In this document: in pieces, positions 1 to 64,000 of the stretch | How positions within the stretch are numbered: position 1 is the stretch's first letter | Layout: every line of letters begins with the position of its first letter | Assembly: GCA_051362555.1 (NCBI GenBank) | Contig: CM120646.1 | Span: 11,346,001-11,410,000 of the forward strand | Source of the DNA: Lingula anatina | Lineage: Eukaryota > Animalia > Brachiopoda | Direction of reading: 5' to 3' | DNA length: 64,000 nt | The notes under the pieces: generated by a model | Database searches by the model: none | Seen by the model: the letters and a program-made list of their open reading frames with translations, nothing else | Told to the model about the DNA's origin: nothing | Program-made: the position numbers and the translations under genes

Positions 1-1640
1 ACATTGGTATTATGTCAGGAAGCACAGTAGCTGCGGTTATATTTGAAAACAAATACACATGTTAGCATGTGGTACGTACTGTCAAACAGTATCTTATCGA
101 AGGAAAAATCGTGTTTTGTCAATTATTTGGATACACTATGGAAATTGCACAGTATTGTTTAAAGTTATGATTCAGTTAAACCCTTATGTGGTGTTTTCCG
201 TTCAAAGCTTATTGTAGTGCTTTATCGTACACTATATATGGATTCAAAATCATGCTGTTAGTTAAGGTTTTTAGAATCTGCCTTTATTGACTGACCAATT
301 ATACTGTACAACAGATAAATCGTTTTGGTTTTATTTAAAGGAGGCGGTTGCCCAAGTTTGATTTTAAAATTTGTAACCATTCGATTCGTTAACGCCGTAT
401 TCATCGTTATCGCCCTCATTTCTTAAACATACGCATTGCTTCATTCTGACTTAATTTAAGTCAGACGTTAAGATTAGAATTTTGTATTTTTATCACTAGA
501 TATAAGCGGTACGTGTGTGTAGTGTTATGTCTGTTGCTAGCCTCCCGGTGACATTCCCATGGTAACCAGATAACCTTAGTGATATCACAGGCGTTGATCA
601 ATAACGTGTCGATTATGGCAGAAGTGATTACTTTACGACCACTTCACAACGAGCGCCTTGACACAATTTTGGATTCTAAACGAATATATCTTATTTGAAA
701 TGATTGACGAATGAAATGATTTGGAATCGGCTGAATTCATTCCGTGTTTAAAATACTACCAAATTCTTATTCATCATTTTATAGCAATCTCTGATTTCAG
801 GAAATAATCGGGAGGTTGAGTTTGAAATAATTTCCACCAACCATCCCAACATAAAAACGGTTACAATAGCTATCTTGTCACTAAGGATTACTGGATATCA
901 AGATTGGGGAGGGTCAGTTTATGTGACTCACAGTCTCTGGAATATACATGTTTTCCTTCACGTTCTTCAGTATATGAGAAAGAGCTGTGAAATTAAATTC
1001 AGTAATTTGTTCTAGAAGGGGGGATGGGGAGGGGCGGGTTTTCAGACTTTCGAGCGCTGGTTATGAGTGTTCAACAATCGAATTTAGATCTCTTTGCAAC
1101 ATAAAACGCCGTTATAGACAATTTTACTCAGATACAACACAGTTAAATGGGAACATAGCTTTGCAGTGTCAACATCCTTATACGTTTTACACCTTTATTG
1201 ATGCAATAGAAATATTTGCTTATGTGTATCCGAGGTTCTGTTAGAGTACTGAACAATATCATAAACTTGTGGTTAGTCATCTCAAATTATCTCGAAATCA
1301 TTCCAAACATCAAGTTTCATCAGGTAACAACCCTCTGATATCGTATCTGTGGATATCAGTTGATTTTACCATCGGGTTCATCTGAATGTATATTGTATAT
1401 AATATTATATATAAACCTGGAATGATTTTGGGCGATATATATATATGTATATCCCTACAGTTTTTGAAGCATAGATCCATTTTCTTCATGAGTGTGTCGT
1501 GGGATCTGCCCATGCGTTGATAAGAACGCAAACATTTTTCTAGACACTTAAAGCATAGACACTTAAAGCATAGATTTGCCAATGGGAGGGGTATAAACAC
1601 TTTTATCCTCCAAAAAGAACCAGGAAGACCCTTGTAGTAA

Positions 1641-1863
1641 AGCCCCCTTTACACTGGACGGCGTCCTTTCTGCGTCCAGCAGTACGGCCCCTTTTGAGAG
1701 TTAAAAAATTAAAATACTTTACGGCAGACAACTGGCCGATCATTGAGCATTCATTCTGATACAAAATCGATGCTTGTGCCTCCTTATTAAGACCACAGCG
1801 ATGCCAAATTTTATGGTCGCAGAAAGGACGCAGAAAGGACGCCGTCCAGTGTAAAGGGGGTAT
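1641..1863. mobile_element. MITE with ~35-bp terminal inverted repeats, PIF/Harbinger-like ends
   Basis: CCCCTTTACACTGGACGGCGTCCTTTCTGCGTCC near 1644 and its reverse complement ending near 1860; TAA on both flanks; non-coding interior. Confidence 0.7.
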
Positions 1864-2129
1864 TAATAAGCTGTTTTAAATGAGGTTATGACTCTACTCA
1901 ACTGGTTGAAGACCCAGCATAATCATAGCAGTGATAATAATTAAATTTCAGGTCATTTGTACTGTATTTGTGAATATTTTTAGTCCATCATTCTGTGTGC
2001 ACCCTGAGTTTAAAGGCAAGTGCCGTATATTAGAGTACAGACTAGTATAGAGAGTTGGTGAGAGTCACAATCAGTATTTGGAAACACGGGGTGTATAATG
2101 TCATGTAATACATAAAGTAGATGATAAGG

Positions 2130-2357
2130 CTCACGGGTGGATCCCGGATTATTTGAAAGGGGGAGCCTACCCCCCCCCCCCACTTGGCCTGTTGAAGGGC
2201 CCCAAATTTTTTAGTATTTTGGAGGGCGAAGGGTACCATTTGGTACGGTTTAGAACTATGATTCAGCAAGTCAAAATTCTAATTTCAAGAAGGGACCAGA
2301 AATGGAAGGGGTACGGGAGGTCAGGACCCCCCTGACCCCCCTCTAAATCCGCCACTG
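2130..2357. repeat. GC-rich short interspersed repeat, MITE-like
   Basis: GGGTGGATCC...AATCCGCCACTG imperfect inverted ends and poly-G/poly-C runs in an AT-rich background; a related end (GGATCCGCACCTG) lies near 10425-10437. Confidence 0.45.
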
Positions 2358-5030
2358 CAGCTTAATTGTTAGAATTCCTAATGCGGAAAGGAAATTAGGT
2401 ACTTAGGTCCAGTGCATGTGATACGGAAACTTATTTTCAATTTATACACAGTGCTATGTTAAGTTGGTGCTTCTCCTTTCCCTTTCCATTTAATGAGAAG
2501 TGTGACTAATTCTTGATGGATAGATAAAATGAAGTAGGTGACTCAATTTTCACTTTCTTGTTCATGATAAATGTGGGCGTTTTGTCAGGTTTTCATGTTA
2601 TAGCTTTAGGTGTTAATTGATCATGTGATAATATATTAAAATATTGATATTTTTGATATTTAAATTTTTTTCGAAATGATAAAGTACATTACATTCCGAT
2701 GAAAGAAGAATGAGTTGATTTTTCTATTGTTGCTCTGCGTATTAATATAAATTGTAGTATAGAAAGCTTATAGAGGGATGCATAGTGAAGCTGGTTATAG
2801 TGTATGAGTAAATAAATTATTAATATGACTCCTATCGTAATATGGGTATATTATGCAGGGTCACGAAATTCAAGACTTCTCAGTAGGAAATTGCCATTTT
2901 ATTACAGAAAAGGGAGAATGGACGTGGCAGGGCGTTTTAAATTTGCCGTCTCATCTATTTGCTCCCACATTCCACCCTACCCCCTTTTGACACAAGCGTG
3001 GTGGCATTCCCCCCCCCCCTCCCCGCGCCATTCTCCCTTCTGATACTATTGTTATGAACCAGCTGTTCATGTAGAGTCGCAAGAAAACTATTTGCTGTTT
3101 TATTAGGTCGTTGCTGAAAAATCAAAGCCTACATTCAATTTGCTTGGTTGTTTGCCAAGAACGCCTTTATCGAGTGAGTAATTTTACTGATATTTACTTC
3201 CCGGTCGAGGGCTACAGAGGTGCTCGAAAGTTTTTAACTTTAGGTATTATGTGTATTATGTGCGGAGCTGACCGTCAACAGAATAGATTTGTATACGTTT
3301 TATAAGTGCCAAGTAGGACCGGTGTGGATTATTTGTATTTTACGCAGGTGGGGTGGTATAGGGGTATGTGGGTGAATCTTCTGCCCGACCCGCCCAGGCC
3401 TCCTCACCCTCCTAGGGTTATTTTTTAGAATCATTAAAATAATTAAATTCGTCTTAATTTAGTGTCATTAATATTCAGGATTTATAAGATTATTTCAATT
3501 ATAATCAGCTGTGACTTATAAAATACATTAAAGAAAAAAGTTGATGTTGTTTTCTACCTGGCCGAATTTTCTATGCTTATTGTTTTTTGTATTGAATTGC
3601 TTAATGTCAAATAAACATTATGTGATATTAACGTGTGTGCGTTTCTCATATTGTCACAACTTATTGAAATACAGCAAAGCATAGCAAGGTTAAATTTATT
3701 TGCAGAAAGACATCCCCCCATTTCTTTTTTTGGTATAAATAGCCGTGTACGTCAAAATTAAGTCATTTTTTTTCTGAAAGTACCTAGAAATATGAATTAG
3801 TTTATTTTTGTCAGTCTCCTTTATCACATCAAGACCATTATGTACATAAATTAAGACTATGAATATTCTTTTTAAAAAGTGGACGTCTACAGTTGACAAA
3901 AACAAAACTTCAAAATTTATCATGAAGATTAAAATGGCGCCTCCTCGTTGCCTTTTATCAGAAGCGAACACCTGAGGTGATCTCAATGTATGACTCTCAG
4001 TATGTCATGTTACGTGTTTGATCAATGATACCACAAGGTGCACAGCTGCAGCTTTTATCAAACTGGGTCACCTTCCAAGAAGAACACATCGATATCATGT
4101 TGCTGCTCTGTATGTTTATATAAGGACACAGACATCAGTGTTGACCTAAATTCGATAACATAGACACAAACATCAACGGTGGCCTACATTTGATAACATA
4201 CGGGTGGTGGGTTATAACAGTATGCCATCCACACAACACAGGAATATTGATTTTTTCAGCTAGAGTTAGTAATCTGTAGACAGGTATTTTATTATTTCCG
4301 AAAGCAAACCGTTTCCTTTTTTCTCCCATAACAACGACAACAACATTCACCTTAAAGGTGACCCCAGCTTTATCAGCAGTATAAAACATAATAAACGCAG
4401 AATAGCATATAGCCCGCTTTAGGAAGAAAAATCGATAATTGTTTGAAGAAAAAAGAATTCTGCTCAGCTTACTGGAATAGGTACATTGTCAACTATTATG
4501 GGGGCTGACAAAGATCAAATTGTACATTAAAACCCCAAAACTATGAGCACAAGACCATTGAACAGCTGCCAACATTTTCATTGAACATTCAAATGTGCGA
4601 CTTGAAAACCGTTGAATGTCGTCTCAGGAGCTAAATAAAAATTCAAATAAAATGACGTCCTTGACGGACGAAATTCAATGGCGGGAATAGAGAATGTGTG
4701 TTATATTGTTATGAGCAGCAGTTTTTATAGGCACTTGATTCTTTTAAAATGTCAGTAAGGTAGGCCTACATATTGCGCATTACGCGTACAATAGTTAGTC
4801 CATATTTTTCGTTGAACATACCAGCTCAAGGGTCTAGCATGTTTTCATATGTGGGGTATACGTGTGGTGTTATACTGCATGGATACCTTGACTTGAAATA
4901 CATTTTGATGTTGTCATTCTCAATAGAATTAAACTGATGAAATTATCACGCTTTTTTCAAACATCAACAGACTTGATTTTCTCCATATTAACAAAGGCAA
5001 CTTTTCTAGCAGTTAGACTCCAACTCGCAT

Positions 5031-5061
<31 letters not shown>

Positions 5062-6496
5062 TTAAGAAGAATACTGGCGAATGTCATAAATGTAGACCAC
5101 GGTGCCTTCTAGTGTGTTTGTCTCAACGCCTCAAACCCAGGCTTCTCTACCGCAGCCGATACTGGCGAAAATTTGTTCGATGATAGTTCAAAAAGGTCAT
5201 AGAGTGCGGAATGTGACCTCGTGACTGTTCTATTCATAAGGGGCACGCGACAAATGACGAAGACGCGTTTTCATTGGTCGCTGAAGTGGATTAAGCCCCC
5301 AGTGTGTTTGAATGACCTGGGGAAACAAATACAGGTAGAGTGGGGTGTTGATAGTTTGATTATAATATGTACCTGCAAATAGCATATTGAACACCGAGTT
5401 TTAAGTGAGTCGGTAATATTGGAAGTTGCAAACTAAGGTAAGTTGGCTGTCTGAAAGTTGCTTTACGTACCTGTAATAACCTTTGGACTACACGTTTTTC
5501 TCGCCTTTCTGTTTACGATTGTTATGAATTATAGAATGCGCAAAGCTCTAAGAAGTATTTTTCCCGATCGTTTCATGCAGTTTTTGATATCACTTGTTAA
5601 TAATGCCAATGTATCATTACGATCAGAAGGCTTGCATAAAAGGTAGATATATTTTATTGAAAAAAAAAATAATTAAGGTAGCTCTCTCCAACAGCGGTAT
5701 GGTCATAAGATGAATAGAAGGAAAATGATAATAGAAAAAATGTTGAAGGGAAAAATGGGTAAGAGGTGAAAATTAAAACTATGAACTAAGTACAATTATT
5801 CGTAAAAAGTATTCTTACAAAAATTAAAATATAATATTGCTTAAAAAGTCCAGGGTCTACAATTTGTCTACAGAATCTATCAGTGTCTTATTTTGATGTT
5901 TACAATTCAGTGGACTTCGTGATTATGCAAATTCCTGGAATGAAATTCAATGACTATAGAAAAAACAACATGTGTCCGTGATTCACCGTTTCTCCAAAAA
6001 GCTGCAGGTTCAAACATCATCTAGATGCCAGTATTGGGACTGTGCAATGCCTTCGACGATATTTCTACGGTCCAAGGGCTTTGGATTAAAAAATGTTGAA
6101 TGTTTAGTTTGAAAAAAAACATAGAATCTACGGAGGCCATGAATCCATTCGATTGCATTCGCACTGCTATCTTCCGTTTCGACGGACGCCACACGAAATG
6201 GGTTATACAGGCATGGCAAATGTAATTTAGTCAAAACATCTTTTGCATCAAACCCTCTTTTATAACACCTTTCCTACTTATTTAACTAACAGATCGCAAT
6301 AGGGAAATAATAATTAAATGTTTTTGTCGAATTTAACTAACAGGCATCTAATGCCGTATTTCAACATATTGACATTAAACGATCTCCCCAACCAGCTGGC
6401 TGTCAATATCACAGTATACGGCCTCAGCAGCTCTGTCTACGTCCACGTGAAGTTTCATCTCTTCATTAGCCATGTCAAAACATTGATATTTCCACA

Positions 6497-11989
<5,493 letters not shown>

Positions 11990-12093
11990 CTTAGCCTGGC
12001 GCACATTTAATTTTGTATTACTATTTTTGCAATGATGAACATATTTTGGGCGTCGTGTTATTGCTTGTGAATTTGCACACGCCATCCATGCGC

Positions 12094-12101
12094 TATTTAT
12101 A
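12094..12101 (-). promoter_or_regulatory. Putative TATA box of gene A
   Basis: TATAAATA about 105 nt upstream of the ATG; at the same position in B (20402-20409) and C (29107-29114). Confidence 0.55.
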
Positions 12102-14425
12102 AATAACGTGTCATAGAAATTATCATTGACTAATAGTTTCACTTTAATAGGGTAGGCTGTTTGGTCGGCTTTGGTGAATAAAGCTTTCAAATATTATTAT
12201 TACATCTGACTCCAGTGGAGTTTTCTTTTTAGAGGTCCGTCATTTATATATGAATATGTACAATGTATGCATATGAATGGCATTGATGAATATTTTGTTT
12301 TGAAATGAATGATGTCCGACTTCAATCGTCAGTAAATTGAGAAAGTGCTACCTGGGGGAAAAAGTGTTCTATGGCGAACTTACACACCGATTTCTTATAC
12401 ACCTGTTTTATATTCAAAAGAAATATGTATTTATTTAGAAAGTTCAATAGCCATCAAAATGACTCATCCTTATGACAATGTTTTTTTCAATCGTTCTGTT
12501 TTTACTGTTTTTACAGTTAGTCATTACTGAAGTTGAAAGTAAAAATAAGAATAATGGCCTTTTTACGAAAAGAGGTCTCTTTTCTTTTAATAAACTTCTG
12601 CAGGTAGTTCGTGGACCTCTTTCAACATACCTGCATAAATATATGCATTTTGTTGCTGTATCTTCTGCTATCTTCAAATGTTGAGCAATTTCTCTCCCCT
12701 ACCCCCACTTTCAAAAAGGGCAGTTTCTGACTGTAAGGTTCACATTTAATTAGTAACATTATTTTCTAAAATAAAACACTTGAGGCTCCAAATTTTGTTC
12801 ATATGTAATGGAACTATACCATGTTAACAAATCATTCACCAAATACCAATTTTGTTCTCAATTCTCAAGGATTTGATTTCAATTTATGAAAATCTATAAT
12901 ATATGACCGCTTGTGACCTTTGACCCTTGACTTGTTGTCATTTATTAATGATGTATGAAATTGATTGTCCATTCACTTACCCCTATAAGGATATAACTTT
13001 AACCATATTGATGAAGTAAGCATTTTCTCTCCCCTACCCCCACTTTCAAGAGGACATATTTTGAGCGTTAGGTTTACATTCTTTTATTTGATTTTCTAAA
13101 ATTAGACAGCTGAGGCTCCATATTTCTTTCATAAGCATAAAATTATGCCTTGTTTACAAATCATTCACCAAATACCGCTATCTTACATAAACAAAAAATT
13201 GAAAAAAAATGTTTTGGTTTTAATTTATGAAAAATCCCCATAAATGACCTCGTATGGCCTTTCAACCCATTATCAATGGCTCTTGACTAATTGTCATACA
13301 TTCGTGACTTTTGAAATTAATTGTCCCATTCCTTACTTCCATACGGATGTACAATAGATTGATATACCTGTTATCATGTACATGTAGATTATTATTGATA
13401 TACTAAGCGTTTTCTTTCCCCTTCCTCCATTTGAAAAAGTCCTTGCTGCTGCAGGGATAGAGTTATATATGGTGTGGAAGCGCACAAAAAGCTACCAGCG
13501 TGGGAAGGCTTTCACACTTATTTGGACATTACAGCTATAGGACCTGCAAAAAATCACCACGAGAATTCGTCCATTTTATCGCACGATGACAAAAAATCAG
13601 GCGTCTGACTCATGGGCTTATACAGAATAAATTGTAGCTTGAAGTGACATATTGACCACCGAGTTGTTAGTGACAGTTAAATTTGGCTGTCTGAAAGTTG
13701 CTTTTACGTACTTATAACGTTTAACCCGCACGTTTGTACTAGGCCTTTTGTTTACGATTGTTATTTTACATTTTTTCTACAGAAGAATGTGCAGCGCTTT
13801 GGTACATCAAAGGAGTGTTTTTTTTCGACCGTTCCATGCTATTTTTGACATCACTTGTTAATAATAGCCAATGTATCAGTTGAATCAGAAGGCTTAATTT
13901 GCATAAGTTATAGATATTTTATTAAAAAATTAATTTACAAAAATACAAGAAGAGAATTTAAAGATAAAATATATAAATGGGCAAATGCAAAAGAAAAAAT
14001 ACAGCAACAATTTGAAGTTGTGATCTATGATACAGTGAACGTCAAAGATCAAAATTCATAATAACAGAGACTTTGACAGTATCACAATAAATCAATTTGA
14101 ATTTTTATGGTTTGTGCAGTCAGACTTTGCAAATAACTAATGAAATCAAGGAATTGTAGTCATGTGCAATATCCAGTTATATGTCTTTGCATTTGAATCA
14201 AATGATAAAAAATTACCTGTATACGATATCGTTCTAAAGGCAATCAACAAAACTCAAAACTTAAAATGGCACTTATATCCAAAAAGATTACCACTGAAAT
14301 TGGAAGTCAGGTAAAATGCTTTCACCCGATGACCACCGGCTGGTGAACTAAAATAAAATCATACAGTAGTAATTTCCTGAATTCATTTGCACTTTTTGAT
14401 AAAATATCCAGTAACTAGTCCGCGA

Positions 14426-17400
14426 CTAGTATTTTTCACCAGGAATACACCGTGTCAGGCCCTTGAAAAGCCTTTCATCTATATTGACCAAGTCCACATA
14501 GTTCTGGGCCTTAGAGGTCAGATCTTCCAACTGTTGGCACAACTCTTTGAACGAAGGGCGAAAGGCTGGTGGCTCTCTCCAACAGCGGTACATGATGCGG
14601 TACCTGGGACAAAGTAAGATGGAGGGTAGCTTGGCACATTTTAATGTTTGTTAAAACAGACGGTTGTGTGAAAAAAAATTAAGAACACAGACCACAAAAT
14701 TTAATGACAAATTGATAAGTTGAGTTGAACATTGTACAAACCAGAATGTACAGTACTGAGGTTAATTGAATATTACGGTCGAAAAAAAAAACTACTGAAT
14801 TGCGATCTACAAACCCGTTTTGTGTCACTCCGTCTCTTGTCGCTGCTCCTTTGTCTCATTTAATGCATTTATAGACACAGAGACAACATAAAAGTACACA
14901 GTGTATGAGAGAGAGAGAGACACAGAGAGAGAGAGAGAGAGAGAGAGAGGTGGAGATGGGTACTTACACTTCGTATGTGCAGTGTTTAGGTCTCATCATA
15001 CGGTAACCATTCTCCAATTGTTGCCGTAGTATCATACTGGATATGCCTGGGTAGGGAGTGCAACCTGGGCAGGGAATTAGAATTTTTATTTTGCCGACAA
15101 TTACGTTCTACTCATGTGAATGCTTACATGTGGAGCACTTGTTTGCAGTTCACAAATTATACTTTCTACTTCCTTATTACTGTTTTGAAAAAAGGAAGAA
15201 TTGTGATCAACGCATATTTTTTACGTTTACTCTACTTGCTGTAAGGTCTTTAAAAAGAGGATAAATATATACCCAAAGTCACTATCTCCCACATAAGAAT
15301 ACCAAAAGACCATACGTCGCTGTGGGTGGTGTACACGCTGTCCTTGATTGATTCGAGCGCCATCCAGCGGAGAGGTAGGAAACCCTAATAAAACCATAGG
15401 GATTGTTGATAATTGCTTTTGTGTTGATTTTCATGGATCATGTCTGTCTTGTTAAATCCAGTTCAAAGGGTTGGCAGACAGAGATATGACAAGATAATGC
15501 AGTAGACGAGGGGACTCACTAAACGAACCTTTGCACAGGTACTTGTATTGAAAGATGAAGACAATATACTCCAGGTGGTTACCCAGTTAATTAAATCTGA
15601 CGCATTAGATTGTGTATTCGCAAAACTGAGAATGTTATATAGCTATAGTTGTGTGGTCCAGTGCAACGTACCTGTGACCGGCTCTCGTATTCTCGAATCA
15701 GGCTGACATCTCGCGCCAAACCGAAGTCTGATATTTTACAAGTGAAATGTTCGTCCACGAGCACATTGCGGGTTGCCAGGTCTCGGTGGAGGTACTATAA
15801 AAATAATACATGGTTAAAATAAAGAAAGATCAGAATGTCACGACTAAATTTCATCAATTAACCGCGAGCTTATGTGTATGGAACGTTTTTTTCTCAGTTT
15901 TAATTATGTCATTCAAATACATTATTCTCATTCAGCAAGTATAGCCATTCAACAAGTGTTGTAAGTAGCTGCATTTTGTGCTTAAAACATTTTACTAGTC
16001 CCCCCTGCAAAATTACCAGTAGGACATTATATAAACTTTAACTTAATTTTAACGTGTGAGCTGGAGTAGAAATGCTACTCCCCAGAAGACAATTTACTCT
16101 ACCAAATGCCAACCTGAAAAATGTTACCCAAAAATCCTCCCGCTGAACGACATTAAAATATAATTCTCAATTTTTACGAAAAGTGGTTATTTACCCCCAG
16201 TTCCGCTATATGTGTCATCCCACACGCTACCTCATAGGCAAATGTAAGGAGCTGTTGTGCTGTAAACTTGCTACAGCCGTATGTGTTACTGTAGTAGGTG
16301 TTTCCCCGACCATTCCGCAAAACACGCTGCAGGCTGCCCATTGTCTGGTACTCCATCACGATAAACAGAGGGTCTGGGAAAGATAAGAGAACGTTTTTAT
16401 TACAAAACCATAAAATACAACTCTATAAAGCAGAACTTACAACTAAAAACGTGTGCGTGTGTGTGCTGTTTATCCGTTTTTAACATTGCTCAGAGTAAAT
16501 ACTAGCTCAAATGACACTACACAGTACTGGAGGTTAGTTTTTTTTAATCAAATACCATAGAAAATTATCAGGTATACCTTCTTTGGAGGATGTAGCTATT
16601 AAAGGAACAATATTTTTGTGCGCCGGTACATTTTTCAGTGTCTCCATTTCTGTTTTGAAATCTTCTTTTTCTTTGAACATTGTATTTCCTAGAAAGACAA
16701 TGAAAAATCACATAAGAAATCGGTGCATTAAATTTTTGTTTGTATATCTCACATTAGATTTAAAAATAATTGACATGATGCATGTTTATCAAATACATGT
16801 ACATTTATACAAGTCTGCCAGACACTACATTTCATATCAGCTTTTAGTTGCAGTACGGTGTGTTTTTAGGTTTTTAAAACATGGAAAGTCAAGGCAGATT
16901 AACGACTGAAAAAAAATGGTATCTTCTACACCAAAGCATCCTATCTACCTTTCAAAATGTTAACGGCCACAGTTTTCACTTTTTCCTCGACCTCCATGTA
17001 GCCTTTCCATACCTCTCCGAACTGACCCTCGCCCAGTTTGCAGGAACGATCGAACTGGAGCTCCTGGATTGAGATTTCCCCAGCGCCTGTCTCCGACGAG
17101 GTGTTTTCAGTGCCTGCAGGGTTGCCGGCGTCATGTACCGGAGGTTCCAGCTGGGGCAAAATACGTAAACAGAATTACAAAAACAGTTGACTTTCATTTA
17201 GATACAGTGTATGGCCATTTTAAGAACCTAAGTTACCAGTTGGCAGTTGGCAGATTAAAGATAAATGACAATTTACTGTACACAGGGAAAGAATAGTTTA
17301 TTCAATGTTCAGCGGTTATAGCACAATGGAACATGATGAAATACTAGTCCTTTGTACATTACACCTGTAAACTGCGCGAGTTTATAATGGTGTGTAGATT

Positions 17401-20297
17401 GACTGATTAGTGAAATATTAAATGGTTCACCCCCCGTAGTTCCTCGTCTTCTGGGTCCTGATCCAGTGATCTTCTCCTTTTCTTTCTTGCCTGGTAGTAC
17501 TAAACATTCAAATATAGTGTTATTTTCGGGTTAAGAGGGTTTAGAGGGTGGTAAGGGGGGTACTGACCCCCTGTCGGTTTCTAAAAATATATTCAACCAA
17601 TATATCTTAAAATTATAATTTTGACTTACTAGTTCTAAACCGTATGAAATGGCACCGAGGCTTAACGTGCGCTTCTTTCGAGTTATTCACGTAACAGTAT
17701 GTAGTATGGGATATGTAGGCAACATGCGTAAAGTATTCGAGAATTCCTTAACATCAGACATGCCAAAAACACTTATACTTACATCAATTCTTCGGCTGTT
17801 TGTCCGAGCGTTTAACCTTGACAAATGCAATGCTTAATAAAACAAATAATATGTATGGCTATACGTGTGGACTACAGTGGATCAACTTTTAGGACTCATT
17901 TAAAATGGATGTTGATTAAATGTGACACTTAATCTAGTCTCCTGTAATTTCGTGGTGTGAAGTATGGGTGCATATGATTTAAAATTAAATTGATTGTAAA
18001 CATATACTAGTTTGAGTTTATTCAATCAATTATTGAAAAATTATAATAACAATTTCCCAATTTGGATTTTTTAAAAAATTATCTTTCTGCCTTTTTACAC
18101 AGCTTATTAAAATGGCCCATATATTGGTTCAAAATGTGTTATATATCTGATATAAATACATTGTACGATTAGGTTAAAATGAGCCGATGAGAGGAGAGAT
18201 AAATTTGATCAGAGAAAAATAAGAAGAATGTCTATACCTCTAGAGGCCTTTTTTCTTCGGTTGTATACGATGATAAAAGTGATAAGAGGTCCAAGCAAAA
18301 GAGCGATAGCAAACAGCAATATGGACCAAAAATGAAAATATTCAGAGTTCACTTGGCTCCCTGGAACAATTCTGATCCATTTGGTTGGTTTTGGAATATC
18401 CGTCGAATTAACTGTATGAAAATAAAAAGCCCGATAAAGTAAAAGCCATTTTGTTTTTACCAGACACGTATCTTACTAACAATTTGGTGAGTTGACAAAA
18501 GCATGACCTTTATATACAATAACAACATTTTTACTTCTATACTAGCATATGACAATGCGGAAAACCTCGACTAGGTAGTTTGCCCATTTCTGGATATTAA
18601 AATTGTTCAGTTTAAAACGCATGAAGTAGCGAATCTCAACTTACTTGATTCATCACTGTGGGTAGAAAGAAATACTTCACTTCGGATTTCTGATGATCCA
18701 CATTGATAGTGTCTTTTATTTGAAAACTTTGTCACATTAATCTTGGCGGTAAAACTTTGGCATAGACTTGAGTTTAAGATGTTGCATTTGATGTCTTTGG
18801 CAAGGGTGACGTGGAACTGTTTCCCATCCCTGTACCACAATGTGTCGTGGGCGGGATGTTCCCCGGGGTACAAGTAGCTTGTGACACACTCTAAGGTTAT
18901 ATAGGTTGAAGTGGCGGCCTTCTGAGAAATGTGGACTGAGGTAGGAGGAACTGGAAAACGTAACTTATAAAATTTGGTGCATTGATTAAAAGGAAAACAA
19001 ACCTTGAACAAAAAGGAACGTGTATACATGTTTTTCATCAGAACTTATTACTGAATTAGGTCTTGGCTAAGCCTGCTACAAATGGTTTATATATCTGATT
19101 CATTCGTAACGAATATTGATTCATTTATACAATATAAATAAAATACTGACAGTATCGTCTGCACTTATAAACATATATGTTGTCAAACGTGTGTACACAA
19201 ATATTATTTGGGTTGTGTTACATTCTGTCTATAAACCTTCCAAAATAAACTATAAAAGTCACTTTCGTTTGTCAAATACAATCGTAATTGATGTCATTTA
19301 CCTATTACTCGAACAGTCTGATATTCATCTGACGTGCTAAAACTGCCTTGGTCAATGAACATAACAGAACATGTGTAGTTGCCTCCGTCCCAGTAGCTGG
19401 CATTAGATATTCGTATCAGACAGTTAATGGTGATTAGATACATGTATGGCACAGTCTTAGTACATGTCTCTGAAATGTTTCTTCCGATAAAAACACTCAT
19501 AGGTTTAGTTATATTCACTACAGTTGACCGTAACATGTAGATGGGCCACACATCTCTACCGTTCAGCGGGTTAATTTTCTTCCAGATGACAGTAAACCCA
19601 GGGAAAGGCGACGTAGAGAAATTGCACCAAATTGAAAACGAATCGCCTTCGTCTATTGTTTGCAAAGATGGTACATTTTCTGACACTAATTCTGAAATGA
19701 AATGATGTGATGAAATGACAGTTTATGGTGATTAGACGATATGCTTCTACCCCCCCCCCCCCAACCCGACATGACCTCCCTTACCAACCGACGTACGTAC
19801 AATCACGCAACTACTCTCACGCACATATACTCGTAAACTCACAAAAACGCCCATACAGTACTTTATGTCATAAAATTCTCACCCACATATAATATTTACA
19901 TGTGGAATATATAAATACCAAAGAAACTTCAAGTAAAATAATTAATTACCTGCTGTGTCACTTTGGATTGAAAGATTAAGAAACGAGTTAACATAAGTAA
20001 TAGCTGTACCTCAGCAGTACTGCATAACTATTAATTACAGAAATCCAATTTTTGTGTATCAGATTTTGCTACAGCATATTCCTTTCGATGTGGGGTCTAA
20101 CAAGAGCACAGGAATGAGATTGGTGAATCCAATGCAAAAAAGTGTTCACTCAAAAAGGTGCAGCACACTAAAAACATTATAGCATTTATCATATATATAC
20201 GTATCGATATATACCTACCTTTCATAATTCCACAGGCAGGGGCTATCAATATGATACCCCCTAAAATTAATATGGTAGTTCTCATGTGGGACGCCAT
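14426..20297 (-). CDS. Gene B: chimeric two-Ig receptor with a tyrosine kinase domain lacking the beta-3 lysine (probable pseudokinase)
   Basis: Exons: 20219-20297 leader; 19302-19691 V-Ig; 18645-18950 Ig2; 18238-18411 TM; 17783-17832; 17431-17490; 16949-17150 ([12 protein letters not shown]); 16578-16688; 16195-16373; 15672-15794 ([11 protein letters not shown]); 15273-15384 (PLRWMALE); 14968-15064; 14426-14603. All phases compatible; open to ...IPGEKY*. Confidence 0.85.
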
Positions 20298-22795
20298 CTT
20301 AGCCTGTCGCACATTTAATTTTGTATTACTATTTTTGCAATGATGAACATATTTTGGGCGTCATGTTATTCGTTGTGAATTAGCACACGCCATCCATGTG
20401 CTATTTATAAATTACGTGTCATAGAAGTTATCGTTGACTAATACTTTCACTTTAATATGTTAGACTGTTTGGTCGGCTTTGGTGAATAAAGCTTTCAAAT
20501 ATTATTGTCACATCTGGCTCCAGTGCAGTTTTCTTTTTAGAGGTCCGTCATTTATATATGAATATACCTGTACACTGTATGCATATGAATGGCACTGATG
20601 AATATTTTGTTTTGAATGAATGATGTCCGGCTTCAATCGTCAGTAAATTGAGAAAGTGCTATCTCGGGGAAATGTGTTCTATGGCGAACTTACAAACCGA
20701 ATTCTTATACGTCTGTTTTATATTCAAAAGAAAATTTAGTTGAAAGAAAGTTCAATAGCCATCAAAATGACTCATCCTTAAGACAATGTTTTTTTCAATC
20801 TTACTGTTTTTACAGTGAGTCATTACTGAAATTGAAAGTAAAAATAAAATAAAATAAAATAAAATAAAATAAAATGAAGGCCTTTCTACGAAAAAAAGCT
20901 AGGTCTCTTTTCTTTTAAGAAACCTCTGCAGGTGCTTCGTGGACTTCTTTCAACATAGCTGCATACATATGTGCATTTTGTTGCTGTATGATCTGCTATC
21001 TTCAAATGATGAGCAATTTCTCTCCCCTACCCCCACTTTCTGACTGTAAGGTTCACACTTAATTAGTAACCTTATTTTCTAAAATAAAACAGTTGAGGCT
21101 CCAAATTTTGTTCATAAGTATGGGACTATACCATGTTTACAAATCATTCACCAAATACCAATTTTGTTCTCAATTTTTAAACGATTTTGGTTTTAATTTA
21201 CGAAAAAATCCATAAAATATCCCATTATCAATGACCATTGAGTTGTTGTCATGCATTAATGATATATGAAATTGATTGTCCCTTCTCTTACCCCCTTCAG
21301 GATATATAATGCACTGGTAACTTTAACCATATTAACGAAGTAAGCATTACCCCTATAAGGATATATAATGCACTGGTAACTTTAACCATATTAACGAAGT
21401 AAGCATTTTCTCTTCCCATCCCAACTTTCAAGAGGGCATATTCTGAGCGTTAGGTTTACACTTTTTTATTTAATTTTCTAAAATTAGACAGGTGAGGTTC
21501 CAAATATCTTTCATAAGCATAAAATTATACCTTGTTTACAAATCATTCACCAAATACCATTTAAACAATAATTAAAAAAAAACCGTTTTGGTTTTAATTT
21601 ATGAAAAATCCCCATAAATGACCTTTCAACCCATTATCAATGACGCTTGACTAATTGTCATACATTCGTGACTTTTGAAATTTATTGCCCCATTCCCTGT
21701 TTTCATAAGGATGTACAATTAATTGATGTACCTGTTATCATACAGATATAGTAAGCGTTTTCTCTCCCCTCCCCCCATGTGAAAAAGTCCTTGCTGCTGC
21801 AGGAGTGGGATTATATAAGGTGTGACAGCACACAAAAAGCTACCAGTATGAGGTTTTTTGGACACTAGAGCTATAGGACCTACTAAAAATCACTATGAGA
21901 ATTCGTCCCTTTTTTCGCACGATGACCGAAAATCAGGCGTCTAGCTCATGGGCTAATAGAAAATAAATTGTAGCTTCAAATGACATTTTGACCACTGAGT
22001 TGTTAGTGACAGTTGAATTTGAACAGATCAGAATGGGGAATTGAACAGGTAAATTAAAGTAAATTGGCTGTCTGAAAGTTGTTTTTACGTACCAATAACG
22101 TTTGACCCGCACGTTTGCACTCGGCTTTTTGTTTACATTGTTATAGGTTTTTCTACAGAAGAATGTGCAGAGCTTTGACACATCAAAGGAGTGTTTTTTT
22201 TTCGATCGTTCCATGCTATTTTTGACATCACTTGCTAATAATGCCAATGTATCAGTTGAATCAGAAGGCTTAATTTGCATAAGTTATAGATATTTTATTA
22301 AAAAAATTACTTTACAAAAATACAAAAGGAAAATTTAAAGATAAAATATACAAATGGACAAATACAAAACAAAAAAATACAGCAACAATTGTGAACTATG
22401 ATACAGTGAGCGTCAAAGATCAAAATTCATAATAACAGAGACTTTGACAGGATCACAATAAATCAATTTGAATATTTATAGTCTGTGCAGTCAGACTTTG
22501 CAAATAATCAATGAATTTATGGAATTTTAGTCACGTACAATGTCCAGTTATATGTCTTTGCATTTGAATCAAATAAAAAAAATTACCTGTATACGATATC
22601 GTTAATAAAGACAATCAACAAAACTCAAAACTCAAAATGGCACTTATATCCAAAAAGAATTCCACTGAAATTGGAAGTCAGGTAAATTGCTCTCACCCGA
22701 TGATCACCGATTGTTGAACTGAAAAAATCATACAGTAGTAATTTTCCAGAAGTCATTTGCACTTTTCGATAAAATACCCAGTAACTAGTCCGCAA

Positions 22796-23370
22796 CTAGT
22801 ATTTTTCACCAGGAATACACCGTGTTAGGCCCTTGAAAAGCCTTTCATCTATATTGACCAAGTCCACATAGTTCTGGGCCTTAGAGATCAGATCTTCCAA
22901 CTGTTGGCACAACTCTTTGAACGAAGGGCGAAATGCCGGTGGCTCTCTCCAACAGCGGTACATGATGCGGTACCTGGTACAAAGTAAGATGAAGGGTAGT
23001 TTGGTACATTTTAATGTTTGTTAAAACAGACGATTGTGTGAAAAGAAAATAAGAATACACAGACCACAGAATTTAACGATGACAAATTAATTAGTTGAAT
23101 TGAAACTTGTACAAACCAGTATATACAGTACTGAGGTTAATTGAATATTACGGTCGAAAAAAAACGACTGAATTACGATCTACAAACCCGTTTTGAGTCA
23201 CTCCGTCTCTTGTCGCTGCTCCTTTCTCTCCATTAAGGTATTTATAGACACAGAGACAACACAAAAGTACAAAGTGTATGAAAGAGAGATAATTCTATTT
23301 CTTCTTTAAGAAATTTACAGACAGAGGTTCACTCTTGCGTTCAGCAAGAAGTACAAAGTGTACAGGGTAT

Positions 23371-23412
<42 letters not shown>

Positions 23413-26400
23413 TGGAGATGGGTACTTACACCTCATATGTGCAGTGTTTAGGTCTCATCATACGGTAACCATTCTCCAGTTGTTGTCGTAGTATCATACT
23501 GGATATGCCTGGGTAGGGAGTGCAGCCTGGGCAGGGAATTAGAATTTTTCTTATACGACAGTTACGTTCTACTCATGTGAATGCTTACATGTATTTTATC
23601 AATTTATTTTGAGGAGTGCTTGTTTGCAGTTCACCAATTACACTTTCTACTTCCTTATTATTGTTTTGAAAAAAAGAGTTAATAGCAAAGTGCATGTCTT
23701 CACGTTCATTCTAAAAACATTTAAGGCTTACAAAAGAGGATATATATACCCAAAGTAACTATCTCCCACATAAGAATACCAAAAGACCACACATCGCTGT
23801 GGGTGGTGTACACGCTGTCCTTGATTGATTCGAGCGCCATCCAGCGGAGAGGTAGGAAACCCTAATAAAACCATAGGGATTGTTGATAATTGCTTTTGTG
23901 TTGATTTTCATGGATCATGTCAGTCTTGTTAAATCGAGTTCAAAGGGTTGGCAGACAGAGATATGGCAAGATAATGCAGTAAACGGAGGGACTCTCTTAA
24001 AGAACCTTTGCACAGGTACTTGTATTTCAAGATGAAAACGATATACTCCAGGTGGTTAGTCAGTTAATTAATTCTGATGCATTAGCCTGTGTATTTGCAA
24101 AACTAAGAATGTTATATAGCTATAATTGTGTAGTCCAGTGCAACGTACCTGTGACCGGCTCTCGTATTCTCGAATCAGGCTGACATCTCGCGCCAAACCG
24201 AAGTCTGATATTTTACAAGTGAAATGTTCGTCCACGAGCACATTGCGGGTTGCCAGGTCTCGGTGGAGGTACTATAAAAATAATACATGGTTAAAATAAA
24301 GAAAGATCAGAATGTCACGACTAAATTTCATCAATTAACCGCGAGCTTATGTGTATGGAAAGTTTTTTCTCAGTTTTAATTATGTCATTCAAATACATTA
24401 TTCTCATTCAGCAAGTATAGCCATTCAACAAGTGTTGTAAGTAGCTGCATTTTTGTGCTAAAAACGTTTTACTAGTCCCCGTGCAAAATTACCGGTAGAA
24501 CATTATATAAACTGTAACTTAATTTTAATGTGTGAGCTTGAGTAGAAATGCTACTTCCCAGAAGACAATTTACTCTACCAAATGCCAACCTGAAAAATGT
24601 TACCCAAAAATATAATTCTCAATTTTTACGAAAAGTGGTTATTTACCCCCAGTTCCGCTATATGTGTCATCCCACAAGCTACCTCATAGGCAAATGTAAG
24701 GAGCTGTTGTGCTGTAAACTTGCTACAGCCGTATGTGTTACTGTAGTAGGTGTTTCCCCGGCCATTCCGCAAAACACGCTGTAGGCTGCCCATTGTCTGG
24801 TACTCCATCACGATAAACAGAGGGTCTGGGAAAGATAAGAGAACGTTATTATTACAAAACCATAAAATACAGCTCTATAAAGCAGAACTTACAACTGAAA
24901 ACGTGTGCGTGTGTGTGCTGTTTATCCGTTTTTAACATTGCTCAGAGTAAAAACTACCACAAATGGCACTACACAGTATTGGAGGTTAGTTTTTTTAATC
25001 AAATACCATAGAGAATTATCAGGTATACCTTCTTTGGAGGATGTAGCTATTAAAGGAACAATATTTTTGTGCGCCGGTACATTTTTCAGTGTCTCCATTT
25101 CTGTTTTGAAATCTTCTTTTTCTTTGTACATTGTATTTCCTAAAAAGACAATGAAAAACCACATAAGAAATCGGTGCATTAAATTTATGTATGTATATCT
25201 CACATAAGATTTAAAAATAATTGACATGATGCATGCTTATCAAATACATGAACATTTATACTAGTCTGCCAGACACTACATTTCATATCAGCTTTTAGTT
25301 GCAGTACGGTGTGTTTTTAGGTTTTTAAAACATGGAAAGTCAAGGCAGATTAAAGACTGAAAAAAACAAAACGGTATCTTCTACACCAAAGCGTCCCATC
25401 TACCTTTCAAAATTTTAACGGCCACAGTTTTCACTTTTTCCTCGACCTCCATGTAGCCTTTCCATACCTCTCCGAACTGACCCTCGCCCAGTTTGCAGGA
25501 ACGATCGAACTGGAGCGCCTGAATTGAAATTTCCCCAGCGACTGTCTCCGACGAGGTGTTTGCAGTGCCTGCATGGTTGCTGGCGTCATGTGCCGGAGGT
25601 TCCAGCTGGGGCAAAAATACATAACCAGAATTACAAAAACAGTTGACTTTCATTTAGATACAGTGTATGGCCATTTTAAGGATCTAAATTACCAGTAGGT
25701 AGTTGGCAGATTATAGATAAATGACAATTTACTGTACACAGGGAAATAATAGTTTATTCAAAGTTCAGCGGTTTTAACTAAATGGAACATGACTAAATAC
25801 ACATACTAGTCCGTTGAAACATTACACCTGTAACATGCGCGACTTAATTATGGTCTGTAAATGACTGATTAGTAGAATATTAAATGGTTCACCCTCCGTA
25901 GTTCCTCGTCTTCTGGGTCCTGATCCAGTGATCTTCTACTTCTCTTTCTTGCCTGATAGTACTAAACATTTAAATATAGTGTAATTTTTCGATTAATAAG
26001 GGATCCAACTGCTATATACACAGTACACTAATTTCGTCTATTACACTTTCCATTTAAAACAGTCGTGACAAACATAACTTCATCTTCCAATATGAATTTT
26101 GTATAATTATGTTCAAAAAGCCAAGCCAATGTACAGTACTTGCTAGTAAATATAATTAATTTTCATTTCTTTTCACGTGCGATTGCAGCCATATCACAAT
26201 AAAATTATATATATACCATGTAGAAAAAGTCTTGTGGAGTACTAGCTGTTACAGATTTTGGTGTACATTCAAGCACTTAAAATATAATTATATCTTCCTA
26301 GACCAACCAGTTTAAACTTAAAAAATCTAACCAAATTAATCTTTAAAAATCTATCGAAAAAAGCTGAAAGAAGAGAAAGTTTAGCTTGGACGTTTCCAAA

Positions 26401-28467
26401 GTCAGCGGACAAAAAGGTCAAAGTTGTCCGGTCAATGTGTTTTCAACTTTGCAGTGTCTGGCGTAAAAATAAAGAGAAGTTGTATAATGTGTACTGTTGG
26501 GATATAATTATGCTCACCCTATATACATAATACACAGCAGTGGTGATAACAATTGAGATGATCGCGCCTGCTGCACTCGCCAGGACATAATTCGCCCCTG
26601 AAACAGACACAGTTGTAAAAAATATACAATACAATAATATGTGCTTCGGTAATATAACATCTGGAGGGCGACCTCTCTTTTATCCTCTCTAATCCTTCCT
26701 TTAATTTCAATGAAAACGTTTGAAATGTGTATGCCATTTTCAGAACCTTTCCAATGACAGCTTACATGTGGAGTTCATAATAATTATGGCAAATTTGAAG
26801 ATAACATACATTAACACACACAATTAGCCATAAACACATTTAGTATATTTTTGCGACTTATATTAACGTTTAAATGGTAATATTTTAATATTAATCGACT
26901 TGCCTACAGCAGTTGGTGCTTCATGTTCCATCCCAATGGTGCTCTCTGAAACTGTGAAGATATGCCAATGACAATACCGTCAAGACAAACAAAGGGCATT
27001 TCAATTTCTTGCTAAACTCTCTCTCTCTCTACTTTTTAATAATCACATCTTGAGCAGTTTATTTTGTTCAGTTGATAGTTCGCTGCTTAAACTGAATTGA
27101 TAATGGACAAATGCAGAATCACCCCGCAGTGCAGCCCTCTTTTTTTTCGGCACAAATAGATTTATGAGAAAAAATCCCCCTACCTGCCTTTTGTAGTGCC
27201 CTATCAGAAGCCAGCTGGGCGATGACGTCATTTCTGTGCTAATACACTCTCTTGGCAGAACAGATATGTTCACTGAATTAGCCAGAGTATTGTCAACTTA
27301 TACAAAGAGTAAAATATCTCAGTGATTGAGGGTACACATTAAAACAAATAATACACAGTATATTGGTGGCGCGTTTAGCCTCACCTGTTACTGTTAAAGA
27401 AAACCTCTGCAGACACGGATGAGACTCATCTATGAGATGGAACTGGCAGGTATAGTCAGCCTCGTCTTCAGGGGTCAAACTATAAATCGACAACAAGGTC
27501 CAGTTTCTTCCCACTGTGACGTTCAATCTGTCGGTAGAGACGCTCGACTTGGGCTCTATCGTTTGACCGGCGTTCTTGTAAAGGAAAGATGCCATTGTCT
27601 CCGATTTCTGAGAACCCTTGCGTTTGAACCAGTCAATTTCTTTAACCCTGTTCATGCTGTCTTTGTCCATGGAGCATTTTATCTGGGCTCGATCTCCGGG
27701 TGAAAATGCGGTTTTCTCAGGTGACTTTGAAATTTGGCAACCCTGGGCTGAGAAAACAATTGGAAAGCTTTAGAAAGGGACTTTGTATGAAAAACAAACG
27801 ATTGATATGAGTCACGCTATATAGTTTTCTAGTGTCTATGCATTGATCTGTTGACATACCTTCATACCTAAAAAAGAAGATCCATTCAATACGCAAAAAA
27901 TCATATTATTTAAACAATTGTGAGTTCCCTTTTACACTTTTAGTTAATTTTACATGTGGACCTCTACCTATTTCTTCAAGCCCGTTGCATCTTTGCAGAT
28001 GCAGGAAGTTTTCTACCCCTGCTCCGTAATTGCTTGTTGATCAATGCAGAGTTGAATAGCAAGAAGTTTGTGTAACATTCCCCTTGCCTTCGGTCCAGTT
28101 AAGAAAATATGGGTGTTTAAACAGTCTATAATGTATTTGTTAAGTTATGAACTCGATAATGTGATGATATATCAGCGAAACATTGCCTGAAAATTTTATT
28201 TGTTGAATTTTCTCAAGTAAAAATTATTCAAACTTTTAAGCAGAAGTAGACGGCAGACCGACATGAAGACAAAGGCGGCTTCATCAAATTCTGACACAAA
28301 GAGATAATATATGGCTTTATCGTACATATCGCTGGTTAAACTAAAGCTTACACTGCGCTAGTGTCTCCTCAAAACCTGAAATAATAAAATTCTGTTCCTC
28401 TACCTTGCACCAACAGGGTTATAGTGATCAACCACCTCTTCATAACACGGGTCGAATTATTCACCAT
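22796..28467 (-). CDS. Gene D: receptor tyrosine kinase with one V-type Ig domain and intact catalytic motifs
   Basis: Exons: 28404-28467 leader ([21 protein letters not shown]); 27385-27747 V-Ig (IKCS..IDWF..DEADYTC); 26904-26951 stalk (GC donor); 26518-26597 TM; 25893-25952; 25404-25605 (VAVK); 25029-25139; 24647-24825; 24149-24271 (HRD, DFG); 23750-23861; 23430-23526; 22796-22973. Confidence 0.88.
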
Positions 28468-29220
28468 GTAACAGATCTTCCAGGCTCTTTTCTCGTGGGA
28501 TATGAAAACTTGATGCTTTGAGCCAAAAAGTTGAGACTTAATTACAGTTCACGAAGCACCTGCAGGGGTTTTAAGAAAAGAAACCTCTTTTCGTAGACAG
28601 ACCTTTATTTTTTATTTTACTTTCAACTTCTGTAATGACTCATTGAAAAAAACAGAACGGTTGTGAGAACGTTGTTATAATTATGAGTCATTTTGTTGTC
28701 TATTGAACTTTCTTTCAACTAAATGTTTACAGATTTCTTTTGAAAATGAAACAGGTGTATAAGAGCTATAGAACTACATTGATAGAGCTATAGAACGCGT
28801 TGTCCCTCAAGCAGATCTTTCTCAATTAATCGACGATTTAAGTAGGAGATTATTCTTTTCAAAAGTCAATGCATTAAAATTTTCATCAATTACATTCATA
28901 TACACATATTCATATATGAATATTAGACCTTTGAAAAGAAAGCTCCACTAGATTCAGATGTAATAATAATATTTGAAAGATTTATTTGTCAAAGCCGATC
29001 AAAAAGCCTAACCTATTAAATTGAAAGTATGAGTCAACGAAAACTTGGGTATGTTATCCTTTCGTTTTGAAGTATGCGGTCACCTGCCGCTTCACAACAA
29101 TAGGTCTATAAATAGCATATGGATGGCGTAAGCAAATTCACAAACGGTGAAACGGCGCTCTAAATATATTCATCACTTTGCAAAAATTGTAAAACGAAGT
29201 TAAATGTGCGACAGGCTAAG
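28468..29220. promoter_or_regulatory. Divergent promoter region between D and C
   Basis: 753 bp between opposed ATGs; TATAAATA 29107-29114; AP-1 consensus TGA(C/G)TCA at 28636, 28684 and 29030; inverted homologue of the upstream regions of A and B. Confidence 0.6.
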
Positions 29221-32200
29221 ATGGAGTTCCACGGGAGAACTACCATGTTAATTCTAGGGGTAATCATGTTGATAGTCACTGCCTGTGGGATTACGAAAGG
29301 TAGGTATATATTGATTCGTATATATGATAAATTCAAATATCAATAATTAGTATGTTTTTAGTGTGCTACACCTCTTTGAGTGAACATTTTTTTTGGCATG
29401 GGTGATATTCACTACAGGCCCTTAGCCAGGGGGGGTTCGGGGGGTTCGAAAGAACCCCCCTTTTTGCTGGAAAAAGGTCCACTCTGGGTAAAATTTGACC
29501 TAGGTACATGGGGATTATATGGTAAAAGGTCCACTTTTTCAGAAAAATAACCCCCCTTTTCAAATTGCTGGCTACGGGCCTGCACTAATCTCATTCCTTT
29601 GCTCTTATTAGACCCCGCATGGAAGGGAATATGCTGTAGCATAATCTGATACAGAATAATTGGATTTTAGTCATTAAAAATAACGCGGTGTTGTTGATGT
29701 ACAGCTATTACTTATATTAAATAGTTTCTTAACCTATTATTCCAAAGAAACACAGCAGGTAATGGAGTTTCTTTCGTATTTATTTTTTCTTTATGTAATA
29801 TTGTAATTGGGCGAGAATGTTATAATATAAAGAAGGATTAACGAGCGTAAACGGGTGAGAGTATTCTTCTGTGTGAACATACGTTGGTTGGTTGGGGCAT
29901 GTCGGGTTTGGAGGGGGGTGCAGGTGTTTTAGAAGCATATCATCTATTCACCATAAACTGTCATTTCATCACATCATTTTTATTTCAGAATTACTGTCAG
30001 AAAATGTACCCTCTTTGCAAACGATAGACGAAGGCGATTCGTTTTCAATTTGGTGCAATTTCTCCATACAGCATGCCGCTGGGTTTAATGTCAACTGGAC
30101 GAAAGTTAACCCGCCGAACGGTACAGATATCCGACCCATCTTCACGTTACAGAGGACTGGAGTCAATATAAATAAAACTTTCATTGACAGAAACATTTCA
30201 GTCACGGTGACATTACTAAAGAATATGTCATATCGTTGTCGGATACAAATATCTAATGCCAGTTACTGGGACGGGGGCAACTACACATGTTCTATTAAAC
30301 CCACTGGCCATGGCAGTCTTACCACCTCAAATAAATATCAGACTGTTCGAGTGATAGGTAAATGACAAAAAATTACGATCAAATTTTGCTTTTATATAGT
30401 TTATTTTGTAACGTTTATAAACGTAGTAAATAATGCAATCCAAACAATATTTGTGTACAAACGTTTGACAATATATATATATATATATGAATAAAAATTC
30501 GTTACGAATGAATCAAATATATTAATCATTTGTAGCAGGCTTAGCCAAGACCAAAACCACGTTGTTAAAGGTTTGTTTTCCTTTTATTCAACGCACCAAA
30601 TTTTATAAATTACGTTTTCCAGTTCCTCCTTCCTCAGTCAACATTTCTAAGAAGGCCGTCACTTCAACCAATATTATCTTAGAGTGTGTCACAAGCTACT
30701 TGTACCCAGGGGAACATCCCGCCCACGACATACTGTGGTACAGGAATAGGGAACAGTTCCACGTCACCAGTGCCAAAGACCTTAAATGCAACAGTTTAAA
30801 CTCAAGTCTATGCCAAAACTTTTCGGCCAAGATTAATGTGACAAAGGTTCCAAGTAAAATATATCAGTGTGCTTCATCAGACATCCGAAGCAAAGTAATT
30901 CCTTCTAAGCAAAGTGTTAATTCAAGTAAGTTGAGATTCGCTACTTCATGCACTCTAATATATTTGATATCCAGATGTAAGCAACCTAGTCGAGGTTTTC
31001 CGTCTTGTCATATGCTAGTACACGAGTAAAGATGTTGTTATTGAACATAAAAGTCATGCCTTTGTTAACTCGCCAAATCGTAAATGAAAATACATGTAAA
31101 TCTGCCAAGAACAAAATGGCTTTCACTCTGTCGGTCTTTTCTTTTTATGCAGTTAATTCCAGAGGCATTCCAGAACCAACCAAGTTGATCAGAATAGTTC
31201 CAAAAAGCCAAGGAAACTCTGGGTATATTTTTTTTTGGTCCATACTGCTGTGCGTTGTTGCTCTTTTCCTGGGACTTTTTATCATTATAATGATCGTATA
31301 CAACCGAAGGAGAAAGGCCTCTAGAGGTACAGACATTCTTCTTATTTTTTTCTCTTATCTAATTTAAATCTCCTCTGATTTGTTTATTTTAACCTTATAG
31401 TATAATGCACACTTTTGCACGTCTTTTGACAAGATATGGGTCCGCTTATTAAGCAGAAAGACAGAACGATTGTAAAAAAGGTAGAAAGGAAAAATGGAAA
31501 AATTAAATTGAAGAAATTTATGTAACTGTTTAATAATTAATTTTATAACGAATTAAATGCCTTATTTTAAATCATATACACCCATGCTCACAAAAAGAAT
31601 TGACAAAGGACTAGCATACGCATAGGTGCATAAGTCAAATTTATTCACCATCCATTCTTAAAGGGATAACAACTGCTCATTTTAGCCACAAAATTAATTT
31701 TCCTGGAGTAAACGACAATTTCCCCATACTTACTAATGGTTAATGAATCTATTCCAACATTCAAAGTTATATTTTTTTCTAAAAAGTTTGGTTTTTATAA
31801 TATCCTCTCAACAGATTATTACAAAGAGTAAAAAATGAAAGTCGTAAAAATGATCCTCCACGTCTGGTGTTGGACAGATCACAGATCACAGATACATTTT
31901 ATTTGTTTATTTATAGCGGTACATACCTCAAGGCAAAACACTAGGACTAACCGCCGCCGAAGACGTGATGTAAGTATAAGTGTTTCTGGCATGTCTGATG
32001 TTAAGAAATTCTCGAATATTTTACGCATATCGCAGACATATGCTATACTACGTACTCTCACGTGAATAACTCGAAAGAAAAGCACATACCAATAGAACGC
32101 AAGCACACGTTAATCTGTGTCCGAAGCAGAAAACTGGTCTTCAATCTCATAATTGTATGGCTCTTTTGGGCTTGAACTTTCGGTTTTTTTCAGCACGCTT

Positions 32201-32439
32201 GGACGAATTTGTTTTCTTGTGCTTTTCTTATTATAACCGTTTTATACAATAAACATTGAAGATAATATTTTCTATCTATAAGTGTTAAACGTTAAAAATA
32301 TCAAATCCCATTGCAGGCATTGAGGTTAAACGTGGAAGGACTCATTTATGCGGACCTTGATATTATCGGCAGGCCCCCAAAGAGAACGACTTTTATCGAG
32401 AGAGAGAAAACGGAATACGTGCAAATAAGGAGGGTGTAG
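29221..32439 (+). CDS. Gene C: two-Ig transmembrane receptor with ITIM and ITSM-like tail, no kinase
   Basis: Exons: 29221-29299 leader; 29989-30357 V-Ig; 30623-30925 Ig2; 31153-31326 TM; 31917-31969; 32317-32439 reading ALRLNVEG-LIYADL-DIIGRPPKRTTFIEREK-TEYVQI-RRV*. Canonical splice sites with matching phases. Confidence 0.9.
29415..29582. mobile_element. 168-bp MITE in intron 1 of gene C
   Basis: TIR CAGGCCCTTAGCCAG...CTGGCTACGGGCCTG; 5-bp direct repeat CACTA on both sides; the paralogous introns of A and B lack it. Confidence 0.85.
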
Positions 32440-35400
32440 GTGCAACACATTTTGTGACAACGCACAAAACTTCATGATCAGAAGCGTAGACATCAGTACT
32501 TATAGGTGTTCTCCACATGAACGCACGTGTTTGTATTTGCGTGCGTGCGTGCGTGCGTGCGTGCGCGCGTGTGTGTGCAGAAATAGGTGACCCAGGCTTC
32601 TTATGCTAGATGGTTGCATGCACGCTGTATGGTTCATCTTATCTTTATTTCAATTGCCTATTTAAATCCCATTATTTTTATAACTAACTTCATCAACTTA
32701 AGTGATCATATCATATGTATAGTAAGATTTATCATGGATTCATATAAACATTGGTTATTCTAAAACTGGTGGTACTGGATTAATTGGCATTTTGGAGAGC
32801 GCAATGACCAGTGGCATTCATTGTTAAAACATAATTAAAATAATATTTAATTAGAATTGATTGATAAAAAATTAGATATTCATATATGTGTTGGTTGGTA
32901 TAGTGGACATGTAAAATGTACATGAACATACTATAAGAATGTATCAGTTGGTTTTTAAACCATGACTGTACTTTTTTGGTATAATTGAATATCTACAGGT
33001 AGTTTAATAACAAATATATGTTGGCAATCCACTGTTTATTTGCCGATCTGAAATTTTGCTGTTACTATAATCATGCCCAAGGTTTTAATTGAATCAATCC
33101 TTATTATTCATAAATTGAACTGAACACCCCTGAAGTAGTGTGTTTTCCATAAATCGGTCATATTATAAAATAAAACTGTCAGAATCTCATCATATCTCTT
33201 ACACATGGATCAAGTTATTAGACATTATCCAAAAATTATTTTTGCATTTCAATTATCTAAATAAAACAACTTTTTGGTCCATTTTTCCTAAAAATACATC
33301 AAATTTGGCCTTAGGTGACCTTTGTCCATTGATTTACTGTAATTGCTACAATACATATTACGTATATTTTTTTGTTATATTAGCGATTACAGCTATCATT
33401 TTGAAAAATAAACTAGCATATCTAGCAAACCTGAGCATTTTTCCTACCCCGCCTTCATTATTTAAAAATCAAACTAAACACCCTCAGTAGCACATAATTG
33501 TGTCCTCCGTATATATCTAATTTTGCAAAATGTAGTGTCAAAATCTCATCGTATCCATTAAATATAGACCAAATTATTAGAAATAATCCAAAAATATTTT
33601 TCCTTTCCATTCTCTTTATTAAATAGCTATTTGGTTCATTTTCCTGGAATAATTCAAAATTGATCTCAGGTGATATTTGACCTACTTTCATTGTTATATT
33701 ATACAATAACAATTTTTTTCGTTGTTGTTTTACCAATTAGAACAATCCTTCAGCTAAATAAAGGAAAGTTTTTTTTTGTGCAGAATTGTTTGAAAATAAT
33801 AACTTTTGCTGACTCGTCACATCATAATTATTAGGATGATGAGTCTTATTTAATATTTAATTTTTATCCCTAAGGCCATAATATTTAACGCAGGCAACAA
33901 TTTGCTACATTGTTATTATTGATAAAATTATTAGGATAGTGAGTTTATATAATAAAAGCGGCCTTGTTTGGCCAAATCACGAACAACCGATAGTCTTTGT
34001 TGCCTTTTCTTTTGTTACGAATGGGACTATGCAAGTTTGTGGTACACTGGGATGGAGGACACATAAATAAATTATATTCTAATCCAGCAAACCTATCAAA
34101 TGATGAGCATTATTGATACATTGACCATAAATGTCTCATACTATAAACTGATAAATGGCACCAAATCCCTTTAATACGGCAAAGTTATCAAAAATGAGCA
34201 TAAAACAATCATGAACTAGGGAACTAATGTTGACTGACATTCTATTTAAAAATTACTTTATAGGTTTATTTTTCCTAAAAACGCCTCATATTTGACCTAG
34301 GGTAACCTGTGCCCTCCTTTGGTTACAGGTTATTCAATATGACAAAAGTCATTTGACTTATTTCTTTAAACCTATCCTTCAGCTGCATAATGATGCAAAA
34401 AAATTGCTTCATCTGGTGCTATTTTCATAATATGGATTTTTCCCTCGCCCTACATCCATCTTTTTACTCCCAGTCATGCAGCTAATCAACGTATACTGAC
34501 CATTCACATTATGAAAGATACTGACTATAGACTTCGCATGATGCCAATGAACCTCGAGGCTACCCAATTCGTACCGATGGACCCCTCTACCTGACGGACT
34601 ACATGTACTACTAGTATACTGTATCTGGAGGTTATAGTATGTTCATAAATTGGAATCCCCCATGTATAAACATTTTCAGTATATATTATAGTACCTGGTC
34701 ACTCTGCCAGATATTTTAACGTTATTTTTCGAATTATGACTATATTGAAGAGATCAGAACAATCACAGATACATGTGCAAATGCTGACCTTGAGTTGCTG
34801 ACTTATTCTAAGGTAAGCTGCAGGGGATGCTAATATATATAGCCTAGGATTCAATATTGGCTCTTGGAGAGAGCTCAGTAGTGATCAAATCAGACAACTC
34901 ATTTAATGCTCTAAACTACAATAACAGGTACATATAGCTGTAGCACGCTTGATCACCATATGCTCACAACAATGTTATGAGCTGATGATATGTTTTAACG
35001 TAAAAAGAGTTCACTAACTTTCTTCGCTTTTTTTGGCGTATTCACTCTGCGTACTGTTAAGATAAATAAATCGCCCAAGGTTTACGCAATGCCGTTTTTT
35101 TGTGTACCAGCAACTTGAGCAGGTCATATAAGGCCAAGTGTTTAAATAATTCCTAGGTGGCACTTCCACGCACATTTTGGAGGATTTTTTAAACCCATGG
35201 AGTGTACCTTAAAGCAGCAATGATGTAAAAGGATCTGGGAATGCTGCAAAGGAATACAACAGAAAAGAGAAGAAGGTTCCTGACAGGGAGTGTTAAATGA
35301 AAACAGACATCAGGACGATCTGATGCCAAGACGGAGAGATGGAAAAGGTGTAGAAAGGGACACCATTCATGAAGAGGATATGGGAATTATACATAGAAAT

Positions 35401-35673
35401 AATGAGTGTGAAGTTGTACATTCGCACGAATGACCTTATAAATTAAATAGATCATGATTGTGGTAGCGGAGTTAAGACTGCAACGTACATTGTATATTAC
35501 AATATCTAGGGTCACTGCACAAAACACATGACATGAATTATATGCAGTGTGCAGGCTATGAGAAATGGATATTTTGACCTTATTATTTTTTCTGTTGACA
35601 CTTTAGTCAACAGTTATCAAAACAGTAATACAACGGTAACAATAACATGTGAAGATGATCCAACCGTGTGAAG

Positions 35674-35725
35674 ATGATCCAAACACATGGACAGATGCTT
35701 ACTTTGCGTTGCTGGTTAATAACAG
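35674..35725 (+). CDS. Family-2 leader exon (MIQTHGQMLTLRCWLIT), orphan or first exon of gene E
   Basis: Homologous to F exon 1 (47652-47703): 52 nt, phase-1 donor GTGAAT, preceded by the same upstream block and 19-bp repeats. Confidence 0.55.
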
Positions 35726-36597
35726 GTGAATTTAATATTGATACATAACCGTCTTAGTAGACCTAATTAATCCAGGTATTTCTTTCTTGAACATCACAAC
35801 AGTAGTCAGAAACTCACGAATCATTTAACATTCTCTCTGCACTTGGTATCGACCTTTGACAAATTTTGTAAAGCTTGATTTGAAACTTAAGATGACTGGC
35901 CAACCATTATAACAGCGACCATTTCCCATAAGCTTAAATGGAAATATTAACATCAGGAACGCTGCAGAAAAAAAAAAAAACTAGGGGTTTAATCATCCCA
36001 AGGTGTGTGTGATGTTTTATCAGAAACTATGGATGGCAAAATAAGCATATGAGAGGATTTTCATACCCATGAAGGGTACCTTTAGGCAGCAATTATGCAA
36101 AAAGGTTCTGGGAGCGATGCATCGGAATACAACGGAAAAGAGAAGGTCTCTGACGGGGACGATCTGATGCAAAGACGGAGATTTGGAAAATGTGTAGAAA
36201 GGAGACGCCTTTTATGAAGAGGGGAGTGGAATTATACATTGAAATATAAAGAGTGTGAAGTTGTACATTCGCACTTGAAAAATGCAATGAAACCTCATTG
36301 TGGTAGCGAAGTTCCACTGCCACGTTGAATGTTTATAATATCACGTGACGTAAATTATGTGCAGTGTGCAGGATATGAGAAATGGATATTTTGACTTTAT
36401 TATTTTTTCTGTTGACACTTTAGTCAACAGTTATCAAAACAGTAATACAACGGTAACAATGACATGTGCAGATGATTCAAACATGTGAAGATGATCCAAA
36501 CATGTGAAGATGATTCAAATATGTGAAGATGATCCAGAGGGGATCCCAACACATAGACAGACGCTACATGTATCTTTGCATTGCTGGTTAATACTAA

Positions 36598-39500
36598 TAG
36601 TTAGGCGACTAAGCCAAAAAATTGTTGATAAAAGCATGAAACTTTCAACGATGAATGACCATTGGGTGTTTGTCAATTTTAGATCGGGGAGCAACTCCAA
36701 AATTCACAAGTACCCGGATGAACGGCTTTCTTAAAATATGCTGACTCAGCATTTTTACGTATGTCCAATATTCACTTATACGAGCACTACCGACTTTAAT
36801 TATGATAATATGAATAAATTTGAGAAATATACACCTACTGTGCACATCTATTACAGCTAGAATGACGTCATAATGATGTCACTGAGTGATATTGCACAAT
36901 ACATGCGAATATCCACCGACTCCCATATAACAAATAGTCGAAACCCTGCAATGATCTTTCCTGTAAACATCCATTACAGAAATGCATCCTTTAGGACTAG
37001 AAAGGTTATGTTAGCTTGGTTTCTACTTCCAAGACTTTGGGCATTTTCAATATGGCCGTCAAATTTTGAGGGAAAATAGAAAAACAGCCAAAAGTCGACG
37101 GATATACTTTATTTGTGGCTCTTGTGAATGCATTTCCTGTCGGAAGAACACAGTAGGATAATTGACTGCATACTAGCACGTTTCTGGTATTGATTAACCA
37201 AAATGGCCGCCAACGCATACAGCAAAGGATGAAGTATAGCAGTAAAATCAGTCTAATAATGGTATAATTAGTCTAATTAAAACTTTTAACGCCTTCGATT
37301 TTTCTGTTTATTTCTATTTTTCATTGGCCATGATCCTATCCTATCATTAATAGCTTTTTTAAAATTCAAAAATTGAAAAAAAAAGATAAAATAAAAAAAG
37401 AAAGAATAATTTTCAAAAGAAGGGGGGGTATAAAAACAATTAAAAATAATACAGAAATATAGAAAAAAATGAATTACGGACTTATTTTGGTAGGTTCTTT
37501 TTGGTGGCAGTCTGAACTGCTAGAGCACGTGGATTTAAATGCAAAATTACCATTCGATAGTCAGTTGTTACCATCTCAGCCATGTGACATTAACATACAT
37601 TATATAGATTTCACTCAGTTGCTATTGAACGCAACCAAACCACCAGGTCTCCCGCTGGCGATCTTCCACTTATGCGGCCCTTGAACAAATATGAAAATTG
37701 CCTTCTCGTCTCCCTCGGATCGCTGACGATCTCCCTCCGACTTTATTCAAATTGCCTTCTCGTTTTGCTCGGATCAATAACTATCTCCCGCTGATGATTT
37801 TCTGCTGACGAAGTCCCTAAACGAATATGAAATTTACCTTCTCATGTCGCTCGGGTCGCTAACGATATTCGGCTGACGATACAAAAATTGCCTCTTCATC
37901 TCGTTTGGATCGCTAAATGCCATTTGCTACGTATGCCGTACAATGAAATCGTATACGGTTTTCCATGCGATTTCTATGGCATCGTAAGTGGCTACGGGCT
38001 ACGGCAAATACCTTTACATTACATGCTAATGCCATGCCTTATCGTATAATTAATATGAGCTTAAGGATATGAAGGGAAATTCTGTTTGTCGGCTGAAACT
38101 GATCATACCGAATCCGTTCAGTTTCTCAGTGCAGTTGCTGCACGCCTTCCGTGTGGCTTTCTTGAAGATAGACGATGTTGGCGCATATTCCTAGGATTTT
38201 TTGCCCCCATTTGGTCAAAAGAGGACACACACAACTTCAAATTTGTGCATGTGAATTACAATATTTCAAAGACCTTTGCTATTATAATGCCCGCTTGACC
38301 CACCAAAGGTAGAAGGAAAAGAGGGCATATCTCCCGCTGACGATATGCCGCTAACGAACTCCTTTGCGCGAATATGAAAATTGCTTTCTCGTCTCTCTCG
38401 GATCGAAAACGACATCCAGCTGAAGGTATGAAAATGGCTTTAGCGTCTCGGTCGGATCGGTAACGATCGTCCGCTACCAATCGTTCGCGGACAAAATCCC
38501 TTGAACGAATATGAAAATTGCTTCCTCGTCTAGCTCAGATCGCAAACGATCTCCCTCTGTAGATATGTAAATTGCCTTTGCGTCTTGCAAATGAGCTACC
38601 GCTGACGATCTCCCGCAGGCGTAGCTCCTACTTGAACGAATATTAAAATTGACTCCTCCTTCGTCAGCGCTGTCAGGTGATGCTTAAAGGTATGATAGGT
38701 TTTAGGTTTCAGGCAGCCGTCCAAATCAAAAATCTAATCAAAGTTGGAAATGCCTCGCATTGGTCAGTAGCCTTATTTTAACATTAAGGGTTACTGCTGG
38801 CATATCAGAGATAACTAACTGCTTAATCGAAGAAGAAACTTGATGAACGTATCTCCTCTCCTTTTTTTGTAACATCTAGACAACCATTTTGTTTAATTAC
38901 GTTTCCTGCCAGGTGTATTATTTTACTGACATATAATGTATGTGCAGATTTCATTCGTTTAAAATCTTTTTCAGTTGAAAAAAAAAAACATAATGTACCA
39001 TATTTTTACCTGCTTTTTCCGTACCCTTTTGGTGGCCATTTTGCTATTTCTATTAAAATGACTCACACATTATGTAAAAGAAAACCCAATACACACCACC
39101 TCTGTATGTGTAAACATTCAAATAGACTTTTAAATGAAGAATATACATGTACACACACTGTATATAGTTTGATGTAAATCGCTATGAATATTTATGTCTT
39201 TTTACGTAAAATTTGGCAGCCATTTTGGGTTACAAAGAGTGCTCAATGTCCCAGAAGCTACTAAAGCAAAGCTAAGTGGACTTTTCTAACCCAAAAGTAT
39301 ATCATTCGTTTTCAAACAATTACAGACAACAACATAGTATTGTTCAACTATGGGGCCAATTGGAGTGGCAACTTTTAAGTTAAAACTACTGGGAGGGCTT
39401 ACTCCCTCACCACATATAAGTTGAATATTTAACAAGCAGATAAAGGTAGGGTAGTATAATCGCTAACGAAAAATCACGATGAACGGAGAAATCAAAGAAG

Positions 39501-40197
39501 AAAATGCCGTTGATTAGACTGATAATACCATAAATATGCTGATGCTTTACCCTTTGCCTCTACCCTATGTTTTGGCGGCCATTTCTTTCGGCAGCAGTGA
39601 CGTGCTAGGGAGTAGTATTGTACCCTACAGTGTTCTTCCGACAGGAACACATTCACAAGAGCCACAAATAAAGTATATCCGTCAACTTCTGGTTGTTTTT
39701 TCTATTTTTCCTTAAAAACTGAAGGCAATATTGAAAAATGCTCAATGTCTCGGAAGTAGCAATCAAATTAATTTTACCTTTCTAGCCCTAAAGGGCGCAT
39801 TTCCGTGATAAAATGTACAGGAAAGAAACAATGTAGGGTTAGACTTCGTTCCTATGGGAGAAAGATATTTGTCATTCTATATTGTGCAATGTCATCCAGT
39901 GACGCCATCGTGACGTCATCGTTGCTCTAATAAATGTGCACGGTGAGCGTACGTTTTAAAATTCTATTTATGATATCATAATTAATGCTGGTAGTGCTCG
40001 TTTTGATGAAATCTAAATGTATATAAAATGCTGAGTCAGCATATTTAAGAGAGCCGCTCATCCGGGTACTTGTGGATTTTGGAGTTTCCCCCCGATCCAA
40101 AATTGACACACCCAAAGGTCATTCATCGTGGAAAGCTTCATGCTCTTATCAACTTTTGCACAATTCTGGATATAATTTGGAATTAACCGCCTGACTA
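36598..40197. mobile_element. Non-autonomous DNA transposon with ~600-bp imperfect TIRs (TAGT...ACTA termini, possibly Academ-like)
   Basis: About 36598-37220 is the inverted homologue of about 39575-40197. Removing the element rejoins a leader exon to its donor (GTGAGT at 40201) as in paralogues. Internal dispersed ~55-bp repeats at 37690-38650. No transposase ORF. Confidence 0.8.
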
Positions 40198-40785
40198 TAT
40201 GTGAGTTTAATATTGATGCAGAACTGTATGGGTTGGCCTAATATATCCAGGCACTTCTTGCTGGAACATCATAACAGTTCGGTAGTCTCACACGTTATTG
40301 TGCTAGAGGAGTAACAAGAATGTGCGGGTACTTTGATTGCTGTATAAAATTATATACCGACGCAATGAAATACTCTGGTACCAAACATCCAGTCACAATA
40401 ACTGTTCCACATGGTAAGGTTGGTAAATAATTTAAAAAATAATTTGTTAGAGTGAAAAACAGCTGTAAGTTTCTGGTTGGGCGGGTGTTGTACTAAATTA
40501 GAAATCAGACCACGAGATCTACTACCCCTCGAGGAATTGTGTCGGATAAGGTTTCATGAGTCACGTACGCCTTTACTTTTTCACACCTGAGCCAGCTGAT
40601 CTCACGGGTGAGTTGCTTAAAGAAATTAACAATTGAGTGGATGAGGCAAAACAATTCACTGGCTTAACAATGTTGTTATAAAGTTAAGGAGGTTTACTTA
40701 AAAATATTATAAAAATAAAATAAAAAAAATATATCAAAAATATAATAACGTTGAATAAATAATAACCTCACAAAATACGTGTGAG

Positions 40786-40882
40786 ATAATACACTGTCAC
40801 CCGAGCGATATATGCCATAACACCTCGAGCGTCAGCGAGAGGTGTTCATGGCATATATCGCGAGAGGGTGACAGTGTATTAT
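40786..40882. repeat. 97-bp near-perfect palindrome at the edge of an insertion (about 40780-42155) absent from paralogue F
   Basis: ATAATACACTGTCACCC..GCGATATATGCCAT..AACACCTC followed by its reverse complement; degenerate ~80-bp tandem units follow at 41190-41520. Confidence 0.8.
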
Positions 40883-42229
40883 TTGACATACATACCGAGA
40901 AAAAATACAGTCATTTCTTCCTAAAACACCCCTAAAACCGAATAAAGTGACCCTATATCACGCTCTAGAGATGTTATACAGAATAAACTCGTCCACGTGA
41001 GCTGGTCACCTCCCGCCAAATTCTTACGTAATGTCTGACCATTTTGGTCAATTTTTGCTAAATACTTGTCGTGGACATTTAACTGTCTTGAGAAGTATTT
41101 AATCAACCGTCGACACTGACCATGCACGTCTCAGCTGAGCCACACCTAGCTGGGACTGCTGCGGAAACAAGGTCCCAAGGCAAAACCTCTACTTTTTAGT
41201 GACATTTCTGATAAAAAAGGAGCGTCGGACCGGAATATAGTCAAACTAATTTTTCACAAGTGCAAAGGAGAAAGAAATTTACTTTTTGGTGATATTTCTG
41301 ACAACGAGGCAGTTTCGGAATATATTCAAAATCGACGGATGTTTATTACAAGTTCACGGGAGTAATAATTCTAGTTTTTTCTTATTATTTCTGACGACGA
41401 GGCGGTTAAGGAATAAAGTCAAAATCAAACGGATGTTTATTTCAAGTCCACAGGAGTAATAATTCTACGTTTTGGTGACATTTTATTACTACGAGGCGGT
41501 TTCGGAATATACATGTGCTGGTTTTCAGAGCATTCATGTGCTACATGTAATTACAAGTTCAAAAGGGGAATGCATTTGATTTTTACCAATATATCTGATA
41601 AAGAGGAAAAATGAACAGCTTAAAAACAAAAGGTAAATAACACAACCCTCGTTAAAAAGTTATAGATTTACAAATAATTTGTATGTACGTGTGGCTTAAA
41701 TGTAAACTAATTCCCGTTTTCAAACCATACCCATATGATATGACTTAGTGTAATAAAATGATAAATAATAATTGTTAAACGTGGAAAGTTTATGCTAATT
41801 TTTTAAGAGCGTGAGAGATTTTAAATTTGTCTACTGGTACATGTACATGTAGGTATATAACGCAAGCAACGTCACTATTCTCTTGATGCCAAGAAGGTCA
41901 CATGATCACTCTGTCTTTGGCTTCCAGCATTTTAAGAGACCTCGACTGATTTAACCAAGATGTAGTCGTGAAATTCTAGACTACATCGAGGTTAAATCCG
42001 AGTTTTCCGAGAGACGCTACGCAGAAATGTCGAGTGAAGCGAGACATTTATGGGTAGCGGCTCGAGGTTGCCCTCGATCTTCACTGAAGCTTGCCTAAAT
42101 GGACAGGGTTCAGTGATCAGCATATCGCCACGGTCATATAACATCCCTAGGTATGTATATTATGATATTGAACACATTTCTTTACAAAATCGACATGCCA
42201 TTTTACTTAGATTCATTATTTCGGCACAC

Positions 42230-42465
42230 TTATTCACACAGTTTAATGGCCAGTCCGCGCCAATAAATAAACTTCGTCTCCAACGCGTTGTTCTTCCGAG
42301 GCTTCGTAAAAAGACTCAAACTCTGTCTTTGGACACTGTTTATTATTGAAAATGCAGGCAGGTCGTCAGTGAACGTCATGATCAAAAAGAGAGACGCTTT
42401 GCTTTGCCAGTGGGTAAAGGCACAGTGGGAGGTAAACCAATGCGACCCAGGAATAAACTTACATG
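42230..42465 (+). pseudogene. Truncated, degenerate copy of the family-2 Ig1 exon
   Basis: ENAGRSSVNVMIKKRDALLCQWVKAQWEVNQCDPG matches F Ig1; acceptor reads CCAA instead of CCAG; internal deletion; 3' half missing. Confidence 0.8.
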
Positions 42466-43085
42466 ATTAACAAGCGTAAAACGTCGTGTTCAATAAGGGA
42501 TATATTCTAGCTAGACCTGCTTTGTCCAGGGTACAAAATTCCAAGGTCGACTTGGGGAAAACACGTGTGCTTTTTTAGACAGCTGATTCAAGGATTTTGT
42601 AAAACCTAAAATAATTTATTTTATGTTGTGCATTAACAACAAGATCTCAGTTTTATTCTTTATAAGTTTCAGTAGGAATAATGAGTTATTTAAAGGATTT
42701 ACATAACAGATATGAATTTTGCAAAATATTGCGCGAAACACATGTCGTGGACTATTTGCAGGCGCGTAGGTGTTCTTGTATTAATCACGACTTACTCATT
42801 GACATGCCAGATCTGCGTACAGACTGCTAGCAGTCTTGGGGATATAAAGTTTAAATGCAGCGAAAACTGTCAGTACAGGTACATATGTGCGCTGATACAC
42901 ATTTGTAGTTGATTTAAGTTTTGAAACTGAAGTAGGGGCTTACTAGACTACCAGCATTTTTGCTTTGCTATATTTTGGAGGTTGTTGCAAAATTATCCAC
43001 CTACTTTGATCACAGGTATTTTGCACACAAACAGACATGAATACAGTTAATTACCAAATAATAATATCATACTTTGTTTTTACAG

Positions 43086-44931
43086 CGTGTTTTTCTTTAG
43101 CGGCGTTGCAAAATACAACATATTCTATATTTGCGCGAGAGAATGGTCCTGTCGAAATGAAATGGCCACTGTTCATTGGGGAAAATGAAGACAGGTCAGT
43201 GGTAAACGTTATGATCAAAAAGAGAGATGCTCGTCTTTGTCAGTGGGTGAAGCTACCAGTAAATGAACACCGTGAGGACATCCATTGCGACCCTGGATTG
43301 AACTTAACAATCAGCCCAAAGCATGTGTGTGTACCGAGTCCAACCAACATCACTGCTACATTTTCCTTTAAGAACAAGGGGCGTGTCGATGATGGGACCT
43401 ACGAATGTCGTTTTGTGATTGATGAGCAATGGCACGAGATGCAAGTGTATCCGAGACATTTAGTAACAACGGGTGAGTTACTTGTGTGTTTAATGTAGAT
43501 GTTTGCATCTGCCAGTACGTTATTCATATGGTTGATTTTCTTTAAAACCATCGGCTGCAATTCACTAATCTTATATAAAACTATAAATTGTCTTTCACAC
43601 TCAGCATGCCATAAAGTAATTAACCAAAATATATTTCCCTGTTGAAACGATCCTTATAAGGAATGGAACCGAAATATCTCGCTCCAGACTTAAATGTCAA
43701 GTTGATGCAGACGAAACAGATGGCGTTGAGATGTCCTATTGCTCTTCAGTCCATTCTGTCGAAATCTCAGGCGGTCAATACAAGTGTAAAGTGGAACATG
43801 CCGGTTACGTTGTTGACAGCGCAGAAGTGGACATCCCATTTAGAACAAAAGGTGACCCTGAGGAGTGTATTTTCATTATATTACAAACTCTCTCTCTCAT
43901 ATTGGTGTTGGTTATATTAAAACGAAAATAAAACTGATATTTACTTGAAGTTTCATGAAACGTTTTTACATTTCATTTCAAGTAACCAATTCCATTTCTT
44001 TTCTTTTTTTTTGTATTTTTCACATCATCTTCACCAACAGAAAACGAAACAAGTGCTGCATGTCCTGGGATTAATGACTCTGAGATTTCGACCCCTATAT
44101 TGTTGTATGTTATAACAATACTAACCTCAATTATCGTTGTCCTGGTAGTATTTGTAGTGATACTTGTCTACCTTGTCTATCTGGTATGGCGAGGTGGGAA
44201 ATCCGTGAAAACATGTGGTGAGTTACACTCATTTCAGTTTGACTCAATTACTTAACACATAACTCACTACTTCAATAGGACTTAAAATCTTGCGTCCGTT
44301 TGCCGTTTCAACGAAACTTCGTTGTAGATTAACGGAGTTGATAATGTGCATGGTTACAGGCAAAATGTAAAAATGTTTAATTTTCTTAAAACTGTTACAC
44401 AACATCATTTTTTATAGACCGAGATAGGAATGTTACGCAATTCAAAGAAAAACAGAACGGCGTTTTGCCAATTACGCACCTTACACTGGTTCAATTGAGA
44501 TCGTTCCCTTAGCAATCGAAATCGAACCTTGCATTTCCCAAACTTACGGTAAGCTTCACTCATTTCAGTTTGACATAAGTAAAAAAAACTACATCGTACA
44601 CTGTAGTTAAGATATCGCATCCATTTTCTGTTTCAACGAAGCTTCGCTCTGGATTAACGGATTTAACAGTGTGGTGAATAACTTTAAGGCATTTCAGTGA
44701 ATGCCGTTCTGGAGCATATATAGTTCAGCGATGGTTTTGCATGGTTATTCATTTGTATCGGTTCTTGTGAGTGCAAACATACTAATTTCATTACATAAAC
44801 TCATTTTGACGAAACATGGTAGGCCTACTGTAAATATTTCAGGTTCCACGAGCGGAGATAGCCACTTGCCATATGGACTTGATGTCGAGAACGGACAAGC
44901 ACTAGAAATAACTGGCATTGCCCATGTGTAA
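43086..44931 (+). pseudogene. Gene E: family-2 Ig receptor, damaged (pseudogene or shortened single-Ig form)
   Basis: Intact Ig1 exon 43086-43472; Ig2 exon has lost its 5' part and acceptor (about 43638-43851 remains); intact TM exon 44041-44217; cytoplasmic exon from 44418 is one A short versus paralogues (stop 44510-44512); terminal exon 44843-44931. Confidence 0.7.
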
Positions 44932-47651
44932 GAATATGTACTTTGCAAAGAAACACAACATCCTGTAAGTTGCAGTCTTTGATTACATGTATGTTGCAAG
45001 ATTAAGAAAGAATCGGAATCGGCATCTGCTTAAAACGCCATTATATTAACGTTCATCTTTAATCATAACAGTATTATCCACCACTTGACCCTCACCAAGG
45101 AAATTAGGATTTTTCAAACAACGATGACGAAAGCGAACCTGGAAGCGTTCCAGCGGAAAAAAAAGAGGTACAAAAGTAATCAGGAACATCGGACGAAAAC
45201 AGACTAATGACAAAAGCCCACAGATGGTCACTTTACAAACCTCGAATTTGGGGAAAGTAGAGTGTTGTCGCTTCTGTCTCAGATGGAACTACACACGGAG
45301 GGAGGTACACGCAATGGTGTGGAAAAAGAAGCAAAGCAAACAACAGAGAGAGGGTTTGAAAAGTTTTATATGTAATATCCCTTTTTGTTTTTTATTGAAA
45401 AGTAATACTTTAATGGAACTTTTATTAATTTTAAATGTAGTAGTACAGGTTTTAGTCTCTCATAACCCTTAGAAGGGCGGGATTTATTTTTTTAAAACGT
45501 GAGACTTTAATAGAGTTATTATTATTATTATTATGCATAAAGGACGGCGAGATCGGGCATAAAATTGCTAATGAAAGCTTTGGGTGTTGAAATTTGTTGA
45601 CTTTCAACCAGTTCACTTGAGAAGGCATGATTTTCATTTATGTAATGAAGATGAAGCAATTGCCAGTAATTTGATCGCAATCTAAACACGATTTGACGGA
45701 ATTATTATACCTGTATGTGAGTTAGTTTAGACGGACTAGGGCTCAATTTTCCTTTTACTCTTCGCTGTGCTTGAATACATAACTATGCCCAACTTGAAAG
45801 GCAGATCAATAAAACTAAACTCTAGGATTAAATCATTCGTTATAGTTGTCCTAAACGTGGATACATTCAGGGTCTCTAGATACCTGTACATTAAACTCCG
45901 GGAGATTCATCGCCCAATATGGATTCTCAAGGGAAAATAAGCAATTTTCTTCAATTCACGAATCATTATCTATCTATCTCTCTCTGCACTTGGATTCGAC
46001 CTTAAATAAATTTTATAAAGCCTGATTTTAAACTAAAAATTACTGGCCAGTCATAATAACAGCGACCATTTCCTATAAACTTCAATGGGAATATCGTCAG
46101 GTACGATCCAGGGGTTAAATCATAACAAGGTAAGTGAGGTTTTGTAGGAAACTGTGAATGGCAAAAATAAGCATTTTGGAGGATTTCCAAACGCATGGAG
46201 TGTACCTTTAAGCAGCAATGATGCAAAAGGATCTGGGAACGATGCAATGGAATACAACGGAAAAGGGAAAGTCCCTGACAGGGACTGTAAAATGAAAACA
46301 GACATCGGGGACGATCTAATGCAAAGACGGAGAGATGGAAAATGTATGGAAAGTGGACCCCATTTATGAAGAGGGGAGTGGAATTATACATAGAAATAAT
46401 GAGTGTGAAGTTGTACACCCACACTAATGACTTTATAAAGTCAATGAATTCTCATTGTGGTAGCGAAGTTAGACTGGCACATTGAGTGTTTACAGTATCT
46501 ACGTGAATTATGTGCAGTTTGCAGGCTGTAGTTGCTTAAGAATACCTTATGGCCTTTCTTATACATAAACATGAACACGGTTGAAAGAAAAAAAAGTAAA
46601 TAATATATTGAATTTACTTTGTTATACATCCTAGTTCCAGTGAATGACCATACTTCATGAATTCATACAGGCAAAAACATGGACAAAATTTGGGAATCTT
46701 ATTATCATTTTAGTCCTTAATCTGTGCTCTTTGAGCAACTTCATTTTCTTATTTTAAAATTACATTCTGCATGAAGAATTCTGAGTGAACTATGCAGTTA
46801 TATTAGTACCAAAGACTAAAGCCATTCTATACGATTTCTTTGAGATAAACAATAATAAGATATATAATTTGATGAATTAAGAGGAGTCTACTGTAAATAC
46901 ATTTGCGAGATTGTGACATGAATACATCTACAGTACTAATTTCACTTCACATGGTAGTTACGTATTACTCATATGCACAATAACATGTTAGAGCTTTTAC
47001 AAACTAACTTAACTTGTACTTTACTTACACGACGTTGTGACTTTCAAAAACGCGTGCGTGTTACCTTCTCGGTTTTTTTGTCTTTGTCCCTTTGCCCCGC
47101 CTCCCGCTGTGAAGAGTATTCTAGCTGCAACACAGGCTATGAGCTGAAGTGAACCCGAGTGGCTAAATTCACGTATTCATGTGATAACTACAGTCTAACT
47201 AGCAGTGATTCACAAAGGCGGTTGCCACACCCTGACCAGGGGAGTAGACAACCTACCTTATATTCAACTCATAGGAATCCTGTGTGCGTTTTCACAATCG
47301 CTCCATGATCAATATCTACTCTGACACTATTGCTGAATGTCAGCTATAGTGGTATAATTAAGTAGATATGGTATTGGTCAAGGAATGCTCGCAGATTGTG
47401 GGCTTGACGCACAAGGTGTGTTCTGTCCGGTGTCTCGGCGTGGAGTACTTCTAAATTCATAACACGCGCTTCCTCAGCGTGTGCTGACACCTGGACGACG
47501 CTTCATCATGTTTCACAATCACATACCCACAGCAGAGCAATGGATTCTATTTTTTTCTGTTTATACGTTGGTCAACCTCAAAGCAATAATACAACGGACA
47601 CAACAATGTGAAGATGACCCAAACATGTGAAGATGATTCAAACATGTGAAG

Positions 47652-48748
47652 ATGATCCAAACACATAGACAGCTGCTATCTTTGCGTTGCTGGTTAATAC
47701 TAGGTGAGGTTATTTATTGATTCAAAACCGTCTGAGTTGACCTATTTCATCCAGGCACTTGCACTGCGCCGTTTTCTCACCGTTTGCGGGGGTATTTTGG
47801 TAAGATTTTTGCCTCTCGCGCAGCTTAGCAAAATATCTCACGTGTTTGATATTTTGGTGTCTTGAGGCAAATAGCTCAGCGTGTGCGGGGTGCAAGCGCC
47901 GATTGCTCAAGTCATGCCAACAATGCGCATGTGCCGGTAGCCGGAAACAAAGAAAAATGGCAGCCTCCAGCGAAGTGAAGAAAAATGTACACAGATATAG
48001 TTAGTCTGATTGATTAACATGGTCACCATTTTCCATTACTTTCAGAAAAAAATCAATATGTAATATGTTTCCTTAATCACATGATCCCACAGTTTACGGT
48101 GCGTCCGATAGGGACAGGCCGGGAGGCACCTCTGCTGAGCAAAGAGCGCAGCGTTTGCGGGGAGCTGAAGAGCGCGTGTGCAGGGTGCTATAGGCTACTT
48201 CAATGTGCAAGAGGAATAACAAGAATATGCGGATATAAAATTATATACCAACGCAGTGAAATACTCTGATACGCAGAACCAAATTTCCAGTCTTAATAAT
48301 GTTTCCACATTGTGCTGGTAATTATTAGGCTGGTGAATAATTTTAAAATAATTTGTAAGAGGAAAAACGAGCTGTTAGTCTCTGGTTTAGCTTATGTTGT
48401 ACTAAATTATAAATCACACCACGAGGTGCATTTTCTACCACCCCCTGAGGAATTGCGCTTGAGAAGGTTTCATTAGAGTCACGTACGCCTTTACTTTTTC
48501 ACACCTGCTGATCTCACGGATGAATTGCATTAAAAATTAACAATTGAGTCAATGAAGCAAAACAATTCACTGGCTTAACATTTTTTTTAAGTGGGATTAC
48601 TGGTAAATATTTTATAAAATTAGTGGGATTTAATAGAAATATTTCTCGATGAAATATAGTATAGTGACGTTGAATAATTAATAACCACACAAAATACATT
48701 ACAATATTGGACAAATTTCGACATGCCATTTTAGTTAATTTATTTTTC

Positions 48749-48779
<31 letters not shown>

Positions 48780-49257
48780 TGGCCACGCGCCAATAAATAA
48801 ACTTCGTTTCCAGCTTGTTGTTCTTCAGAGACTTTGCAAGAAGACACAGAGGCTGTGTTTGCGCGAGAAAATGGCCTTGTAGAACTGAGCTGGTCACTGT
48901 TTATTGGTGAAAATGCAGGCAGGTCGTCGGTAAATGTCATGATCAGAAAGAGCAACGCTCTGCTTTGTCAGTGGGTAAAGGCACACTGGGAGGTAAACCA
49001 ATGCGACCCAGGAATGAACTTAACAATCAGCCCAAAAGACGTGCGTGTACCTGGTCCAACCAATATTACTGCTACGTTTTCCTTTAAGAACAAGGGGCGT
49101 GTCGATGACGGGACCTACGAATGTCGTTTTGTGATTGACGAAAAATGGCACGAGATGCAAATGTACCCCAGATATTTAGTGACAACGGGTGAGTTACTTG
49201 AACAGTGAGTAAAACTGTTTGCATCTGCTAGTACCAGTATAGAATAATGTAAGGTAA

Positions 49258-49328
<71 letters not shown>

Positions 49329-52300
49329 ATTAATTTCATAAAGCAATTAGCCAGGTATGCCACATTTATTTAGTGGCCCATACGACAGGAAATGAGCCCG
49401 TCTCCAGGGAAGTAACAAAGGGGGTGGTCGAATAAAGCACTAGAGCAAGCCTCCGAACTTGTCTATTCCTGCTCCAGTGATTAACTCGAATACCTAGATC
49501 GTTACCTACCCGGAGAAATGCTCATCTCCTGTTGAATGGATCACCCTTAGCCTGTACATTCTCCAAACCTATCCTCTTTGGATTATTTTTTGTAAAGATG
49601 AATATTTAACAGTGCCTACCTGTATGTGCCAACAATCCTCAATCTGTTGATACGCCCAAGAACAACATTTAAACGGAGATCAGTGAAATTCCCATGGATA
49701 TGATAGACATTGCCATTATATACTTAAGTTTTCGAGTAGTCACAGTGATCCAGCACCAAGTAGCTTGAATCGAACTAGGTCGGAGAAGAGACGGAGAAGC
49801 GGCTTTAAATCAAAACCTCTCGGAAGGTAAAAGGTAAATCTAATTTTAAGAGCGCGTCCATGAGAAAGCCAGACAGATCAGTCAGAAGGTGGCAAGGTGG
49901 GGGTCAGCAGATTTTAATAATTTTTGGTGTGGTAAACCATCAACATAAAAGATATTGTGAGCCACTGGCTTTCTTATTTTGGATCATTAGTTTTAGAGAT
50001 ATGGGGGCAGATCTTTTATTGGCAATTTTGCCAAAATATAGCACTTTTTAGCTCTTGAAAAGTTATAATTTTAAATATTCTTTTAAAAAATCATGTACAG
50101 CATAAGGAATTATTAAGGTAAGCCACATGATAGGTTAAGGAAAGACCTTTAATACCCAGTACAGATTTTTTGAAAAGGCACTGTCATGACCACACAAGGT
50201 TGATTCTAATAAGGCATGTTTTCCGTATGCTTGACCTCCCCCCCCCCTTCTTTAAATGCACACAACTTCTTTTTTGCAGGTTTTATCCATATAATTTTGG
50301 TATGTGCTGATAGAAAAGGGTTGAAAAATAAATTTTGTAAAATAAAATCTGTGTTAAACCTTGTAAAATAAGAACTACAACAATTTTAAAAAGGGCCTAA
50401 AAACGAATATTTTTATACTACTTAAATGCTAAACTGTTTCTTCAACTAAATAAATAAGTCAAAACCATGTATAGGTTTGTGAAAAGCCCTTAAAATAATT
50501 ATGTTTGCCCTGCAGACGAACTTATGAAGCGAAAATGCATTTTTTAAATTTGTTTATGTTGTAGAAACTAAATGTAAAATAACGATGCTAACTCTGTGAC
50601 CTATTTTCAACATGGCGGGTACTAGGATTATCACCGGAGCAGCTGTGGAGCAAAGCACATCGTCTTCACAGTGTTAAAACATAATACTTTCTTAAATTTA
50701 TGAAGAACACGCACTAGAGATGCTTAAGTACATCTCAGAAGGATTGGTGTGCACCAGAATATAACAAGAAATGACCATAGCAGCTGGTCGTCCTTAGAAT
50801 GTGCATTTTTTGGTTGAACCACTTCAGACTGTTGTCAGGCTTGGGTTCCTCAATATATCCATCTCATCGATTTAGCTCTGGATGTTTGTTGTAAGGTAAG
50901 TGATCAGTGGTGGCATACATATACTAGAATCAGATACACTAAAAACTCAAACCAGTTTAAATAATACGTTTGAATATTATTCAGTAATATAAAGAATATA
51001 AGCAAATTTTAAAGACATACTGGTATATTTCAATTCACAGAGTTTTACTTGATTTCTGTTTCATGGTAAACATGTATGCTGAAAAGAATTAACTGTGTAT
51101 CTAACTTATGAAGTATATTTTTGCATTAAATTCTAGGGCTTTGTTACATGTGTTATCATAACACAAACAGTTAAGGACTATGCTGAGCTTGAAGACAGCT
51201 TCATAAGAAATTTCTTACCCAGAGTCAAAGGTATGTAACACACATTCAGTTTCAAGTTTTGGCATTTTAGGGGATGTTACTTGTGCCAGTTTTTTACATT
51301 TTAGTTTTTTATTCACTTTGCAGATTTGTGTGTTTACAATGAAGTTGAAGTTAACCGCCTGTGCTTCAATTTTCAAGACTTACATATATTACACAGGACA
51401 CTTGTAACTAAAGGTACTTATGTAAAATCAGGAAAACTTTGCGGTCCATTATGTTGTTCATGTTGCTTTGCAAGGGGGCGTGCCAGACAATTAAGCTGAT
51501 TACAACGACTGAGCCCGAGTGTGATACTCCGCTGAGATAGATTGATCCTGCTACGATAGTTTCTATTCTGAACACAGTAAGCCTCTGTTGTTGTAAAGCA
51601 TTTATTGATGTTATGTTTATTTTTCAGAATTTACATCCTAGTCCTGTATGTGAACCTTGACCTGGACAATCTTACAGACAATAATAGAAAAGTCACCTGA
51701 AATTGCACAGGCAAATTCATCAGATTCAGATGTGAGCACCAACTTTGTAATGCCTGGAACACTTCCATGGAGAAGAAAAAAGGTTTACCTTTTTTTCATT
51801 TGTTTCTTTTTATATCATGAAATTCTGGTAGCTACAGTCATGCATATTTGATTTCTTTTTTTTTACATTTATGCAATATGTTTGATCAGAATATTATTTA
51901 GTAATTGTTCTTATACAGCAATTAACATGAGTTTAAAATATGTTTAATACATTTTCTTTTGACAGCCTGTCCTGCCATCTTCAGGTAGAATCAGTAGTGG
52001 ATATCCTGGCAAACCTCTATTGGACTTGGAGGAGCCACCTTGGGACAATCCCCTATTGGACTTGGAGGAGCCACCTTGGGACAATCCCCCATGACAAATG
52101 TGCATCTTTGTCTTGGCAATCTCATTCAGTTTTGTAGGAAAGGAGGATTGGGGCCATTGAATTTACAAATATTGACAATTGACAGTTCAGTCACACTAAA
52201 CTATAGTGGCATGTTGCTTCAAGTTACCACACTTATTCTAAGATTGCTGAATTATCATTACTGTAGGAGACCCTGGATCTCTCAACCAGAAGAAGAAACT

Positions 52301-54978
52301 TGGGGATCAATCAGTTATAAGATTAAAATCTGTGGAACACTACCCATCACTGTTGTGTTCAGTATATGGAAAAGATGGCCGTGATATGGGAACCTTGGAG
52401 ATTCATAACTTGATTTCACTCCTGTAAAAAGTAACTGCTTTGTTCTTTTACTGTCCAATTGATAATATGAAAATAAAGTACTCCTCCTGTCATTGTATGT
52501 TGCTGACTCTGTTTTAATTTTCTTTATAGATAAAGAATATAGATATCAAGATATCACATGTATTTACAAAGCCTATGAATCATTAGAAAGGAAAAAGAAT
52601 GGTTGAAAAATGCAATATAAATCATTTCAAGTGGATTAATTAGTGTTGCACTTGAGAAAACTGATAAAATGAGACAGTCATTCCCTTTTACCGTTAGAAA
52701 AATCATTTGTAATTTTTTTTCTCTATTGCTCCCTGAAAATAAGGTATATACACAATGCTGATGACACTGGATATGCACAGTAATAACTTATTAAATGGAG
52801 GGGGGGGGGGGATAACTTGTAATTTAAATTTATTCAGAAGTTGTATGGCTCTGTTTGAAAAGAATATTATTTGAGCAATCCTGTATTACAGATCTCAAAA
52901 TAAAAAACCTGCAAAAATGGGCCTCTTGATTATTTTGAGGAATTAGGGTAACTGTATTTTTGGGACAGATTTGATGGCAGCCATTTTGTATTTATAAAAA
53001 TTGGATAGATTTGCCCTTATCAAAGCATAGTTTGAATTCCTGGCTGTGAGTCTTTGATTAAATTTGATTATTGGAAGGAATTTTATCTCAAAATGTACTG
53101 ATATCTTGATTTCGGCCGTTTGGTTTTCTGCTAAAATTGCTTAAGTTTGAGGCACTTTTTCAATATCTTCTGTTGTGTTTAACACACTTTTTGAATTTTG
53201 TATGATTAGACCAATATATGCTTAGGATCCCTATAAAATTTTATGGCTGTCAAGCCTGCAAAAAGAGAGATATGAATGCTTGAACATTGCTTGGTAGAAA
53301 AGTGAGTTTGGGGGGGGGGGGGGGTGGGGTCATAAAAATGGGCGTGGCTCGTTAGTTTGTGGGTTAAACTGAAATTTAGTAACATATTCTCAGTGGCAAA
53401 TGGCTGGTTTAAATAGGTAAATTTTCAATTAATTTTAAAAAGTCGTCAGTTTTGACATATTTGCTTATGAAGTGGCTTTATTGACCGAAGCTGAAAATTA
53501 AGCCAAAAATGGCCAAAACATATAATATCATATTATAATTATATCCAATGATTTCTTTTGGGATTGTTGCCTTCAATCTTAATATCTCCTATATATGCAA
53601 CAATATTATGAATTTGGTTGAAATCTGTTGACCCCCACCTTGCCACCCTCTGACTGGTCTTATCATGGACACACACTTAATTAAAATGCTTAAAATAGTT
53701 GATATGTTATAAACCATTAATACGCCAAGTTTAAGAAAATTCCACACATCAGATAACAATCTGACACTTATAGCGATGACAAGAACAGTTATCAATGCTG
53801 TTACCTTTACTCGCAACCCTTTAACCCTGAGGTTTGATATTCTGCATTACAGCATGTTGGTATAGCTGAAGTGTCTCTGCTCTTCAAACTTTGTTTTTCA
53901 GCCTTATATGTTAATATCTAGGCCCAGTGGACAATGCATTTTATTGAAGTCAGCCTTCTCCACTTTTTTCTCAGAAGAACCAAATGTGACTTTGAATACA
54001 ACCGACAGCAACACACACAACACCAAGTTCATCTGCCATGTGAGTGGTGGCCGCCCGAAACCTGTCGAAACGATCCTTTTAAAGAATGGAACCGAAATAT
54101 CTTGCTCCAGACTCATATGTCTAGAAGAAGCAGGCAGTGCAGATGGCGATGAGGATTGCTTTTCTATCCATTCTGTTGAAAACTTGGGTGGTAGATGCAA
54201 GTGTCGAGTGGAACATGCCGATTACATTGTTGACAGTGCCGAAATGAACATCCCCTTTACGACAGTAGATGAACGTGAGAATGTGACTTTCTATAACATT
54301 ACAATCTCTCTCTCTCACTTTATTTCTGGTAATGTTAAAAGAAACTAAATACAAGACTCATTTGAAATGCATTTATTCCAAGAGAAAACACATTATTCCT
54401 TCTGTTTCAATTTACATATTCCTTTTTTTATCTTTTAAATTATCTTCAGCGACAGAAAACGAAAACAGTGCTGCATGTCCTGGGATGAATGACTGTGAAA
54501 TTTGGTCCACTGTATTGTTATATGTTATAACAATACTAACCTCAATTATCGTTGTCCTGGTAGTATTTGTAGTGGTACTTGTCTACCTACAGGTACAAGT
54601 ATGGCGAGGGGGAACACACATGAAAACATGCGGTAAGTTACGCTCATTTAAGTTTGACTCAATCACCTTACACTTTACTCACTACTTTAATAGGACTTAA
54701 AATATTACGTCCATTTTCCGTTTTAACGAAGTTAACTAGTTGAGGATTAAAGGAGTTAACATTATGTATGCTTACAGGCAAAATGTATGAATGTTCATTT
54801 TCTATAAATCGATCATTTTATAGACAGAGGTGGGAATGTTACGCAAATCGAAGAAGAAACAGAACAGTGTCTTGCCCACTATGCACGTGACACTGGTTCA
54901 GTTGAAATCGTTCCCTTAGAAATGGAAAACGAACCTTGTATATCCGAAGAAGATGACGTAGAGAGAGAGACCTGTTAG
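47652..54978 (+). CDS. Gene F: family-2 two-Ig type I membrane protein with acidic cytoplasmic tail
   Basis: Exons: 47652-47703 leader; 48814-49188 V-like Ig (DDGTYECRF); 53975-54274 Ig2 (FICHVSGGRP..CRVEH; donor inferred at GTGAGA); 54450-54632 TM; 54824-54978 tail. All junctions phase 1 and open. Confidence 0.72.
49260..49328. repeat. (TA)n microsatellite
   Basis: About 34 TA units with one interruption. Confidence 0.95.
49500..49780 (+). mobile_element. Tc1/mariner transposase remnant (C-terminal part)
   Basis: Degenerate translations ..PVHSPNLSSLDYFL* and VCANNPQSVDTPKNNI*TEISEIP resemble the WPxxSPDLxPLDFFLW..VYxxxP region of Tc1/mariner transposases; several stops. Confidence 0.65.
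49850..53676. mobile_element. 3.8-kb TIR element with TTAA target duplication (Kolobok-like, non-autonomous or degenerate) in F intron 2
   Basis: TTAA at 49846-49849 and 53677-53680; inverted repeats GTCCATGA..CAGTCAGA(A/G)GGTGGCAAGGTGGGGGTCA(A/G)CAGATTT; starts with G, not the CC of piggyBac. Confidence 0.8.
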
Positions 54979-55329
54979 TAATCAAGCCTTATTCGGTACC
55001 AACCTGATTTGAAATGGACGAACGACGAACGAAACCGAGAACAAGCTAAGACAACAAGTTTGGCTGGAAAATGACAAAATATAAATCAAATCAACAAGCT
55101 TTTAAAGGTTTTGTGGAAAAAAGTTCTGTGAAGGAAAGATGAAAGATGCTTGAAATAACACAGTAAGACAAAGGTGGAACGAAATTAAGGTTATGGCTGC
55201 AAATCTGAACAATAGTGAATGCAATGGGAATATAAAAAGAGAGGCAATCAATCTGTGACAAGCTTTGGAGCCGAATTCCAACACGGCAGCAGGCCCACTA
55301 CCTGGAAATTAAACCATCATCCTTGAAAG

Positions 55330-55850
55330 AATGAACAATGCCTTTTTGAAAATTAGAATTAACAAATCATCAAAACCAGATGAGATCCCATATTGGATTT
55401 TACATGACTTTACTCCATATCTTGCTCTTCCAATCTGTGCAATATTTCAGTCATTACTCAGAAGCGGCCGTGTACATGTACCAGCATGCATATATAACCT
55501 CCCTACCAAAGTGCACCCCACCCAAAGCAACAGAAACAGACGTAAGACCAATATCGTAAGCGACGGTTCTCTCCAAAATATTAGAGTGGTTTGTTGTCAA
55601 ATGGATTTGGAACAGTAAAATGTAATTCAAGCGGAAAAAGTATTCAGCGACGGTTTGGCAGCATAATACGTTTGCTATAATTTAGGGTATTGATATCATT
55701 GCCACGTCAACTGATTGCCTCGAATGCAACTGGTAGACTACACTAAAGCGTTTGACAAAATTGATCACTCACTACAAATACAAAAACTTCATTCTATGTG
55801 ACTTCATTGTGTCATTATTAGGTGGGTCACTGACTTTCTCACAGAGTGTT
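55330..55850 (+). mobile_element. Non-LTR retrotransposon reverse transcriptase remnant
   Basis: PDEIPYWILHDFTPYLALPICAIFQSLLRSG, DVRPIS and LVDYTKAFDKIDH motifs, broken by frameshifts. Confidence 0.8.
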
Positions 55851-55854
55851 ACAC

Positions 55855-56705
55855 AACATCATTTTTTATAGATCGAGATAGGAATGTTACGCAATTCAAA
55901 GAAAAAACAGAACGGCGTTTTGCCCATTACGCACATGACACTGCTTCAGTTGAGATCGTTCCCTTAGCAATGGAAAACGAACCTTGCATTTCTTAAACAT
56001 ACGGTAAGCTTCACTCATTCAATTTGACATACATAAATAAAAATGAACTAAATCGTACACTGTAGTTAGTTGCATCCATTTTCTGTTTCAACGAAGCTTC
56101 ACTGTGAATTAGCTGAGTTAGGTGTGGTGAACAACTTTAAGGCATTTCAGTGAACGCCGTCCTGGATTATATCTAGTTTGGCGGTGGTTTCGAATGGTTA
56201 TTCCTATGAATCGGTTCTTGTTTGTACAATCATAATACTATCATAACATACACTCCTTTTTACGAAACGTGATAGGCCTACCGTAAATAATTCAGGAAGC
56301 GGAGAAAGCCATTTGCCATATGCACTTGACTTCGGGAACGTGCAAGCAATAGAGATTCCTGACATTGCCCATGTGTAAGAACGTGCACTTTGCAAAGAAA
56401 CACAACTTCCTGTAAGTTGTAGTCTTTGATTACATGTATGTTGCAAGATTAAGAAGAATGAAGAAAATTTTGAAAAAGAAAATCAGTCGTATAAATAGCC
56501 CCCCTACTACATGTTGTCGGCATTGAGAAGTCAGAGAATCGGAATCTGCTTAAAACGCTATTGTACTGACGTTCATCTTTTATCACAACAGTATTGCCCA
56601 CCACGTGACCCACACCAAAGAATTTCGGATTTTTCAAACAGCGATGACGAAAGCGAACCTGGAAGCGTTGCAGCGGAATAAAAGGAGTAAAAAAAGTCAT
56701 CAGGA
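55855..56705 (+). pseudogene. Second copy of family-2 cytoplasmic and terminal exons, paralogous to 44400-45185
   Basis: Exon from 55872 (DRDRNVTQFKEKTERRFAHYAHDTASVEIVPLAMENEPCIS*) has an in-frame TAA before its donor; terminal exon GSGESHLPYALDFGNVQAIEIPDIAHV* at about 56296-56378. Confidence 0.7.
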
Positions 56706-57137
56706 ATTTCATTTAAAAAAAAAAAAAAACTAGTGTGCTACGGTTGATACATATGCAGACGGAAAGGTGCATATTAAAGACAGGTCTAAACTGAGGAGTG
56801 CAATATGCATAAAGATGAAACAGTGTTAAGGGGACAGATAGGGTTAACTACGCTTAAAATCATGTTTTTGAGTTTTTTGTGTGTTTCTATTAATCAAAAA
56901 AGTATCTAACGTTGGCTGTAATAATTATTTTGAATTTGCACCGCAAAATGTGTCTTTTGATGAGTTTTTCAACCGGCACGCGCCCCAGTCAGGCTGACAA
57001 CTAAGCCACGCCTCTGTTGCTAAGGGCCGTTGCCATGAGGGGGGCGGAACATAGGTAATGAGTTATAAGCCGATTACGTGTGCGGTAATAGGTCATAAGT
57101 CTTACATCAGCTAAGCAGTGAAGAAGTCGAGTACGCT

Positions 57138-59650
57138 ATGGGGAAGAGAAAAGTTCGTGTTAAAAAGCCATTTCCAGAGGAAAGAAAGAAAATTTTGAAA
57201 GAGAGTATGCGCGGCGGTTGGGGAAAACCGGTATTTGTTGAGTCGGATGACGAGAGAGAGAATCTACCTGGAGCGAGCGCTCGTAAGATACTGAAGGACT
57301 TAGAACAGCCCTCGGAGTCTTCAGACAGTGATCGCGAGGAAGAAACCGTAGCTACTGGGTACAGGCTTTGGCACAGTGGACAGTTGTTAGAAAGTGTCAA
57401 CAAGTCGTGTGTTTGTCGTGTGTGTGGCGGCGTCGTTGTGTTGGTCGAAAGTAAACAGAAACGGCAAGGTTGGGCATGTCAAATGAGGTGGATTTGCACC
57501 GTTTGCGGCGGTATTCCGGAAGAGGGCTGGACCTCAACTTCAAGGAAGACGGGACGTTTTTTTGAAGTAAACAGGGCGAGTGTTCTCGGAATGCGTGCAA
57601 TCAGAGAAGGCCACACTTCTGCAGCAAAACTAAGTGGCTACTTGTCTATGCCGCCCCCAATATGTAGCCATAGCTGGCTGGAACACACTCAAGCTCTGGG
57701 GGACAAATCTCGCGAACTTGCAAGTGAGAGCATGATGGCAGCTGCCATTCGGGTAAAAAAACTGCTCCACGGAAGTGATGTGGACATTAATGAAGTTGTA
57801 GACTGTGGAATCACTATTGACGGATCCTGGCAAACCAGAAGTAATTCGAAACATGGTTTCGTGGCGGCGATCTCGGTTGACACAGGTGAGGTGCTCGACG
57901 TACACTACATGTGCACAACATGCAGAACTTGTGACAGTTTTAATAGCAAGCCGCACACCGCCGCGGAAGAGATAGAATTTCATTTGACACATTTTGCTCA
58001 GTGCCCTCAGAATCACGACGGGTCGGCACAAGCCATGGAGGCGGGGGGTGTATCAGTTCTGTATAACAGATCATTGGAGCTGTATAACCTTCGATACAAT
58101 CCCTTTGTTGGCGATGGGGACAGTTCGGCGTTCCGGCGAGTCCAGAGAGAGCAGCCATACGGACCAGAAGTCGCCCTGGTGAAGGAGGAGTGTGTTGGTC
58201 ACGTACAGAAGAGAATGGGATCCAGACTAAGACGATTAGTCACAAGTACCAAAGGTAGGCCTATTGTATATTTCGAATATAATATTAATTCTAGTAGAAG
58301 AAAATAATTTTATAAGTACACATTTACAACTGAGATAATCTCTCTCTCTTTCTTTATAACATTTCTGGATTATTCTAATTAGTACCTATAACTGCTCGTC
58401 TAAATTCCATAGCTTCTGATGTCATTAGGAGCATAAATTAATATCAGTGAATTGTAGTTAATATCTTTACTGCTTTAACAAGTAAAAGTAAATAATATAT
58501 CACAAATAATTAGAATTCATTTTATACTATTGGTAAATTGTTTTTTTTTATGTGTAGGTATGAAACTAAGTGATGGGAAAGGGCTCCAGGGCACAGGCCG
58601 GCTCACAATGGCCCGCATTGATTCAATGCAGACTTTTTATGGCCTGGCAATCAGAAGGAACCTGCAGAACCTAGAGGGCATGGTCAGGGAGACATGAGCC
58701 ATTCCCATGCATTATAGTGAGGAAGCTGATCACAGTTTGTGTCCTCAAGGTTAAAAAAAAAAACTCAGCCCTTTTGTACATAGATTAATGGAATATAGAA
58801 ATAGTTTTACATGCATTTTTCTATAAATATTATTGGTTTAAAGATGTGTAAGAATGCTATTGGTAAGTAATATGTTTATATAGAGATATCTGGATTTAAT
58901 ATATGGGTAAACTTACTTACAACAGTTACAGAATGTCTGGTGTAACTGAGTCTTTAGAAAGAATTCACTACAAATCAAATTTTGCTACTTGAAGAAAATA
59001 GTTTTATCAGCCTTCATATCAGTTGTCCATTCATATTTTATTTTACTTTTTTTATTTTAGGAGAAAGTAGCTGGTGCAAATGGCAGGTGGACAAGGCTTG
59101 TGGCACGGATACCTATCGCATGGTGAAAAAGCCACTGCCCCCCGCTGTCATTGAGGCTATCCAGCCAATCATGGATGATCTGTCTGATCCAGTGCTGTTG
59201 CAAGGATGCCTTCGGGGTTTAACACAAAACCAAAATGAGAGTTTTCATTCCACTGTCTGGAACATGGTGCCCAAGGACCAGTTTCAAAGCAGTAATGCTG
59301 TAACATTGGGACTTTATTTAGCAGTATTTTATTTCAATGATGGCTTGTGTAAGTCTAATACAGAGCTTTTTCAGTCTGTCGGTATTGAAATGTCTGAATC
59401 CAGTCGAAAGTGTTTCAAGAAGCTTGATTGTGTTCGTATCAATAGGTGTGCCAAGGATACATCTAGTGCTCAGAAGGAGAAAAGACGATCACAAAAGAGA
59501 CAAAAATTGCAACAAGTAGATGCTTTTAGGAAAGTTGAGGGTGAAACTTACAATTCTGGTGAATTTCACCAAGGGTCACGCAATGCGCCTAAATGTAAAA
59601 CCTGTAACAAGCCGCGAAAAGGACACAAAAAAGGATCATGCCAAAAATGA
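57138..59650 (+). mobile_element. Spliced DDE transposase gene (Kolobok/Mutator-like domain type) with one nonsense codon
   Basis: Exons 57138-58254, 58558-58749, 59061-59650. Motifs CxxC..CxxC, TIDGSWQ, TGEVLD, NHDGSAQAME, FVGDGDSS, EECVGHVQKRMG, GRLT, TQNQNESFH, C-terminal CxxC..H...C. In-frame TGA at 58695-58697. Candidate left end TTAA|GGGGACAG at 56826-56837. Confidence 0.88.
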
Positions 59651-62376
59651 TTATTGAGACACTGCTCTCTCATTGCATCTACACAAACAGTCAAAGCTTG
59701 ATGATAACTCCTGTTTTCATGGAGGTGTAAAAAGTGACTGAAATAAGCTGTGTCTTGAATTTAGTTTGGGGTCTTGAAAAGTTACCTATTTCATAGTTTT
59801 AAATGTTATTGCTATTAGGACTTGCATTTCATAATTTTTATCTTGTTCTCTGAGCTTTTGTTTGCTTTGAAATAGGCCTTAAAACTGTTGATAATAATGA
59901 TTTTTTGCCCATGGGCTAAAAGACAAATATGACAAAGTTGATGCATCCCAGTTATATTTTATGTAAAACATTTTTGATATTCTACAAGTTAGTGGAATGG
60001 CCTAGGTGAAAAAGTGCTTTTTATTACCTAGTTATCATGTTGTTGGTTTTTGGAAAATCAATTGCTCAGATCAGCATAGTTGTTTTTTTTTTTTTTTTAG
60101 TAATTTTATTCTGCATTTTATGCGATTAACCTGTTTGTAGTCAGATGTAAAAAGACTCACGTGTAGTTTTGGTGTCTATACTTCACTACAGTTACAGACA
60201 TTGGTGCATGTACAGCTCAAATAAAAGCATCATAAAGTCTTAAATATTATTCGTCTTTCTTTTCCCTTTTTGTATACCTAATAAATAGGTGAAAGAGTTT
60301 ATCGAATCGTATTAATTACTTGAGAAATGCATTTGTAAGAAAAATCGGTTAAAATCACGCTTGAAACGATACTCTTATTCTTAATTTTGGCGATATATAT
60401 CGGCGAACGTATCTGCGACACGTTACGAAACCGGAAATGATTGTTGGACGCCGTTTGCAGAAGGTAAAAACTAATGTTGAGAAAATAAAATTTTATTCTC
60501 CGAGATATATCATGGAGCTTGAGAAACACTCGAAAAATTGTGTTGTGAATGGCCAAACAAGAGAAATCCAAGCAAGGGTTGACAGCATGATAAAAAAACA
60601 GTAGGCCTAAAAATAAAAACGCATATGTAAGCAGTGTTGCATTTTGCGATGTTTGGAGAAAAACAAGTTCACAATCACTGATCAAGCGGAAAGAAAGAGT
60701 TCAAAATGTACCCAAAAATAAAAATCACAAAAAGACTTCCTAAAAATTTTTAATTTGCTCTCCCCCCATCCCCGAGTTCACACTTACCAGGATAATCAGT
60801 TTAGAACTATTACTGTCCCCCATGCGTCTGTCGTTTGAATCACCTAATTTATAATATAAATAAATTTATTTTGAGAGCTTAAAGCTGGTAATTCAGAAAT
60901 TGTCAAAGTGTTTTGTCGGAAAAAGACAGAAAGGAAATATATAGTAGACCTTTAAAAAAACATTTGAACTTCATTAGGCCTATACAGCTTGTTTATTGGG
61001 AAGTCCAACGACACAGTAAATCAGTCTTTTGATTTTTTGTAATGCATGTGGAAATAAAATTGGGATTTCTGAGCAAAATGTTATCTAGATTTCAGTAGAA
61101 AAGAGCTTCATGTTACATAAAAGAGAATAACCTCATGTTAATCTTCATACCTGGTTTAAATCGCACACTATAAGCACTTAGTCATTGTTGCAGGAGTAGA
61201 TAGACCTAATGTTAAAAAAATGGTAGCCAAAGACAAAGGCATCAAGATTCCCATGTTATGATAATGTCTACTCATAAGAAGGATGACATCGTTCTTTCTT
61301 CCTTTTTTTTACACTTCTGGTCTTATCTAGCCCAGAAAAATTTAACACCCCCAGGGAACTTGTTTTATGTAGCCTAAATAGTGGCCTACTTTAGTTGCAG
61401 CTTGAACTTGGCATTCAAATCTTGATCTGGTTGACAGTCAAGTTTCATTGTTGCTTCCTGTTATCAGAGTCTAGCCAAAACTGCTAAATGTTCCCTATGG
61501 CAGAACTGATCTTATCACATTTTTCAATTACGCAAGGTTGGACAAAGCACTACTACAACGATTAATTAACAGTGTCATCACTGGTTTGACAGTTTGAAAG
61601 TCAACAAGTTTTATATTGTATCTTTGTACGTTAATCCAGCCAATAGTAGGAAAAGAAATTTTAATGGAAAACACAGCAGTGACAAATTAAAATTATTTTT
61701 GAAAGCACATTTATTGCATTACTTGAGACACCTGCTTTGAACACGACAGGTGAGCAATGCTACCCAACCCCCTTTTCTAGCTTATCAAATCTTTCAAATT
61801 GAGACCTCTAAAAGCAATATGAATATAATGTTTTTCTTTGTTTAGATTATGATTTTATTATACAATAATTCTGACAGTATTTTAATTAACTAGTATGTAT
61901 TAATCATAGTAGGCAGTAGGAAAAATTGCTCTAAAAATAGTACACCACCATCGTTGATAAAGTCGCCACTAGAAAATCCCTTTGGTGGCCATTTCCCTGA
62001 GCTAAATGCATAAGTGAATATCAACAAACAGTTGTCACACGCATTTGTTCACAGCTATACTCGATACAGCCGATAAAATATGCCTATTACAACATGTATC
62101 TGATGCAAACTGAAATTGCAGCCCGTCGGAGGAGTGTTGGTATTATCGCTGATTAAATTACCTAAAGGTTTAGAAATCATCCTGAGGCCCATGGACTGAC
62201 GCTAAAAACCCAAGTGAATGTGACCAAGTGGTCGTCACAAGAAATTGTCCTTTGGTCTGTTTGATATGAACGATCAAAGTTCGCCAATTTTTTACCCTAG
62301 TCCTAAAATCGAGCCTCATTCTGGGTTAGATAATCCCGTAACCGACTGTAAGAATAGGTGTTCAGCAACATGATGT

Positions 62377-63505
62377 TCATAGGACAGCTTGGCAGAATTC
62401 CTCCATGGAAACCGCATACCCAGTCTAAAAGAAGCGAAAAAAGACCATAGCTGTTGTAAAAATTACATAATCATCCTAGTAGGCATACAGAAAGAGAAAA
62501 AAGGTTTTTTGATAAAAGTTATATAGTTTGTATATGTAGCTCCCAAATATTTTTTGCATCAGTATACTTAATCTGTATACTTGGAGTAAATAAAGAACTA
62601 TCCCAGGAAAGCCTATTAGATAGAAAAATACAATGCCAACATATTTTACTTTAAACCCTGTTTGTAATTGGATAAAGGTTTGTACACTTGCAATAAGAAA
62701 TTTTACCTTATCTTACCTGTCTAATCTCAGCTTTCACCTGGTTGGGTATGATTGCCCTGATAAAAGAAAGCACATCTGCTGGGAAGCTGTAATGGCATCC
62801 GTCCGGCCCAATGTCTTGCTTCTGTATAAAAAAAATTACAAAAAATGAATGTTATAACCAAGTGATAGAAACTGGATAAAGTCAACTTCTAATAAAAATC
62901 TTATTTGACCTTTTAAAAGTCAGACTCTGTAAAGAAATAGCCCTACACTATTACAAAATACTTTAACCAACACATTTTACACGTTTGTAATAAAAGTGAA
63001 AAACAACATTTTTGTCCTAATGTTTTGCAAAGGAACTCATACTGAAGATTGCTATATTAAAAATAACGTGTTTTTTTTTTACCTTCAATGCCCTTGCCCA
63101 AGAGCTGTAGTGCATGAAACGAATTTTAATATGTGTTTTTCCTTTCATTTTTGCGGCTGTGACTGTATGATCTAATCCTTTTGCGAACTCTTTCCCATCA
63201 AACCTAAAAATAAAAGGAAGGTAAGATAAATACGACGCACGTGGTACCTCAACACATCAGACTTATTCATAAGATAACTTCATTCAGTGCCCTGTGTGAT
63301 CTAGTATTAGACGCAATCCACGGTAAAATGCCGACGCAACTTTTACATGTTTCAAAAGATTTTAATAGATACTTTTTTACAATCAACACGTTCGTGGTTT
63401 CAAAACTCACCCACACTCAGCCATTTCACTCAAAAGCCTTCTCTCAGCCACTTTTATCGCTGATTCTTGTGCAGCTGAGCGTCTCCCCTTTATCTTAGCT
63501 GGCAT
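62377..63505 (-). pseudogene. Small 5-exon gene (~140 aa, unknown function) with one apparent frameshift, convergent on the transposase
   Basis: Exons about 63411-63505 (MPAKIKGRRSAAQ..), 63248-63300, 63083-63203 (FDGKEFAKGLD..RFMHYSSWARALK), 62717-62821 (KQDIGPDGCHYSFPADVLSFIRAIIP..), 62377-62424 (TGYAVSMEEFCQAVL*). GT-AG sites; the frame breaks in exon 2. Confidence 0.55.
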
Positions 63506-64000
63506 TTTGAGAAATACTGCTATGAGATATTCGCTGGATTTTTCCGTTGATCTGACGATTACCAAGTGTCGTGCAAAATAATCCTGCAGCGTTACCCGTC
63601 AAAAAAACTCGTGTTAACACAAGTGACGGACACTTGCTCTCGACACAGTTTTATCTGATCACTTTGCCGATAACAAAGAAGGAATCTCTCAGGTAAAATT
63701 ACTCGATTGCCGAGGAAGAGCCATTGAAACGATCAAATGCAACTTCACACCTCTTAATTGCGGTTAAACGTAATCGCCTTTGTTAGCGCTTCCTTCTACA
63801 TATCCTTGACACCCTACGGGGCATCACTAGGCTAGCACCCTCTCCAGAGCTGTCAATCAAAGTGGCGGCACGCTTACATGCCTAACGAGTGGTCGGAAAA
63901 TGTAACAAAAGCACGATTTTCTGCCCCTTCAAAGCACCCAAACAAAATATTTTTAGATGACAATAAGCAATGGTTCCATCTGATCGTATAACCGATAACA

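Follow-up and report, generated by a model that had tools for sequence, protein, structure and literature searches.

The question raised by this locus is whether the birth of a chimeric receptor can be read directly from genomic DNA. What is known of domain shuffling in receptor tyrosine kinases normally comes by inference from its finished products, which are old. In the stretch of Lingula anatina DNA that was analysed (64,000 nucleotides, below referred to as the window), one can see the seam, the two parent types and what is probably a haplotype from before the fusion. Four open-frame gene models were built across the window:

6497..11989, minus strand: gene A, signal-Ig-TM-JM1-kinase, 578 aa, without an Ig2 exon
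14426..20297, minus strand: gene B, 13 exons, intact ORF of 686 or 689 aa
22796..28467, minus strand: gene D, signal (start inferred)-V-set Ig-stalk-TM-kinase, 541 aa, with all catalytic motifs
29221..32439, plus strand: gene C, signal-Ig-Ig-TM-JM1-tail, 366 aa, without a kinase, head-to-head with D

As predicted from its exons and introns, gene B joins a C-like two-Ig ectodomain, in frame and within an intron, to a copy of a D-type tyrosine kinase. It has the layout of a receptor tyrosine kinase (signal, ectodomain, one transmembrane segment and a tyrosine-kinase domain), the signal peptide and transmembrane segment being assigned by eye from the translations:

20297-20219, minus strand: signal exon of B
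19691-19302, minus strand: Ig1 exon
18950-18645, minus strand: Ig2 exon
18411-18238, minus strand: transmembrane (TM) exon
17832-17783, minus strand: first juxtamembrane exon (JM1), ending in phase 0
17490 or 17499 to 17431, minus strand: second juxtamembrane exon (JM2), starting in phase 0
from JM2 down to 14426, minus strand: kinase, 7 exons

GT-AG borders were found in 12/12 introns of B, and the 13 exons contain neither a stop nor a frameshift. The breakpoints lie inside introns of two distinct parents, and because both parent introns are in phase 0 the fusion product reads through. The proposal that an A/C-type ectodomain had been fused in frame to a D-type kinase, phase 0 to phase 0, thus agrees with the flanking exons, with the intron-by-intron matches and with the open ORF. 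An alternative JM2 acceptor at 17499, 9 nt upstream of 17490, is still in phase 0 and gives the ORF of 689 aa; since the residues YYQ are included in database models of the B-type kinase, this may be the acceptor rather than 17490. A phase-1 reading of the JM2 exon was ruled out by a stop in D.

Pfam assigned Ig families to Ig1 of A, B and C and to the Ig domain of D, and PK_Tyr_Ser-Thr to the kinase exons; on Ig2 of B and C it found none (0 families). On the basis of Atlas features the Ig2 of B is C1/C2-set Ig-like (0.94). Compared with PDB sequences, Ig2 gave weak matches only (best E 0.026, SYG-2), and its 12 library matches (best 6e-9) were uninformative, no Ig family being found in the three that were scanned with Pfam. 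A single-sequence fold of Ig2 was all-beta with a pLDDT of 44 and was not used as evidence.

The seam itself lies in the juxtamembrane intron of B, which consists of three parts:

17491..17782, minus strand: chimeric phase-0 juxtamembrane intron of B, 292 nt
17667..17782, minus strand: C-like 5' stub, 116 nt, about 86% identical to 31970-32085 (score 162)
17535..17666, no strand given: filler, a dispersed-repeat fragment of about 130 nt with TTAA on either side
17491..17534, minus strand: D-like 3' stub, 44 nt, 38/44 identical to 25953-25996 (score 58)

The sequence-only reading had taken the DNA to the left of about 17530 for a copy of gene D (to about 25990) and that to the right of about 17660 for gene C inverted (about 32090), with a repeat-like fragment in between, and on all three points it is confirmed. 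Self-BLAST aligned 14891-17534 with 23355-25996 in direct orientation (91.8%) and 17667-17856 with 32085-31892 in inverted orientation (82.0%). The intron is C-like and not A-like: over its first 120 nt, 51 sites of B agree with C only and 5 with A only, and only the first 18 nt of A's intron are in common with that of B. A 13-nt stretch (12/13) lengthens the C-like side up to the TTAA at 17662-17665. The filler matches the window elsewhere at 2232-2290 (78%, 59 nt), 2313-2350 (84%, 38 nt) and 10230-10288 (71%), within repeat copies that lie near 2190-2350 and 10216-10333; its best non-self score was 50.9 bits, and 100 shuffles gave no more than 30.1.

A TTAA (17531-17534) closes the D side, and it is also found at the matching place in D (25993-25996). 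The place in C that matches 17662-17665 is likewise a TTAA (32110-32113), and a further one (10004-10007) marks the point where the juxtamembrane intron of A departs from those of B and C. This departure after 18 nt implies at least two joins in this intron. Insertion targeted to TTAA, with TTAA duplication and terminal inverted repeats, is a piggyBac-like trait. The other two repeat copies are without TTAA flanks, and by eye no inverted ends were seen in the filler. As the flanks were spotted post hoc and TTAA has a frequency of 0.9% of positions in 5-33 kb, TTAA at the seams is a lead only.

At this phase-0 intron A, B and C carry three different cytoplasmic parts, in line with the suggestion that the shared phase makes it a natural swap point. 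One ectodomain family is in this way connected to three outputs: a kinase with HQD (A), a kinase without the catalytic Lys (B) and a tail with an ITIM and an ITSM (C). The relevant features of the neighbouring genes are:

8119-8117, minus strand: Gln codon of the HQD catalytic loop of gene A
26951-26904, minus strand: stalk exon of gene D, 48 nt, GC donor, matching database protein P0005
32317..32439, plus strand: tail exon of gene C, phase 0, with ITIM consensus LIYADL at 32341-32358 and ITSM consensus TEYVQI at 32410-32427

Gene A is non-RD, with HQD instead of HRD, and its beta-3 Lys and DFG are intact. At 6372-6598 the end of its last coding exon is tandemly duplicated (105 nt aligned, 96%), the second copy lying behind the stop. 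The kinases of A and D are 45% identical and have their intron phases in common, which makes them old paralogs. In the juxtamembrane part, B and D differ by nine nonsynonymous and two synonymous changes, and five to six residues of the juxtamembrane exon of D (25605-25500, minus strand) are unlike both database copies. In the 40-residue tail of C an ITIM is followed by TEYVQI, which matches the ITSM consensus; this order was obtained by chance in 84 of 100000 shuffles, a result that holds at the motif level only. The ITIM consensus was used as given in the accessible part of the Alr preprint (bioRxiv 10.1101/2022.03.04.482883). At that motif level, C would be an inhibitory-type receptor built at the same phase-0 intron.

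The divergence of B from its relatives is a mosaic, the conserved part of which is the following block:

11527..17534, no strand given: kinase, spacer, signal exon of A and intron 1, with an identity of about 91-97% to about 19692-25996, falling to 83% in Ig1 and further beyond

For kinase, spacer and signal exon the divergence from the respective twin is about 7% (identities between B and D of 1034/1062 in exons and 1823/1967 in introns; 2121/2339 in the spacer that leads to the next ATG), and the Ig/TM part of B is 17-35% diverged from A as well as from C. Between A and B, identity amounts to 93% in the upstream part, to 92% over the signal exon and to 94% (93.7%) over intron 1; from Ig1 onward the values are 83%, 75%, 76% (TM), 65% and 70% (JM1), so that from Ig1 on the two are no closer to each other than either is to C. 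The difference between intron 1 (355/379) and the TM and JM1 exons (147/197) is highly significant (Fisher p 4e-10). From intron 2 through the juxtamembrane intron B is 68-87% identical to C, by which C itself was excluded as a direct donor of the ectodomain at the 7% age; at the protein level the ectodomain of B is 68-69% identical to those of C and A. The dN/dS of 0.82-0.90 in Ig1 indicates rapid change and is no demonstration of positive selection. The pattern is that of a gene with two seams: in Ig1 the transition is gradual and homologous, in the juxtamembrane intron it is sharp. It contradicts the proposed single duplication with both ends in juxtamembrane introns: the uneven A-B identity makes one duplication insufficient unless conversion came later, the stub is C-like over 116 nt and A-like over 18 nt, and A is without the second Ig exon of B.

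Between the kinases of B and D we counted 3 nonsynonymous and 14 synonymous changes (dN/dS 0.06), from which both copies appear to have been under selection for long. The catalytic site of B carries one conspicuous change:

16959..16961, minus strand: Asn417 of B, encoded by AAC, in place of the beta-3 catalytic Lys; AAA in D (25416-25414) and Lys in the database ortholog

The beta-3 strand thus reads VAVN in B and VAVK in D and A. The beta-3 Lys is required for ATP positioning in kinases, and it alone is missing in B, where the Gly loop, the alpha-C Glu, HRD and DFG are all present. The kinase of B is therefore predicted to be inactive (kinase-dead), although the change from Lys to Asn is one of a single base and could be an error. 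Of the new ligand/output combination that had been suggested, the chimeric pairing of ectodomain and kinase holds, and an active-kinase output is doubtful because of this replacement. B would recognise an A/C-family ligand and act as a decoy, a dominant-negative partner or a phosphorylation scaffold beside A, D and C.

The Lingula anatina entries XP_013398663.1, XP_023932011.1, XP_013398665.1 and XP_013397377.1 correspond to gene A, the kinase copy of B and gene D of another haplotype, under automatic names only (Cad96Ca-, Tie- or FGFR-like receptor tyrosine kinases). With Ig1 of B as query there was one match among 80 candidates, P0001 (Lingula anatina FGFR). This protein is gene A, likewise without Ig2 and with a model that ends ahead of the HQD motif; its 7 substitutions in 407 aligned residues suggest that it stems from another haplotype. 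The first kinase exon of B retrieved P0002 (1 of 22 candidates), whose cluster has 5 members on contigs of 4 different lengths. P0002 and P0006, on a contig of the same length as that of P0001 (448673), are identical to B in 302/303 residues, the sole exception being the catalytic Lys, and to D in 295/303. Both carry the Phe and Thr of B at the two sites diagnostic for B versus D, and the intron-derived tail of P0002 matches B in 28/29 positions and D in 25/29. The near-identity indicates that the kinase copy of B exists independently. Gene D is represented by P0005, including the stalk exon. P0003 and P0004, on two further contigs, are more D-type kinase fragments, either extra copies or uncollapsed haplotypes. 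The scaffold N50 of the database assembly is 294 kb according to the accessible text of the genome paper (PMC4595640).

The first residues of P0002 (MYYAYR), followed by a GT donor, are best derived from the end of D's TM exon, with 2 base changes and a native GT (11481 minus-strand positions; next best 5 changes). A C-type intron stub was rejected as their source, with 4 changes in C and 6 at the best site in the intron of B, versus 2 for D's TM exon. In the database haplotype the kinase copy of B thus likely still follows a D-type TM exon, an argument that uses six residues, taken from a gene model that is automatic and fragmentary. Among proteins in the 50%-identity library none had the Ig2 of B or C under 1e-10, and in the search with the C tail 0 of 4 candidates scored; the searches of Ig1, Ig2 and the C tail yielded no database protein with the ectodomain of B or its Lys to Asn change, and no C-type protein. 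Since C and its tail are missing too, the absence of the B ectodomain may merely reflect annotation.

The reading we favour, at a probability of roughly 0.55, is that B arose by a recent non-homologous or repeat-mediated join, which removed the kinase copy's own D-type ectodomain and produced a receptor predicted to be kinase-dead. In the database a D-type TM end precedes the B-type kinase, which makes a recent replacement of the D ectodomain likely. In the simplest account, a single join would have taken place between two prior arrangements that differed by about 7% and were either tandem copies or deep alleles: in one, A preceded a full D', and in the other a C-like gene, B0, preceded D. The juxtamembrane introns of D and B0 would each have been broken and then joined, such that the D acceptor stub and the C-like donor stub were retained on either side of the repeat fragment, which has a TTAA site at each end. 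The purifying selection seen in the kinase would stem from the D' period, and the change from Lys to Asn would postdate the fusion. Both donors are postulated, as no B0 tail and no second D ectodomain are left in the window. The fusion may be polymorphic within the species.

Two divergent haplotypes, A-D' and B0-D-C, could also have been falsely joined by the assembly via the repeat fragment. The repeat is located at the join, and the B-type kinase with its D-type TM end and the D-type kinase are found on separate database contigs (lengths 448673 versus 309419), as two haplotypes would look. However, the window contains no N, the filler is only about 130 nt long and 71-84% like the other copies in the window, and a non-homologous join would have had to hit the one phase-matched intron of both genes. 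Moreover, the intron divergence of about 7% between B and D is well above the average heterozygosity of 1.6% given for L. anatina in the accessible text of its genome paper (PMC4595640), and we consider such an artefact unlikely. Equally improbable, as an extension of the proposed single duplication, is an old tandem duplication with ends in the juxtamembrane introns, which would have made B at about 20% divergence and been followed by conversion that homogenised the kinase-spacer-signal block, and by loss of Ig2 and replacement of the intron in A. It is consistent with the gene order, and the strong purifying selection could then have acted on the kinase of B itself. In the window, JM2 has an additional codon and a Leu in B as well as in D, neither of which occurs in the two database copies; this fits the history just described and in any case points to conversion between B and D, so that the dating is blurred. 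Yet three extra events are required, the divergence of the D-like stub at the edge does not significantly exceed that of the kinase introns (38/44 versus 1823/1967, p 0.14), and the database ortholog of the B kinase has a D-type TM end.

It is similarly unlikely that B is a neutral by-product, real as DNA and either unexpressed as a fusion or a young pseudogene in which the change from Lys to Asn is the first decay. The lost catalytic Lys, the missing database protein for B and a JM1 acceptor that is AAG rather than YAG would agree with it. Against this, the 13 exons are open throughout, the 500 nt upstream of B are 93% like those of A, and the sole kinase change relative to the ortholog in 303 residues affects a catalytic residue, which random decay would seldom do. 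The favoured recent fusion could also be part of a broader picture, which we regard as doubtful. The cluster would then be a system of paired receptors in an invertebrate, whose V-C Ig ectodomain evolves fast and is coupled now to an ITIM/ITSM tail, now to intrinsic tyrosine kinases. The switch would be made by recombination at TTAA sites of a single phase-0 intron, several times over and with the help of repeats; B would still be segregating in the species, and selection would have silenced its kinase right after birth.

In vertebrate paired receptors (KIR, LILR, SIRP, Siglec) related ectodomains are found on ITIM/ITSM tails and on activating outputs, swapped by recombination in the cluster; the activating members use an ITAM adaptor and have a charged residue in the TM segment. 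The SAML protein of Geodia cydonium carries an ITIM. Like the paired receptors, A, B and C are clustered, share 68-69% protein identity in their ectodomains and include a member with ITIM/ITSM (C); unlike them, A and B contain a kinase of their own, and the core of the TM segment is uncharged in both. By analogy, the Lingula cluster would work like paired receptors without belonging to the vertebrate families, for which gene conversion has been described in KIR2DS4 (accessible part of PMC2768862). The Hydractinia Alr cluster, in the accessible part of its preprint (bioRxiv 10.1101/2022.03.04.482883), is likewise one of clustered invertebrate IgSF receptors with domain-level identity mosaics from exon shuffling and ITIM tails in two members, but its activating tails are ITAMs, by which Syk/Shark would be recruited, and an Fn3-like fold is found in most Alr proteins, whereas the Lingula genes encode intrinsic tyrosine kinases; the likeness is one of layout. 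The same holds for the RTK and SAML/SAMS proteins of Geodia cydonium, where a V-like plus C1-like Ig ectodomain occurs on kinase and non-kinase receptors with polymorphism and a proposed self/non-self role, and where the accessible text describes no breakpoint (PMC11926128). Gene A resembles the non-RD immune receptor kinases in its lack of the Arg of HRD (HQD), but it belongs to the tyrosine-kinase family, and the correlation described in the accessible part of that work is no test of function (PMC8463890).

Gene B is likely a clear new case of the known process of exon shuffling in a paired-receptor-like cluster, and the chimera likely real and young. With the seam, the parent types and a probable pre-fusion haplotype in view, one could trace through a population how a chimeric receptor is born, how it spreads and what becomes of it early on, in what is a candidate self/non-self or immune receptor cluster of a brachiopod. 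In the literature on Lingula anatina receptor kinases, domain shuffling and ITIM, no description of this locus was found among the matches listed; subscription journals and supplements were outside this scope, and the supplements of the Lingula genome paper could list these kinases.

Finally, the window contains a second tandem family of Ig-like single-pass receptors (42100-56700, plus strand). Its exons, all on the plus strand, are V-like at 43010-43498 and 48801-49208, with a broken copy near 42190-42460, and C-like at 43620-43931 and 53866-54348; TM exons lie near 44040-44200 and 54430-54600, and the tails are partly degenerate. Further on, at 57099-59650 (plus strand), two long open frames of 402 and 230 aa are transposase-like by eye.

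Follow-up and report, generated by a model that had tools for sequence, protein, structure and literature searches.

A predicted ITIM/ITSM-tailed immunoglobulin receptor linked to receptor tyrosine kinases with the same ectodomain in Lingula anatina

One gene in a 64,000-nucleotide stretch of Lingula anatina DNA (the window, by which we mean the whole stretch analyzed) is predicted to encode an immunoglobulin (Ig) receptor, here called C, that would recruit SHP2 or SHIP and thereby act as the inhibitory partner of linked Ig receptor kinases with the same ectodomain. We hold this reading to be slightly better than an even bet, with a probability of roughly 0.55. The main point is that two neighboring kinases, A and B, are, to judge by sequence, C's own paralogues and carry its ectodomain. 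A lophotrochozoan ITIM receptor is already known; an ectodomain held in common with linked receptor kinases would be the unusual part.

Gene C comprises six exons that encode 366 residues as a leader-IgV-IgC-TM receptor, with GT-AG introns and one open frame that includes the tail; the phases of exons 1 to 5 are 1, 1, 1, 1 and 0. Because the donor at 31969 is of phase 0, the stretch 32317-32439 extends the frame of the 366-residue model without stops.

29221 to 29299, plus strand: gene C exon 1, ATG and hydrophobic leader, phase 1 (trace RNA depth, run X9)
29989 to 30357, plus strand: gene C exon 2, V-type Ig domain (Pfam Ig_2 E 4.9e-9, V-set 6.9e-6)
30623 to 30925, plus strand: gene C exon 3, second Ig-like domain, likely C1/C2-type (ESM Atlas top 0.94)
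31153 to 31326, plus strand: gene C exon 4, stalk, TM helix without charged residue, basic stop-transfer
31917 to 31969, plus strand: gene C exon 5, basic juxtamembrane segment, phase-0 donor common to A and B
32317 to 32439, plus strand: gene C terminal exon as predicted, 40 codons and TAG, after TTGCAG
32341 to 32358, plus strand: ITIM LIYADL, Y337 of the 366-residue model, tyrosine codon at 32347
32410 to 32427, plus strand: ITSM TEYVQI, Y360 of the 366-residue model, tyrosine codon at 32416

The ectodomain holds 12 N-glycosylation sequons. Exon 3 has no Pfam match, and nine of its ten best family matches in the ESM Atlas fall in one clan; the AlphaFold models of both Ig domains are poor (pLDDT 42.6 and 41.0). 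Where an exon of C differs in length from its counterpart in A or B, which happens five times, the difference is always a multiple of three, against 12 of 44 intron gaps; among single exon gaps eight of 14 are multiples of three, and the remaining six compensate one another inside IgV. Since the exon length differences keep to multiples of three, gene C is likely maintained as coding; it looks like a gene selected as such and in need of a last exon. The Ig exons give dN/dS values of 0.78-0.99, none significantly different from 1, which fits mixed selection and also drift, and the one region comparison in 13 with dN>dS (the TM exon, A versus C; bootstrap 0.018) is lost under multiple testing. 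Invariant positions in the IgV domain number one of six in the BC loop and three of 12 in the FG loop, the loops being named from the Cys-Trp-Cys positions, and 20 of 25 and 16 of 23 in framework. Such loop variation fits a putative diversifying recognition surface for which no positive-selection test was significant.

Self-comparison of the window shows two genes on the minus strand, A and B, to be paralogues of gene C in inverted orientation; beside them lies a third receptor kinase gene, D.

6497 to 11989, minus strand: gene A, 12 exons, 581 residues, leader-IgV-TM-juxtamembrane-tyrosine kinase K1 (open GT-AG model, Pfam kinase)
14426 to 20297, minus strand: gene B, 12 exons, 666 residues, leader-IgV-IgC-TM-juxtamembrane-kinase K2 (open GT-AG model)
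22796 to 27747, minus strand: gene D, distinct IgV, stalk, TM, kinase K2' (open frame; V-set E 1.6e-8)

The Ig domains of A and B are 64-72% identical to those of C: the IgV domain of C is 64% identical to both, and its second Ig domain is 72% identical to that of B, gene A being without a second Ig exon. Each of A, B and C closes its leader-Ig-TM-juxtamembrane cassette with a donor of phase 0, after which A and B continue into kinase exons and C into the motif stretch. The TM segments of A, B and C hold no K, R, D or E. The kinases themselves are in differing states of repair. D has all four motifs (G-loop, beta-3 lysine, HRD and DFG), with VAVK and HRD intact; K1 of gene A has HQD in place of HRD (8117-8119, minus strand); and K2 of gene B has Asn in place of the beta-3 lysine (codon 16959-16961, minus strand). 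Non-RD kinases have been linked to innate immune receptors, and loss of the beta-3 lysine cripples a kinase. Gene B may be a kinase-dead receptor, or the lysine change may reflect allelic variation or a fault in the assembly. K2' is 97% identical to K2, and the dN/dS between them is 0.16. Gene D has a candidate leader exon near 28443, and its stalk exon (26904-26951, minus strand) shows an apparent GC donor, the frame staying open through TM and kinase. A 122-nt tandem repeat at 6372-6598 (1.9 copies at 96%) copies the closing part of the last exon of gene A, which holds a C-terminal tyrosine motif.

An independent gene model bears on the structure of gene A. The Lingula anatina record XP_013398663.1 matches gene A at ~98% identity across the first 410 residues (seven differences, counted by eye) and joins the cassette to the kinase N-lobe as our model does, although it breaks off ahead of the catalytic loop by running on into an intron. 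Its name, "fibroblast growth factor receptor," is a database label; the record holds one Ig domain. Searches with the IgV domain (101 and 2850 candidates) returned this record only, with no B or C allele of 215-2000 residues. Counted for the reading of gene C are an ESM Atlas recognition of 3106 and a match of 0.85 to an unnamed, mostly mollusc cluster, which serves as a lead only.

The cytoplasmic tail is where gene C parts from its paralogues. The earlier note on this DNA, made from the letters alone, had described a 41-codon stretch encoding LIYADL and TEYVQI with tyrosines 23 residues apart, and both coordinates and motifs were reproduced exactly; the spacing is that of the 40-residue translation of 32317-32436, in which these two are the sole ITIM/ITSM consensus matches. 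Published consensus forms, as given in PMC8631942, are S/I/V/LxYxxI/V/L for the ITIM and TxYxxV/I for the ITSM, and the same text ties alanine at pY+1 to docking of SHP1/SHP2-type phosphatases. The gene C ITIM has alanine at this position. The ITIM/ITSM reading thus holds up as far as fit to the consensus is concerned; conservation of the tail among paralogues, for which the note had proposed a search, is so far unsupported, A and B having no copy of it. This absence is no refutation, because A and B end in kinases. The GC content of the tail is 0.46, versus 0.27 directly upstream.

Might the motif stretch not be an exon in use at all? Gene C could instead be spliced to an acceptor 123 nt upstream of 32317, or be barely expressed, and would then yield a short-tailed decoy that competes for ligand, the motifs being due to chance or to a minor isoform; were the tail unspliced, the finding would reduce to a decoy beside a duplicated receptor tyrosine kinase cluster.

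32194 to 32259, plus strand: rival acceptor, 21-residue tail without either motif (score 10.1 versus 5.3; branch-like CTCAT at -48)

The splice sites speak for this alternative. The acceptor of 32317, which had been called good, does read TTGCAG, but with its score of 5.3 it is better termed acceptable: the 26 other acceptors of these genes score from -0.05 to 9.6 (median 6.8), its pyrimidine fraction of 0.53 is below that of 25 of them, it stands no higher than 12th among the 219 AGs found over 32010-36500, and there is no match to a branch point within 70 nt of it. It nevertheless falls within the top 7% of 6795 AGs, and in the kinase models a score below 1 occurs at three of the 26 acceptors without loss of the kinase frame. 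The upstream acceptor, for its part, leads to an AT-rich, hydrophobic 21-mer end that scores -0.076 versus -0.010 for the motif tail in a coding-versus-intron model trained on A and B, a weak model in which 33% of 1082 non-coding open stretches score at least as high as the tail. Four of nine listed same-species RNA runs were set against 26000-35000 (~6,400 million letters, 6-30% of each run). Depth on gene C, repeats aside, came to 0.27 in the exon 1 bin and 0.20 in the exon 2 bin of run X9 and to 0.74 in the exon 3 bin of run X7, values that we read as ~1-3 reads; in the tail bins depth was zero, and none of the four runs gave an exon joint, at a trace depth too low to show any. The stretch is a putative exon, read from the open frame that follows the phase-0 donor at 31969. 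(Interspersed repeats at 29410-29590, 31660-31790 and 33780-34060 draw nearly all RNA reads here, from other loci.) Two protein searches, too, leave room for a decoy: a shared-word search with the tail gave four candidates, none at E up to 10, and phmmer over 1.84 billion representatives gave one match and no homologue. A frog repeat protein was rejected as a tail homologue, being without the tyrosines and a matter of summed repeat noise. As for chance, the ITIM+ITSM pair is unremarkable window-wide, occurring in one of 1228 open frames, with a mean of 0.33 per 64 kb in 30 simulated windows. What weighs against the decoy is position. When any plausible acceptor at most 700 nt from a donor was allowed to give the pair in phase 0, this happened in eight of 6000 simulated 700-nt regions and in none of 178 real window tiles, and under a looser rule (ITIM plus either motif) in 71 of 6000 simulations and two of 178 tiles, a positional chance of 0.13-1.2%; as the window holds ~6 TM receptor genes, multiplication brings this to roughly 1-7%. 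We consider the decoy improbable.

A tail that does bind SHP2 need not be an immune brake. Gene C might be an adhesion or growth co-receptor that gives a positive MAPK signal, in the manner of PZR, and SHP2 is indeed often a positive factor that raises Ras/MAPK signaling downstream of receptor tyrosine kinases (PMC10231330); PZR, with two ITIMs, promotes migration via SHP-2 (PMC7290418). The cluster as we find it, however, is recently duplicated and mosaic, with variable Ig loops, and is in these respects nearer to recognition clusters such as Hydractinia Alr than to conserved adhesion genes; the IgV searches, moreover, brought up no relative beyond Lingula among their 101 and 2850 candidates. 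A positive co-receptor of this kind seems to us unlikely. Far less probable again is that the tail descends from the last exon of a tyrosine kinase, now decayed, the second tyrosine being the C-terminal docking tyrosine of that kinase. MAFFT did align parts of the tail with kinase subdomains, and there is a PxxRxTF-like string, but the tail aligns to the cytoplasmic regions of A and of B no better than shuffles do (P 0.60 and 0.28), and no copy of it exists elsewhere in the 64-kb window, where the best DNA match scores 36 and shuffles give 29-41. The last exons of the kinases here, furthermore, start in phase 2 and the tail in phase 0. Shuffle-level alignments and phase mismatch together largely refute such an origin.

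If gene C is instead the inhibitory partner of the linked kinases, its working model would run as follows. The donor at 31969 would be spliced to 32317, and the resulting receptor would bind the same ligand as A and B, or a related one, and cluster with A, B or D; at an IgV identity of 64%, the ligands of C may also differ from those of A and B. Y337 and Y360 would then be phosphorylated by kinase A or D, or by a Src-family kinase. Kinase B is without its beta-3 lysine, so A and D remain as the candidate kinases for C. SHP2 (or SHIP) would dock at both sites through its tandem SH2 domains, and the kinase signal would be damped. As the mosaic identities described below suggest, unequal exchange would have swapped cytoplasmic modules at the juxtamembrane intron, and B would have arisen in this way. 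One may go further and picture brachiopod paired receptors in which receptor tyrosine kinases are the activating members and the ITIM+ITSM gene the inhibitory one, module swaps at one phase-0 intron having fitted a single diversifying Ig front end with an active kinase, a dead kinase and a phosphatase-recruiting brake; we put this broader proposal forward tentatively and with more doubt than conviction. If true, activating/inhibitory pairs would here be built without ITAM adaptors, via an ectodomain common to receptor kinases, which would be unusual. The repeated origin of checkpoint-style SHP2 and paired-receptor logic by exon shuffling is a question that the cluster makes testable.

Gene C has the leader, Ig ectodomain and single TM helix of ITIM/ITSM inhibitory Ig receptors. 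Like PD-1, BTLA, G6b-B and PECAM-1, it would be a type I receptor of the Ig class in which the ITIM lies close to the membrane and the ITSM farther from it. The tyrosines of PD-1 are Y223 and Y248, 25 residues apart (PMC7078208), and those of G6b-B are Y211 and Y237, 26 apart (PMC3501490); the spacing of 23 in gene C is near both, in a comparison of two receptors that involves no binding test. BTLA has alanine at pY+1, as does the gene C ITIM. Unlike PD-1-type receptors, gene C has V and C domains, and kinases as paralogues. Set against the PDB, its ectodomain finds neurotrimin, Dpr2, contactin and PD-1 as the best listed matches, at E 2e-4 or weaker, with no Siglec among those listed; the PD-1 matches are weak and generic to Ig domains (E ~1e-3 or worse). 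On present evidence the tail of gene C would work like one of PD-1 type, yet by sequence affinity the gene lies outside the PD-1 and Siglec families.

By analogy, the closest design to the Lingula cluster is the RTK/SAM set of the sponge Geodia, whose SAML carries an ITIM. In Geodia cydonium a polymorphic IgV-IgC ectodomain occurs in kinase and non-enzymic forms and is upregulated in grafting (PMC11926128, PMC7153836), the RTK and the non-enzymic adhesion molecules SAML and SAMS having matching two-Ig ectodomains (PMC11926128, PMC7153836, PMC2248247). The accessible text of PMC11999971 holds nothing further on such pairing of RTK and non-enzymic forms. Unlike their Geodia counterparts, the Lingula genes are linked, employ two unrelated kinases, include one copy without the lysine and leave the swap point visible. 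Sponge structures are absent among the listed ectodomain matches, though homology this remote may escape a search by sequence. The cluster would tie the sponge case to a bilaterian.

Vertebrate paired receptors (LILR, KIR, SIRP, CD300) come from linked genes whose ectodomains are alike and whose cytoplasmic signals oppose each other. A, B and C resemble them in being linked and similar in their ectodomains, with different tails after the same phase-0 donor; variable loops and mosaic copies are likewise common to both. The difference lies in activation, which in the vertebrate members relies on a charged TM residue and an ITAM adaptor and would here rely on an intrinsic kinase, the TM of A, B and C being uncharged. 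Among invertebrates, the oyster receptor CgNCAM1, also lophotrochozoan, has two ITIMs and recruits SHIP2 (PMC11841013); amphioxus BbLcLRR has an ITIM tail that recruits SHIP or SHP (PMC8211107); and in Hydractinia the Alr genes, an Ig family found as a cluster, combine conserved ectodomains with tails that diverge and bear an ITAM or an ITIM (PMC9546547). None of the three, in the parts of these papers available, has an ectodomain common to a receptor kinase, as gene C does. A literature search that covered few subscription journals found no paper on ITIM receptors in Lingula or on kinase/ITIM pairs in invertebrates; as an argument for novelty this blank is weak.

The history of the cluster can be read in part from the non-coding DNA of gene B, whose pieces are variously of A, C and D type, making the gene, as far as identities go, a mosaic. 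The 300 nt upstream of gene B, like its intron 1, match A at 94% identity and C at 83-84%; for the intron that follows IgV the closer match is C, at 89%, with A at 80%. In the juxtamembrane intron, the first 117 nt align to intron 5 of C, and from ~17540 the alignment passes to the intron and kinase of D.

17540 to 17667, minus strand: switch zone in the gene B juxtamembrane intron, C-like on the 5' side and D-like on the 3' side

The cluster thus keeps the swap point at the DNA level. Since the intron switches from C-like to D-like, B likely gained the D kinase by unequal exchange within the phase-0 intron; and since it begins like that of C, a C-type gene may have been donor rather than derivative. 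In gene A, the intron at 10888-11142 (minus strand), where the second Ig exon is lacking, has a start like that of C intron 2 joined to a 69-nt piece, which is 93% like the start of C intron 4.

Elsewhere in the window lie two more related Ig-like/TM genes with post-TM exons (43010-44930 and 48801-56380, plus strand). They have no Pfam Ig match, and some copies are broken or duplicated; the five post-TM pieces translated from them contain no ITIM. Further along is a Mutator-like transposase (PF20700, E 6.8e-52) at 57099-58304, with a likely second exon at 58958-59647 (plus strand). Inside the last Ig/TM gene, at 55313-55800 (plus strand), are fragmentary frames, presumably a decayed reverse transcriptase insertion, which they resemble.
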